Source: Schmidtea polychroa (taxonomy: Eukaryota). Taken from it: a stretch of 64,000 bases of DNA. The notes beneath the pieces were generated by a model. The model saw only the letters and a program-made list of their open reading frames with translations, was not told where the DNA came from and ran no database searches. The first letter of the stretch is position 1. The number at the start of each line of letters is the position of its first letter. The position numbers were made by a program, and so were the translations under genes. This document shows, piece by piece, positions 1 through 64,000 of the stretch. Where the stretch lies: assembly GCA_044892525.1 (NCBI GenBank), contig CM097885.1, forward strand, positions 24,244,001 to 24,308,000. The letters run 5' to 3'.

Positions 1-557
1 GCTTTAATAATGTAAGGAAAAATAGAAATAAAAATCAAACAAAAAATGAGATGGACAAAACAACAATGAATAACAATAATAATAAAAATAGCAATCGAGA
101 AAGATAAAATTTAATATTTAAAAGTAATCAAGCACATAGAAATTAAATTACAAAAAAAAATAAAACATAATAAGCAAAGTAGAATTCATAAATAAATAAA
201 TAATTGATAAGATCTAAAGGCGAAAATAAGGAAAAAACAAACGAAACAAGACAACATTTAATAATCAGAAAAATAGCACAAAAACTAAAATTAAAAAACG
301 TAAAATCGAAATAATTAAAATTGGAATATAAATCCTACCAATTAAAGATGTCAATTATCCGGACTTTCTGGTATCCGGATATCAAATAGCTTAAACATGA
401 AATATCCGGATATGCGGATACTATTCGGATATTTGCCAATTCTGAAATTTAGAAAAAAAAATCAAAATATTTTAGTTTTTAAGTTCATTTTATTTAATTC
501 AAGAAAAAGAAAGTATATAATAATATAGTTTTATTATTTTTAATCATTATTAATTTA

Positions 558-2431
558 TTATTCATTATTGAAATAATATTTCAAGAATACCAAAGCGTTC
601 AACAATGGAAACTGAAGTCTACTTCTTAATTTTGTTGAAAATGTACCAGCCACCGAGAAAACTCTCTCACTGCTAGTGGAGGTTGGTTGAATCGTATTAA
701 GAGCATTCAAAAGTTTTTCTAAGTTGTGAGTTAGTTTTCCATTGCCTTCAAGAAGTTTTAATTCTTTTTGTAAAGAGTCAAAATTATTTTTTTGAAATTT
801 TGTTGGATTTTCACTGCTCATGGAAGCTATAGATTTTTTCAATTCCATAACCAATGTAATCGGTTCGCAAATTTCATCCTCAAATCCGGACGAAGACACA
901 TGATTTTCATCTTCTGGAATTGCATACAATCGACTCATTGTATCTTTTGCATAGGCATAGATTGCTGGTTTCGAAGCATATGTAATATCATCAAAATTAT
1001 CATCTCGGGAGATTGATGAATTTTGTAGAAATTTCATCAAAGATACTACTTCTTTATTTCTTCGTTTTAAAATTTCTGTTTTTAATGACGTCAACATTTC
1101 ATTGCTCAAATCTGAATCAATATCGTTTAATTTTTTAAACATAAATTTAACAACACCTTCGCTAGATAAAAGTGTTGCTTGTTCGTTACTCAACTCTTTT
1201 ACACCTAATTCAAGTGGTTTTAAGATATTTAACATATTTTCTAGGATTACGAAATTTTGTTCATTGTAATATTCTTTTTCCGTTCCTAATAAGTCAATCA
1301 ATGATTGTTTAATACATTTTTTTAACTTTAGGAGTCGCTCAATCATAGGGACCAATGAGTTCCACCTGGTTTTGCAATCCAACAGTAAATGTAATTCTTT
1401 TTTTTCTTGTTCCATAACATATTTTTGAAGAACATTTTTTCGAACAGCAGAAAATTTAAAAAATTTTATAAGCCTCCGTGATTCAGATATAACAACATTA
1501 ATGTCAGGTCTCATAAGTATATTATTAACACCAGTATTATCAAATCCTAAATTCATATTTTCGTGTTCAATATCACTATTTTCATAATCATAATCAGAAT
1601 CGTTTTCAGACTGCTCATCAAATTTGCTATTATTTTCATCATCAGATGTCGTAACCGTTCCTGTTTTTTTATAAAAAACACCAATCACGGCCAAATGAAT
1701 GGCGTGATTGTAGCACAATTGACTGATTGCAGAAATATTTCGTCCATACTTCTGCATAAGAGCAGCACCATCATGCGTGGAGGCAACAATATCTGAAAAC
1801 TGAATACCGAATTCTAAAAGTTTATCTTTCACTATTTTTTTAGTTTTTTCAGCGTCACAAGATCCATCGATTTTTGCCAATCCTAATTTATAACAGATAC
1901 TCTTGCTATGTAGTGTAACATTCATATAACGCTTCATATTTATGTCCGTCCATTCATCGACTGTAATACTGAATTTTTGTTCATTGTTTTTTTTTGTATT
2001 TAGATTGTTTTTAAGTTCTTCTCGTTTCTGTTCGTAAAACTGAATTATAAGTTTTTTAACTGTGTTTCGACTACGAGGCATTTCGAATCCTCTTTTATGT
2101 ATAAATTCTCTAATTGCTGATGAATTAGTTATTGCGTGGATTGAAAATCCATCTTTTGCAGCACATTTTGCTAATAACTCACCTAAGCTTTCTCTCTTAA
2201 CAAACTTTAAAATTTGTTGTGAATTTACAATTTTTGAAGATTTGACACTTGTAGTTTCTTCTTGATTCGACGTTTTTTTGTTGATATAAATTTCATGTCT
2301 TTTCAAATGATTTATGAGTGGAGTTGTAGAAGATCCTTTACATTTGATATTATTACCACATTTTCTACATGTCGCCTCCTCAGAACTATGTTTTCAAAGT
2401 GAATCCAAACCTCCGATTTTTTTGAAGACAT
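558..2431 (-). CDS. hAT transposase with N-terminal BED finger; one frameshift near 2392
   Basis: ORF 558-2306 has DEWT, HDGA, CYNHAIHL, TRWNS and the C-terminal PTSTSSERVFS dimerisation motif. The upstream BED finger (MSSKKSEVWIHF..ATCRKC..HLKRH) joins by a 1-nt shift in an A-run, which is either a mutation or an assembly error. Confidence 0.9.
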
Positions 2432-2648
2432 TATTATAACGATAACCCTTCAAAATACAAACTAATATATAAATTTTTAAAATTTTAAATATATTCATAC
2501 ATACCTTTAATTTGATTTAAATTCGTTTTTCAGCACAGAAATACCACCAAAACAAAGTGCACTGCACAACTAACTCTGATTTGATTTAAATACGAGTAAA
2601 ACAAAAATCTCTAAATGTAATGTTAGTGCACAGCCAACTCTGATTATA

Positions 2649-2980
2649 CAGGGTTTTTCACCGTATTTTAACATTGTGTCAACCAATTTTGACATTGTGC
2701 CACCGTATTTTGACAAATGAAAAATTTTTTAATACACCCTTAATGGTCAATCAACATATCAATAATAATGATCGGAAAAGGATTTTGGATTGTGAAAATA
2801 CCAATATAATGTTTTTTTTGATTTAATTGTTGTAAATGACTTTTTTAACTATAAGAAATAAAATATTTTATATAAATAATTCATCTACAAATATTTATAA
2901 TAGTTTTTTTACTTATCAAAATACGGTGACACAATGTCAAAATTGGTTGACACATTGTCAAAATACGATGAAAAACCCTG
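2649..2980. mobile_element. Tc1/mariner-type MITE inside the hAT element
   Basis: ~65-bp TIRs starting CAGGGTTTTTCA and ending TGAAAAACCCTG, flanked by TA on both sides. No ORF. Confidence 0.88.
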
Positions 2981-5479
2981 TAAAATTCAAATTTTTGAAA
3001 CGATAAAAATTTACTTTTTCGAAAATAAAATATCCGGATAATTGATTCAAAATATCCGGATTTCGAATTATCCGTAATTCAGAAAATATCCGGATAGTTC
3101 AAACCGATTATTATCCGGATTGCCATCCCTACTACCAATGAAGCGATAAAACCGAAAAATCACAAAATAAACTAGTTAAAATAAATCAGGCCAACAATGA
3201 TTGGTCGGAAACCTTACCCGAGAAAGTATATAAAGAACTAGCAAACACGATATTTTCACTGTTATTTTTCACTTAATTCAGGTAAAATTAATTAAATTTT
3301 TTTTTCACTGTATTTTTCACTTAATTCAGGACGATTGTTTTCACTCGGACGAATTCAATAAATTTTAGGATTACTATTTTCAATTCATTCAGATTTCAGC
3401 GCCAATCGAAACCAACTCGTAGACTTCAGCTATAATTCTATTCGATATCCAGTAATTTAGAATTCCTTTTAATCAACTTATTTGGGAAAAGTTTTTTTAT
3501 AATTCCGTAAATTTTTTGTATGTTCATATTATACATGTATCAGTAAATTTGTAATGCTTTAATAAAATTTTTAAGAATCATTTTCTCTTCTTTTTCGTAT
3601 GCACCACAAGGTCACAAAAAATATTTGAATAGTGTTTTTCATTTATGTTTTTGTTGGGCTAGAAATGATTTCTAGACCGAAAACTCTAATTGGTGACTAG
3701 AATGCGTAGGTACATAGCACGCAAAAAGCAAAAAGTACAGTTAAATATAAAAAATACATCATGTAAACAATATTAATTAAGAGGAAGGAGGTCGCGCCAC
3801 TTCATGGTCCTGTCATGGAGTTAAGTCGATAAGATCCCTCCGCCTTTTTTTGGCGTAGCATCAATTCAGAACATTCTGTAGCTGATTCATTTCAGCTTTA
3901 CTTTAATTTCGACCAAAATCATTAATACATTATTAAATCATTATAATTTTAGACAACAGCGCTTTTAGAAAGTATTTGAATTTTAGCGCGCGCTCTGCAG
4001 GGTTAAAATAAAAATTAAATTAAAATTAATATGGAATGTTCTGGGACCGTTCCAAATCCATCATGGAGGTAAATTTAGCAAAAAATAATTAAAAAATAAA
4101 AATCTAAAAATAAAAACAAAAATTATGGCACTAAAATTGCCATTAAAAATATCAAAAATAGAAAATTCTAGAATAAAAAGAATTCGAGTTTGTTTTAATG
4201 CATCAATACATACACGTGTACTTGCACACACAAAAATAGGTATATATACCGACGCATTTTAGTCACAAAACACTCTTTATGCAAAATTTTATTTTGTTCG
4301 AATATTCTATTTGAAGAAGATCTTAAAGGAATCATTAGTAAGCCTGTTTGATTTCATATATATATATGTATATATGTATTCTAATAATAACCTTTCTTTA
4401 ATTATATTTTATGTTAACTCCTAATTGTTTATTGTTTTCGTTGGATGTAAGAGTGTTCAGAGACACATGGTTTGTCTGCGTCTCTGATCAGTCATGCATT
4501 CAACTCGATTAAGAATTTACAACCACATGCAGACACGCATTATTATTATTATATCCTTTTTTTGTTCGGGTCATTCGGAGGTCGCGCCACTTCATGGTCC
4601 TGCCAATTAAAAATGCATAGCACAATTAAAATCGACATTAAAAATCACTATAATACAAACAGCATTAGGACAATAATCGGAGTAGATCTCAGACCTAAAT
4701 TAATTAAAGTTTCACAAGTTACACTCAATTTAGACGGTTAAACTTCCTAGAAGTAACTTCTACCGATACGGCTGTCGAAACTAGTTTTATGAATAACTTT
4801 TCTCATAAACAAGTAATCAAAGAACTTTCAGTTAATGTAATGAGACAACATAGTCGACATACGTATCGGTAGAGCTTACTTATCGAATAAGATTATCAAA
4901 AAATTTGGAGATTCGAAAGTGTGGATTCTTGACAATTTTATGAATAAATTAAAATTTGATTATAACCAGTCTCTTAAAATTACCCACGGAGGCATGGACT
5001 TTACTTATAAAGTAAAAATTATGAAGTCAAATTACGAGCGGTATTACCATTATGTATATAAATGATAAATTACTCATAAATTATACATTATATTTAGTAT
5101 CCTCTGAAAAATATAAATCATAAGTTCAAATATAACTCATTCCTAAAACATAACTGGTGAATTATAAAGTATAACGTTGATGATCAACAATAAATTCAAA
5201 AATATAAATTATAAATTGTAAAGTCTATCTTATCTATAACATAAATGGTAACCTGTGAAGTGTAATTTTTATTTCAAACTATAATTTCAATTTGAATAAA
5301 TAATAAATCACAAAGTATAATATTATTTTTCAACCATAATTTCAATTATACCATATAACCTATTTGGGGAATATGATTTATAAATCTTCAACTATAATTT
5401 TGATTATAAAATTTAACTACTTATTCAGTTTGAAAATGTAATTTATGAAGATATCCTGCTTCCAAAGCTTAAACTATAA

Positions 5480-6090
5480 CTGTATATCATGTTTAAAAAT
5501 ATAATGTATAAATATGTACTGCCTCTAAATTATAAACTATAACTATTTATTAAGTGTAAAAATATAATTTATAAACATATAATTATAAAATATAATCATT
5601 TTTAAGTTCAGAAATATAATTTATAAACATCCAATTATAAAGTATTTTTAATTTTTAAGTTAAAAATATAATTTATAAATATATAATTATAAACTATAAC
5701 TATTTATTAAGTGTAAAAACATAATTTATAAACATATAATTATAAACTATAACCATTTTTAAGTTCAGAAATATAATTTATAAACATCCAATTATAAAGT
5801 ATAATTAATTTTTAAGTAAAAAATACAATTTATAAATATATAATTATAAACTATAACTATCTATTAAGTATAAAAATATAATTTATAAATATGTAATTAG
5901 AAAGTATAACTATTTCTAATTTCCGCAATATAATCTATAAATACCTAATTATAAAGTATAATTAATTTCTTAAGTTCAAAATATAATTTGTAAATATCTA
6001 ATCAAAAAGTATAACTAAATTTTTTTGGGGTTCAAAAATATAATATATAATTACAAAGTAAGACTATATGCTGGGATCAATAATATAATT
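5480..6090. repeat. AT-rich tandem array (~51-bp units) within the outer LTR-A
   Basis: Recurrent AATATAATTTATAAA..ATAATTATAAA.TATAA units. Confidence 0.8.
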
Positions 6091-7287
6091 TATAAATGGA
6101 ACTGCCATGATCCTTTCCCTAGGTATATTAGTTTAGTCTTGGGAAACAGGCACTTACAATTATTGCTAATTATGATTACCATTATTATAATCATTGTTGT
6201 TATCATTATTACTTCCCTACGTAGTTACTATTACCGTTGTCATCACTCGTTATCATTCTTATCATTGTTATGATTCCTAGTTGTATTATCTTTATTATCA
6301 TGGTTACTACTATTTCATTTCCCCTGTGATTATTATTATTGTTAGTACCCCCCCTGATTCTATTTTTACATCGATAAATTAATCGTAATAATCCCCAGTA
6401 TGAATCGAATTAACATAATGAAAATTATCTTACCTCATAAAAACGGAAATCAAATTATCCAAATAAAATAAAGCACGAAGATCCTAAATACCTTTATCGT
6501 GCTTTTCTCAATAAGATTCTCACTATAACATCCACTACTTTTACTATCGAATCCACCAAAACACAGAATTTTATACTTTTAAACTAAACTTGAATTACCA
6601 AATATTTTAAAATAACATACCGTAAAGGGGATACCCATAATAGTTTATTCATCGCAACGACCAGTGACAGAATCTTCATCAGTAACGAGGAGCCAGGTCA
6701 CAAATAAGGCGATCATTCGTACGGAAATCTGGTTAATTTAGTAGATTCTGAACAAGCTGCAAAAGAGAATTAATATATATAAAAGCAGATTAAGCCATTA
6801 TGAACGCCTTCGCCGACGAAGAGGTATTGGAATATAATTCAACAATGAATCTTTTCGTCGACCAAGACTTTCTCTGAGGCCAAGGATACTAATAATGAAT
6901 TATAAATAATTTAAATTAAATAATTTAAAAATTAAATAATGCACCATGATGTAAATAATCAGTCAATGATTTTGAACCATTAAAACAATTAAATTTGTTT
7001 TTCTTATTTCCATTTTGGAAAAAACTAAGTTGACAGGCCCGAGCATTGTAACGAGTATATAGAAACCACAGGTTAAAATATAAATTTTAGATTTTTTTTT
7101 GGTTTGTTAAGTCACCATTGAGTTGGATATCAACGGGTTATGCCTTTAATAAGATAGACATAATTTTCAAACTCCTTAGGTGAATTCCCTGATTACGAAT
7201 TGCTAATTGAAATTTGATCTTAAGCCTGGAGTTTAAACTTGTCACTATGTAATAATCGACGGTTTTATATTTTGGATAATTGCAGAA

Positions 7288-7653
7288 ATGTCACAATCTA
7301 GCAACCACAGTGGGGAAGAGACGGATAGGCAAATGATCACGTGACTCCGGTCCCGGTATATCTGGTACCGCATCCACGATTGGAACCGAGGACTGGACCT
7401 GGAAAATTTCGGCCCAGTCATACGGAGTGGCCCCGAGCCCGATGCCCCGGCGTAGGTAAAAACCAAGCCGCAGAATAATCTGCTCCAGGAGGCCCGCGAC
7501 CGAGCGGCAATGGAAGTCGAGGCCACCCAAATTCGATTGAAGCGACTGGAGCTCCAACTCCGGGCCGCCAATGAAGGAGTCCCCCTGGAGGAGTTGGAGG
7601 ACGCAGAAGCGCCCCCACGAAAACGAGGAAGACCCAGAAAGCACCCATTGTAA
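7288..7653 (+). pseudogene. LTR-borne AT-hook/coiled-coil protein, copy with 2 in-frame stops
   Basis: Same 366-nt length as, and clear homology to, 11136-11501. Ends PPRKRGRPRKHPL. Confidence 0.8.
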
Positions 7654-9439
7654 ACCTACTGTTGGGCTAGAACTGACTTCTAGACCCAAACTTGAATTGT
7701 GACTGAAAGGTGCAGGTACACAACATGCAAAAACAAAAAGTGTAGTTAAATATTAAAATTACATCAAATAAACAATATTAATTAAAGGAGAAAACAACAA
7801 AAGCATAAACACCGAAATTAAATAAAATCATACCAAAAGCAAGAAGTCATGCAAAATCTAACTCAAAATGATCAAATAAACATAGAGTTACAAGAAACAA
7901 ACTCGAATAACTTAAAAGCTGGTAAGAACAGTAAAAGATTCCAGAAAAACCCAGAACATTCCATAAAAATGGCGATGACCATCATAAAAGCTATCTTAAA
8001 CAATAAAATTTAGACAAAATCAATAAATTAGTAATAAAAATGAAAATTCGTAAAAAGAAATCCATAAAACACCAATTAAAATAAAAATTAAATTAAAAGT
8101 GAAATAGAATGTTCTGGAACCGTTCCAAATCCATCATGGACGTAAAATTAATGAAAAATAATTAAAGAATAAAAATATAAAAATAAAAACAAAAATTATG
8201 GCACAAAAATTGCCATTAAAAATATCGAAATTACAAAATAGAAAGTTCTGGAATAAAAAGAATTCGAGTTTGTTTTAATGCATCAATACATACACGTGTA
8301 CAAAATAGGTATATATACTGACACGTTTCAGTCACAATCAATCACTATTTTTATGCCAATTTTTGCAGAAAGTATTGCCAACGAAAATAGTAAGAATTGT
8401 TGATTTTTTTTATTGCATTAATGAAGTACTTTTTAAATTAGTTATCATTTTATTTGTTGATTTTTATTATATTAATGAATTATTTTTTTTAATTTATGAT
8501 TATTTTATGTGTTGATTACATTAATGAATTACCTTTTCAATTTATGAGTATCTTATTTGTTGAGTTTATTACATTGGTGAATCACTTTTCAATTTATTAT
8601 CAATTATGTAGGGGAATCGAAGTAATTGCATTTTTTGATGTCTCTTGCTTTTGATTTTCTCCAGTGATGTACGAAGGTTCGACGGCGTACTGGTATTCCT
8701 GCGTCGTCGTTCGGTCCTGCATCTAATTTTTATAGCACATGCATTATCAATATTATAGCAATCTAATATTATATCATCCTTTTTTTTGTTCGGGTCTTTC
8801 GGGGGTCGAACTACTTCATGGTCCTGCCATGGAGTTAGGTCGAGGAAACCCTCCGTCTGACTCTTTGTATTTATGTAAGGTCGACCGTAAATGGTTGACT
8901 CAACACACAACACTAAGGTTTGTGGAAGTGGTCACAGTGGGGCCATGGAAGCAATATTCTTCCCGACTTTCAGTTAATACACATGTAAAATCCACATTCA
9001 AAATCACGAACAAAAACTCTACATTAAGGTTCTAAATTGAGTAGAACTCGTACCTAAAATGACACAATCCTGCACTCACACTCATGTAGCTGGTTGACCC
9101 TTAATAGTAATTGCAAGTATACTTAGACAGATGCCGAACTAGAATTTGAAATAAGAATTTACAGTAAAGTAATAAAATGAGAAGGATCGTCGGCATGTGT
9201 ATAAGTATAGTTTAATTTAGATAGGCTAATTAAAGTAAATGTAGATACCATAAATGTAATTCTCCAGAAACAAATTACAAATTGATCAGGAATCCTACTC
9301 TAATATATTTGGGTAAATGATAAATGAACAACACGGATAAATCTTAACTATAAAAATAGACCATAAGCAAGTGTATATAGATCAGAAAATATAAATCTAG
9401 TTATGTATGTATATGTTAACTCTAAATAGGTAACCTAGT

Positions 9440-9900
9440 AAGGATAATAGATAGATTTTTAACCACAAAGATACAAATGTTATATATAATTTATAATTAT
9501 AAATTCCAAATGGTTATGGGAAAATTTTGCTTTATAATAATGAAGGGGAATCTCTTTAATAATCCCTTTAATCTTAGAAATATAAATGAATGAAATGTTA
9601 TATATAAATTATAATTAGAAATTCCCAAGGGTTATGGTTAACTTTTACCTTATAAGAATGGAAGAATCTCTTTAATAATCGCTTCAGTATTAGAAACATA
9701 GATGATAAAATGTTATATATGAGTTATAATTATAAATTCCCAATAGTTATGGTTAAATTTTACTCTATAAAAATGAAAGAATCTCTTTAATAATCTCTTC
9801 AACCTTAAAAGCACAAATGATAAAATTATAAATGTTATCTATAAATTATAATTACAAATCCCCAATGGTTATGGTTAAAAGTTATTTGATATAAATTATA
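9440..9900. repeat. Degenerate ~120-bp tandem array within the inner LTR-A
   Basis: Recurring ATGTTATATAT..TTATAATTATAAATTCC..GGTTATGG..GAATCTCTTTAATAATC units. Confidence 0.75.
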
Positions 9901-11135
9901 AATATAATCTATAAATAGGTATAAACACGAATTATAGATAGTTATATGTAATACTTAGCTATAAATATACAAAGTACAGATAGCGATAATGACCTGCAAC
10001 GGAGCATACGACGTTAGAATCAGGGCTATAAAAATCTTGCTAGAGTCATGAATTACAAATTGAAATAATTATATTCATTATTATAACCATCATCATTAGT
10101 GTTATTATTACCATTATTATTATTTGTTATTATTATTACTATTATTACTACTATTGTTATCATGGTATTATTATTATTATTATTGTTACAATTACTATTG
10201 TTATCTCTATCAGCAATTATTGCTCACAAAAATCAATATTCCAATCGAAATATCGATTTAAGATTTGCCCCAAGACAAATTTAGTATCAACCCTTTAGAT
10301 CCAATAAGAAGGAGCGAAATCCTTAAAAGTTATTTTTAGTAACCCCCCTCTAGAAAATGTTAACACTATCTAAGTAAATTGGAGATAGGGCGGAAGTATA
10401 TTATCAAAACCTATGAGATACCTATCTAAATCATTAATGAATCGTAATCATATCATTTGTTTACTAGAGAATCAAACCACTATTACTAAAATACCAAAGA
10501 TTTCTTTATTATGATTAATAAATTATAAATACAAAACTACTACGAATTCCAAAAGAGAATCCCTAACGGGGAGTCGTACGACGATCTCCCAAAGCTAAAC
10601 TCGTCTATCTCCAGCCAAGAAAAATCATCGCCCAGCATTCCTAGAAATGAAAATTTGCGGTAAATAAATAAATTACCCGAGCTGCTTAAAAGTCGATTGT
10701 ACCACTCATGACGAGCACGATCAAGGAGAGGTAAGTAAACGAGAACTAAGCTCGCCACTAATACCTATCACCCGATGTGCCCGAATTCAGTAGTAATTTA
10801 CTAATTCCCGGGAATTCGACAAAATTTAACATAAAGATTTTTAAATTACCATCTCGTGGTAAATAAATGATAAATAGTGAAATAGTAAGTTTAAACAAAT
10901 ATGACAGTGAGGGAATTTTTTTTGTCGAGGTATGGACCTTTCAACATTAATGCTTAATCTAGATAAATGTTTTTTTTTTATTTTTAATTGATTAAGAATT
11001 TTATCGATAAATTAAATAAAAAATTTCATGTTAAAAGTAGTTACATTACTTATAGTAACTTTGGTAGTTAAAGTATTATTTATTTTGGGTATATTTTCCA
11101 CATTGGTTATGATCGTTAATATTCGTACTACAGAT

Positions 11136-11501
11136 ATGTCCCAATCAGATGAGTTCAGCGATGAAGAAAACCACCGATGGACGATCACCCGCCTCCGGAC
11201 CCGTTACATCTGGCACCATATACATCGGTGGGGTCAGGGAAGGGACCTAGATTGTACGGAACGAGTAATCCGGACAGGCCCCGAAGTAGATGCCCCGGCG
11301 TGGGTGAAGGTGGAACCGGAGAATAACCGGCTGCAGGAGGCCCGAGACCAAGCGGCCTGGGAGGTGGAAGCCGCTCAGATGCGACTCAGGAAGATCGAGT
11401 TACAAATCCGGGCGAAAAGAGAAGGAGTGCCCGTGGAGGAGCTAGAGGAGGCCATAGCATCCCCACGAAAGAGAGGGAGGCCCCGCAAATGCCGAGGGTG
11501 A
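11136..11501 (+). CDS. 121-aa protein or exon with coiled coil and C-terminal AT-hook
   Basis: Open frame in a GC-rich island. C-terminal PRKRGRPRK fits the AT-hook consensus. Homolog at 7288. Confidence 0.7.
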   Translation: MSQSDEFSDEENHRWTITRLRTRYIWHHIHRWGQGRDLDCTERVIRTGPEVDAPAWVKVEPENNRLQEARDQAAWEVEAAQMRLRKIELQIRAKREGVPVEELEEAIASPRKRGRPRKCRG

Positions 11502-11708
11502 TCAAGGACCAACTATTGACTTACTATAATTGTGTGTATTGTGACAAATAATCAAAATTGGTTGAGGATCATGTGTTACTCTTTTTAACAAAATATCTTT
11601 TGAATAAATTTCTTATTTAATAGCTAAAGTATCGTTATGCATGATATTGACCTTATTATATTGAACAAGGGGAATGCTGCAAGCCAGTAATCGTTGTAAT
11701 TTATCTAG

Positions 11709-12178
11709 TGATCAAACTATGCGAAAATCTACGAAAGGACAGAGAAGAAGCCCAAAAACAGGCCGAGGAGCTCCGTATACGAGTGGACAAACTCAAGGGA
11801 CGGTGCCGTGAACTAGAAAGCACCTGGTTTAGTCCTCAAGATATGAGGAAGAAGTTGACACAGGTCCTCCAATTGCAGACTCAAAACGCGCAGGATCAGA
11901 TGGAGATCCGGGCCTTGAAACCCCAACTCCGCGCGTTGGAAACCGAACGCAATGAACAAGCGGTTCACGGAGCCACCATAAGTCAAATCCGGCCGTTGTC
12001 CGTGGAGTTGGCAGCCATTTACCCTCCGGCCGCGAAAGATAAGCCCAAGAGGAAGCGGCTGGGGAGAAACATTCGTGAGAAATTAAAGAAGGCCAGACTG
12101 GCCGAATACGAAAAGCAAGTGGGCTCCTCGCAAATATCTACGACGGGACTAATCGGCCCCACCAACCGGCCAAGTTGA
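11709..12178 (+). CDS. Coiled-coil protein exon with basic NLS-like tail (KPKRKRLGRNIREKLK)
   Basis: Open frame preceded by acceptor-like TTTTATCTAG. Homolog at 12870 differs largely at third codon positions. Confidence 0.65.
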
Positions 12179-12869
12179 ACTTCCATTCCTTGATGTGTAC
12201 TTCTGTAGTGTGTTTATATATCTAGTAGTATTAAAATGATATTTCCTTTGCTGGTTGTTAAAATAATACATGTTCGGTAGCGTTAAAAAATGTCTGATAT
12301 ATTTTATGATTGTGTGAAAAGTGAGAGTTTGCACGTAAGGTTGGGAAAACAATTTTGATAAGGGACCTAAGGAAATCGGACACAAACCTTCTAACGGTAG
12401 TCCGTGAACCCGTGGAGTGCTCGACGATTATAGTGCCTCGATGCGCTCACTTTTCGCGAGCACTCAACCCTTGGTACAGGACCAACGTTGATTACTCAAC
12501 GGGTACCAAGCGGAAACACTAACGTTGTATTTTGGGTTACGCTGGCAACAGCACTAAAGAACAAAATATTTGATCATCAGTAACCCACCACTACTATTGA
12601 CTACGACTGGTGACGAAATCGTTAACTGGTTCTTATACTGATTGAATTACATTTTCTTAATTGTACTTGGTTTGGTTTATGCATGAATTTTAGTGTAATA
12701 AATTATTTCCGTGTTAACTAGCAACATTTGTATGTTGCGCTACACAGCCATGCTCGGGGATTTTAGGTCAATGCGCCGTTAACAATTTAACTATTTAATT
12801 AAATATTTATTTTCTAGTTAGACACATGAATGACAGTAACGAATTCTATTAGTATATTTTCCCTTTTAG

Positions 12870-13314
12870 TGTTTAAACTGTTCGAAAATCTGCGCAAAGA
12901 CCGGGAATAGGCTCAAAAGCAGGCCGAAGACCTCCGAGTCCGGGTCGACAAACTCAAGGGGAAGTGCCGGAAATTCGAGGGCACTTGGTTCAGCCCCGCA
13001 GATATGAAGAAAAAGACCGCACAAATTCTCCAACTACAGGCCCAAGCCACACAGGACCAGATGGAGATCCGCGCATTACAATTACAAGTGCGCGCGCTAG
13101 AAACCAAACGAAACGAGCAAACCGTACACGAAGCCGCAATGAGACAAATCCGGCCGCTGACCGTAGAACTGGCAGAGATATACCCCCGGCTGCGATAAAC
13201 AAACCCAAACGAAAGCGGTTAGGACGCAATATCCGCGAGAAACTAAAGAGAACCAGGTTGGCCGAACAGGAACGTCAAGATAAACCAACACCGACGCAAA
13301 CGTCTGCGATATGA
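12870..13314 (+). pseudogene. Disrupted homolog of the 11709-12178 coiled-coil ORF
   Basis: Same motifs (TWFSP, DQMEIRAL, KRKRLGRNIREKLK). Stop near 12908 and frameshift near 13190. Confidence 0.8.
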
Positions 13315-14328
13315 TTAACAGCTATGCAAATGATTTTTTTTTAATTGTTATTAAATTGGTATATGAGGTATTGTTTTATAATTGTTTGGTGACTGAAAAT
13401 TTGAGTATGGAGGTTTGGAAAAACAATTTCGGTAAGGGACCTGAGTAAATTGGACACATGCCTTCTAACGGTAGTCCATGGACCAACAGAGTACCCGACA
13501 ATTATAGTGCCGTCAGTGCGCTCATTTTTTGCGAGTACTCACCCACTTGATACAGTACCAACGTTGATTACTCAATGGTTATCAAGCGGTAAACAATGTT
13601 GTATTTTGGGGTTACGCTGTTAACAGCACCGAAGAACAAATGTTTGATCACCAGTAACCCACCTCATGTAAGACATTAAAATTTTTTTTCCTTTACATAG
13701 ATTCATCGATTTTCCAATGTCAAATCATCACATCAAAACGTCCACTCGAATAGAGATCCTCGACTAATCGACATGTGAATAGAAAGACACATAAACAATT
13801 ACGATATCCTGTAGCGTTGATTTGCCAAAATTAGTATTACCCAATCGAATAAACAAAGTCTTCCGAATTACCGATGTCAACCGAGATCTTTGTTTATGGT
13901 TCTCATGAGCCGAGATGTAGATATCATTTTGTCCAGCCGAATACTCCTATTAATATCAACGTAGGCAATTATAAACAATTGAAACAAGCCGATTTGTGCG
14001 ACAAATTCTAAATATCAGTCCAAAAAGTTCATTCATATACATAATCCCTAGACAAATTAAAGCAATTCCCGACTGACACCGGCTAACTGTTTACAAAATT
14101 CGACGATAAAACGGAAATTTGCATTCCCATCGTGTTTACATAGATTATGTGCAACTTTTAATAATTAAATTATCAGTACATAATTAATTATGATTTTAGA
14201 CATTAGGATTTCTTTTCATTTATTATAAAACTAGAGGTAAATGCACCTATCAAGGGAATGCTATCGACCATAGAACCTCATAACCCATCAAAGAAATACG
14301 TTCTACTCACAGTTTTCCATATTACAAC

Positions 14329-15371
14329 TGTTGAGGTCTGTAAATTAAAATTAAAAATTTAAATAAAATTTAGGATAATAATTCAAATGGAAAGTAAGCG
14401 AGGAAAAAGGCAAATAAAAGCGGGATCGTGCACAGAATCAATAGAATTGGAAAGTGTGATGGAAACAGTATTAGAAAATGCAAAAAGCAATTACGAAAGG
14501 CGAGAATCCGGAAATCCGAGAAAAATCAATAAATGGAAAAATCATCGAAATCGAATGGGAAAAACGGGACAGGTATAGATTAGCTAATGGTCAACAATTT
14601 AATGGTTAGGGATTTATCAGAAAAGGGTTAGAAAGGGTCGAAAAACATTCAAACGTATGAAAACAGAAAACGTTAATTAATTAATTAATTGGCTAATGGA
14701 AAACCCGAGCTAATGGAGAACCCGAGAGATAAAGGAAACCCGAGCTGGGTAAACAAGAAGAAAGGCAAACAAAAGGAAGAATTGGGCCCATTAGCTAGAC
14801 ACATTGATTAATGGGAAAAGAGTAAGGAGAAGATAGCGCGCGTAGGAAGACCGGTAGGGACATTAATTATCTGGATTCGTTGGACCATTATGGGTGACAG
14901 CCGAAGCAAACACGTAGGAGAAAATGTCAAACGAAAGATTGGCTCGGCAATAACCATTTGTCATCCTGATTTCGAGGAGTATATAAGCAAAGGGAAAATC
15001 AGAGAAAATCGGCAATTTGCCTCAGGTAGGGTAAGAAGAATCGAGAATAGGCGAGAGGTAAAAACGAATTTAGGGAAGTAGGGAAAAGAAGAAATAGAAT
15101 TAAGAATACGAAAAGGTGAAAAGGAATCAAACCAAACAGAAACCGAGGAAAACGTGAATCGAGAGAGAATCTAAAGGATTAAAAGGTGAATATTATTTGT
15201 TTGCAAAGCATCAACGCCGAGTGGAGAATCGTATAAAACTTTGATTGGTAATTGTAGCGTGATAATCAATTGTGAACCTGTTGTTTCAATATACGTTGGG
15301 TCGTTCATTGTTTTGATTTAAAGAACACAGGAGTCAGAGAGAACCGACTTGAAATAATCCAAAACCCAACA
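14329..15371 (+). repeat. 5' LTR
   Basis: TGTTGA...CCCAACA; direct repeat of 20907-21962. Confidence 0.95.
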
Positions 15372-15378
15372 TATATTC

Positions 15379-15396
15379 TGGTGAGCCCGACGTGAT
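15379..15396 (+). promoter_or_regulatory. Primer-binding site, tRNA-Trp type
   Basis: TGGTGAGCCCGACGTGAT just after the 5' LTR; 1 mismatch to the canonical Trp PBS TGGTGACCCCGACGTGAT. Confidence 0.85.
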
Positions 15397-15649
15397 TGAA
15401 AGTCGGAGGAAAATTATTGGAAGCTAGTGAAAAAGGAATTGTAAAAAGAATTAGTACCGACGCGATAGAGAGTCGGCTGAGAATCATTGAAAGTAGTGGA
15501 AAATTTGTGAAAATAGTGCTAATTAGATTATTAAAGGCTATTATTGGGAGATTTAAAAGAAGTTGAAAAGTAATTTTAAATTATTGTTTAACTCAATTGT
15601 TTAGCTCAAAGTGAACCGATACAACCTCAGAAGTCAGAAACAAGTCCAA

Positions 15650-18600
15650 ATGGCAAATGATAATGCTGTTATGCCTCTCAATAGAGAGATGATTGATTTC
15701 GCAAGTTGCCAGAAATTACCCGTCAATCAATATGGAGGAGACCCTGTTGAATTTGCAGATTTCATGGGAGATTATTATATGTACGCCTCAGCATACGGAT
15801 GGACACAAGCCATTATGGTTCAGAGATTCCCACTCTATCTGAAGGGTGCGGCAAGAGAAGCCTGGCAGCAAGTCGACAAACGAAATGTTGGCAATGATTG
15901 GACAAAATTGAAGGATGCAATGGCACTGAAACTGGTTGGTGGAGATATCAAAAGAATCATGCGACAGAAATTTTATAATCGAGTTCAAGGTCCAGATGAA
16001 TCGGTCAGTGAGTTTGCGTATCATCTGACCACTTTAGCAGATAAAGCATTCGAAGTCAAACCAGATCAAGCAGATATGGCCAAGCAGGTTAAAGAGCTGT
16101 TAGAAGATCAGTTTATAACCGGAGTCCACTCCGAAATTAAAAAGGCCCTATGTTATGTGGATTTTTCCAATTTCGATGAGCTCGTGAAGAAAGCCATGAA
16201 GATAGAGCTGAATTTTAAAAGTGCAAAAAGATCAGATGCTTTTGGAGTTAATGTGGAGAGACGAGAGCGATCAATTACGCCTGTGAGAGCACCATGGGAT
16301 GAAAAGAAAATAAATCAAATCAGTAGTCCAATTTTGAGACCAAATAATAGATTTCAAGCCAGTAGATCAGCCATGAACGTACAATCAAATGGACAGGTAA
16401 ATAATCCTCAATGCGAACATTGCAAATGTCTGGACACTATTCAAATCAATGTTGGTTCAAATATGGGAAAAATCCCAGCCCTAACAAGAGATTCACAGAT
16501 AACAAAAGGATCAGCAGTGATGTCGAATGCTATCGATGCGGAAAGAAAGGGCATATTAGCAGAAACTGTTTCACTAGATCAAGATCATCGTCAACTTCAC
16601 CTTCACCACAAAGGGACAAAGTGAATACAAATGGACAGATACAATTTCATTCGTGCAAGGGATACGGCCACATGGCGCGATCATGCCCAAGGAACTCAGA
16701 AAGATTCAGCAGACCTATTTTAAAGAAATCAATCAGATTCCAAGAAGATATGCCAAACACCAGTAACATGACATATGCTCAGAGAGAGGAATTTCAAGAC
16801 AAAATGGAAAAGGAATTTCGAGAAATGCGACAGAAGCTGAACAAACTAGTGGCTAAATTTGAATCAGATGAAGAAACTGAATCTCATATGATAATTGGAA
16901 CCGTGTCAGAAGGTGAGGGAAAACCTGCCATGAAAGTGCGAAAGATCGCATCAGATGAGAATCCGACTGCACTGTTAGCCCGAGGTGAAAAATGGCTTGA
17001 GAAAATGGAAACTGACAATTCCCAGTTGAAACGATGGATCGCAGAACTCAGCGTGATGACACTAACCCAAAGCGAACTAAAGAGAGCCATAAATTTATGT
17101 GCAAAGTTATTCAAAGGAAACAGAGACGATGAGATACTTAAGCAAATGCAAAAGTTTGGCAAGGCTTTACGGTCAACAAGGGATTTAGCTGATATCATAG
17201 TGGAAACGATGGGACTTGATAATGTGAAGTGCCAATTCCGCGTAAATGCATACGGACAAATCAGAGAGCTAAAGGAGCGAATACTGCGTCAATACAGTTG
17301 ATGGCAAGTGGAACTAAAATTTGAGAATCGATGTCTGAAAGACGAGGAGTACTTGGTAGATTGCGGTCTGATACCAGGCTGGAGAAATAAAGTAAATGTT
17401 GTTAATGCTGTTAATACTTTGAATTCAGACAGACATAATTGGGAAAAGATTCTAGCAGATTTACAAGATACCCTGTATGCAGGAAATGGAGATAAAATTA
17501 ATGCGAGTATCGACTTCATAATGAGCATCAAAATGGATCGAGACATGAAAGAAGGGTTGTTTGAATGCATCGTACCGTATACGAATAAACCGACAAGTTA
17601 TCAGGCAAAGTTAAGAGGTAATCCGAAAACTAGGACATGATTATGATGCGGCAGACGATAGTGCGAAGTCTTTGATAATAGCGTTAAATATTGCGGATCA
17701 AAGGATTGAATATTATCAGGAACATTGGAGTGTAAAAGCAAAGAAAATACGACAAAAAGCAGCGGAGATATTAGGTAATGACGGAATTATCGTGTTGACG
17801 TTCAAAGGACGAGAATTGGATGATGACGAATATTTGTTAAACTACGGATGTAACCCAAAAAGTATTAATAATGTGTACGCAACAAAACAAAGTGGTGAAA
17901 TGGAAAAAGATGCAGTAATAGTACCGTTTTGGCCTCTGTGTGAGGAAATGGATAATGATAATGTAGAGATTAAAACTGAAGTTGTAGATGACCCAGGAGA
18001 AATTGATCAAGAAATTAATGAATTGCAGAGATTAGAAACAATGGAAAATGAGGAAATGAGATCGGAAAATGAAGTTACAAGGGATGTTGAGGAAACGAGC
18101 ACCGATAATAGGGTACTACCGAGCATAGATGAGATGAAAAGTGAAGAGAACTTCGTTGAAACTAAAAATGACATTGCGATATGTCGGAAAAAACAAAATG
18201 ATGCGGAAACGCAATCTTTGAGTTTAGATGAATCAAGCGAAACTGAGCGAATATTAAAAAGTTTAGTTACGGAATTGTACTTGTTAGATGAAACTGAAAC
18301 CGAAGATGATACTTCGGAAGGGGAGAAAAGAGTTGTAAAAAGATTGGCAACGGAATTAAAGAGGAGATTACCGTCGATAATTAAAAGAAATTATGAAGAA
18401 AAGGAATTTTGTTAGGAAGCAGTAATTGAGAACCTAACACGAACCGAGTTGGATCGAGATGTAATATTGACAGTGCTAGCCTATATAATATTGGAGATTG
18501 GTATTTATGGTTGTCTGGAAAGTGACAATTCAAAATCATTGATAAAGAAAGCTACTGAAATGACGAATAAATATTTGACTAAGTGGATCGCAAACAATGG

Positions 18601-20497
18601 CGGATGGGAAAAGTTAATACAAAAGGCTGAGAGCCCAAAAACAGAGACAGTGAGGAAAAAGGGAAAACTCGCATTTCCATGGTTGATGATTTCTATTATT
18701 ATGTTATTGGGAATAATAAACACGACGAATTCATTGGTGGCATACGACTGCTCCCAAACCGAAATGGGAAGAGTATATTCGTTGGTAAACGTAGCAGAGT
18801 GTTCGGATGCATATCCAGTAAAATTTAAAGTGACAAATCCAGTAAAATATTATGTATACCAAGAATCGGGATTTAGACGAGCAAAGGTGAGAGAGTGTAC
18901 AGTGAAACGAACTACTTTCGTATTTTATTGTGGAAAATGGAGCCACTCATCGATGGTGAAAATGCAATCGATACCTAGACCGATAGAAATAATTCCAGAG
19001 AATTGTTTGGCAGCCTTTCAAACAGGACAGTTGAAAATCAATGCAGATATCAAACTACAAGCAAAGCTTAACCACAAAATCCGTGAGACTGTAACCGTGC
19101 GAGGGATAATAAAGTCGAATGGTGACTGCCAAGGAGAGCCATACAAAGTAGACGATGCTATAATTGACAAAGCCGTGGTTGTGGAAGAGTACATGTCAGA
19201 ATTAAGAGAATTTGATGGATCATTTGATGATGATACTGGTAAACTACAAACACATCCATTCTGCAAAATGAAACAATCTAGCTGTAAGACAGGAGAATCA
19301 ATCTTGGTGTACGATGTCGATACCAAAAAGTGCAATTTAGTGCAATTGAAGTCAATGAGTTTTAAAGAAATAACGGGAGAACAGATCAGGGAAAAGCCTG
19401 AGAAAATAAGAATGGATCCAGCAACGAGTACAACAACAAGAATTACACCTCTACGGACGAAAGATACTCCAACAGTGTTAATGTCAACCTCGGAGGAAGA
19501 TGGGATGCGATTCCTGAGAAAAGAAACTAAAACAAAGTGTGGACAAAGTGTCTATGAGACAAATTATAAAGGTATATATGTATCTCAGAAGATGATTTCA
19601 GAGGCCCAAACAAACATACATGCCGGAGATATCAAGTTGACAAATTACTTTAATAACAAAATAGATTATTTATTTCACTTTGGTCAAAATACTGTTGAAA
19701 ATGTGTACCGAGAAGTTATTATAAATGATTGCAATCTCAATAAAGAAATACTCCGAAATCGGATGGCAATGGCTATAACCAATCCTAATTTGGTAGCACC
19801 AATGTTAATTACAGAAAATGGGGTGTTTGCCAGAATTTTCGGTGAAGCACTATATAGCTATAAATGTAAAGCGGTACCAGTTAAACTGACAAAGTATGAC
19901 CAATGCACCAACGAGTTACCAGTAAATTTAAATGGAAAGTTGCGATTTATGGAGCCTGTAACACGAATCTTACTGGAAGAGGACGTGAAACCGAAAGTAT
20001 TACAGTGTAATAGATTGTTGGCACCACTATACAGACTAACACCAGAATCTTGGATTGCATTACCAGATCATCGAGAAGTAAAGACACCGGAAAATTTAGA
20101 ATTGACAGAATTACAATATCTGGTAAATTTTACGTCGTTAGAAAAATTGTCGCAAAGTGGAATTTACTCGAACGAAGACATTGAGGAAGCTCGCAGACAC
20201 TTGTTATTTCCATCAAAGAAGGAAAGAGTAATAATGGAAATGCTAGATACAATTCTCCCAAGCGGAAGTGGAAAGGTAAATTACGAGTATTTGTTAACTC
20301 CAGATCATTACAAGAAAGCGACGTATAATACAATGAAAAAGATCTGGGGAAAGTTTATGTTCATTGGACAAGCGTGTGCCGGATTGATTGGAATTTATGT
20401 AATATGCGTTGTAATCAAAGTGATAATATCGCAGGTCCTGTCAACACACAGGTCTGACATGATGATAATGATGGCGTTTTCCCTTATCTCCTGCTAA
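15650..20497 (+). pseudogene. Polyprotein Gag-ZnK x3-UBL x2-acidic-Bcl-2-like-TM/signal-chuvirus-like glycoprotein (2 frameshifts, 2 in-frame stops)
   Basis: ORFs 15611, 16411, 17308, 17672 and 18449 join via a frameshift at ~16425 (restores CEHCKMSGHYSNQC), TGA 17299, a frameshift at ~17615 and TAG 18413. Capsid motifs FPLYLKGAAREAW and QGPDESVSEF; knuckle CYRCGKKGHISRNC. Confidence 0.8.
18734..20450 (+). CDS. Env-like glycoprotein region, chuvirus G-like (class III fusogen-like)
   Basis: Signal followed by LVAYDCS..YSLVNVAEC..VRECTVKRTTFVFYCGKWSHSS. GEALYSYKCKAVPV..CTNELPV..FMEPVTRIL pattern. TM at ~20353-20440. Confidence 0.8.
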
Positions 20498-20894
20498 ACT
20501 TTCTTGGTAATATCCAAATTATCAACACAAATTGAATCAAGTCCATTTAAACTAGTCGATTAATTTTCTTAATAAAGCGAAAATGGCATCAAATTAAATT
20601 AAAATATTTTAGTTTTATATCGTAAAAATTATTATAGATTTTGGAGTATGAAATTTATTTATTGTATGATAATAATGGTAATAATGGTAATAGAAATGAA
20701 TAATATTAATAATAGTAACAATAATAATATTAATAATAATAATACTCGTTAAATAATTAAAAGATTTCTTTCTAAAAATATTTAATAATTTAAGAGTATA
20801 AAGTACAATCTAATAATATTTAAATGCATGTAAAATTACGTCCAAGGACATAATCACAGAAAAACATAAATTTCGAGGACGAAAAAATTTTTTT

Positions 20895-20906
20895 AAGGGG
20901 GAGATA
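20895..20906 (+). promoter_or_regulatory. Polypurine tract
   Basis: AAGGGGGAGATA immediately before the 3' LTR. Confidence 0.85.
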
Positions 20907-21962
20907 TGTTGATTAAATTAAAATTAAAAATTTAAATAAAATTTAGGATAATAATTCAAATGGAAAGTAAGCGAGGAAAAAAGGCAAATAAAAGCGGGAT
21001 CGTGCACAGAATCAATAGTAAAGGAAAGTGTGATGGAAACAGTATTAGAAAATGCAAAAAGCAATTACGAAAGGCGAGAATCCGGAAATCCGAGAAAAAT
21101 CAATAAATGGAAAAATCATCGAAATCGAATGGGAAAAACGGGACAGGTATAGATTAGCTAATGGTCAACAAGATGATGGTTAGGGATTTATCAGAAAAGG
21201 GTTAGAAAGGGTCGAAAAACATTCAAACGTATGAAAACAGAAAACGCTAATTAATTAATTAATTGGCTAATGGAAAACCCGAGCTAATGGGAAACCCGAG
21301 CTAATGGAGAACCCGAGAGATAAAGGAAACCCGAGCTGGGTAAACAAGAAGAAAGGCAAACAAAAGGAAGAATTGGGCCCATTAGCTAGACACATTGATT
21401 AATGGGAAAAGAGTAAGGAGAAGATAGCGCGCGTAGGAAGACCGGTAGGGACATTAATTATCTGGATTCATTGGACCATTATGGGTGACAGCCGAAGCAA
21501 ACACGTAGGAAAAAATGTCAAACGAAAGATTGGCTCGGCAATAACCATTTGTCATCCTGATTTCGAGGAGTATATAAGCAAAGGGAAAATCAGAGAAAAT
21601 CGGCAATTTGCCTCAGGTAGGGTAAGAAGAATCGAGAATAGGCGAGAGGTAAAAACGAATTTAGGGAAGTAGGGAAAAGAAGAAATAGAATTAAGAATAC
21701 GAAAAGGTGAAAAGGAATCAAACCAAACAGAAACGGAGGAAAACGTGAATCAAGAGAGAATCTAAAGGATTAAAAAATGAATATTATTTGTTTGCAAAGC
21801 ATCAACGCCGAGCGGAGAATCGTATAAAACTTTGATTGGTAATTGTAGCGTGATAATCAATTGTGAACCTGTTGTTTCAATATACGTTGGGTCGTTCATT
21901 GTTTTGATTTAAAGAACACAGGAGTCAGAGAGAACCGACTTGAAATAATCCAAAACCCAACA
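20907..21962 (+). repeat. 3' LTR
   Basis: Near-identical to the 5' LTR, with one extra GCTAATGG.AAACCCGA unit. Confidence 0.95.
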
Positions 21963-22221
21963 CAACTACTATAATTTGGATTTATAATTTAAAAATATTT
22001 TAACTAAATTTTTCGAAAATAATCTTGATCAAAGCTCACCCTTAATAATTAGTATGCGATGCGAAATTACTCATTTGTGACGATGAAGATGATCAGACTA
22101 TAGCACTTAATTGCGTCGAGAGGAAGTGGATAGAGCGAACCACCTGAAGGACATAGAATTTTTTTTGTTAAAAATTAGTGGCAAAGTTTCTTATGATCTG
22201 CAATTATCACATTTAATTTAG

Positions 22222-22860
22222 GAATTTCAGAGCCAAATTTGCCTCCACGCGGCCCGAAACCGTGTTTTTCGTGCGCCGATAAGAATGCGGACATCAGAAA
22301 GTTGCAAGAACATATTGGGGTTCTCAAAAAGCGCATTGAGACGCTGGAGCACACGTGGTTCTCCCCTCCAGAGGTGGAGGAGAAGATGAAAGTCCTATGG
22401 TTGGAGCACTGTAGGGACAGCCTCCTAGAGGAGAGTCGTTGCCAACGACTGACGATCAAAGCCCAATCCGAGGCGTTGCATTAAGCATACTCCGAGTCGG
22501 AGTTGAGACGGAGAGTGAGGGAATATCCAATTAAAGACGGGACTAACGTTTTCCCGTTGCATCATCGCGCGGATGAACAGAACTTACCTTTAACTAATTG
22601 TGCAGGACACGGGTCAGAATTCCCACCAATTATCGCGCCGGTCCTGCTAGGAACGTTGAATAGTCAATGTCTGTTGACATTAGTAACTAATGAAATCGAC
22701 AAGTAGAGTCAAGAAGTGCGAATCCGAAGATACGGAAACGCCCGTCTCGCGCTGAGCGAAACCAGAAACGGCGGGATGAGATTGCGGCTTTAGAGGCCTC
22801 GCTATTTGCTGCACAAGCATTGAGCGCCCAAAAAAAAATGGCCTATCTCATCTAACATTC
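22222..22860 (+). pseudogene. Distant degraded homolog of the LTR-borne coiled-coil ORF
   Basis: RIETLEHTWFSP versus RCRELESTWFSP at 11.8 kb. Preceded by acceptor-like TTTAATTTAG. Internal stops. Confidence 0.55.
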
Positions 22861-24886
22861 CTACTTTCCCAGAAGACGCCCTGTTAGCCGAAGGAGAGAT
22901 TCCCTCGTGAACTGGAGTTAAAGGAGAACCATCAACATTACCTGTGCTCAACTAATCATCTTCACGAAATTATCCTCCTTAAGTAACCAACAGCTGCATC
23001 TGAGAATTCTAAGTCTACCATTAGTCAAAATAGCCAGCGTCATTCCCGCTCATCCTCTGACGGAAACGGAAGCCACTCCCCTCAGTGTGTTTAAGTTGTC
23101 GAGCGACAAATTCATATCGTTACTCCTCCACTTCTTCCTATATCCTTTATGGACCTACCGTCGTTCATCGATCTTAGTTTGGTGGCCACCCGATCTCCGG
23201 TGCCGGCAAAGGCCTCTAAAACGAAGCCCTGTACATTTTGAACAATGGCCTCGATGATGCCTAGTTCGTCTCTTGACGATACAGCGAAAAAACTTCGACG
23301 ATGAATATTATATTTTTGTGTAATTAATATAATTAGTAGTTTTCTCTTCAGTCGTTTCATTTGTATAATTTGAATTCCGTTACTTTCATACAATCTTTAT
23401 ACTAATAATCTTAATCACCGTCAGTTGCACGCTTGACAACGTTCCGAATGTCGCTAACTGCAGGTCACTTGATAGTTCCCAGAAGTCAAAACTCGAAAGA
23501 CGTAAGACCTTCTATCAGCCGTCTAGAAAATGTGATAAGTGTGTCCTGGTAACGAAGCTCACTAGTCTGCTCATATCCAGAATCAACACTAGTTTCAATA
23601 ATCATGTGGTTTTCTAACAACGGATCATTCCCATTTTCCATAGACATTGCTTCGATATTGTCCTCAGTATGACCTTACATATCAGTAATATTTTATTTAC
23701 AGAGCTGAGCAAATTTGCTGGCAACGGGAAGCAGAAAAGGAAATGTTAATTGTGAGATAGGTACGTCCTTAAGATAAATCTTTATTTTCGAATTTTATAT
23801 ATTCATTGAAATTATAAAATAATTTGTAGAAATAAAAATTTTAAAACTAACATTTTTAGAAAATATTTGAATTTGAAAATATCGATTTGTTTTAAGAACG
23901 AAAATATTTGTTTAAATAATATAGAATTGTTTAGACAGAAATTTTGGATTAAATAAACTTTTGAAAAAGACTTCTGATTTTTTAGATAAACCTGTATGGA
24001 CTAAGAAAAAGTCAAAAAGTGGTTATGGAATATCAATAAGCTTTAAGGTCCTTTCATCAGATTAAAAAATGATCAAAATTTGTTAAACAATTTATCTGTA
24101 CCTTTGTAAATAATAAATCGAATTGTATTCTTTAAAAATAATAATAATAATTGTACGATTTCAGAATTGACGAGAATGAAAATTACAAAGCTAGTTTTGA
24201 TAAATCGAGGAAGATGTGTATACCTTGACCGATCGGCAATTATAAATTGTAATTGATATGGAAATTTCTGAAATTTCCTTATCGAAGATTGCAAAAAAAT
24301 TTTGAACGCGGTATAATTCATATTATGTAAATGATTGAAGTAGATATGTATTTTCAAATAACTGGGCGGGTGAAGTTGTTGCTAATATTTTGAAGCATTC
24401 CATGAAATTTAACACAACTCTTTATTATTAATTCCAAATCTATCCTTTCCATCTTTCGCAATATCGTGCATTGTGAAAAATAGATTCTTGTATATGTTTA
24501 GAAAAAAATTAAGCAAAGGCAACTTTTTAATAAAGGAAATGAATACCGAGAAGAAACTTTTTACTCATCCTCGAAAACACATATTTTACCTTTAAACAAA
24601 AGGTATATAAACAAGAAATTCAAAAGAACGTCGAAAAAGTTTTACACAAACTAAAACACGCATACATTACATCCACAGAGTCTATAACTGCAATCTTCCT
24701 AGGGCGCTTTATCCGAACAAGCCAATCAAATTCAAAAAAATTTTATTTATCTCGAGGTTTTAAAAAATAAAACTATTCCATTATACTTTGAATCTTATAA
24801 TACAGTATAAAATTATGTTCGATGTGTAAATATTATAAAAAGTTATGAAATATGTATCATTTCTAATATTTGTTGGGACCATAAAT

Positions 24887-25860
24887 ATGAGTGGGAAAAG
24901 AAGTCGTATTCATAAAATATTAAAATGCAAGTGATTAAAGAATATAAACCAGATATGGTTTTGATGCTTTAAGTAAAAAAATATGGGTTGACAACATCAA
25001 CAGTTTGCGACTGGGTAAAAGATCAAGTGGGAATTTTTAAGACATTGTCAAATCCAGAAATGTCTACACGAGTCGCAAGGCGATTGCCAAGTGGTGGTCG
25101 AAATAAAGAATTTGGCAAACTAGAAAATGACCTGATCAAATGCATCAATGATAGAAATGAGAAAGGTATCCGCGTCAAAAATAAATATATTAAAAAAATG
25201 GCGCTTCATATAAAACAAAATTATAATTTGGAAAAATATAAAAAATTTAAAGCATCAAGTGACTGGCTTGATAAATTTAGAACACGCTGAAAATTAGTTT
25301 CGAGACGACAAACAACATTTCGAAGCATACCGGAGGATTCCGATAAAGTTGCTAGCGAATTTATATACAGAATGCAAAAAATTATATATGATATAAAAGT
25401 TGAACTGCAAAACATTTTAAACATTGATCAAATACCGAAATATTTGGAACCTGAACCAAAATGTCCATAACCAATAAAAGAATACGAAATGTGGCAAAGC
25501 AGGTAGCTCCTATTACTGTTACCTTTACGATCACGGTCAATGGAAAAGTTTTAAAACCACATTTGCTATTTTCCAAATTAAACAAAATCCTAAAGTTCAG
25601 TGGTTGTTTTGTTGATGTAAATAACAGTGGAATGTGGAGCGGCGACATATTAAATAATTATGTCAAATGTTATTATGAATAGACCGAAAACTAATTTGCT
25701 TTGTGAGCCAGTTCTATTGATAATGGATTCTTATGGACCACATGATTCTTATGAAAGTACCGAATTATAGTATCGTTTTCGAAATGGGTATTTGATTGGA
25801 CAAACAGTATTGCTGCTGAAGCTATAGTCAAAGCTGGTATCAGAACATCTCCGCCCTGGA
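24887..25860 (+). pseudogene. pogo/Tigger-like transposase relic
   Basis: HTH (STVCDW), CENP-B-like FKASSDWLDKFRTR*KLVSRRQTT, then ILNIDQ and KVLKPHLLF fragments. Confidence 0.8.
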
Positions 25861-26031
25861 CTTTTCCCCCAATCAAATAGGATTTCCTCCCATTATCTTT
25901 ATACTAATTTTATTTATATATAGTATTTATATATCTTTATACTAATTTTATTTATATATAGTATTTATATATCTTTATACTAAATTTATTGATAAATTTA
26001 TTTGATAATACTTTTTTTGAAAACCCATAAG

Positions 26032-26900
26032 ATGGAGGTGGAAACTGTTGCGAGTACTCGAGGAAAAAATAAAGTTGTGTTAAATGGTTTTGTTTATTTC
26101 AAACAAAAAAGCTTAGCAAACAATGTTATGAATGTGAGCGTCGTCGAAGTGAATGTAAAAAAGTTAAATCAATGAAGATCTGTCAGTAGTTAGTTACCTG
26201 CATGAGCATATTCATACTGCTGATTCGGTTCATTTCGAGGTTTTGAAGGTCCGAGCAAGTATTAAACGAAAAGCAGAGGAAAGTGAAGAAACACCGGAAC
26301 AAATTCTAGGTCAACAACCACAGTAACTAAGCCAGCAAGCTGCTGTTCAGATGATGCCAGTTCGACATATAAGGAGAAACATCAGAAGAGTTAAACAGAA
26401 GAAGAATGACCCTCTTCCAGTCGACCGCACATTTGAAATTCCAGAAGAATTCAAAAGTTTGGCTGATGGAGAAAAATTTCTGCTTTACGATAACGGATGT
26501 GATGACCCCAATCGAATCTTGATTTTTGGAACAGAACGCACACTAAATTTGATTAAAGATTCAGAGTATTGGTTTCTGGATTGAACTTTTTTCAATTGTT
26601 TTTTCAATTATATACAGTACAAGCTCTTGCAACTGGATCAATTTTTCCGTGCTTGTATGTTCACCTACCAAACAAAACACAGATTGCTTACTGTGGTTTA
26701 TTTGAAGAAATCAAAGTGCTTCGGCCTCAAGTTCATCAACAATTATGACGGATTTCGAAACCACATTTAGGGCTGGTCTACCGACTGGATCATGCGCTGA
26801 AATATATGCAATTTCCATTCTCGAAAATTGGAGCGTAAATGTCATCAGTTTGGACTCAAATTGCTTCAAGATAAATGAGAAAGTTAATAGTGTAGATATA
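26032..26900 (+). pseudogene. MULE (Mutator-like, FLYWCH-type) transposase relic
   Basis: STRGKNKVVLNGFVY, FLLYDNG..RILIFGT..WFLD, LPNKT and MTDFE motifs. Confidence 0.8.
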
Positions 26901-29408
26901 ATCCAGTCAAAGTTTTTTGAAATTGTAAAAATTTAAAATTTTTATAATTTAAAATTTTGATGCATGTTTGAATTTTTTTTTGTTTGAATATATTTTTAAT
27001 GATCAGCGTCTAAGAAACTAATATGTCTTCTGAAATGCGATTAATAATAATAAAATATTATTATTAATTATCTTTTATGAATATATCTTTTTTTATTTTA
27101 TTTAAATAAATAATACATATATTTATTTTTCGTACCAAAATTTAAATTTCTAAAACAATGCCTAGGTGTTTTATTTGAGATATCGGTTTTCACTTTCAAC
27201 TTTTTTGATTTTTTAGGCGCTTTCAAATACAACCCTTAGCTTTTTTACGTGGAAAGACTGTAGCACCTATTTAGTGGAAAATTTATCAAAAGAAAATAAA
27301 TTCTGATTGTGAATTTGAAACGATATTCTAATAATTGGTAAATCTTTATTTTAAAATAATTTTTAAAACACGTCTTTATTTTTTATATGTATTGACATCT
27401 ATCTGTACACGTTGAGAATCTCTACAGTTTAAATAATTTAATTTCTAGCTAAAATAGTCATTCAAAGCACATAAAAGAAAATAATGGTGGCATTTCACAA
27501 ATTTGCTAAATCATTTGGTTACATCAACATCTCATTTAAATAGAGTTAATAGAAATTTGTGAAAATTAGAGAAAATATAAGATATTTTTTCTTAAAATAA
27601 AATAACAATAACATTTTTTACACAATGCAGATTTAATGGAATATCAAAAGTAGTTTAAGCCCGGTCGAGATTCCGGAAAAGAAACCCTAATGTAAACAAA
27701 ATACATAAATCAGTTTCGGTATTCACCTCTTTTAAAGTTCTAAACAGGAAGTTATATATAATCAAATTAGTCTTACATACACCTATCATAACGACCATAA
27801 ATTAGAAGATAATCTATATAACAAAACGTGTCATTAGCCAATTCTATAGAAAACTCAAAAAGGGAAAATTGAATCATAATTTATGGGACTTTTTGAAGAA
27901 ACTTATGCAACTAATTACAAATGATCGAATAGAATAATGTATCATAATTAAGACATATTGTAAACATTAAATTAATAGCCAATTAAATTATTTAAATCGT
28001 AATTTTCCTTTGACGTGATTTATCATCAGTATGATGAGTTGAATCATGAATCAATAGTCGATAAAACTAAGATCAAGTGTGGAGATAGATGTTTACGTTT
28101 ATTTCAATGCTATTACAATTTTAATAATTTTGACATTACAGGTATGAGAATAACATAAGTTTTAACTACCAAGTGGTTAGCTATGATTAGAGAAACACTA
28201 TTTTTCCTTAAACCGTGTAACAAACATTAAAGAATTTCCAGAAGTGTATGATAAGTTAATTTAGAAACTTGACATATTTAATAACATGTTTTAAATGTAT
28301 AGAATAAAAGAATGATCTATTGAATTTTAATAAATTATAACACTTAATTTTAATTTCTTTTCAATGTAAAGCAATGATGATAAATTATGCATATTTTTAT
28401 CACTGTTGGATGATGAAGATAGACACCACATTCGCCATCAATAAATACTACAGGACGGGGCCCAGAAAATGAAGAGTGAATGTATGTGCCGAGGAAAGGC
28501 GATAGATTCAATCAATCCAGGCAATATCCATTCAGAAACAATACCCTTTGTGTATCATTTCTATCAACTATTTTATATTTTGTGACTATTTTTATGCTAT
28601 TATTGGTATATAGTTTAATTATTTTTATTTTATAGAATTCTGTATATATCACTGAGTAGTTTGTTAACTTTTATTTAATATATCTTTCCTTGTACATATT
28701 TAATATTTTTACAAAAGAGTAGATTAATAATTACAGAAAAATAATTAATATTATAAATTAATTAAGTTAAATAAATTACAAAAAATAATTAATATAATAT
28801 TATCAAATAATAAAGTACTATTAGAAATATAAATTTCGTCATGAATAATATTAATATAAATAATGCACGCAATTTGTGAGTAAAAAAATAAAATATGCTA
28901 TAAGTTAAGAAAAACATCTGTTAGAGTATTAAATTAATATTATATAATAAGGAAAAACACCTGCAATATATATTAAAAATTATATAATATTATTCCGTGC
29001 GTATAGGTCGGAAATAAAATAATTTATTTATTAAATTTTAAAATGATATAAATACCCCAGTAAAAATCAGTCCAATCGGCCAAAAATTTTACGTTTTACA
29101 AATATTCAAAGGTAAATCCGGCGAATAACTTAAAACCAAGAGCAGACAGAAACGCTCTACATCTTTCAAAGAAATTGCAGTAAATAACACATAGCTCGCA
29201 CAATATAACAAAAAACAAATAGATACAGGCATTGAATTATCTAAAGAATTGAATTGGTCAATCAAACAAGTACCTGAAGTACTTGTACATTTTTAATTGG
29301 TAAATTTTATTATTAAATAAACTTTTAAAATTAGGCTTATCTTTATTTATTTATATATGAACCAGTAATGTTGAGCCTCTCAAATATTGAGACCTCAACA
29401 TCACTAAA

Positions 29409-30625
29409 GATATTTTTGTTTAAATATCTTATTTGTAATTTTAAAATATATTGTTTCTACTACAGATTCAACTTATTTATTTATATGTATTTATTTGTTC
29501 ATAGTCGTAAAAATTGAAGAAAAAGAAATTGAAAATAGTCGATCAATGGTGAAGAAAATAAAATATTTTACTGATATTTTTAGTATTTTAATAATTACTG
29601 GATCTTGACTTTATGTTAATTGTTGACAGATTAGTTAAAAATTACCGAACTGATTATAATTTTTGATAATTCAAGAAATTATAAAAAGTGGAAATATCAC
29701 TTTCATTTATTATGTAAATATTATGAGATAAATTTACATTAAAAAATAAAAATACAAGATTTAACATTGATATATTTTTATTATATATTTTTTATTTTAT
29801 ATTATAAATTTTTATAATTTGTTATGACTAAGGATACTTTTGTTTAAATATCTTATTTGTAATTTTATAAAAAATTGTTTCTACTACATATTCATCTTAT
29901 TTATTTATATGTATTTATTTATTCATAGTCGAAAAAAATGAAGAAAAAGAAATTGATAATAGTCGATCAATGGTGAAGAAAAATAAAATATTTTACTGAT
30001 ATTTTTAGTATTTTAATAATTACTGGATCTTGACTTTATGTTAATTGTTGACAGATTAGTTAAAAATTACCGAACTGATTATAATTTTTGATAATTCAAG
30101 AAATTATAAAAAGTGGAAATATCACTTTCATTTATTATATAAATATTATGAGATAAATTTACATTAAAAAATAAAAATACAAGATTTAACATTGATATAT
30201 TTTTATTATATATTTTTTATTTTATATTATAAATTTTTATAATTTGTTATGACTAAGGATACTTTTGTTTAAATATCTTATTTGTAATTTTATAAAAAAT
30301 TGTTTCTACTACATATTCATCTTATTTATTTATATGTATTTATTGATCCATAATCGGAAAAAATGAAAAAGAAATTGAAAATAGTCAATCAATGGTGAAA
30401 AAGAAAAAATAATTTACTGATATTTTTAATATTTTCATAATTATCGGATTTTGACTTTATTTTATGTTAATTGTTGACATAGAGATTAGTTAAAAAATAC
30501 CGAACTGATTATAATTTTTGATAATTCAAAAATTATAAAAAGTGGAAATACTAATATCATTTATTATGTAAATATTGTGAGATAAATTTACAATGAAAAA
30601 TAAAAGTACAAAACTTAACATTCAT
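29409..30625. repeat. ~425-bp tandem repeat, about 3 copies
   Basis: GATA.TTTTGTTTAAATATCTTATTTG recurs at ~29409, ~29832 and ~30258. Confidence 0.9.
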
Positions 30626-31759
30626 ATTATATATACGTGTGTGTGATGTACATTTTTATGAAGTACATTTTTATTTTTAACATGATTTTAATGTTGTTAT
30701 TATTTTTTATTTTTACTATGATAAATATTTTTTTCGAATATTTTAAATGGTAATAACTAATAAAAATTTCAAATAATAATATCTTAGCAAAGACATTTTA
30801 AAAAAATCAATAAATCGATGGAAACTAATTAATCTCAAGGAAACAAATGACAAGCAAGAAAATGAAAACTGTAAATGACTTTATGTGTCAGGATTTTTTT
30901 GGTAATCAATATCGTTATATATTAATAAAAGTTGTCTTAAAAAGCTTGTTTTTATAATATTTGTTATTAATCATATTATTATATACATGAGAGCGCACAC
31001 ACAATTCATACACACGCACCTCAGTTGTCCCGCTAACTTTTTTAAGTGCGACTGCTCTGCTCTACAAATTTCTCCAACATGACATTCTGAGTCATAATTT
31101 AATAAAAATTAACAAATACAACTTTGATTTTGTTTAGACAGATGCAGAGCCATGTTAAATGGATACCAGAGCATCGGTCGTTATTAATTAAAGAATATTA
31201 TAAAATAGTGTACCAATCATTTAAAACGGAGAAATTATTTTAATATTATCTTCAACTAAATATTCCAATACGTTATTTATATCAAAGTTAAAAGAAAGAA
31301 ATAAACAAATAAAAACAAAATATTTTGTTAAAATTATTTTTAAAATTCAATATTGCATTAAAATTATCAAAATTCTATATTTTATTAAGATTATTATTTA
31401 AACCCAAATGAAACGAGCTACATTTAACAGAGCATTTACAAAATAATTAATTGAGAATATGAAAAGAAAGCAATAATGCTTATGAAGTAAATAAATATTT
31501 TACATAGAGAAACAATTTACATTATCACCTCATTGATGTTAAAGACGCAATGTAAAACAAGAAGACTTCATTAATAATGATCCATGATGGATTACATCCA
31601 CGGTGGCTACATTTTCAAGCCAGTGTAGTAAGCATTATTGATTAATATATTTGTTGCGATATTAATTTAAAATAAATATAACAATTACAATAAATATGTT
31701 GTTTAAATACTAAGAATATGATTTTAACTTTCGATAATGTAAAGTTCAATGTTAAGTTA

Positions 31760-33147
31760 TGATGATTCCCACATTGACGGCAAAAAAAATGGCTGGTGAG
31801 AACAGTCGTATTCAAATAAGAGTTACAATGCTTCAACATGTAGATGCTGCATTTGAATGCTCAAATGTCAAAAACTTAAAGCATTTTCATCTACTTACAA
31901 ATCTCCGTCCACAGATTTCAGAAGAACATTCGGATTCAATTGATCCTCATACTCCAACACCTTATTCAATATTGTCAGCTATAATTATAAAAGATTCGGT
32001 CAATTCCATAGAATATGCTGTATCAAAAATTTGATGAAGACAGGAGGTTAGTGAAAGAAAACAAATACAATTGTTTCGTGAACTTTCGAATAATGGAACC
32101 TGTTGCTGACCCAATGGAGATTAAGATTCTTCCAAAAATAAGAAATCTGATACAAATTATCGGGAAAAAGCGCTTATTTCCGTGAAACTGAATATCACAA
32201 AAGTATTCATCCTTCAACTGAAAGCTATTAGTAATATTCCTCTCAAACCTTTCAAACACCATTTGTATGGAAACATGTTTGAACTGCTTATCGACTCCAA
32301 AAATATAAACACGATGAAAGAACCTTACAATCACTAATGGAAATTGATCGAATATATTAATCAATTCAATGTATAGGAAATAGAGAAAATCAGATAGCAG
32401 ACTGTCTGCCACAACAGATGGAGTCCGACGTCAGCATCAGATAATTAGTGTTTTGCGATATGTTGCAAAACTCAAATAACAAATGCAATTCTTATTTACG
32501 TCACAACAAAAAACGAACAAATAATTTTTCCATATATCAATTTGGGGAATTCAAAAGAATACATAACATGGTTTTTAAAGAATTTTTAAAGGAAATCTTA
32601 CACTACAGTTCTCTTTATGGTTCGAACGAATTTCTTTAATATTAGGACTTCCCACTCTGGCTGACAAACTCGTCGTAAAATATAAATGACGAATATAACT
32701 ACAAATATTTATTTAAAATAAAAATAGCACCTAAAAAAACTCAATTTTGCTGGAAAGCTTGCATCCCGAATTTTTCGAGTCATTGATGTCCAAACGTCTG
32801 AGAGAGAAGTTGATAACATTCAAGAGGAACATTTGTCACTTCAAGATCAATTAAATTTGCTACTGAAGAAAGATGAAATATCAAAACCAGTTGTACATGA
32901 ATTTAACTGTCTCAAGAGTGAATTCATTCTCTTTAAGAATACCGTTCAACGAACAGAACATCTTCAAAAAATGTATGATTTATTGTTATCAGTTAAGCCT
33001 ACTTCCACGGATTTTGAATGTGTTTTCTCAGTACGCGCTCATTACTGTACAAAGATAAGATTTCGCCTATCACAAAAATCTCTTAATGCGCTTGTTTTCC
33101 TAAAATATCATTATAATAAGTCACGCCAAAAGAAAAATTTCATTTAG
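31760..33147 (+). pseudogene. Degraded hAT transposase related to the 558-2431 gene
   Basis: C-terminal KPTSTDFECVFS..TKIRFRLSQKSLNALVFLKYHY, with upstream fragments. Confidence 0.8.
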
Positions 33148-33153
33148 GTAATG

Positions 33154-33923
33154 CAGTAAAGCCTTCTACAACGCGATACTTTTACAATGCCTTTTCGCAA
33201 CAACGCGATTTTTAAATTACGCCAATTTTTCTCACAACGCATGTGTTTTTTCCTACAACGTGATTTTAAAAAATGTACGTTTTTAAAAAATCAGTGTATA
33301 AATACAGAAATGTGTGTGTATTTTGCAGTTAAAGTAAATTTATGATGAAAAGAAATTTTATTATATGTACTTTTATTATATATTTTATTATATAAATTTT
33401 ATTATATATTTTCTATGCATATGTCGAAACAGGTGTCCTTTTGTTTTAATTCTGCTTTCTCTATTATCCAACATTTAATAGTATGTACATAGACGGTTTT
33501 GATATAAGTGATGAACCTACAAATACAATGAACAATTAATTTTTCGTAAGTTTAGTCTGAGTGTTGAATGGAACAGAACCAAACAGAAAAATTACAATAT
33601 AGTTTCAGTGATAATAAGAACTTGCATAAATAATAAGCATCAACATTTCTTTTTATATTTTAATTTTTATAAATTTGAATTTTTATTTAGTTCTCAATTT
33701 TTAAAAACGTGAATTATTTTGTTAAATTTTATTAATTTATAATAATTTTATTTAAGACTTCCTAATAAAATCTTGAATATTAACTTATTAAAGTTTCATT
33801 TTATTAATTTAAATGGAGTTTTTTATACTTGGAACCTAACCCCGTTTTATCTATAGAGTTCATGTCTCTTACAACGCGACGTTTCCTAAAAACGTATCCG
33901 TCGCGTTATAGGAGAGTTGAATG
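33154..33923. mobile_element. Old MITE (Tigger-like ends)
   Basis: Diverged TIRs CAGTAAAGCCTTCTACAACGCGA / TCGCGTTATAGGAGAGTTGAATG; internal ACAACGCG motifs. Confidence 0.5.
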
Positions 33924-34098
33924 TAACAAATACAAGCAAACCAGCTCCTGGTTTGAAATATTTCTAGGGAGCGCCTATATTCAGACAATATTCGCCAGTT
34001 TTGTCATTTGTAATTTTAATAATCAGATTCGAATTTTATTTAGTTGAATAAAAATCTAGCTATGGTTCTATGACTTTTTAAAAAAACAGCAAAAACAG

Positions 34099-34099
<1 letters not shown>

Positions 34100-34190
<91 letters not shown>
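34100..34190. repeat. (TA)n microsatellite
   Basis: Pure TA run. Confidence 0.98.
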
Positions 34191-34193
<3 letters not shown>

Positions 34194-34829
34194 CGAAACG
34201 TCTAGTGTTTAGAATTGCGAAGCTAGTCCCAAAAATTTTGGTAATTTGACTGATAATAAAAATGGAGTATAATAATTTCTAATTGCTAGTGACCAATCAG
34301 CAGTCATTACCAGCAAATAAAGGAATTTATTTTTCAACAACATACTAAAATTAATATTCGTACTTTTATACTATAGAAAAATTAATTATTATAATTTCCA
34401 TATTAAACCGTAATACATTATAGAAATCCATTCCCTCAGTTCCAAAAAAAACTGTCCGAATTGGCAAAAAAATATCTATTAAGCTTGGCAAGATCCAATT
34501 AAACCGTTTAGATAAATAAAATTAACACCATCATAAATCATTTATCAACTTCTATCATTGTATCATTTTTCTTATTTTTATTTTTCTATTTTATTTTCTA
34601 AAGATTCAATATTTTAAATCCTTAAAATCAATCCCAGGTAAGATTATCAAAGATAATGCTTCAAGTTTTCAAAATAAAAAATCAAGTAAAGTTACAAGTA
34701 CAGAATTCGTCTCTGCAAGTCGATACTTCGCAATTTGATAGTCAAAAGAATGATAATTGTAAGTATAGCTTTATAAGGCAGATTTCAGAACAATTTAAAA
34801 TTTTCTTAAAACCGTCTCAAGCATATGGA

Positions 34830-35760
34830 AACGATCTCCTGTAACAAACTACATGTCTGAAAAATTTGGATCTTACCAGCCAGTCAATTCTGGTAGGAAA
34901 TCTCTAAACAGAGAGATATTAAAAGAAAATTGCTAATGTTTCAATGAAAGAAAAAACATGGCATACTTATAGAGGAAACTGGAATATCTGTTGGAACACT
35001 AAGTAGGATGTTAGAAGGAGAGTTAGGAAGGACGATTAATTCGGTTAAGCCATATTCGACGATGGCCAACAAAAAGGAACGGATTTGTTATGAATTAGAA
35101 AAAATATAAAGCGATTCTTTTATTTTTAAAGATTGTAATGATGGATTCCATTTAAATTAAAAATGGTTCTTAATTCGAATTTTTATTGCTGCCATCTGAG
35201 ACATTATCCGTTAGAAATTTTTTTTATTCAAAAACCTATGTTTTTAGTAGCATTATCTCGTCTGCTGACAAATAAAAATGAATTATATCTTGATGGCAAA
35301 ATAGGTTGTTGGGCTTGTGTAACATAGAAACCAGCACTGAGATCATCTGTTTATCTCTAAATAAGGACACTTGTCACAAAGCCATTTGAAATATATGGTA
35401 AAAAGTACAATTAAACAAAAATATCATGTATTCTATCAAAAATTTTATGAAAACACGATAATGCACATCCCCTTAAAAAGCTAATGAATTTAAGTGGATA
35501 TTGATAGTTCTTCGGATGGTTTTTAATATTAAATAATCCGAATGTTAATGCACTAGATTCGGAGGTAAATTCTTCCAAGCAATCATTAAAAAATACTAAA
35601 AATTTCAAGAAACATTGATACGTTAATATTGTGTAAATAGCGTGTTTGAAGAATATGGTTCAATTAAAATGAATGTCTTATCATTACAACTGGCATATAT
35701 TGGGTGTCTTGAAAGTGAAGGTGATAATGGATATAATTTAAAACATGAATTGTTAGATAG
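34830..35760 (+). pseudogene. Degraded mariner-like transposase resembling the DD39D group
   Basis: Fragments KPMFLVALSR, LDGKIGCW, PALRSS, KHDNAHP, NNPNVNALD, GDNGYNLKH. Confidence 0.55.
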
Positions 35761-37074
35761 TTCCAGACAATTTTTAAATGTATTATAACAATAAGTGTTT
35801 GTTTGATGTCATATAAAATTCCTAATGTCTAATATAAATTTCCTTATTAAATCGTAGTTATTTTGGTACAAGAGAGAGTATAAAAGTAAATTTGTTTTTT
35901 ATATATCAGTGACTTAATTGTTTTTACTAATTTTTTGAAAAGAAGTCATTAATTTAAATAATTTTAAGTAATTATTGTTTTGAATATTCTAGTTTGCTGA
36001 TGAGTAATTTGTCATAAAATTGATAATATCCAATTACATAATATAAAAAATATATACATGTTTTTATGCAGAAGAAATGCATACAAAATATGACAGATCA
36101 AGGCACATTTATGAATTCATATTGTTAATCAAGTCACAATTAATGAAAAATTAAATTTGATTTGATCAGATATTGGTAGAAACAAAATGACAGGATATAA
36201 TAATGAGATGAGATGATTTGTTTCTGCAACATATGTGCAAATATTCAAATAATTTACAGTGGCCGAAAAGAGAAAAATGATAAATATTATTTATTAAAAA
36301 ATTAAATAAAAATTTAACTAAAATATAGAATCACAGCAAGGTCGTGGACAAATAAGTAAACGTTTTTTAAATTTTTTGGTTTGCCAAAATTACATGTTTC
36401 ATTAAGTTGTTACATTGAAACTATGATTTATATCAACAAGTAACAACCGTTTAATTATTTATTCTTTAACCGTTGAGAACTCTCAATCGGCAATTAGGAA
36501 AGATTGATTATTTCGAAAAAACAAAGATCGGTTGAAAACGCATTAAGACATCTAAAATGTACTTTTATTTGTTCAGTCTGGAATAATGCACTATGATTTC
36601 TGAGGATGCGTTTGATGAATAATTTATTTGTTAGAGTATTTAAAAACGAAATATAAATGAATTTTAATTCTTTGGTTAAATTATACATATTCGATAATTC
36701 ATCGAAATCAAATTTCAATAAAATTAATACAAAAAATATTGCAATTTCAATCAATAAACAAAATTTCTTAATTGAAATAATTAATTGTTTTACCAATAGA
36801 ATACATATTTTGACAATAATTATTAAAAATTATATTTAATTTTCAAAATATGTCATAACTTTACTATTATATTTTACTAAAATTAATACTTCGATTTTAA
36901 CCCTAAAATTGATTACAAAAGGAAATAAAAACACAAAAAAGCAGTGAAGACATATTAGAATTGTTACCTAGAGAAGATTCAAATATACCAGAGCAACATC
37001 ATCAAAGAAAAGAAAAATTAAGGAAAACAAACCTCCTAGAAAAATTCAAAATACTCAACTTATTATTTGAAATA

Positions 37075-37496
<422 letters not shown>

Positions 37497-37879
37497 AATT
37501 GTTTTGTTCGATTGACAGGATTTCGTTTATCGGTTTTTGTATTGGTTTAACTATGAATCTCAGAATCAGATTCAGTTTCGAGATTTCGATATTGGTTTGT
37601 GCCATGAAACGATTTTTAAGCGTTGTTTTGAAAAGATAATTCTGGTAACATTTGATAACATTATCGACAATTTCTGAGAACATTGAGATAACCACCATTA
37701 TGTTTTTCCATTAAATGTTCCGCATCACAAACGACGAGATAGAAAAGTGCGATTAACTTGAAATCAAAATAATAGACCCCGGCACCTTGCTAGGTCAGAC
37801 ACGCCGACCGGCAGAACGACAGAGCACTGGTGCCGAGGTGATGAAGGCAGGTGATATTGAAATCGAGATGCATTGATTT

Positions 37880-38560
37880 GGGTGATTGATATTTCTATTT
37901 AGAATCAGCTGGTGGAATTTAATGATTTTTCTAGAACACTGTCAAACCCATTCGCGACTATGTTGTTTTTCGAGATCTACGTAACCTATGTTCTAAGCAA
38001 CTTCATAAATAGCAATAGAAAACTTCGACAATTGCCTATTCCATTTAACTTTTGGGATATTAAATCGGTATCATTCCGTTGACTAATTACCAGATCTGTA
38101 TAGACATCGAATTCAAGAATACCAGATCGATGATCAGTTCTGATCGGCAACTCCAAATTACGAATTAGATTATATACAATTGCTTGTAATTTCACAGAAC
38201 TGACATATGGACAAAGTTTTTCAAATTCAATAACTTTAATAGTTTTATAAACTTTTCCAACGTGGAGCAACATTTTACTAAAGATTTTTTTCGATTAAAT
38301 AGGAAAAAAAATTTAATTCCGGGTGTTCACTCAACATTTTCTAAACAGTAGAAACATATTTTGCCATAGACAACGGCTTATAATCTGATTCGAGAATTTT
38401 GAAGAAATTTCCTATTTCAGGGCTTACTAAATGATAAACATGGTTGGTTTGAATGTCTTTGATTAAGATTGCTCTAGTCAGAGGATTTGGAAGATTCAAT
38501 AACATAAATGTTTTTTGTTGAACTGTATTTGCGATTTCTTCATATTCAAAAAATATAAGA
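37880..38560 (-). pseudogene. EIF3A: eIF3 subunit A-like fragment (PCI domain region)
   Basis: LLNLPNPLTRAILIKDI..FKILESDYKPL, KVYKTI..LPIRTDHRSGILEF and HQLILNR align by eye with eIF3a. Stops and frameshifts present; no N- or C-terminus nearby. Confidence 0.7.
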
Positions 38561-39849
38561 GAAATTTTCAAATAATAACTTGCTAAAATTTTGTTGAGAT
38601 ATTTGAAGTATTTAATAAATTTCAAACATCTAATTTTTCAAACCAAAAATTTCTAAATATCTATTTTCAAATAAAACTTTTTTTTTACAAATTCCTCTAA
38701 AACATAATATCAAAACACCAAACAAGAAAATTCACCAGAAATAATAATCGTAAATGTTATTCGTCTTGGAAACTTCAAGCAAAGAATACGATAAAAGCTT
38801 TAAACAGATTTTCAGGGATCCTTTGATCACGCATTGATTACCTCTTAGTTGGCGTGTGATTATTGTAGTGGTTGAAAAATGCAATTAATCAACGAAACTA
38901 CAGAATTTATCCAATTTCTTTTACAACGATATTTTTCAAACTATAAGGAGATAATTTAAAATCGCTTGTTTTTTCATATAATTGACCGCACCTGTGATCA
39001 TAGAATAGGTCAAACCCAATAAACATTTTGGCTTGTCATCTGTTCATCCTAGTATATCAGTTCAAAAAGCACGAGCGTATCTTAATTTTCGGCATTTAAT
39101 TAACTTTTTGTGTGAATTTGCACCTCAAAGAAATAATTAGCATTAAGTGCATTAGGTAAAATCACCGTCAATTAATGTTTTTTTCAATATTGTGGCCGAA
39201 AGAATAGCGAGGATTATATAAAATGGCAAATACAACAATTTCAATTTGTTTAAATTTAATTTATGCATACTGTATTTGATGAAAGATATACTTAGAATTT
39301 ATAATTTGAAGCTTTTTTGTGAGATTCTCCTAACAATATTTTGGGCATTCTTGAAAATATTCTAATGTTACTTTTAACATTCTAAAAACTTTTAGACATT
39401 GTCGAAGAACATGATCCGCGGATATATAAAGCTGCAAAAGAAGATTAAACTTGTGTCACCTTCTACCCAGATCTTAAACGATTTAGTATGACTCACTTGG
39501 ACGATGTTTTAACTTTTTCTTTCTTTTTCCAAAACCCAATTAAATTTTCCAATTCAAAATCACGAAATTAAAATTAAAAATATTTCTTAATCTTATTTTA
39601 GTATTGTTAAATTGATCGGCACAAAAGACATTTTAAGCCAGTTGACAATGATGGATAGTTAAAGTGATATAACTTGAGAATCCTTTTTTAGTAAATTCTC
39701 AATAAAAAATCTAAATTTTGGAAATTAAGAACATGAGGCTCCTTTAATAAATTCTTAAATTAATTCAATTAATAAAGTGTCCGAACAACCAAGAGCGATG
39801 AAGGTTTGCAAAAAACTACTCGCGAAGGTAAAATTACAAATCCACAGAA

Positions 39850-40310
<461 letters not shown>

Positions 40311-43300
40311 AATAATTAATGAAATCATGTATATTTATGGTAATAATGTAATTATAATAACAATAATGAAGATGATAGTGATAATAAAATAGTAAACATA
40401 ATTTATGATAACAACAAAACGAATGAAATAATTGATTTGAAAAACAATGTGCAATCTATGAGAACAACGATGAAATTAAGTTTGACAATAATTAACGTAA
40501 TGTTAACCCTGGTAATTATACTAGTAATTTTTTAACGGTAATAATGATAAGGTTAATTACGATGATAATATTAATGATGTCAATCATTGAAATAAAAAAT
40601 TAAAATTACATAAAATGTGGATGAGATGACAGCAACGATATCCATGTATTGTAAAAGCAGCTTTTGTAACCCTAAACAGTAATTTCGTCATTACTTATAA
40701 TAAAAAAAAGGCGCAAGACATGCGTTTTGACAGAGACTTTGAAAATTTTATTACGAGTTAGCATTTCTGAAATTGAACCCGATATTGATTCGTTATGTGT
40801 AGACATGTAAAGGACATAATCTTTTTCAAGAAAAAAAATCAGAACCAATGCAAACAGTAAAACTGGAACCACAAGTAAAGAAAGGATGACATAATGCTCA
40901 GATAACGAATATTTTTCTTTGAATGAGGAAGAAACAACAACAGAATGAGATAGATAACGACATGCAAATCGACGAGCAACACGACGAATTGGGTGCCGAA
41001 TCGGATATCACTTTAATTAGAGCCAAAGTTCGTGACAAACAAAGACAAAAATAGAATCACGAAAACCAAATTGACAATTGATGTCCTAAATCTCATGTTC
41101 GGTAAAGGATTTAATCGGACAACAATGATGGTCAACGATTGTGAAAGAGTTTGTCCGTAGAGAAAAGGGTAATGAGGACATTACCTTGACGTGAAAAATA
41201 ATAATTATTTTTATCACGCAATCGTAATAAAGAGGAAAATAGAAATAATAATTATATGCGTTAATGAATTAAAAAGATAAGAATTAATAAACAGGTGAAA
41301 ATATTATTAGAGAAAAAATAGGTATAAATACTGTGTGCATCTTCATTATTTTCGCCTAAAAAATCTTAATTTGATTTCGAATTCTTGCAGAGCTAATCTT
41401 AACGAGACTTTAATCATTTAAAGATAGTCAGAAACAGCTTACATGGGGGTATTTTGTTTTACAAGCATATATAAAGGAAGCATAATATGCATAACAACGA
41501 TTGATGAAAACGAAAACTGTGTAAATGGGATTTGATTTTAACTGAGAACAGTTTGTAATTCGGTAAACATTCCGATTTGTAAATTTTATTCAAATAAATT
41601 TATATTAACCGACTTGTTTTATCTCTATAGGACACTAGTGCAAGTTGGAATCCTCGTTAATTTTGAGACCCCGACATTGTTAAAAGTGGAGAAACAAGTT
41701 TGTTGGAACGTTTGGATCTTGATATGTTTGGAATGATTCCATGTCGGCGAAAGCAAATTTGAATGAGAGAGCTAAATTGTTAGCTACAAAGTGTATTAAA
41801 GAAATAGTAGCAGCTAGCTTTAAAATTTCTATGTTACCCAATGTGTGAATATAAATGTCTTTTGCTTTTAAGGGATGGCCTCGGGGTCTAATTTCTGTTT
41901 GATTCTATTTATTTTAACAGTTTTAGTTGTGAATTATTTTGCTCAAACTCCTTTTTTTGCTTTGTTAAGTCAAATGTTTCATTTTTTGTCAGAATACTAG
42001 CATTTCAGAAACAATTGCAAATTATCTTTAATAATACAATAAACTTAATCTCAACAAGCTTAACGAACATTGATATCGAAATAGCAGTTAAGATAAGAGC
42101 GTTTAATATTTATATATTCCAGTTGTATGTGTCCAATTTCTCTGTAAGCCCGACATTTGAGTGGACCAGTATGAGTTTGAATACAAATTCATTCTATGCT
42201 GTTAATAAGAATTTCTTGGTATCCCTTGTTGTTTTTCTCTAAATTATCTTTGATTGTTGACATTGGTTTCTTGTCCACTTTGAGATTATTGTAATTTAAA
42301 TTCTGGTTGTCTACTATACTAATTTTGCTTATTTCTTCCATTCAATTGACGTTGCTGTGTCCTCCAATGTTTTGTCTACATTTAAGAATGCAGATTATGT
42401 TTAATTTTTATTTCTTTAAATGTTTAAAGGTCTCGTAATTTTAAATATTTTTCGTCAATTCATGATATTCAGTCATTTAAAATTAAAAAATACTTTTTAA
42501 ATCATCTTTTCTGTAATATTGTATAAAATTACATTTTTTGCTAACTTTTTGATTTAAGAAACATATTAATCATTTCGATAAAAAAATCATTGAGATCATT
42601 TGCCAAATTCAATGGTTTATTAAAAACATTTTAAATTCTCTTTGTATTGTATTTTGTAATGTATTTTTATATTATATTTTTTATTGCTAATTACCACAAT
42701 ATTGATCGTGGTCCTAATCACCACGCATCACATGTAAAATTTTAAAAAAAACTATGTAGCGATAATTTACCATAATAAATTATCGCTAAACAGAAAAAAT
42801 CAATCAATAAACAAATCAGTAAAGAATTTTTAAACTAAATAGTAATATAAAACTTAAGAAGTCGGAAAGTATCAAGAGAAAGTTGAAGTTAAAGAAAGTT
42901 TATTATCCAGTTTATTATTCCAGAAACAATTTAACGAGAAACTTAATATCCCTTGATAATATCTTAAAGTTTATTATCCAGTTTTTTATTCAGATACGAA
43001 TTAACGAGAAATTTAATATTCGTAATAATATCTCAAAAATTAAATAAAACTGAATAACTAAATTCCTATTTCTATCTATTTTCAACAGCCTAAAGTACGT
43101 AACAATATTTTTATAATTCAATAAAAACTGTAAATTTATTTAATTGTTTTTGTTATTAGTTTATTGCAATTAAAATTAGCATAATTTTACATACATTCAC
43201 CCCAGCTGTCCCGAGACAGTTTATTTACTGGTGACTCGGCTGGGCTCTTCAAATTTCCTTAGCATACACACACATCTACAAACATAGATAAAAATGTAAA

Positions 43301-43496
43301 CCATCAAACATCACAACATATTTCAATATTTTTTTGATCAAATTTCCAAATTACTTCCAATGATGGAAATGCCTTGCTAAATATTTGTGTGTCTTCTAAA
43401 GTTTGGATAAGCTCAAAAATTTGAAGTTGGTCGCCATGTTAGAAAATTTAATTTATAACACGTTCCAAAATATATATTTTTAAACCAAATTAATTT

Positions 43497-44350
<854 letters not shown>

Positions 44351-45849
44351 TATTTTTTTGTAATATTTTGAGCAATGTCATCATTCAATTTCAACATACC
44401 ACAAACACCCAAATATTTAAAAATACATTTTATGTGTTTTAAAAAAGCTACTAGTTTCAGTACTATTCTAAATCATATATAAATTTTCGGTTCACGAATT
44501 ATTTATGTTGTCAAATTAATTTTTCTAAAAGATATCCCTTATAAATTTGTTATATCTGTTTTATCTTCAAAATTTGCTTCATCGTTTATTATTAATAATA
44601 TAATTAATACGCACAAAAATTAAATATTATTATAACCTAACAAAATATTTTAAAAAATCTTGCCTATTAAAAATCAGGAATAAATTATATTATAAACGAA
44701 TTTATTTTTATATTACAATTGATCTCAATGCCTCATTTTCATAAAATCCGGCGCGTCATTTAAATATAAACTTTAAATGTTTTTAGACATTTATAAACGT
44801 TTATGATTTTTTTTCTAAATGTTTTAATAAATAATTTTGGAACCTTATTATTTTAAATTTCATAAAGTAAAATTCATACCATTTTTCTCTTTTTGAAATG
44901 CTTCAGGGAAAAAATATTATTTTTGAAAGATTTTTGATTCCAATTAATTATTTTCCTTTGTATCTCTTATTTTTATTCTATATATACTTTTTAATTATTA
45001 TTTAAAGTCATACGTTCTTTTTATAAATACATGTGATATAATAATCAGTGTATCATTGTTTCTAATTGTATCCTTTGTAATCGGAAAGTGAAGCCGTATT
45101 TAAGAAGTGAATTGGAATAAGGAATATAGGTTAAATCATTTAATACTGGAAGAAGTAATGGGTATGCTTATTCAATGACTAGGATTACCGACTGTTGAGT
45201 ACAATAAAAGAGAACATTTTTTTCAATATATTTATTTTCTTTATAAACTCATTCGTATACACCTTTTTTACAATTATAATATATGATTGGTAACGTAAAA
45301 ACAAATTCTGATTGCACATAAAAATTTAAAAATGACATGTAGTCATTTTTATTAATCATCCTTACATTCATCTTGTTTGTATTTATCCACACTACTAAGT
45401 TCGAGTAGTATTTTGTTATTTTCTTTTACTTCTTTATAAAAATCAATGCATGTTCTTAAATTTAAAAACTACCTTTAAAATTCCACGTATAGTGGAAATT
45501 TTAAGTTTATTTCTCTTTTTAGTTCATTGTCTGCTGATTATGAAAAATATTTTCTCCACTTTAACTCGATATATTGAAGATATTTTTGTCAATTCCAAGT
45601 CAATTCCATGTCAATTCCAGTCAAATTTAATTTTATTTATTTAATTACAGGGTTTTTCATTTATTTTCGTCATTTTCTCATTTATTTTCGTTTTTGTTTC
45701 ATTGATTTTCGTTATCGTTTCATTGATTTTCGTCGAAATATTAATTAGAAAATATAAAATGAAAGCTAATAAACAAGCCATGACGAGATTAAAGATTTCA
45801 GATGCCGAAAGACACCGAATTGTGCAGTCTTATATAAATGATAATGCTA

Positions 45850-47045
45850 TGTTGGGTTATTGAGTTGGTGATAAATTTAAATGTTACTCTGAGTCCAAAC
45901 GTGTCTTTATACGATCCACAAATAACACTTGACAACAGAAATCTTTATTGATAATCACAAATAAACTTTTTCTTTACACTGGCAATCAATACAACACCCT
46001 GCTTGGTGTCTATACAATGTTTATTACAACACTCGGTGAGGAATAGCATTTGCGTATAACACCGGATTAAAGGATCATAAATTACTGATTGGTTTTTCAA
46101 CTGAGCCTTTGAGCTGGTTGTTTTCTTTGACCTTCACGAGTTTATTCAAATAATCAAGTAACTTTTCGTTTAATTTTCCAACTACCGTATATACTCGTGT
46201 ATAAGCCGAGAAATTTTGGGCAATTTTTTAAGCTAATTTTTAAGCTAACATGTCAAAAACAAGATTTTGTGATTATTTAAATAATTCGTCAGATTTTAGC
46301 TATTTTTTTTACCTCGGCTTATATACGGGTACTTGATTTTGGACAAAAAATTGACTATAAAAACTCACTTCGGCTTATATACGGATCGGCTTATACACGA
46401 GTATATACGGTAATTCTTTTATTCAAATCTTCTCCAACAATTATTCTTCACAATTATTTTCCTTAAAATTCTTTTTAATAATCGTTTCTCCAACAACGTT
46501 TCGTCCGATTTTGTCTTATTTTTCTCCAACAATTTTATCTCTCAAATTGTCTCACAAATCGTCTCACAAACTGTCTTAATTTCGCGTCACTTTTTGTCTA
46601 ATTTTGTCTCTGCTAGTTTCTCTTTCTTAAGTTTGCTTAAATTGTGGCACTGAAGATAACCAACTGTTTTTCCACTTTCTTTCTCCTGCTTTCCCCGACT
46701 GTTCCATTTTTATCTCTGACGGCTGTCAAGCTATTTTCCTTCTTTCCTTTTTTGTTTAACCGCCTTATCCCAGCAATTACGTTATCACTGGCAGGCTGTC
46801 GAGATAAGAATATTGTTCTTTTCCTTTTTCTCGATTCCAAAATGCCTTTTAATTAATTAATACTGACATTGGTTTTTATTTTCATGTTTGATTCCTTTTG
46901 TTTTCTTCCTCCTCCTCGTTTCTCATTTCTTTTTGCTTCCGCTTTCTTTTCTGAGTTCCTACCGATCTTCCCATTTGTCATGACGATCTTCCTCCGGGTA
47001 ATTTATTTATTTATTATGTTATTTTTTATTTAGGTATCCTCAACA
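45850..47045. mobile_element. Probable solo LTR (~1 kb net)
   Basis: TGTTGGG...CTCAACA termini; 4-bp TSD GCTA (45846-45849 and 47046-47049). Confidence 0.8.
46185..46410. mobile_element. Tc1/mariner-type MITE
   Basis: Perfect TIR CCGTATATACTCGTGTATAAGCCGA with TA flanks. Confidence 0.92.
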
Positions 47046-47863
47046 GCTATAAAGCACATTGCCTCAATAATGGATGTTCCTAGAAGTACAATTGGAAGTA
47101 TTATTGCTAAATATCAAAAGAAAAATGTTATTGATGCTGGAAAAGGGGTGGGAAAAGACAAAAAAATCTACAAGAAAACCACATTGGATAGATACTGACT
47201 GTACGAAATCGACACTTCACAGGTATGTAGAAGGATTCCAGTATTCACTGAAACGATTACATTGTGTTCCAGTACGAAGAAATGATGTAGATGTGATTTC
47301 GTCCCGAAGAGAATATGCACTAAGTCTATTAAATTATTTGTCTCTTGTCGGCGAAGGAAAATTTATTTTCATTGATGAAGTTGGATTTAATATAGGCATG
47401 AGATGAACTCGTGGTAGATCTCTTGTAGGTGAATAGGCTGTTATGCAAATTCCAGCAATGCGATCAAGAAATTTTTCTGTGTGTTGTGCGATGAGTAAAA
47501 AAGATATAGTTGGTTATATGACACGATAAACCATTCAATACAGAAAATTTCTATAGCTTAGTTCAATGATGCAATCCTTATCGTGGATAATGTGAAATTT
47601 CACAAATCTAGCGTCATTCATAGATTTACTTTACAATTTCTTGACCCATATTCCCCATTTTTAAATCCCATCTTTTGTAAGTTGAAAGAGCATGTTAAGA
47701 GAGAATGTCCCACAAATGAAAATCAACCAATGGAACTTATTAATAGCGGCTCGAATGACTGTAATGAATATTTTAGGAAAATGTTTTCTTATATTCCAAA
47801 ATGTATTGACTGTGAGGAAATAAATACTTAGTCGTTTTTAAATTAATAAATTGTGTTTATATT

Positions 47864-48081
47864 CAGCGACGTCCGCAGGAATTTTTCTAGTGGGGCGAGT
47901 TGAAAATAAATGTAGGAAGCGTCATTAAATTAAATTTTTTTATTAATTTTTTTTTGTCTTGGGTTTTGCCAACATTGTTTGAGCGCATCTATTAAAATAT
48001 GTTTAGATTAATCAAAAAATAGAATGGTTTGGGAAATCCAGGGGGGGGCGGGTGGGAAGCGGCCCCTTGCGGACACCCATG
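47864..48081. mobile_element. hAT-type MITE
   Basis: Ends CAGCGACGTCCGCAGG / CTTGCGGACACCCATG. 8-bp TSD TTTATATT; the right copy is split by a Helitron. Confidence 0.75.
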
Positions 48082-48085
48082 TTTA

Positions 48086-48344
48086 TCTCTCTATATATAA
48101 AAAAGCTAAGTGTCCCCTCCATCCGAATTTTACTTTATTTTTTTTTGAAGTATTTAATCATTTGTACTTATTGTTTTATGTTACTTAGAAATGATTTATG
48201 CTATTATCTTTTATCATAGTTATGTAAACATTAATAAACTGAATCTTACTCCTATCCAAGAATACCCTGGATATTAACTTTAACATTAACCCCCACGTTC
48301 TAACTGGGTTGGTGAAGCGAAGCGAACAGGGGCAGAGCCCCTAG
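48086..48344 (+). mobile_element. Non-autonomous Helitron
   Basis: 5' TC, 3' CTAG preceded by hairpin AGGGGCAGAGCCCCT; inserted between A and T with no TSD. Confidence 0.8.
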
Positions 48345-49161
48345 TATTTTTAAATCTTATAAGTTATTAATTTTATATTATTTTTTGACGAAAATCAATC
48401 GAACAATAACGAAAGTAAACGAAACAAAAACGAAAAGAAATGAAAAAATAACGAAAATAAATGAAAACCCCTGTATATTATTAATGATTTACAGTGAAAT
48501 TTAAGTTTGCATTGAGTTGTTTGAAAAATAGAAAATTATAAAATACGATAATTATTATGATTCTAAAAATATCTGTCAAATGAATTTCATGCCAATTGTT
48601 TTTATGTTTTTAATTTTATAAATCAGAAAAATAGAATAAATATAAACTATATTTATACTAAATTTTGAAAAGCAGGCTTTCTTTCACTTGCCAACGGACG
48701 ATAATTTTGCAAGAGATTTTGCAAAATTCTTCTTCTCGATACTTTTTAAAAACACCACACTAAACCTTTAATTCTAATTTCGGGAGATGACAGAGTATAC
48801 TTCTGTCAATATTATTAAACTAAACTTTCTATTCTAATTACTATATTCAATTAATGATACACAATGAAATTTAGCTTTGCACTGAGTAGAAGAAGTTATT
48901 GGTAAAAATATAAAATTATAAAATACGATAATTATGAAAACGATGATACTAAAAATATTTGTCAAATGAATTTTATGCCAATTGTTTTTATGTTTTTAAT
49001 TTTATAAATTTTACTTTTAATTTTTTTTACTTTGTTTTATACAATAATTTTAATATTTAAATATACATTAAATACAAAATTAATATATAAATTTAATTAT
49101 ACAATAATAAAATAACTAACTTAACTATTTAGTGCGATAGCTATATCCTCATTGGTGATTA

Positions 49162-50058
49162 TTAATAAATACGTAAAATTAGTGAATCATCCCACAACTG
49201 GCCATTTACAGGAATATTTTCACTATCTAGGATTTCATTTCCCCCTGATACAGTGCTACTTATAACACTATTTCCTGCGTGAGGTACCGGCAAACCAGGA
49301 ACACTTTCTTGTACCGCTACTATTCCATTAGAGTTCATTATAGGATAACTTGAAAAATTTCCCGTTATTCCATTTGTGAAATGTGACTCTTCATTTACCA
49401 ATGGTAATTGGCTATTAGCATGAAAAAAATCATCCCACAACTGCCCATTTACAGGAATATTTTCACTATCTAGGATTTCATTTCCCCCTGATACAGTGCT
49501 ACTTATAACACTATTTCCTGCGTGAGGTACCGGCAAACCAGGAACACTTTCTTGTACCGCTACTATTCCATTAGAGTTCATTATAGGATAACTTGAAAAA
49601 TTTCCCGTTATTCCATTTGTGAAATGTGACTCTTCATTTACCAATGGTAATTGGCTATTAGCATGAAAAAAATCATCCCACAACTGCCCATTTACAGGAA
49701 TATTTTCACTATCTAGGATTTCATTTCCCCCTGATACAGTGCTACTTATAACACTATTTCCTGCGTGAGGTACCGGCAAACCAGGAACACTTTCTTGTAC
49801 CGCTACTATTCCATTAGAGTTCATTATAGGATAACTTGAAAAATTTCCCGTTATTCCATTTGTGAAATGTGACTCTTCATTTACCAATGGTAATTGGCTA
49901 TTAGCATGAAAAACATTTCCTTCTAGAAACACCTCGGTACCAAGAACATTTTCTTGTATCGCTACTATTCCATTAGAGTTCTCGCTATCTGTTATAGATG
50001 ACACTTCATTTATCAACAGATTTGAACTTTGTGAAAAATCTGAATTTTTGATAGTCAT
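49162..50058 (-). CDS. 298-aa ORF of unknown function with three near-identical 81-aa (243-bp) repeats
   Basis: ATG start and open frame through the repeats (~49185-49912); N/S-rich, acidic. Confidence 0.5.
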   Translation of the reverse strand: MTIKNSDFSQSSNLLINEVSSITDSENSNGIVAIQENVLGTEVFLEGNVFHANSQLPLVNEESHFTNGITGNFSSYPIMNSNGIVAVQESVPGLPVPHAGNSVISSTVSGGNEILDSENIPVNGQLWDDFFHANSQLPLVNEESHFTNGITGNFSSYPIMNSNGIVAVQESVPGLPVPHAGNSVISSTVSGGNEILDSENIPVNGQLWDDFFHANSQLPLVNEESHFTNGITGNFSSYPIMNSNGIVAVQESVPGLPVPHAGNSVISSTVSGGNEILDSENIPVNGQLWDDSLILRIY

Positions 50059-50491
50059 TATTTTATTTATAAATCTAAGATTTACCGTATAAATCTACGA
50101 AATCCATCTCCCCGTAATTAATGAAAATTTTAAAACCCAATTTTATTTTTCTAAAACATTTAATATTAGTATTATGATATAATTATAATAATTTACAAGT
50201 AGTCGATTGACTAATAGTAAACAAAATTAAATAAGTTGTAATAAAACAATACTCAATAGCTTATTATAACTTTAAATACTAAAATGTGTATTTTAATAGA
50301 TTATTTGTCTTTTTCAGAAAAAGCTCTAAAATTACCTAATTTTTTAATTATTAAACAAAAATATTAATATTTATTAAATTTCTTAATCAATTATAAGCAT
50401 TTCTTAGAATTTTGACTCTTACAATTTTATCAATTATTGTGAATTCTTCAAAAGATAAATCAATTAACTTGAAAATTTATATCCTATAGAT

Positions 50492-50811
50492 CATCTATTC
50501 TCAAACCATGGGTCGTGGAAACTTCCTAGGTGGGACGCGAGGATGCTATTTGTAAAAAAATGAAACAAACTACGTCACAAACTTTTTAATCTCCTACAAA
50601 CAAAACGAGAGGCATTAGTTTACTAGTGTTAATTTGCGATTTGCTTCATATAAAGTGCGATCTAGCGATCTCAAATAAAAATCCGCATTAGTTCATTAGC
50701 GTCAACTAACGAGACATTATTAATCAATTGCAAAATAGCGATGGTATTGGGTCGCCAAGTTTCTGGTTTCTGGCTAGTGGGTCCCTATTTAAAACAGTTT
50801 GAGGACCCCTG
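50492..50811. mobile_element. hAT (Charlie-like) MITE
   Basis: 8-bp TSD CTATAGAT (50484-50491 and 50812-50819). Right TIR GTTTGAGGACCCCTG; degenerate left TIR CATCTATTCTCAAAC. Confidence 0.8.
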
Positions 50812-50821
50812 CTATAGATAG

Positions 50822-53800
50822 TGGTGGGTTACTGATGATCAAATATTTTGCTCTTTAGTGCTGTTACCAGCGTAACCCAAGATACAACATTGTTTACCGC
50901 TTGATACCCGTTGAACGATCAACGTTGGTACTGTAGCAAGACGGTGAGTACTCGCAAAAAGTGAGCGCACTACTTGCACTGTAATTGTCGAGCACTCTAA
51001 TGGGTTCACGGACTATCGTTAGAAGATGTATGTCCGATTTACGCAGGTCCCTTATTATAATCACTTCCTCAACTATGCCTATACAAACTTTCTATCCTCA
51101 AACGATCATAAGTCATCAGGAATCATACATTACTCTATTAAAGCCTGTTCATACAACACCACATCTAAAATGTTTGAATATAAATTAAGTGAAACATAAC
51201 CATAGTTTATTAAACAAACCTCAAGAAATTTTTGAGACTAATGAATTTAATTAGAAAATAAAAAAAAACTTAATAAACTGAAACAATAGAAATGATAAAG
51301 ATAACATGCATTCCCCACGATAACCTGATCAAAAGAAAATTTCAATTTAGTTAAGTTAACTTACAACCTATTTTAACATAATCCAAATATCACTTGTAAA
51401 TTATGGGTAATATTAATATATGAAGTTTAGATTCATTACAATCATAAAAGTTCTTATGAAGAGTAAATAATTCTAATCTACTTAAATTTTCAATTTATAA
51501 TATTCCTCAAACGACCAAACTAACTCCGTAATATACTTGAATTCATTATGTTAAAATACTAGAACAAGTTGGTAACTAATAAATTAAATAAAGTAATGGA
51601 ATTTTGATTTCATTATTACTTTTTGTTTTGTTAAAGTTATTTAACATTATTTAAATTTTCGTTGTTTTATTATAGTAATTATAATTAATGTTAAATAACA
51701 AATTTTGAATAAATATATGATTTTAGTTAACTTTGATATAATAATGTAAATAAATTAAAATTTTAAGCATTTATATCCTAAAATTTCATAATATTTCAGG
51801 AATATCAGCATTTGGCCGAATCTCCGAACAATTACTATTGATCAATAATGTATTATGACATCTCGAATGAGCAAAGATCATTTGACAACACCAATGAGAA
51901 AATTGTAATTAACTTCCTTAATTTAATTAATTAACTTCATTAATTTCCTTAGCAATCGAGTTGATAATAATTCAGTGAGGTACGAAGGTTTGATTGCCCC
52001 AAGGTCAGTTCCACCAACTAATCTTCCTGGCGGAATTATCTGACAATGACTACTCAAAAAGAGATGCAAGGAATATAGTTGGCCATCCAACAATATTACG
52101 TCAAATCAATATGTAAGTCATTGAACCAAAAGGAACGAAGCAGAAAATAAGGAATTATCCAGAAGTCTTCCAACTCCAGGAAATGTATTTCATTGGGATG
52201 GTCCATCAACCGTGCTCGAAGGACCTTGGTATAACTATGATTCAAAGAAACAATTATATGAATAAAGTTGATGATCGAAATCAATAAACTTAGTCTTTGT
52301 TTTTCTTTTTTTTTTGATCTAGTTAAAAATAAATTTAGTCTCTTTTGATTTAGTTAAAAATAAATCCAATAATTCTAATAAATCAATAAATGATTCTACT
52401 AAATTACTTCAGTAAACTACTCTAACCTCGCTCCATCACCTTAAGGGGGTTGTGACCATCACATAACAGGGGTCTTGAGGGGGAAGGTTATCGTATTTTT
52501 ATAAGGTTGCTTTATAAATCTGTATGTACATACACACACACACATATATATACACACACATATATATATACATATACATATACACACATACCTATATATG
52601 GATATAATTTAAATTAATAATATTGATGTCGTTTTCCGGGGGGGGGGGTGTTACTAAAAATAGATTTTAGTGATTTTCCGTAATTTTATTGGAAGATAGG
52701 GCCATTGAAACTAAATTTAGAGATAGGGGAATCCGAAAATCGATAATTTTGTTTAAAATTTTATTTTTATGAAATAATAATTACTTTAATAATATAATCA
52801 GTTTAGTGGGGTTACTGGGGAAAATAAAATCAATGATATCAATAAAATGTAATAGTAGTACTAATGATAGTAGCAGTAATGTTAAAATAACAATAATGAT
52901 AAACGGCGAATGTACCTTGATATCTTTATGAAATTACCACGGGTATATAGCTTGGGGGTCATTTAGGAATTTTAAGAGTTATCATTTTAAAATCAAATAT
53001 AAGATGAATATATACATATATATATAAGAGTAGTCTATCTTAGTGTAAATTTAGATAAATATATAATTTGAGGGGGGTCATTTAGGAAATTTTACCACTT
53101 ATATTTTTTATTATAATGTAAGTTAAATATATATTAAAATAAGCCAATTTAGTATGTATAAGTTTGAGGGGGGTACTCGTGAAAAAGGTAAGTTATACTT
53201 TTATAAGTTTCAAATATACATATATAAGTTAGATTATGAATCTGGACATTTGTTTCGACCATTACGTAACTTGGGGGGGGGGGTATTTATAAAATATTTA
53301 CAACTTATTATAGATTATATTTTTATCGCTAACGTAGTTTATATTTTATACTTTTATGACCAAATTAAGATTATAATTTATAGTCTTTCAGCTAATATAA
53401 GTTTATAATTTATATTTTTATGAAGTTAAATTTATAGTTTATATTTCTAAAGCTAATATAATTTTATAATTTATACTTTTAAGTTTATAATTTATATTTT
53501 ATGAAGTTAAGTTAAATTTATAGTTTATATTTTAAAGCTAATATAATTTTATAATTTATACTTTTAAGTTTATAATTTATATTTTATGAAGTTAAGTTAA
53601 ATTTATAGTTTATATTTTAAAGCTAATATAATTTTATAATTTATATTTTTATGAAGTTAAATTTATAGTTTATATTTTAGAGCCCATATAATTTTATAAT
53701 TTATACTTTTAAGTTTATAATTTATATTTTATGAAGTTAAGTTAAATTTATAGTTTATATTTTAAAGCTAATATAATTTTATAATTTATACTTTTAAGTT

Positions 53801-55808
53801 TATAATTTATATTTTATGAAGTTAAGTTAAATTTATAGTTTATATTTTAAAGCTAATATAATTTTATAATTTATATTTTTATGAAGTTAAATTTATAGTT
53901 TATATTTTAGAGCCCATATAATTTTATAATTTATACTTTTAAGTCTATAATTTATATTTGGTGAAGTTCAATTTATAGTTTATATTTCCAAAGCTAATAT
54001 AATTTTATAATTTATATTTTTATGAAGTTAAGATTATAATTTATAATTTTTATCGTCAATACAAATTTGTAATTTATAATTTCAAGAAATTAAATTTATA
54101 ATTTATACCTTTATAACTAATCGTAATTTACATTTTGAAGAAATTAAATCTATAAGTATAATTCACATTTTTATGAAATTGAGAGGATAATTTATACTGT
54201 TATGGGTTTACGATTTGAATTTTTATAGTTAGTTTAGAGTCTATTCAATTTAAAATCCAAGTCTTGCTGATGCGCATGTCGAACACCTTTATGAATACTA
54301 TCACTACTAAATCAATCATTTTTAAAAAATCTTTACTTTACACTATTACTAGAAAATTTATTTAAGACATTTATAAATCTAGATTCGACAAACGTATAGG
54401 TAGAGTTGGTTCTTGATGATATTTAACCGTCTACATTAATTGTGAATTGTAGAGTTGTGATTAATTTAGGTCTGAGATCTACTCTGTTTATCAACCTTAG
54501 TGTATTGTATTGTGATGATTTTGGATGTAGAGTTTAACTATGTAAATTATTCATGCATTGAAAGTCGGGAAGAGTGTTTGCTTTCGCGGCCCCACTGTGA
54601 CCACTACGACAAACCTTACTGTTGTGTGGTAAGTCAACCCTTTACGGCTGACCTATAATAAATAGGTAGAGTCAGACGGAGGATTTCATCGACTTAACTC
54701 CATGGCAGAACCATGAAGTGGTGCGACCTCCGAATGACCTGAACAAAAAAAAAAACAAATAATATTGATAAGTGCGTGCCAGGCAGTGGCCTGCAATCAT
54801 TGTGGGCTGTTTAATCATCGATGATAAAGTGCATAGGTGCAGGGTTGGCTGGGATCTCGCTTCAAAATCAATGATAACCGACGATCTCACTCAAACCTAC
54901 ATTTCTATAGTTAAAAAGAAATAATGAAAACAAGCTTTCAATAATAATAATTTATAATTCACAATGAAATCGTCCTTACCTACAATCTCAGAGAAATCAA
55001 AACCAAAAATTTTGCATAAGAGTAAAAATATTCATTTGCATTTTTTTTTCCTAGCTTTTAAAGTGACGAAATGTGTTAGTTTATATAGCCTCTGTTTGAC
55101 GTGTAAGTATACATGCGTGCATTGATGCAGTAAAACAAATTCAGATTATTTTAATTCTCGAACATTCGATTTTTAATTTTTATCGATTTTGATGGCGATT
55201 TTTCAGTAAGAATTTTTGTTTTTATTTTTGAAATTTTATTTTCGAATTATTTTTTATTAAATTTGCCTCCATGATAGATTTCAGCATTTCCAGAACAGTC
55301 CATGCTAAATTTAATCTATTTCTTATTTTTAAATTGTTTTTTATGATTTCTTTTCTAAAATATTTATTTTTTAAACTAAAATATTTATTTTTTATAAATT
55401 TTATTGGGTCGTTTGGCCGTCATGATGGATTTCGCCATTTTTATGAATTGTTCTGGATTTTTATTCAAAATATCGATATAATTTTCTTTACGTAAGATTT
55501 TATGAAGATTTTCTTTAATTTTCTTTTTTAATTTTTACTAATCGCCTTTATTCGAATTTGTTTTTTGTTGTTTTATGTCTTTCGGTTATATTTGAGTAAG
55601 TTTTCGTGTAATACTTCTTGCTCGTGTTTTATTTTATTTTTAATTCAGATGTTTTATTTTTGGGTATATTATCTCTCTATTATCATTGTTTACTTGGTGT
55701 TTTATATATTTTTATTTAAGTAAACTTAATGCTGGGTATGCGTGTTGTGTACTGACACATTTCGTCCCATTCCCAACTTTGGGTCTAGAAATCAGTTCTA
55801 GCCCAACA
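50822..55808 (-). repeat. Giant 4.99-kb LTR, family A; probable 3' LTR of the adjacent gag element
   Basis: Revcomp starts TGTTGGGCTAGAACTGA and ends CAGTAACCCACCA. Flanks (ATAG / TAAA) do not form a TSD. Same strand as, and downstream of, gag. Confidence 0.8.
53380..54170. repeat. AT-rich tandem array within LTR-A copy 3
   Basis: Recurring GAAGTTAAATTTATAGTTTATATTTTAAAGCTAATATAATTTTATAATTTATA units. Confidence 0.85.
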
Positions 55809-56124
55809 TAAAACACTCGGGGGCCCATAAAATTGCGACCCGCAATTTAATCAAAAGTTCAAGATATAATTAGACAGAATTGGTTGCACTGTATTACAAG
55901 TGCCTACATGTAATTGGGTCCACGAGCTACAGGGTCGTGACCTCAATACCCACATACATAAAAAGTTTCTACTGATACGCTACATGCTACAGATTGGTTT
56001 AAAGATGAAGAGAAAGAAGACCACGGTCGGTCCACACAAAATTTAATTAAATTGTTATGCTCAAATAATATCAAAGTAATATATAATATTGGCATCAAAT
56101 CACAATAATAGTCAAATCATATCA

Positions 56125-56335
56125 TTGTCGAATCATGTCAGGATCATTGTTAAATCACATCTAGATCATTTTCAGATCATTGTCAATCGAATCGGGATCA
56201 TTTTCAACACATAAATCATTTTCAGATCATTGTCAATTGAATCAGGATCATTGTCAACACATGATAAGAACATTGTCAATCAACTCAAGATTGTTGTCAT
56301 ATTATATCAGGATCATTGTCGGTTTATATCAGGAT
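56125..56335. repeat. Short degenerate GGATCATTGTCAA repeat cluster
   Basis: About 10 recurrences of an ATCATTGTC-like core. Confidence 0.75.
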
Positions 56336-58048
56336 TTAAATACTTGGTTGTTCGGGATCCCATCTCGATGACGGCTCTAGATTTGAAGGTTGTAGAAGAT
56401 AGATTTGATAGATTTAGTCTCTGGGTATTGGTTCTTCTATTAGAATGCGAATGCTTCGGAATTGTTCTTTCAACTTGAGTTTTTGTACTTTCATGGATTT
56501 GAGTGGGATTAAGGGCTATCAAGCTCAGTATTGTTATTTATCATGAGATTCGCTGTTAACAGGATCGGTACTGTTATGGATTCGGGGTTTTCTTTACATT
56601 CAAATTTTTTTTCTTCTTCTGCTGCCCTTGTTTTGATTGTCACTTCTTTCTTTAGCTCTCGTCACATGCTCACTGTTTTAATTAGTTGGATTGTATCAGT
56701 CGAGTTGAGTTCTTCTTCGAGGTTATTTGATTTAGTGTGTAGGTTTTTTTTTTTTTTTTTTTTTTTTTTGACAGTTGTCATTACTCCTTTCTAGATTTCC
56801 ATGAGCATCTTTATTAGGACATTTTAGTATACGAAGTCTGCGTTGAAGGTAGTTGATATTCTCATTTTTATTCCTTCTAACGTTTTGGTCATTGTCTCAT
56901 GGTTCATCGGGATTTTGTTCATAGTTGTTATTATTTCCATCTATATCTCTCTCAATGTTTTTATTTTTTCATCTTGAGTAATTAGCTTTTCTTTGACTGC
57001 GTTATTTACCCTTTCCTTTATTTCTTCGAGCGTCTTTGTTTCATAGTTGCTCGGACATTCGTTGACAGTCATCATTATTTTCTGCTTTATTTCTTCTAAG
57101 ATTTTTATTATTATTGTCATCTGGGGTGTGGCTGATTCTTGCTGTGGTTCTCTCTTTAACTTCTGCTTTTCTTGTTACAAGTCGTGTAGTACCTCCATGG
57201 CATAATCTACATCCATATAGGGTTTGACGTGCTCTTATTAATAATCTTTGTCCGCACACAATAGTCTCTCCTCGAATTCATCTGACTTGACCTAATATTT
57301 TCTTTTCAGCTCATAGTTAATAGTTTTGTTCCTCCACTTCTCTCCACTTTCTCTCGGCATTCTGCCATGATAGCGTTTAATCTCGGAGCTTCTACTTTGG
57401 CTATAATTTTGTTTGTTTACAGGGCTACTTTCCCTTCTTTTATGTCTCTCCTGTTGAGTCCGGTTCCCCAGTTCCTGGTAGGTCGGTTATCCACTCAACT
57501 TAACTCGTGATATCATCATGCTGACGGTCTTCGCGTAATCTCCTGATTTCTCCTGTCTACCGTTTTATTTGGCTTATCAACTGTTTGTTATTGTATTCTT
57601 ATTGTGCGATTATTTGTTGTTGCTCTTTTATTCTTGTTACATATATCGAGTTTCTATTGATGCTCTCCATTAACGCATTCTAATTACGTAACCGATATTC
57701 ATGGGTATGGTTTGTCATTTGATATTAATTCACATTGTGTTATTCACATTGATCCTGCTGACTAACTTGGTTGGTTTATCGTTGTACTTGTATCAATTTC
57801 TACTATTTATGTCTGATTAATGTTTACTAGTGGTTGATTTCCCAATTCAACAACATGTGGTATCCTCGTTTGATATACTTGATCCTCGTTTCTCTGATTC
57901 ATTTCTTATTTACAATACGTAGTTATCATACCCATTTTTTTTTGTACTTTTTTTTTTTTTTTTTTTTTTTTGAACATATTACTAATCTACTAAACTACTT
58001 TTACCCTCACGTTTATATACACACTATTTACATCGACTCATCACTTTC

Positions 58049-61000
58049 TTATACCATTGTTGCCAGGGGACCTGAATGCAATGTGCGCATTCCCCCATAT
58101 CTTTCATCCGTTAGCCGGTATATGTCAAATTCGTTTACCCAATCGTCTAGGGTTTGTATTCTGAGTAATTTTTGCGTCCATAGTCTGCTTGACCTTGGAT
58201 CTTCAATCGCTTCGTACTCTTCTGGATTCGGGTTTTCTGTTGGAATACCATATTCGGAATTCTCCACTTGTGGCCATTTTTTTCTGCCTTTAGGTTTTTG
58301 TTTACATATTTTGGAGGTTCTTATCCATTGGATTATTATTGATGTTATCACTGCACTCATTATTGCGCTAGCGATCCACATCATTTTAACGGTTATCAGT
58401 GTCTTGTTGTTGAATTTTCCTGTCGTCATCATCATTTTAGTTTCTGTTGTAGTGGCCTCCTGTGTTTTATTTTTCTTGAGCATCTGGTATAACTGTTTCG
58501 TTTCTTCTGCCGTTAGATGTTCGTTTCCTTTTGGCTTTTCCACTTCTTTTGGTTTTCTGGTTGCCAATGGTATGTTTTTCAACCGTGGTCGTTGTCTGGT
58601 TATTGCTTGGCATGAACTTAAATCGCTTCCGTTTTTAAGAACGCATATGTGGTATCGTCCCTTTCTTTCTCCTATTGTCATTTTAACTTCTGCACCTTTG
58701 TCAAGTAGTGTTTCTATGCAGTCGACTATTCCTGTCCTGTTTAGTACACATACTCTTACTATTGGTTCTTCACCTTGGTTTCTGACCGTGATTACTTCTT
58801 CTCTTTTCTTGTTGAATTCGACATTTACTAGTACTTCTCGTCTCTCATCTTTGATCCATATTACTGTTGTGTTTTTCTTGGTTTGGTGCTGTCCTCTTAT
58901 CATTCCCGTACGGGATTGTTTCTGGGGTTTCTTAATTGCCGGTTTGATCCTTGGTTGATATCGTTTACTAGCCATACTTTTTGGCCTGCTTTTTATTTGC
59001 GCGGTTTTAACTGCTTTACATACCACTATTGCCTGGGTACCTGCGCATACCACCATGTTGGTGTTTGGTTTTACGTTTGTCCAAAAAAATTCGCGATCTC
59101 GTTTCATGTCCACCGTTATACATATGTCTTCGTCATCTCTTCCATTGTAGCTTTAATTGCGACATGTACTCCGGTTTCGTTAGCTCTTTCCAATTCTTTT
59201 TCTTCTGATGTTATGTCTTCGCAAATGTTGTAGTCTCCGCATAATTCAGGTTCTCCATTTTGACTATTGAAAATCCTCCCTTTTGTTATCGTTCTAAAAT
59301 CACAACTTACTCCGGTTCCTTCCATCAATTGGATGCATATCCCGACCGCGTTTCCGTCGTTGCCGCTGACTTTTATCATGAATAGTTCGCCTTCTTTCAG
59401 ATTTCCTCTCGTAATTCGCGTATTTTTCGTTTCTGTTAGGCAAATTGACGTTAGTATTATTAGGATAATTTGTAGTAGGAGTGACTGGTTTAGATTCTTC
59501 CGCATTACTATGTTATGCAGTGGGGACTTTCGTTTGTCGTTCTCTGTTTCATTATGTAGGTTGTCATCACTTTGGTCTGAGTTGTCCTCAGTATCCTTCA
59601 AGTCTTCGTCGTCATCTTCTGACTCCTTGTCTTCTTTATTATCTCGTTCGCCTGAATTCCCATTTATGTTGTTCCTTTCATGGTTCCCGTCGTCTTCCTC
59701 ATTTTTGTCGTTATGGTCTTTGTCATTTTTTCCACTCCGGCCTTTTCCAAAAATGTCGTCTTCGACATGTGATGTTTTGATCATTTCTTCGTGTTTATTT
59801 AAATGACTATTCTTCAGTGATTCTCTTACTATTGTCACTTTTCTATTGGATGGCCATGGTAATTCTTGTTCACATCTGATTCTCTCGTATTCACCATATT
59901 TTGATATCAACTCCGTTGTTCGTTTATATTCAAATCCCATAATCTCAGTACCCCGTACGTCTTTGACAAACTGTTTCATTAGCTGCGGCCATCTTTCCCT
60001 AAATCTGTTAATATATTTCTTCGTTTGATCGATTGCTTGTTTTACTAAGATTATTTGATTTTCCTTCATAATCTTTCGTTCAATCTTTTCTATTTCTGGT
60101 TCCACTTCATTGTTGAATATCTGTTGGATTTTTCTCAGTATTTCCGTTACTGATTCGTTGTCTCTGTTTTTCTTTAAGATTAAGATATTAACTTCGTTTG
60201 GCCATATCATCACATCTACTAAATGTATGCTCATTTTAACTTTATAACCATTGTCGTATAGCTGTTTATTTTTATGACTTGTTCCCATCTTTTGTTGTAC
60301 CCAATTATACAGTTTATCGGTATTTGTTACTTTTAATTCAATAATCTGTATCTGAGTTTCAGGGTGTTGAATACTTACTTGGTATTGATCTGGATCAACT
60401 TCTTTCAATTTTCCTTTATATTTCGTCACCAAATCTTTCCATGTTGCCGTTAATATATCTCCTTCCCACTGGTATGCTTGAGTTATCAGTTTTATACATT
60501 TTCTGTATGTTGGTTCGTTGATATAGCTCTCATTTCGTTCTCTTTCCGATACCGTGTCGGAAATTTCCTCAAATATTTCCTCATCGTCATTTTCTATCAG
60601 TGATTTCATATCGTCGCTCTCACCCTCTTCGTTATTTTGAGGTGTTCCTTGTTCATTATTTTCATCACTTGATTGAGATAATGCACTTCTCAGACTACTC
60701 ATCGTACTTTTCTCGTCTTCCTGGTCCGTCTGATCCTTCTGTATTTGTCTCAGCATGTTTATATTGGCTCTGTTACTTGGTTCTTTCTTTTCGAACCACT
60801 CATTTTTCCTGAACCAGTTGTCTTTTACTTTTTCTTTTACTTGCTCATCCGTTAAATTTGGTTCTTCTCTTCTAATTCTATCTTCAATTTTTTGTAGTAA
60901 TACCCTCTGAATTCGATTCTTTGTAACAATCTCGTTGCTTTTTGGTTCGTGCCCTGTTTCATCACTTCTTCGTCTCTTTTCTTTTTCCTCTTTGGTGAAC

Positions 61001-62685
61001 TCTTGTATTATTTTTATTTTATCCTCGCTACTCAGTTCTGTCAATTGCTCCGTCAATTGATGTGACCCATTTTCTTTTATCGCTTTCGTCTCGTTGATTA
61101 CGGTTATATCGCTCCCTTCCTTGTTAACACACTGCTCCGCAGTGTGCGGTTCCCCTTTGTTCATTGATCTCATCATATTTATTCTTCCGGTGTTGGTTTC
61201 TCGCTTTTTCCATCTTTTTTGAATTTCTCTGGCTTTTTCGTTTAGTGGTCTCTGCCCTTCGATTCGTTGCTGGTCTTGTTGTTCTCTTGTTGGTCGTTTC
61301 CGGATATCCTCTGGTATCCGTTGGATCATCTTTTTCAACTGTTCAATTTTCTGCATGATGTTGATTTGTATATTTTGACTTGGATCGTTTGCTCTTGGTT
61401 GATTATGTTTTGTCTTCATCGCGCATTCTCTCGCCACATGTCCAAGTTGGTTGCAACTGTAGCAGGTTCTAGTCCTTCCTCCTCTCATCGACATCATTGG
61501 TCCTCGGCATATATTTTCTGTGTGACCCCTTTTACCGCAATTTTGGCACATCCTTGTCTTATAACACTCGTTGCTCCAATGTCCTAGTCGTTGACATATG
61601 TTACACTTCCGATTATTGTTCTCGTTGTTCCTGAAATTATTAGTATAAAATTGAATATTACCTCTGTTATCTGGATTTGTCATTTTTGGCGCCTTGAACA
61701 ACTGTTGCGATTCTGAGATAAATTGATTCATTCCTAGATTTCCATTGTTGGTTTGATTAATTTCGGTTGTCGTTGTTGGTGTTGTAGCTATTGGTACTGC
61801 TGCCATTGCTGCTACTTGTACTGGAGTCAAGTAGTTTTCACATTTATTAGCGATTTTTAATGCTTCCTCGAGCGTGTCTGGTGCTCGGCACCCCACTGTT
61901 GCTCGTATGTCCTTTCTTTTCATACCCTCTACGAATACGGCTATTATCTTGTCTTCCGGAACTGTTTGATTTGAATCGAATGCTTCTTTTGCCAGTCGTC
62001 TTAATTCACATGCATATAGAGCGTTTGACTCATTGTATTTCTGCTTTCGATGCAGAAAATCCAACATTTTGCGATTTACTTCCCTTTTGCTACCGAATGT
62101 TTTTATTAAAAAATTCTTTATTGATTTCCATGTTTTTAGTTTTGTTGCATCACACTTTGCCTCTAAATATACATCTTGTGCACTTCCTCTTAAATATAAT
62201 GGTATTCGCTCTCGTACGACTATGTCTGGCCAGTGACATATTGTAATATATACCTCGAATTCTTTTATAAACGTTTCTAGTTCATTAATATTCCCATCGA
62301 ATGGTTCTCCTCGAAATCTTTCTCTAAGTTCTCCAACATTGACATTAACATGGTTTATCTCTGGTGTGTATGTCAACTCTGACCCATTCGGGTTGTTCAC
62401 TTGGTTTCCGTCTAACATTATATCTCGACACGAACTTGTCATGCCTGAACTACTATCTTCCTTGTCTGTTGGTTTGATATCAGTTACCGGATATAATTCG
62501 TTTCTTTTAATATCGTCGCTGTTTTCACCTTCGTTGGTTAAGCTGTCTGATTCAAATAATGTTTTCACTGGCGCTGGTTTCTTATTGATTCTTCTGTTTC
62601 TCTTGGCTCTTTGTCTCTCTGCGTTTCCTAATAAACTAGAGCCTCCTTTACTCTGCAATCTCGTTCGATTGGCTTTTTTATCCAT
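58049..62685 (-). CDS. Gag polyprotein (capsid, 3 CCHC knuckles, UBL-like, acidic, signal, ectodomain, TM); frameshift near 59150
   Basis: IPLYLRGSAQDVY and RKQKYNESNALYACEL; knuckles CNICQRLGHWSNEC, CQNCGKRGHTENIC, CYSCNQLGHVAREC. Hydrophobic segments at ~59431-59480 and ~58325-58385. Confidence 0.8.
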
Positions 62686-63544
62686 CTTTCTCGCTTTAAT
62701 AATCTCTTTTGAATTTCACTGTGTTTCGTTGGCCAACGCTTTAATTTTCCTCTTGGTATTTAATTTGACTTTGTTTACCTTTCTTCTATCCTCGTTTGAT
62801 TCTCTTGATTCCTTATTTGTTTTCTTTTGAATTTTTGATTTCTCTTTATTTCTCTTGAATTCTTGGCTTGTATTGACTTCCTTCTGACTTATTGATTGAC
62901 TTATTCTAAAATAATTAACACTCCTAGTACATATCATAATATTTTATTCATTTTATCCTACCCTTCATTTATTTCCCTATTTTCTTTATTTTATACTACT
63001 CTTTACTCATTATTTCTCTCGCTGTTCCTTTTCTAATTCATGGTACGCTTTTACTTTTTGCTACTCACCCCCCTTTGAATTTAAGTCCATTTTTAATTAT
63101 CTATAACTCGTATCAATTATCTATATCGTCGTATCAATTATCTATCGTATAATCACAACATCAATTATATAATTCAAAAATATATATCATTAGTCATATA
63201 CATATAAAACTCATCAGTAACTTAATTAATATCTCCTCATTCGCTTTTCCCCATTCAAAAATTTGGTTTCATTTTCTCTTGCGCCGGCGCTCTATCATAA
63301 TTTTCCTTTAATCATTACCTCTTTGTCGCACTTAATCTATGTCAATTTAATCGATTTCATCTTAATCGTTTATCTCTTTTATTTCGTTCATAGTTAATCA
63401 TCGACGCTTCGGTTCGCGCGACCTCTACGTCTACATTTATTTACCATCGGCTCCCTGGCTGGTTTAATCACCTCTCTTATTTCATTTAAATCATTTATTT
63501 TCATTCAATTACCATCGGCTCTCTGGCCGGTTTAATCAACTCAT

Positions 63545-64000
63545 TTTAATCTCATGAAGTCTTTTACGACTCCTAGACGCCTGGGCTTTAACACCATTAC
63601 GCCATATAATTCACTATCAACCATCAACGCTTCGGTTTATTCGACCTCCGCGTCGGCATCGGCTTCCGGCCGGTTTAATTATACTTTTAATCTCCGAAGT
63701 CTTTTACGACTCCTAGACGCCTGGGTATTTACACCATTACGCCATATAATTCACTATCAACCATCAACGCTTCGGTTTATTCGACCTCCGCGTCGGCATC
63801 GGCTTCCGGCCGGTTTAATTATACTTTTAATCTTTGAAGTCTTTTACGACTCCTAGACGCCTGGGCTTTAACACCATTACGCCATATAATTCACTATCAA
63901 CCATCAACGCTTCGGTTTATTCGACCTCCGCGTCGGCATCGGCTTCCGGCCGGTTTAATTATACTTTTAATCTTTGAAGTCTTTTACGACTCCTAGACGC
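63545..64000. repeat. 140-bp tandem repeat (at least 3 copies, runs off the window)
   Basis: GAAGTCTTTTACGACTCC at 63556, 63696, 63836 and 63976. Confidence 0.95.

Follow-up and report, generated by a model that had tools for sequence, protein, structure and literature searches.

The window analysed here, a 64,000-nucleotide stretch of DNA, encodes a Bcl-2-like domain ahead of a viral-type envelope glycoprotein (Env), and this domain belongs, as its Bcl-2 module, to a Burro-type Gypsy retroelement from a Schmidtea-type planarian, an assignment made from the description of Burro rather than from Burro sequences. The best explanation overall, which we hold with somewhat better than even confidence, combines a Burro-type module, an inherited signal peptide and ER-anchored damping of cell death. 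The Bcl-2-Env fusion has already been published for Burro and the discovery value is therefore modest; what is added to the Burro section of that source is a supported fold, a topology model, evidence for an anchor derived from a viral signal peptide and the consistent loss of BH3-groove motifs (PMC6431247).

The Element and Its Kinship With Burro

The copy in the window (14329-21962) is a dead, pol-less insertion of a Gypsy-family retroelement with the following parts:

14325..14328, + strand: left target-site duplication of 4 bp, repeated at 21963-21966 (sequence)
14329..15371, + strand: 5' LTR, TG...CA, ~1.04 kb (pairwise alignment with the 3' LTR)
15379..15396, + strand: primer-binding site (sequence), which we take to be that for tRNA-Trp
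15605..16600, + strand: Gag, with Retrotrans_gag and CCHC knuckles (Pfam PF03732, E 1.5e-9; PF00098, E 7e-9)
17200..17370, + strand: ubiquitin-like domain 1, limits approximate (PF00240, E 4e-4 in the full copy, E 0.0024 alone)
17790..17870, + strand: possible ubiquitin-like domain 2, weak (PF00240, E 0.075)
18734..20353, + strand: Env ectodomain, a Monjiviricetes-type fusion glycoprotein (PF24664, E 1e-89, 302 bits, above cut-off)
20354..20428, + strand: Env C-terminal transmembrane helix, approximate (hydropathy peak of 2.64 at the matching place in the full copy)
20451..20452, + strand: junction beyond which PR-RT-RH-IN is missing, private to the window copy (comparison with the full copy)
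20896..20906, + strand: polypurine tract (sequence)
20907..21962, + strand: 3' LTR (LTR alignment)

The two LTRs are 96.9% identical over 1049 columns (14 mismatches, two gaps). The reading frame is broken in Gag near 16426 and again near 17615, just upstream of the possible second ubiquitin-like domain, while a stop at 17299-17301 interrupts the first. A non-autonomous subfamily with a common deletion was ruled out, the window copy being the only one of 40 scored matches to span the junction.

A full copy (L061/L062) measures at least 14.3 kb up to a point short of its 3' LTR, and full copies hold a single main ORF of 3,334 codons, ordered Gag–ubiquitin-like–Bcl-2–Env–PR–RT–RH–IN. In full copies PR-RT-RH-IN thus stand in Gypsy order on the same ORF as Gag, whereas the window copy lacks them, and the Ubl-BCL2-Env block lies in frame between Gag and PR, matching the published Burro order. 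By hydropathy, Env in the full copy is bracketed by two strong hydrophobic helices.

Burro and GYPSM1 are giant retroelements related to Gypsy and described from Schmidtea mediterranea and Dugesia tigrina, and the published order of a planarian Burro puts a BCL2 motif immediately ahead of a mononegavirus-like Env in the same frame (PMC6431247). The family described here resembles Burro, as that section presents it, in having Gag with three CCHC knuckles, ubiquitin/SUMO-like and BCL2-like domains, a mononegavirus-like Env and PR-RT-RH-IN in one ORF, as well as many copies in a planarian host (PMC6431247). It differs in ORF length, 3,334 codons vs 4,873-5,140 (near 4,900 residues) in Burro, whose elements exceed 30 kb, and in its LTR of ~1 kb; for the MATH, BIR, ankyrin and dUTPase domains of Burro the main ORF gave no Pfam match at E<=0.05 (PMC6431247). 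The Burro group also carries BIR/IAP, an anti-apoptotic domain of the type that the first-pass annotation mentioned for a planarian giant retroelement; the annotation's suggestion of a parallel capture falls, because the published order of the same group already includes BCL2 before Env (PMC6431247). Anakin is likewise an LTR retrotransposon with an acquired Monjiviricetes-type (chuvirus) glycoprotein, but it is a mosquito element and Bcl-2 is not among the features given for it in the portions consulted (PMC12440569; PMC7642597).

A Bcl-2 Fold With Altered Motifs

The domain and its motifs are placed as follows:

18224..18634, + strand: Bcl-2-fold domain, helices 1-8 (predicted structure of sister copy L013, residues 1-137; profile search)
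18332..18364, + strand: helix 2 at the BH3 position, VVKRLATELKR, without the BH3 Gly-Asp (model and lineage alignment)
18449..18484, + strand: degenerate BH1 at the NWGR position, start of helix 5, LDRDVILTVLAY (HMM and lineage alignment)
18584..18607, + strand: BH2, W-I-x-x-x-G-G-W, within LTKWIANNGGWEKL at 18575-18616 (PDB search and copy survey)

Sequence comparison shows the domain to resemble Bcl-2 beyond what chance would give, even if the window sequence scores weakly when taken by itself. Against Pfam Bcl-2 (PF00452, cut-off 31.4 bits) the window sequence scores 16.3 bits (E 0.015) and copies of its family 13-19 bits, all under the cut-off and one copy without a match, while two diverged families of the same genome reach E 2.3e-6 and 1.9e-5 (25.6-29 bits). 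A phmmer search of PDB with the window sequence gave E 0.013, and the best 60 of 91 matches (E<=10) are all Bcl-2 or Bcl-xL. A profile built from elements only matches Bcl-xL in PDB at E 8.9e-6, the profile search ranking Bcl-xL, Bcl-2 and A1 first.

Modelling supports a real Bcl-2 fold in which BH2 is kept and BH1 altered. The AlphaFold2 model of L013, built from an alignment of element sequences only (pLDDT 71), superimposes on Hydra Bcl-2-4 with Z 15.4 and an rmsd of 2.6 Å over 134 residues, and the first 34 rows of the structure comparison are all Bcl-2-fold proteins. Foldseek assigned a Bcl-2 probability of 1.0, at an E of only 3.7e-3. A viral structure library held no match to the model at E<=0.001, its best rows being herpes- and iridoviral Bcl-2, and folding from a single sequence was uninformative (pLDDT 62, TM 0.26 to Bcl-2).

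The W, G, G and W of BH2 are conserved in 69, 73, 73 and 72 of 73 distinct copies, and the motif is retained in 11 of 12 lineages (degenerate in P0068), across which the domain persists at ~16-39% identity. At the NWGR position the HMM alignment places DRDV in the window family; neither the Gly nor the Trp occurs in any of the 12 lineages, in 11 the Gly position is occupied by a polar residue, and the Arg place holds Lys or Arg in 10 and Val in the window family. Gly-Asp of the BH3 pattern L-x-x-x-G-D is absent from all rows, and helix 2 is not conserved between lineages. A word-index search for relatives of greater length found none among 1346 candidates; an alignment search gave three.

The first-pass annotation had proposed a Bcl-2-family domain here, with BH2 in LTKWIANNGGWEKL and a degenerate BH1 where it is now aligned, and had staked the proposal on a helical bundle and on a GGW motif shared among element copies; all of this held, the model being a Bcl-2 bundle and GGW being conserved. 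Its "BH3-like helix" is correct as to the helix 2 position, but not as to the residues expected of a BH3 motif or their conservation.

The domain shares with the Bcl-2 family its predicted eight-helix fold, BH2 and a hydrophobic helix C-terminal to the domain, but lacks NWGR and the BH3 Gly-Asp, falls under the Pfam cut-off and lies inside a polyprotein, its anchor being an internal signal rather than a terminal tail. Viral Bcl-2 proteins (KsBcl-2, BHRF1, A179L and the motif-poor F1L, DPV022 and M11L; Z 8-13) offer a parallel, likewise carried by selfish elements and with eroded motifs; as described in the parts consulted, however, each is encoded by a gene of its own in a dsDNA virus and has its own anchor, in contrast to the retroelement polyprotein module found here (PMC11209288).

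Host capture of the domain is likely. In the Bcl-2 tree, in which four of 20 branches are starred, neither a single clade of elements (p-AU 0.49) nor elements together with Polinton-borne copies (p-AU 0.45) was rejected, and a grouping of elements with Bok-like rows (91/99) is unstarred. An origin from Bok is unsupported by the PDB profile search, given the three proteins ranked first there.

Copy Survey and Selection

18413..18415, + strand: in-frame stop TAG splitting the Bcl-2 domain, private to the window copy (one of 72 distinct copies)

The first-pass annotation had translated through this stop, and programmed read-through could in principle set the balance between Gag-only and Gag-Bcl-2-Env products. 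The TAG is indeed in frame in the window copy, but that copy also contains a second stop and two breaks of frame and lacks pol, and the survey, which found the TAG nowhere else, refutes the idea and leaves it virtually no credence. Of 150 copies scored, 134 keep the domain's reading frame uninterrupted.

Selection on the Bcl-2 domain is weaker than on Env. The piN/piS of the domain is 0.52 (0.30-0.87), vs 1.06-1.45 in shifted frames, 0.25 for Env and 0.63 for the acidic linker, the intervals of domain and linker overlapping. A value double the Env figure and close to the linker's, together with the degenerate BH1, would suit a decaying relic, a jobless domain persisting only as a spacer kept free of stops, each of which would truncate Env and Pol as well; the single-ORF design purges stops whatever the domain's role. 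However, the interval excludes 1, BH2 has degenerated in one lineage only, and modelling predicts a Bcl-2 fold in the window family despite its low identity to other lineages, and we regard a relic as very improbable.

The Hydrophobic Helix as Probable Env Signal Peptide

18656..18733, + strand: basic patch followed by a hydrophobic helix and small residues at -3/-1, the predicted internal Env signal peptide and membrane anchor of the upstream product (relatives' alignment, hydropathy)

Sequence features make it very probable that this helix descends from the glycoprotein's own signal peptide and serves co-translationally as an internal signal-anchor. KKGK at 18656-18667 is followed by the hydrophobic helix at ~18668-18718 and by LVAYDC from 18734, and by sequence rule the segment has a basic region, a hydrophobic core and small -3/-1 residues, then xxAYDC. 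The signal-peptidase-type site previously proposed before LVAYDC is thus also predicted here; a cut directly before Tyr fits the -3/-1 rule about equally often, so the exact bond is defined only to within three residues. In 34 of 43 full-length, Met-initiated matches a hydrophobic core is followed, at residue 15-50 (median 24), by a YDC-type motif.

The first-pass annotation had instead read the helix as a Bcl-2 tail anchor doubling as the Env signal peptide, which would mean that a host tail-anchored Bcl-2 was captured with its anchor and that this anchor replaced the original signal. In cellular Bcl-2 the hydrophobic helix lies ~20 residues after BH2, as it does in the window family, and a fusion within the hydrophobic stretch is conceivable. 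However, the same core, -3/-1 site and xxAYDC occur in all 10 related elements without a Bcl-2 domain (and in nine of 12 that bear one), as well as at the start of stand-alone glycoproteins, and are the glycoprotein family's own. The Env proteins with an internal signal, 17 in all, group as a single clade (100/100), and rows outside the Bcl-2-containing subgroup (93/93, not starred) are without Bcl-2. In Bcl-2-bearing elements the spacer before the Env start varies from 45 to 79 residues. We consider a captured anchor improbable.

Tail-anchored proteins have a single membrane helix at the extreme C-terminus, inserted after translation. Here the helix spans residues 1032-1050 of the 3,334-codon frame and ~2,280 residues follow it; it would therefore be an internal signal-anchor, inserted into the ER during translation, and tail-like only after cleavage. 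A membrane-anchored Bcl-2 product, as earlier proposed, is the likely outcome of the predicted cleavage, but the "native topology" claimed for it applies to the end product and not to the chain as made. A signal-peptide or anchor role of this segment was not reported in the literature searched, most subscription papers and Repbase aside, and the Burro section of the published description does not discuss signal peptide or topology (PMC6431247).

Proposed Topology and Function

In the preferred model, the helix would thread Env into the ER lumen, signal peptidase would cut at LVAYDC or up to three residues from it, and the second helix, behind Env, would bring Pol back to the cytosol, explaining how Env fits in frame between Gag and Pol. 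The N-terminal product probably remains bound to the ER and exposes its Bcl-2 domain to the cytosol; the element's protease may trim this product from Gag. A precedent is HCV core, a capsid-side protein that stays ER-bound through the following glycoprotein's signal sequence once signal peptidase has cut; the upstream product is held alike, here by prediction from sequence, although the proteins are unrelated and, in the portion of the source consulted, HCV core is later released by signal peptide peptidase (PMC3200325).

ER anchoring would put the Bcl-2 domain away from mitochondria, which counts against the best explanation, as do the weaker selection on the domain than on Env, the ten related elements that have no such domain and the three changes of Bcl-2 label that the Env tree requires.

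The NWGR Gly is lost in every lineage and ordinary BH3 binding is therefore doubtful; one review takes this loss to make a BH3 groove unlikely, and F1L and DPV022 bind BH3 without clear motifs. By analogy, the ER-held domain may dampen the cell-death or ER-stress signals that production of Env and particles sets off in the host, acting through a surface that is narrowed or non-standard instead of the usual NWGR groove, a reading we hold tentatively, at slightly less than even confidence. If the domain works, it would be a rare instance of a retroelement protein directed at the death of host cells, a process on which tissue turnover in this animal depends.

The poxviral proteins A46, A52 and B14 are Bcl-2 folds that block innate signalling, and with the same topology the fold here could have been repurposed for a non-apoptotic task, as an innate-signalling blocker, a matrix-like link from Gag to the Env membrane or a shaper of membranes at budding. 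The uniform loss of the NWGR Trp and Gly, the polar replacements, the missing BH3 Gly-Asp, a fixed place before Env, covalent joining to Gag and 1:1 production with structural proteins would all fit. However, the L013 model is nearer cellular and herpesviral BH3-binding Bcl-2 (Z 12-15) than N1L, A52 and B14 (Z 5.9-7.7), BH2 is strongly conserved, and ten relatives do without the domain, which is therefore not an essential structural part. Burro, according to its section, also bears an anti-apoptotic BIR (PMC6431247). Repurposing is rather unlikely.

More speculatively, and with comparably low confidence, a Gag-Env-Pol clade may plant a Bcl-2 fold on the cytosolic ER face, and hence on the budding particle, 1:1 with Gag, the Trp-Gly loss marking a new non-BH3 function such as ER-stress or Bok control, an innate-signal block or matrix-like membrane work. 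If so, these elements, together with Polinton-borne Bcl-2 genes of the same genome, would show several kinds of element contesting cell death in the stem-cell tissue of planarians. The compact 137-residue domain makes the functional question on BCL2 raised in the Burro section directly testable (PMC6431247).

Two 9.9-kb stretches yielded no host Bak BH3 exon. None of the runs containing the family is catalogued as RNA, and contigs of four presumed-RNA runs covering the family gave no splice-type joint into Bcl-2/Env, a result that carries no weight. The language-model neighbours of the domain are atypical Bfk, BID and Bcl-G proteins, a weak lead.

The Element and Its Copies

The Bcl-2-bearing segment lies within a Burro-type Gypsy LTR retroelement (14329-21962, plus strand) that is flanked by a 4-bp target duplication and has both a primer site and a polypurine tract. 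Pfam places Gag and zinc knuckles 5' of the Bcl-2 domain and a Monjiviricetes-type fusion glycoprotein 3' of it (PF24664, E 1e-89). The first-pass annotation had proposed a captured Bcl-2 domain whose tail anchor doubles as the Env signal peptide, and every motif it named lies where it was said to be. All features are on the plus strand:

14329-15371 and 20907-21962: LTR pair (96.9% identity, 1049 columns, 14 mismatches, 2 gaps)
18332-18364: VVKRLATELKR
18413-18415: in-frame TAG
18449-18484: LDRDVILTVLAY, BH1 position
18575-18616: LTKWIANNGGWEKL, containing BH2
18656-18667: KKGK
to about 18718: end of the hydrophobic helix
from 18734: LVAYDC

This copy is dead: its frame is broken near 16426 and again near 17615, stops interrupt it at 17299 and 18413, and pol is missing. 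Across the genome (781 Mb, 1012 contigs), the family's Bcl-2 domain was matched at 89-100% identity by all 150 scored candidates (of 1185), and in 134 of them it is free of stops. A full copy (loci L061/L062) is colinear with the window copy from the 5' LTR through 20451 at 94.7% identity, and a single 3,334-codon frame encodes Gag, CCHC knuckles, a ubiquitin-like domain, Bcl-2, Env, PR, RT, RNase H and integrase. The stop at 18413 occurs in one of 72 distinct copies (the distinct set being 92 loci reduced to 73) and the deletion junction of the window copy in one of 40 scored matches, thus neither the read-through of TAG suggested earlier nor a non-autonomous subfamily sharing the pol deletion is indicated. 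Two further families in this genome, B (L093-L099, L103-L109; many copies, frames of about 3,050 codons) and C (L101-L102), share the Bcl-2-helix-Env junction.

A possible second ubiquitin-like domain lies downstream of the first (17790-17870, Pfam E 0.075), where no terminal Gly-Gly was seen. The L062 frame also has two hydrophobic segments after integrase (residues 1920-1938 and 2257-2275), in a region at the polyprotein end with no Pfam match.

A Bcl-2 Fold With a Degenerate BH1

The domain is Bcl-2, as a fold. Taken alone, the window sequence gives a borderline similarity (Pfam E 0.015, 16.3 bits, cut-off 31.4; PDB E 0.013), while the two sister families reach Pfam Bcl-2 at E 2.3e-6 and 1.9e-5, and a 10-sequence element profile finds Bcl-xL at E 8.9e-6. 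A single-sequence structure model gave no Bcl-2 fold (pLDDT 62, TM 0.26); the model built from 17 element-only alignment rows (pLDDT 71) superposes on Hydra Bcl-2-4 (Z 15.4, rmsd 2.6 Å, 134 residues), with Bcl-2-fold proteins filling the first 34 rows and the first unrelated row at Z 6.2. Foldseek agrees at probability 1.0, yet every row falls short of E 0.001. Profile and model together back the domain assignment.

The BH2 W, G, G and W are conserved in 69, 73, 73 and 72 of 73 copies, respectively. BH1 is degenerate where the annotation had put it: the profile aligns this site to NWGR, whose Trp and Gly are kept in none of the 12 lineages with the column filled. Lys or Arg takes the Arg place in 10 of the 12, the window family not among them, and the BH3 Gly-Asp is absent from every alignment row.

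Selection and Possible Function

Pairwise piN/piS, from the best-scoring copies and uncorrected for relatedness, is 0.52 for the Bcl-2 domain (95% 0.30-0.87) and 0.25 for helix plus Env; the acidic linker gives 0.63 (0.38-1.12), and reading the domain in shifted frames gives 1.06-1.45. Selection on the domain is therefore present but relaxed relative to Env.

We tentatively favor a role in which the domain may damp host death or ER-stress signals through a narrowed or non-standard surface. This is because poxviral F1L and DPV022, which lack clear motifs, are described in the available text as binding Bak, Bax and Bim (PMC2836074; PMC11209288), the model is structurally nearer to BH3-binding Bcl-2 than to N1L/A52/B14, and Burro elements also carry a BIR. 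The last two observations also weigh against the main rival, that the fold has been put to non-apoptotic use. Against damping stand a review whose accessible portion takes loss of the NWGR Gly to make a BH3 groove unlikely (PMC8998228), and a language-model search whose nearest neighbors are Bfk, BID and Bcl-G, with recognition under its reliability mark. That the fold, tethered to the ER and the particle, serves a new function is less likely than not.

The Helix as a Probable Internal Env Signal

In the full copy, strong hydrophobic helices (residues 1032-1050 and 1600-1618) flank Env. Since the chain continues for about 2,280 residues beyond the first, that helix is not a tail anchor at synthesis. 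On established principles of membrane biology, it would act during translation as an internal signal-anchor: Env would pass into the ER lumen, signal peptidase would cut, and the second helix would return Pol to the cytosol. Such a topology would account for an Env that is in frame with Gag before it and Pol after it. The product upstream would end with the helix and a few uncharged residues on the luminal side, so that the tail-anchored Bcl-2 topology proposed earlier may hold for the end product, though located at the ER, and not for the nascent chain. HCV core is described as retained on the ER by the same means until its release by signal peptide peptidase (PMC3200325).

A protein search (1.84 billion representatives; 336 matches, 150 listed) bears on the helix's ancestry. 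Among the matches listed, 34 of 43 full-length Met-initiated proteins have a YDC-type motif that starts between residues 15 and 50 (median 24), directly after a hydrophobic N-terminal stretch, that is, a classical signal peptide. Small -1/-3 residues precede the xxA/G triplet in 24 of these 34 proteins, and in 10/10 long relatives without and 9/12 with Bcl-2; a site directly before Tyr fits about equally (23/34, 8/10 and 9/12), and hence the putative cleavage bond is placed only to within three residues. "Without Bcl-2" denotes that up to 230 residues upstream gave no Pfam match and showed no BH2-like motif; for three of the ten the upstream part is only some 150 residues long, and in four the same chain also has PR-RT-RH-IN. 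In the Env tree, the 17 proteins with an internal signal group together (100/100), apart from the 12 stand-alone glycoproteins; within this clade the seven Bcl-2 bearers and five Bcl-2-less rows form a subgroup (93/93, not starred), with three changes of the Bcl-2 label needed. This suggests that the internal signal arrived with Env and that Bcl-2 was inserted ahead of it, at times being lost later. The signal-peptide half of the original proposal is thus probably right, and an anchor of Bcl-2 origin is unlikely, the signal being present in all ten Bcl-2-less relatives.

In other proteins the same glycoprotein comes after immunoglobulin domains, as in P0134, or after a chromo domain, as in P0102, and several polyproteins among these two, P0010, P0011 and P0051 have at least two aspartic protease domains downstream of Env. 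Elsewhere in the window, on the minus strand, are the following:

558-2393: hAT transposase-like frame, 611 codons (BED finger, dimerisation domain)
49162-50094: 310-codon open frame based on three 243-bp repeats, nearly perfect; no family credibly matched
58049-62715: another Gag-bearing element (Retrotrans_gag, CCHC)

The last has a 1,199-residue frame in which an internal hydrophobic helix precedes a Cys-containing region, resembling another internal signal; Pfam found neither Env nor Bcl-2 there.

Comparison With Known Elements

The element is of a known kind, and the window family is an additional member. The accessible text of Arkhipova and Yushenova (2019, PMC6431247) gives the planarian Burro order as Gag, MATH, a Ubi/SUMO-like motif, BCL2 and Env in frame before PR, matches Burro Env to arthropod and fish mononegavirus glycoproteins, credits the BCL2-like motif of Burro-2, -3 and -4 to Grohme et al. 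(2018), and calls for apoptosis experiments. The IAP domain that the annotation mentioned for a planarian giant retroelement is the BIR of this same group; having Bcl-2 before Env is therefore already known here, and a parallel capture is not supported. The window family shares the Ubl, BCL2, Env order before PR, but its frame is shorter (3,334 codons) and Pfam found no MATH, BIR, ankyrin or dUTPase in it. BURRO1 is under PIWI control in a paper whose available portion leaves Bcl-2 unmentioned (PMC8532177), and the portions of two others offer the Anakin precedent and context only (PMC12440569, PMC11410931). No published anchor or signal role for the helix was found in the literature searched; the figures or supplements of Grohme et al. 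(2018) may say more.

Origin and Other Bcl-2 Genes

The genome's Bcl-2 complement comprises canonical NWGR genes, Bok-like genes and multi-copy stand-alone genes within Polinton-like elements. One Bok-like exon is 90% identical to Schmidtea mediterranea Bok-1, as would fit a planarian host of Schmidtea type. With four of 20 branches starred, the Bcl-2 tree rejects none of three readings, namely a single origin of the element domains, a Polinton-borne link or a Bok link; capture from the host or another mobile element is therefore likely.

The stand-alone genes (L046-L060, L100, L112; flanks L143-L146) occur on three contigs and are near-identical across the whole 3.3 kb, one type having a short intron before BH2. 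They sit in Polinton/Maverick-like elements, judging by neighbors that include an A32-type ATPase and a TBP-like gene, chromo domains, and an ORF of 1,389 residues similar to protein-primed DNA polymerase B. Seven near-identical canonical NWGR genes (L031-L037; G000:C4, 89.9-90.8 Mb) lie within 0.9 Mb at 97-99% identity over 2.8 kb, and were either amplified in tandem recently or are artefacts of the assembly.

Follow-up and report, generated by a model that had tools for sequence, protein, structure and literature searches.

A probable dead, internally deleted copy of the planarian Ty3/Gypsy family Smed_errantivirus_2, with an open but clipped chuvirus-like env downstream of a Bcl-2-fold domain

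Anakin is reportedly a BEL/Pao element that carries a chuvirus G in mosquitoes, and its description is said to be that of Dezordi et al. in 2020. For arthropods, the available portions of PMC10084718 give no clear case of such a capture by a Gypsy element, which may be why a capture of this kind looked new when the present locus was interpreted from its letters alone (hereafter the sequence-only reading). In the available text of Chary & Hayashi (eLife 2026, PMC13524379), the chuvirus/gB-type env is described in Gypsy elements across animals and an ancient origin is argued for it; the gB-type env is placed in GAG-ENV-POL order in Nematoda, Bryozoa and Platyhelminthes, and the chuvirus-like glycoprotein known from BEL/Pao elements of mosquitoes is also found beside a gypsy POL, among 114 arthropod elements. 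The families of that study are classed by GyDB profiles, and its supplement lists six from Schmidtea mediterranea, including Smed_errantivirus_2, a Ty3/Gypsy family of 215 copies with GAG-ENV-POL order and an env of the ENV_HSV type. The other close system is Burro/GYPSM1, a group of giant planarian Gypsy elements (Arkhipova & Yushenova 2019, PMC6431247, citing Jurka 2007 and Grohme et al. 2018), for which the text available describes a single ORF composed of Gag, a Ubi2/SUMO-like domain, a BCL2-like domain, Env and PR-RT-RH-IN. The Burro env lies in frame between BCL2 and protease, is described there as homologous to gypsy Env, and has matches to mononegavirus fusion proteins.

The window examined here, by which we mean the whole 64,000-nucleotide stretch of Schmidtea polychroa DNA that was analysed, contains an LTR element of 7,634 bp at 14329-21962 with a CAAC target duplication (Table 1). 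The two LTRs align with 1,024 matches, 14 mismatches and 4 gaps (K2P 0.0136), and this divergence of 1.4% shows that the insertion of this copy is recent. The primer-binding site, which we take to resemble tRNA-Trp, is followed by a gag in which Pfam recognizes Retrotrans_gag (PF03732, E 1.5e-9) and zf-CCHC (PF00098, E 7e-9). The gag is interrupted within its first knuckle by a frameshift near 16420 across which relatives align, and it aligns to the gag of P0011, P0012, P0019, P0026 and P0027. Pfam scanning found no family regarded as Pao-type in the ORFs of the window or in the polyprotein relatives. The sequence-only reading had suggested a Ty3/Gypsy element with a 4-bp duplication, in agreement with the CAAC duplication and the Gypsy-type gag found here; the element is assigned to Ty3/Gypsy from its gag, the Pfam families of its relatives and the classification in the available text of Chary & Hayashi (PMC13524379).

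Table 1. Features of the LTR element, in positions of the window
Feature	Position	Strand	Remark
Target-site duplication, left	14325..14328	+	CAAC
5' LTR	14329..15371	+	1,043 bp, TGTTG...CAACA ends
Primer-binding site	15379..15396	+	starts TGG, 7 bases past the 5' LTR
gag	15650..16700	+	capsid domain, three CCHC-type knuckles
Ubiquitin-like unit 1 (probable)	17230..17400	+	interrupted by stop 17299
Ubiquitin/SUMO-like unit 2 (probable)	17660..17860	+	after frameshift near 17612
Bcl-2-fold domain	18218..18631	+	in frame with env, stop at 18413 inside; read with X at the stop
Hydrophobic helix	18668..18724	+	position of both a predicted Bcl-2 tail anchor and the predicted env signal sequence
gB-type (class III) env ectodomain, chuvirus-like	18734..20371	+	
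Env membrane helix and homology endpoint (20451), pol absent	20372..20451	+	
AT-rich stretch with AAT-type microsatellite, in place of pol	20452..20894	+	
Polypurine tract	20895..20904	+	
3' LTR	20907..21962	+	1,056 bp
Target-site duplication, right	21963..21966	+	CAAC, 4 bp

We put at about 0.9 the probability that this element is a dead copy, with an internal deletion, of the high-copy GAG-ENV-POL Ty3/Gypsy family Smed_errantivirus_2, and that its open env is a chance survivor. Over 18833-19585 the env is identical at 245 of 251 residues, counted by eye, to the one 251-residue Smed_errantivirus_2 fragment compared; the nearest other family in the table of PMC13524379 is 64% identical to that fragment, and the six planarian families tabulated there are 31-64% identical in env. 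The likeness extends, as far as the table describes the family, to the HSV/gB type of the env, to the GAG-ENV-POL order and to the arithmetic of size: the 14.8-kb span listed for Smed_errantivirus_2, less its 3-kb extensions, leaves an ORF of about 8.8 kb compared with 4.8 kb here, so that about 4 kb is missing, which fits the roughly 5.3-kb continuation of an 8,620-base contig described below. In contrast to the listed copy, the one in the window is without pol, has four frame breaks and would fail the paper's intactness filter, whereas its LTRs, primer-binding site and target duplication are present and the corresponding entries of the listed copy are blank ('none'). The proposal of a possible unreported, independent capture therefore does not stand, since the available text of PMC13524379 already has both the family and the pairing of Gypsy with a chuvirus-like env in print; the pairing is known down to the family, and in this respect the locus offers nothing new.

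By its modelled fold, the env is a class III, gB-type fusogen. All four cysteine-patterned motifs pointed out by the sequence-only reading occur in one frame at the location it gave (AYDC at 18740, CGKWSHSS at 18929, CTNELPV at 19904 and FMEPVTRIL at 19946), its transmembrane segment corresponds to a hydrophobic helix (20372-20428), and another such helix, at 18668-18724, lies just upstream of the start it had chosen, 18734. The frame 18416-20497 is stop-free, and the env itself counts 587 codons without a stop. The chuvirus-like identity proposed for the glycoprotein is upheld by a match to the Pfam Monjiviricetes fusion family at E 1e-89 and by an AlphaFold2 monomer model of 18734-20449 (63-row alignment, mean pLDDT 88.2), whose structural matches include herpesvirus gB in the PDB, with 5ys6 as the best of these (E 1.6e-14, TM 0.41), and chuvirus-like G in BFVD, headed by that of Tacheng Tick Virus 4 (E 1.9e-39, TM 0.68, 22% identity). 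Searched against the PDB as a single sequence the env returned chance centrin matches only, and as a profile it returned gB at E 0.012; the alignment has 22 near-invariant positions, mostly Cys and Gly, all of them listed against the window sequence. This fold and cysteine pattern are shared with Chuviridae/Jingchuvirales G at about 20% identity and with herpesvirus gB at 10-12%. Both are stand-alone genes, whereas the env here is a domain of one polyprotein and not a separate gene, and the view of it as a separate intact gene gives way to that of a polyprotein domain that is truncated in this copy.

The sequence-only reading missed three features of the element: its lack of pol, a Bcl-2-like domain and the probable ubiquitin-like units. 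The region directly upstream of the env matches positions 4-100 of the 100 in the Pfam Bcl-2 profile PF00452 at E 0.0039 (18.1 bits, cut-off 31.4), and six of seven aligned members match the same profile at E<=1 (best 2.5e-5), the matches shown all lying below the curated cut-off. The profile of the aligned domain retrieves Bcl-xL from the PDB at E 1.4e-6 and recovers P0005, which had been left out of it, at E 5.6e-6. The domain model has eight helices (pLDDT 73.8), and a C-terminal membrane helix goes with the fold; Foldseek places BAK first at E 1.6e-3, with no match at 0.001 or better, and in a wide structural search Hydra Bcl-2-4 reaches Z 13.7 (133 aligned, rmsd 3.1), with a Bcl-2 fold in all of the top 36 rows and the first unrelated row at Z 5.3. 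Helical bundles can reach such Z values by arrangement alone, but here the list is uniform and independent evidence from sequence points the same way, and on these grounds we accept the Bcl-2 fold. A Bcl-2-like region, picked by eye, is present in six of the 16 relatives that extend 100 residues or more upstream of env; the module appears dispensable since the other ten are without it, and its distribution on the env tree takes three changes, which fits, and does not prove, one gain and two losses. Programmed read-through of the stop at 18413 was considered and rejected, as the stop lies inside the Bcl-2 fold and P0011, P0012, P0023 and P0026 continue there in one frame.

Two further units, upstream of this domain, are probably ubiquitin-like, and we treat them as a lead only. 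Unit 1 was recovered by an iterated profile from unit 2 at E 1.1e-11; Atlas matches of unit 2 to Rad60-SLD/ubiquitin clusters score 0.87-0.88, which is under 0.9, its relatives give weak UBX and ubiquitin matches, and ubiquitin-like units were matched in 6/14 polyproteins. A C-terminal di-glycine is absent from both units, so that release by host deubiquitinases is without support here.

By description, Burro has the same order of Ubl-like, BCL2-like and Env domains after Gag (the Ubl label being a lead), and the scale is different: a Burro element is over 30 kb long and its ORF spans 4,873 aa, whereas this copy measures 7.6 kb and the full-length family an estimated 11.6 kb or so, and none of the Burro cargo named in the available text of PMC6431247 (MATH, BIR, Smc, ankyrin, dUTPase-like) was seen in the window. 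Among the relatives, P0011, P0016, P0017, P0018 and P0024 have at least two aspartic-protease matches after env, and in P0011 these are followed by ankyrin repeats, as in the Burro description. The main text of Chary & Hayashi, figures apart, has no mention of Bcl or apoptosis, and the seven text supplements of PMC13524379 have none of bcl, apoptosis, ubiquitin, Burro or accessory. For Bcl-2 together with env in retrotransposons, Arkhipova & Yushenova 2019 was the only source that looked relevant among the papers listed, subscription papers and Repbase aside. The cassette of Ubl-like, Bcl-2 and env domains thus appears to be unreported for this compact family, while known in Burro.

The most serious alternative concerns what this domain does. 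Rather than blocking apoptosis, it might anchor the Gag half to the membrane or act as an inhibitor of innate signalling in the manner of A46/A52/N1, and the NWGR motif of BH1 is indeed absent in all seven aligned copies, which keep a BH2-like end with its GG alone invariant; poxviral A46, B14, N1 and A52 are also among the structural matches, at the lower Z of 5.9-7.4. Against this, cellular Bcl-2 proteins that bind BH3 head the structural matches (Z 12-13.7), and six relatives have, by eye, a basic residue at about the position of the BH1 arginine. We judge that such an anchoring or signalling role falls not far below an even chance. As for the viral Bcl-2 mimics (herpesvirus BHRF1/KsBcl-2, poxvirus, ASFV A179L), they have in common with the modelled domain the helical fold (Z 7-12.5) and a selfish carrier, and differ from it in that the domain here is fused in a polyprotein, with its predicted tail helix at the position of the env signal.

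Four lesions interrupt the coding region, namely frameshifts near 16420 and 17612 and stops at 17299 and 18413, and searches with 19 relatives as queries found no match to protease, RT or integrase anywhere in the window. From another run comes an 8,620-base contig whose alignment to 17128-20451 shows 100 other letters and 29 gaps; past 20451 it continues with about 5.3 kb of other sequence that is absent from the window. Homology to full-length copies stops at this same position, just past the membrane helix, and where all 11 relatives printed have a conserved segment after the helix, this copy has 15 unrelated residues instead. From the continuation of the contig, the replaced segment and the lack of pol matches we conclude that pol was lost at 20451 and that the env itself was clipped. 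This loss could also have preceded insertion, the pol-less form being a non-autonomous subfamily copied in trans by full-length helpers; both LTRs, the primer-binding site, the polypurine tract and a perfect target duplication are all present in the pol-less copy, and in one run the summed depth over 20452-20894 is about 6,400 compared with about 260-470 in the left flank, so that other places may share the stretch. That depth, however, is about 30-fold below the remaining interior and is not a copy number, three of the four runs have no coverage of this AT-rich, microsatellite-bearing stretch, and among the contigs listed none bridges 20451/20452. A helper-dependent subfamily is therefore unlikely, and we prefer the reading of an individual Smed_errantivirus_2 copy that suffered its deletion in place. 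As 20452-20894 is covered in a single run of the four, where its depth lies above that of the flank and below that of the family, the stretch may occur in a minority of copies.

To place the env among its relatives, homologues were collected in a near-length search (7 matches), a search of longer proteins (3 matches) and a full search (1,516 matches at E<=0.001), and 22 of the 150 listed among the 1,516 were scanned with Pfam. The best matches among those listed are long polyproteins in which env follows gag and precedes protease. Fourteen long proteins belong to the env clade: a protease lies downstream in 12 of them (in one weakly), RT accompanied by an RNase H of PF17917/PF17919 was found in six, and a Pao-type family in none. 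Env identity is 28-44% to retroelement relatives versus about 20% to viral G. Two trees were built, a FastTree phylogeny of 127 env regions (the window and 126 of 156 stored matches, short or over-long spans having been dropped) and an IQ-TREE phylogeny of 25 chosen rows; both are rooted by choice of outgroup and are without named Anakin or chuvirus sequences. The window env falls within one 17-row polyprotein clade with support of 100 in FastTree and 100/100 in IQ-TREE, two members of which, P0005 and P0022, are fragments whose polyprotein label is unproven. The clade is deep, with end branches of up to 1.3 changes per site, and it stands apart from P0078, a BEL/Pao-linked G fused to DUF5641; in these trees without named sequences, the planarian env clade lies outside all sampled stand-alone G. 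The separation from BEL/Pao-linked G anticipated by the sequence-only reading is recovered, as the window env is outside the P0078 lineage in both trees. Anakin shares with this element the Pfam family of its fusion glycoprotein within an LTR element and differs in superfamily, in host and in that the env here lies within the polyprotein, before pol; the phylogenetic comparison with it runs through P0078, one BEL/Pao-linked G outside the clade, in trees without named Anakin.

That a planarian Gypsy element captured a chuvirus G recently and independently would agree with chuvirus-like G as the best viral structural match and with the position of the clade apart from P0078. Such an event is nonetheless highly improbable given the lower identity to viral G than to retroelement relatives, the depth of the polyprotein clade, the six planarian families (31-64% in env) already listed and the ancient origin argued in the available text of PMC13524379.

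Four database proteins with env sequence of this clade deserve separate mention. P0013 is a complete env-pol polyprotein filed at NCBI under a Flavobacteriaceae metagenome-assembled genome and is probably animal DNA binned into a bacterial genome; P0007, P0009 and P0030 are env pieces joined to ordinary host genes, and these fusions are most likely gene-model artefacts over insertions.

The open frame of the env had been set against the damage upstream. The env is stop-free and the upstream parts are damaged, as noted earlier, but the env is not undamaged, since homology ends at 20451 and its C-terminus is truncated. With four breaks in the 3,084 upstream bases and none in the 1,718 bases of env, the chance of an unbroken env is 0.17 (binomial) or 0.11 (Poisson), so that selection, which the contrast had implied, is not told apart from chance; the stop-free env is within chance expectation, and its open frame is a chance survivor. 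The six differences in 251 residues from the Smed_errantivirus_2 fragment compare with a roughly estimated neutral expectation of about four on one branch at the age of the LTRs, which indicates about neutral drift, and in this copy there is no sign of selection on env. Metagenome contigs scanned with the env ORF yielded no locus, and no promoter, splice or start evidence was found for the env of this copy; 11 contigs of RNA run X19 lie on the element, contigs that cannot show transcription and could be DNA. Co-option of this env by the host as a syncytin-like fusogen kept open by selection, for which the 587 stop-free codons, the 22 near-invariant positions listed and the confident model might be cited, is the least probable account, given an open frame expected by chance, near-neutral differences, a C-terminal truncation, a young insertion and a family with hundreds of copies.

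Other elements share the window. Beside the insertion, 11651-13660 comprises a pair of diverged units in tandem, spaced by 1,161 and 73-81% alike, whose coiled-coil-like ORFs have no Pfam match, and related pieces lie at 50814-51111 on the reverse strand and at 7335-7635. A second, different gag element is represented by a 1,199-codon ORF at 59116-62715 on the reverse strand, with Retrotrans_gag, zf-CCHC and a long unexplained C-terminal part; its gag is 28% identical to the first over 114 aa, no pol match was found in the window, a 367-codon ORF without a Pfam match follows it (58049-59152, reverse strand), and 140-bp tandem repeats occupy 63555-64000 upstream. Further features are a stop-free 611-codon hAT transposase ORF with a BED finger and a hAT dimerisation domain (558-2393, reverse strand), a 310-codon ORF made up of three near-identical 243-bp (81-aa) repeats with no credible Pfam match (49162-50094, reverse strand) and a fragment of a Tc5/pogo-type transposase DNA-binding domain (24973-25290, forward strand, E 1.5e-10).

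The modular order suggests how a full-length element might work. Its polyprotein would run from Gag through the ubiquitin-like unit or units, the Bcl-2-fold domain, a helix, the gB-type Env and a second helix to protease, RT, RNase H and integrase, the domain order being that shown in relatives. Such a polyprotein would cross the ER membrane twice, the first helix threading Env into the ER and, as we infer, serving both as tail anchor of the Bcl-2 domain and as Env signal. Signal peptidase would cut after this helix, the Bcl-2 domain would stay anchored by its tail on the cytosolic side of the membrane, Env would fold in the lumen, the second helix would bring Pol back to the cytosol, and the element's protease would release the parts. 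Env trimers might then let enveloped particles fuse with neighbouring cells and spread from cell to cell, while the Bcl-2 module may keep the producing cell alive, which we hold to be about as likely as an anchoring or signalling role. The copy in the window, without pol and with four frame breaks, can perform none of these steps. More broadly, we tentatively propose, as an idea rather likelier to fail than to hold, that in a gB-type errantivirus sub-clade, which would take in compact high-copy planarian families as well as giant Burro, a captured Bcl-2 is functional and its tail anchor is also the Env signal peptide, so that an apoptosis blocker is planted in the producer's ER, with one gain and at least two losses.

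What the locus yields is thus a by-product of the original question, in that a planarian errantivirus family of 215 copies has a compact, Burro-like cassette of ubiquitin-like, Bcl-2 and env domains in which the Bcl-2 fold is structurally supported. If the Bcl-2 domain works, this compact family would be a far easier object of study than the 30-kb Burro, and it would present a retrotransposon-borne regulator of apoptosis in an animal whose tissue turnover needs cell death.

Follow-up and report, generated by a model that had tools for sequence, protein, structure and literature searches.

The coding region at 58049..62685 of the window, by which we mean the whole stretch of 64,000 nucleotides of Schmidtea polychroa contig CM097885.1 that was analysed, is the coding part of a full LTR element of 21,296 bp (~21.3 kb). 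Comparison with full-length relatives indicates that a giant Burro1-type Gypsy retroelement gave rise to this element, that three internal deletions separate the two and left the derivative without pol, and that the derivative's membrane module is inherited from that parent, being neither captured nor swapped in. The derivative forms a young family of about 110 copies that probably depends on the full-length family for its spread, as a satellite does. The features of the copy studied are the following.

50818..50821 (+): one of the two ATAG copies of the 4-bp target-site duplication; the other adjoins the 5′ LTR, past the window edge
50822..55808 (−): 3′ LTR, 4,987 bp, TG...CA, 99.92% identical to the 5′ LTR
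55809..55851 (−): 43-nt motif where the plus-strand primer would lie, conserved in alignment with the full-length family
56340..57905 (−): decayed accessory-ORF remnants (last ORF of the parent, start of the TRAF ORF, a 153-aa ORF), from tblastx and stop counts
58049..58327 (−): predicted cytoplasmic tail with tyrosine motifs and end of the fusion ORF; C-terminus as in the parent polyprotein
58328..58384 (−): transmembrane helix, Kyte-Doolittle 1.83
58598..59436 (−): ectodomain of three Cys4 beta-rich units, broken near 59,139 in the window copy
59437..59493 (−): predicted internal signal or signal-anchor helix, Kyte-Doolittle 2.04
59521..59799 (−): acidic tract, 35% D+E, from the post-ankyrin region of the parent
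59800..59862 (−): MATH-domain scrap of ~20 codons between both deletion joints, from comparison with the parent
60178..60390 (−): small conserved alpha/beta segment, dN/dS 0.18-0.20 versus the parent
60406..61419 (−): charged region, probably coiled-coil, 20% D+E and 19% K+R
61420..61608 (−): nucleocapsid with three CCHC knuckles (CX2CX4HX4C), zf-CCHC E 3.5e-10
61828..62331 (−): capsid domain, PF03732 (Retrotrans_gag) E 2.7e-06
62683..62685 (−): first ATG of the fusion ORF, the presumed start
63513..64000 (−): 140-bp tandem repeats of the 5′ leader

Past the window follow, in order, a leader block shared with the full-length family, a broken RING ORF, the primer site and the 5′ LTR. The latter, located 3.1-8.1 kb beyond the window end (3134-8117 of the adjoining sequence), differs from the 3′ LTR by one mismatch and three small gaps. 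Both this LTR and the ATAG duplication had been predicted in a preliminary description of the region, and both exist. Pol is absent from the whole 21.3-kb element, and neither an Rfam family nor a tRNA gene was found in the leader. The element is bounded by LTRs, so that its poly(A) tracts at 56,744 and 57,948 were ruled out as retrogene tails; poly(A)-like loose ends within the LTR, which lie in A-rich surroundings, were left uncounted.

Most of the modular plan laid out in the preliminary description was borne out by the measures listed above, namely the capsid with its three knuckles (Pfam matches obtained on the minus-strand frame 59116-62715), the charged region and acidic tract, the two hydrophobic helices read as signal-like helix and transmembrane segment, and the Cys-containing ectodomain, whose 12 cysteines are identical in number and spacing to those of the full-length parent. 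The capsid evolves at a dN/dS of 0.06-0.07 relative to the parent. The region had also been taken as one frame; in the window copy it consists of two, of 1,199 and 367 codons, split by a 52-nt deletion near 59,139 that is common to copies L107, L108 and L119. One uninterrupted frame was found in all four sister copies first compared, and a single frame of ~1,572 codons is open in 55 of the 112 copies that span the joints described below.

Full-length parent copies measure 35,510 and 35,221 bp, with LTRs of ~5 kb, and the parent polyprotein is 4,791 aa long. Pfam domains of the parent comprise MATH, the Monjiviricetes fusion protein (env; E 2.6e-68, inside the part lost by the derivative), PR, RT, RH, IN, ankyrin, TRAF and BIR-RING, the last in an accessory ORF (BIR E 1.6e-15, RING E 2.3e-12), while its ubiquitin-like profile matches ISG15 (E 1.3e-08); BCL2-like and dUTPase-like motifs were without Pfam match. 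A BH2-like motif upstream of env is visible by eye only. Residues 1-951 of the fusion align to residues 1-967 of the parent at 72% and are followed by the MATH scrap (17/29 amino acids identical to the parent MATH, E 2e-05; 63/89 nt) and then by the parent C-terminus, the membrane module being 54% identical over 557 aa to the post-integrase end of the parent polyprotein. Two in-frame deletions, of 0.85 and 8.8 kb, thus brought Gag next to that module and removed the ubiquitin-like domains, MATH, env, pol and the ankyrins. A third took the TRAF and IAP genes, with ~5.5 kb including the BIR-RING IAP ORF missing.

Among 150 scored matches in the genome, 112 span both deletion joints, at the same positions as in the window copy, and 35 end at the first joint, at 87-88% identity, 18 of them lying in frames of 4,788-4,791 aa. 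No pol-bearing family closer than the full-length one was found among these 150 matches. The locus at C2:31.86 Mb, considered as a single-deletion intermediate, is actually a full-length copy with a frameshift. Synonymous divergence (dS) between the derivative and the full-length family is mostly 0.6-1.3, and dN/dS against that family is 0.14-0.30 even in the decayed ORFs; the family sampled is thus not the immediate ancestor. The true ancestor was a sister lineage of that family and is not among the sequences found.

The description of the element as pol-less held, and for a genuinely transposing family. Copies end exactly at the LTR ends, each with its own target duplication (5/5), and 4-bp duplications flank five of five derivative and four of four full-length copies. 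One contig from an independent sequencing run crosses both joints; contigs of two runs, possibly of RNA and read without a silent-stretch control, cover the element. The two families share, at 98-100%, the LTR end with the primer site, which we read as tRNA-Pro type from the tRNA 3′ end, and a 73-nt stretch spanning the 3′ LTR start, while the LTR bodies are 67-81% identical where alignable. Similarly, the 43-nt motif is 98% identical to that of the full-length family between flanking blocks at 67-83%, and is unchanged in 42 of 52 derivative copies; a 35-mer taken from it has 361 exact copies in the genome searched (G000). With 9 purines in its last 20 nt, the motif is not a polypurine tract. 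Leader tracts, to judge from their identities, have been exchanged recently with the full-length family. In one of 21 derivative copies a 113-nt tract is 98% like the helper and 89% like the best sister, and five of the 21 are 99.6-100% identical to a single helper copy across ~245 nt; DNA-level gene conversion could have provided an alternative route for this exchange. Given the matching primer site and LTR ends and the recent leader exchange, the full-length family is the likely helper.

The satellite account would run as follows. RNA of the derivative would be packaged alongside RNA and protein of the helper; tRNA-Pro would prime it, helper enzymes would reverse-transcribe and integrate it, and derivative Gag would preferentially coat its own RNA. 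The retained signal helix, as predicted from hydropathy, would tether this Gag to the ER membrane in the topology of the helper Gag precursor, which the env signal anchors. The inherited surface module would be dispensable in cis for movement, with weak selection for an open frame likely.

The three ectodomain units are likely to be Ig/FN3-like sandwiches, to judge from structure models. The whole ectodomain was modelled at a pLDDT of 41.7, giving no clear fold for units 1 and 2, and the third unit at ~60; a fold search with the latter model returned beta-sandwiches at Z 7-9.2, including RbmA (Z 9.2, rmsd 2.6, 82 residues aligned) and a chain of the IL-17 receptor complex (Z 7.7, rmsd 2.5, 81 aligned). 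Internal repetition among the three units is weak, being matched by 12, 15 and 111 of 1,000 shuffles. The module gave no Monjiviricetes_fusion match in Pfam, no usable protein relative near its own length or among longer proteins of up to 4,470 aa (the parent is longer), no match in the Atlas, and two spurious repeat proteins among 1.84 billion representative proteins. Such blank searches indicate neither novelty nor absence of the module.

Does the satellite need this half of its protein? Of fixed stops (in 22-23 of 23 copies), the accessory remnants carry five within 422 codons; the membrane half, with 507 codons, has none (Fisher p 0.019), nor has the whole frame (p 0.0004). The fusion frame remained open while the accessory genes decayed; broken copies have nevertheless spread. 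With ancestry and helper unchanged, the membrane half may be a passenger, its open frame owed to nonsense-mediated decay of genomic RNAs with early stops or to youth, which we regard as a real possibility if not the one we favour. Within the family, dN/dS for shared variants is 0.51 in the Gag half and 0.85 in the membrane half, the latter value speaking for a passenger, as do the 3 synonymous versus 15 non-synonymous shared variants of the ectodomain units. For private variants the values are 0.63 and 0.70, so that amino-acid constraint within the family was not detected by comparing shared with private variants in either half (p 0.57 and 0.70, respectively). Eight frame-breaking lesions are each common to 2-5 copies, and five of them, including that of the window copy, have spread within the membrane module. 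On the other hand, a passenger does not sit well with the absence of fixed stops beside remnants that carry them, nor with the rarity of shared lesions (each in 2-5 of the 31 broken copies examined) when remnant stops reach 12-23 of 23 copies; moreover, copies with far earlier stops (codons 501-693) have spread too. Tentatively, and with more doubt than confidence, we suggest that the integrase of Burro-type elements is followed by a second, so far unannotated surface protein, Ig/FN3-like and variable between families, and that the satellite is selected to keep capsid and that protein while shedding env, pol and IAP, as a cheater or interfering particle on a mutualistic transposon.

An element of the defective-interfering kind, whose Gag-membrane fusion poisons or competes for helper particles, or whose surface protein blocks a receptor or immune ligand, could restrain the helper. 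The genes kept (Gag, the shared leader block, the surface module) and lost (env, pol, IAP), as well as the ~110 derivative copies against some hundreds of helper-type matches, would suit it. Against it, the helper is likewise a young family of high copy number, in which many frames are intact (the 18 of 35 noted above), and we consider restraint of this kind unlikely.

Very improbable, in our estimate, is the reading first proposed for this region, of a separate pol-less Gag-UBL class exchanging unrelated C-terminal membrane cargo. The element is indeed pol-less and mobile, and in both full-length families behind the window elements a signal-ectodomain-TM module follows the integrase, without detectable relationship between the two modules (hhalign probability 2.6% at best; blastp E no lower than 0.12). 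Both window elements do belong to one group of polyprotein elements with ubiquitin-like domains after Gag, and this much of the proposed wider class stands; the exchange of cargo does not. What was seen as a different membrane cargo was not swapped in at the env position but is the parent's own post-integrase C-terminus, moved next to Gag by deletion, as the MATH scrap marks. The comparison element at 15.6-20.5 kb, taken to be pol-less as well, is a single deleted copy: its deletion joint occurs in one of 40 scored matches, namely the window itself, and its sisters bear a 3,334-aa polyprotein with PR-RT-RH-IN. With two different deletions behind them, the parallel domain orders are an accident. 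The named ubiquitin-like segment, given as ~60172-60387 and its peptide placed here at 60178-60390, found no support, yet was not disproved either. It has no Pfam or PDB profile match and none in the Atlas, scores 3.0 bits with a profile of four real ubiquitin-like domains from these elements (equalled by 101 of 1,000 shuffles), and reaches an hhalign probability of 4.4%. Its model, built from 6 near-identical rows (pLDDT 63), opens beta-beta-alpha; three fold searches with it returned no beta-grasp or ubiquitin-fold row, the best matches (Z 6.2-6.9) all being unrelated folds. The supported ubiquitin-like domains of the parent lie in the deleted part.

Segmental duplication or assembly error in place of transposition, suggested by matches in tandem pairs or on small contigs, carries next to no weight against the distinct target duplications and exact LTR ends of five out of five copies and the contigs of another run that span the joints.

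The Burro layout is published and non-autonomous LTR elements are common. In the derivative, deletions that arose naturally dissect a 35-kb element hard to take apart otherwise. What was kept points to candidate cis signals, namely the LTR ends, the primer site, a leader block of 800 nt and the 43-nt motif at the polypurine-tract position; what was lost reveals which genes a hitch-hiker can dispense with; and an unannotated post-integrase surface protein comes to light. As the Burro1 IAP is reported to protect stem cells (PMC13465017, citing Lee 2026) and the derivative thrives without it, cheating on a host-transposon mutualism becomes testable.

Burro elements, polyprotein retroelements with ubiquitin-like domains after Gag, are described in section 7 of Arkhipova and Yushenova 2019 (PMC6431247). 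The parent resembles their planarian giant Gypsy Burro1/GYPSM1 in the length of ORF1 (4,873 aa there, 4,791 aa here), in Gag with three CCHC, MATH, ubiquitin-like domain, ankyrins, BIR and a size of >30 kb, and in a mononegavirus-like env in-frame before PR-RT-RH-IN; by this layout we assign it to the Burro1 type. The derivative differs in being devoid of env, pol, MATH, ankyrin and IAP. That section names neither a multi-copy non-autonomous derivative nor a post-integrase membrane module; we found no non-autonomous Burro derivative in the literature searched, and Grohme 2018, Lee 2026, supplements or repeat libraries may contain one. In the parent and the compact 3,334-aa family env lies between gag and pol, as in the Platyhelminthes GAG-ENV-POL errantiviruses with HSV gB-type env, which Chary and Hayashi 2026 (PMC13524379) surveyed with intact RT and IN as a requirement for inclusion; the derivative lost exactly env and pol. 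Plant TR-GAG elements, as characterised by Chaparro 2015 (PMC4350172), share with it the LTRs, primer site, target duplication and single Gag ORF, the lack of pol, numerous young copies and presumed mobilisation in trans, but are <4 kb, encode Gag only and have a polypurine tract. The derivative, in contrast, is a 21.3-kb animal element with a 1,572-codon Gag-membrane fusion, without polypurine tract, and with an identifiable partner family with which it exchanges sequence. VL30 is a defective, helper-dependent element that kept its cis signals, borrows its enzymes and recombines with its helper. Like VL30 and BARE-2, the derivative retains cis signals, and we infer that it borrows enzymes likewise; BARE-2, which lacks Gag and keeps pol according to PMC4350172, is the reverse of the derivative, which keeps Gag and lost pol. 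Compared with helper-dependent retroviruses, finally, the fused membrane module is the helper's own gene and not a captured host gene.

The derivative, a pol-less LTR element 21,296 bp in length, has its coding part in a window of low GC content (G000:C1:24,244,001-24,308,000 in the 781-Mb S. polychroa assembly). This GC content and the Burro-type elements present would fit a dugesiid planarian. The features of the window are as follows.

558-2393, minus strand: hAT transposase-like frame of 611 codons with a BED finger and a dimerisation domain
7660-12590: solo LTR with target duplication CTAC, from one subfamily within the full-length Burro-type element
12867-13663: partial second LTR piece after the solo LTR
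49162-50094, minus strand: open frame of 310 codons, based on three nearly identical 243-bp repeats and matching no family convincingly
50822-55808: 3′ LTR of the derivative, 4,987 bp
58049-59152, minus strand: downstream frame of the fusion, 367 codons
59116-62715, minus strand: upstream frame of the fusion, 1,199 codons

The upstream frame encodes, in order, a capsid (Pfam PF03732, E 2.7e-06), three CCHC knuckles, charged and acidic stretches and a hydrophobic helix; the downstream frame encodes the remainder of a Cys-bearing region, a second hydrophobic helix and a tail. The frame is single and unbroken in 4/4 sister copies, and the window copy carries a 52-nt deletion near 59,139 that is also present in three further copies; together these four occupy three chromosomes. 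Extension of the contig, as suggested in the preliminary description, located the 5′ LTR (4,984 bp) beyond the window end. It shows one mismatch to the 3′ LTR and the insertion is thus very young. The ATAG target duplication guessed in that description is present at the window copy, and 5/5 derivative copies have a 4-bp duplication of their own. The primer site probably corresponds to tRNA-Pro. In two other derivative copies (L020 and L028), the LTR middle differs from window positions 51052-53819, and at least two LTR subtypes therefore exist.

Searching the genome with the ectodomain yielded, among the best 150 of 455 candidates, at least 108 matches at 90-100% identity and at least 42 at 67-70%. 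The latter tier sits in frames of up to 4,794 aa within 35-kb elements, the polyprotein of which carries CCHC, MATH, Monjiviricetes fusion protein, protease, RT, RNase H, integrase and ankyrin domains and is followed by TRAF and BIR-RING ORFs, matching the layout of Burro1/GYPSM1 (PMC6431247). The derivative aligns with parent residues 1-967 (72% identity), next carries ~20 residues from inside the parent MATH domain, and then aligns with the last 600 parent residues (54% identity). This series indicates that two in-frame deletions (~0.85 and ~8.8 kb) created the fusion, so that the joining of Gag to the membrane module, previously proposed to be exchangeable cargo, is explained by deletion. 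A third deletion of ~5.5 kb took out most accessory ORFs, IAP included. The leader's RING ORF is broken, as are three 3′ remnants. The decayed accessory ORFs display dN/dS values of 0.14-0.30 relative to the full-length family and must thus have been functional for most of the separation which, with dS values of mostly 0.6-1.3, points to an autonomous sister lineage, one that the searches did not recover, as the direct ancestor. The same dS and dN/dS values speak against simple parent-child descent from the sampled full-length family.

A query across both joints returned at least 112 spanning matches (hand count, best 150 of 815 candidates), 55 of which have an open frame of at least 1,560 codons. 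Another 35 of the 150 end at the first joint with 87-88% identity, 18 of them in frames of at least 4,770 codons, and three are partial; no pol-bearing family closer than this 87-88% tier was found among the best 150 of 815. These family counts are lower bounds favouring well-kept copies.

Evidence on selection points both ways. Five stops are fixed in the 422 codons of accessory remnants (22-23 of 23 copies, these being the intact-frame ones among 33 fetched), whereas neither the membrane half of 507 codons (Fisher p 0.019) nor the fusion frame as a whole (p 0.0004) has a fixed stop, a difference that argues for selection on the fusion. No lesion is fixed in the family, since 55/112 matches are intact. 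Against selection, dN/dS of shared variants (0.51 in the Gag half, 0.85 in the membrane half) is no different from that of private variants, and eight lesions are each common to 2-5 copies within an examined set of 31 broken ones, 20 members of which had been picked mainly because their frame lengths recurred. An 18-nt event that preserves the frame and another event ahead of the first ATG are excluded from this count. None of the eight falls within capsid or nucleocapsid (chance 0.08). The fixed-stop contrast and the spread of lesions thus indicate that the membrane module is kept in the main line and dispensable for single jumps.

The LTR bodies of the derivative and the full-length family (its likely helper) are only 67-81% alike where alignable. 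Similarity nevertheless rises to 98-100% at the LTR end with the primer site and in the 73 nt spanning the 3′ LTR start; in the leader, a block of 800 nt reaches 94-99%, equalling the closeness among helper copies themselves. At L011 330-1250, beyond the window end, this leader has an internal duplication. Leaders of 21 derivative and 9 helper copies were compared. In one derivative leader (1/21), a tract of 113 nt resembles the helper at 98% and the nearest sister at 89%; in five (5/21), ~245 nt agree with a single helper copy at 99.6-100%. The helper also generates 4-bp target duplications (4/4 copies). Template switching is established retroelement biology and, occurring in shared particles, would be the simplest reading of the exchanged tracts; gene conversion between DNA copies is a possible alternative route of leader exchange. 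The ~800-nt block is a candidate packaging signal; an Rfam search with it gave no match. A coiled-coil ORF of 150-180 codons lies inside each full-length-family LTR copy examined (L043 1317-1850); no corresponding open frame was seen in the LTR of the derivative. Beside one full-length copy, an ORF cluster with integrase-like and packaging-ATPase-like frames (L054 1721-7400) has, on visual inspection, the look of an element of Polinton or adintovirus type.

No polypurine tract precedes the 3′ LTR at window 55809-55851 or at L045 7601-7643 (full-length family); the site is occupied by a GC-rich motif that hardly varies and contains an inverted repeat of 8 bp. A 35-mer of this motif has 361 exact copies in the assembly. 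Plus-strand priming may thus be unusual in this family.

The 14329-21964 element, which the preliminary description had grouped with the derivative in a class of pol-less polyproteins, is 96% identical to 17.7-kb copies carrying full pol, and its deletion joint occurs in 1 of the best 40 of 278 candidates. It is a deleted, decayed single copy (target duplication CAAC) and therefore lends no support to such a class. This compact family is very abundant (2,228 candidates), in the order gag-UBL-UBL-BCL2-env-pol and then a post-integrase membrane module.

The ubiquitin-like segment earlier read in the derivative is conserved (dN/dS 0.18-0.20) and its model begins beta-beta-alpha, but it was not found by a profile of two other parent segments and two compact-family segments that does find ISG15 (E 1.3e-08), nor did fold searches with the model match a ubiquitin fold. 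The chances of a true UBL are about even. The two parent segments in that profile are deleted from the derivative.

With its signal helix, three four-Cys units, stalk, TM helix and tail, the membrane module is predicted to be a membrane protein of type I and is distinct from env. A passable model was obtained for only the third unit, a beta-sandwich with Z 7-9 against Ig/FN3-like chains. The 3,334-aa compact polyprotein likewise ends helix-ectodomain-helix after integrase, with no detectable sequence link between the two modules. In the compact family's signal-ectodomain-TM module (L064 1082-2191), FN3-like motifs are visible by eye, and Pfam gave no match.

The derivative is thus a real, active, non-autonomous offshoot of a known giant element. 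Literature searches returned no description of it, although Grohme 2018, Jurka 2007 and Lee 2026 or their supplements may already list it, and the post-integrase membrane module is absent from the Burro section (section 7) of PMC6431247. The derivative's retained surface module, exchange with its likely helper and missing purine tract set it above routine cases.
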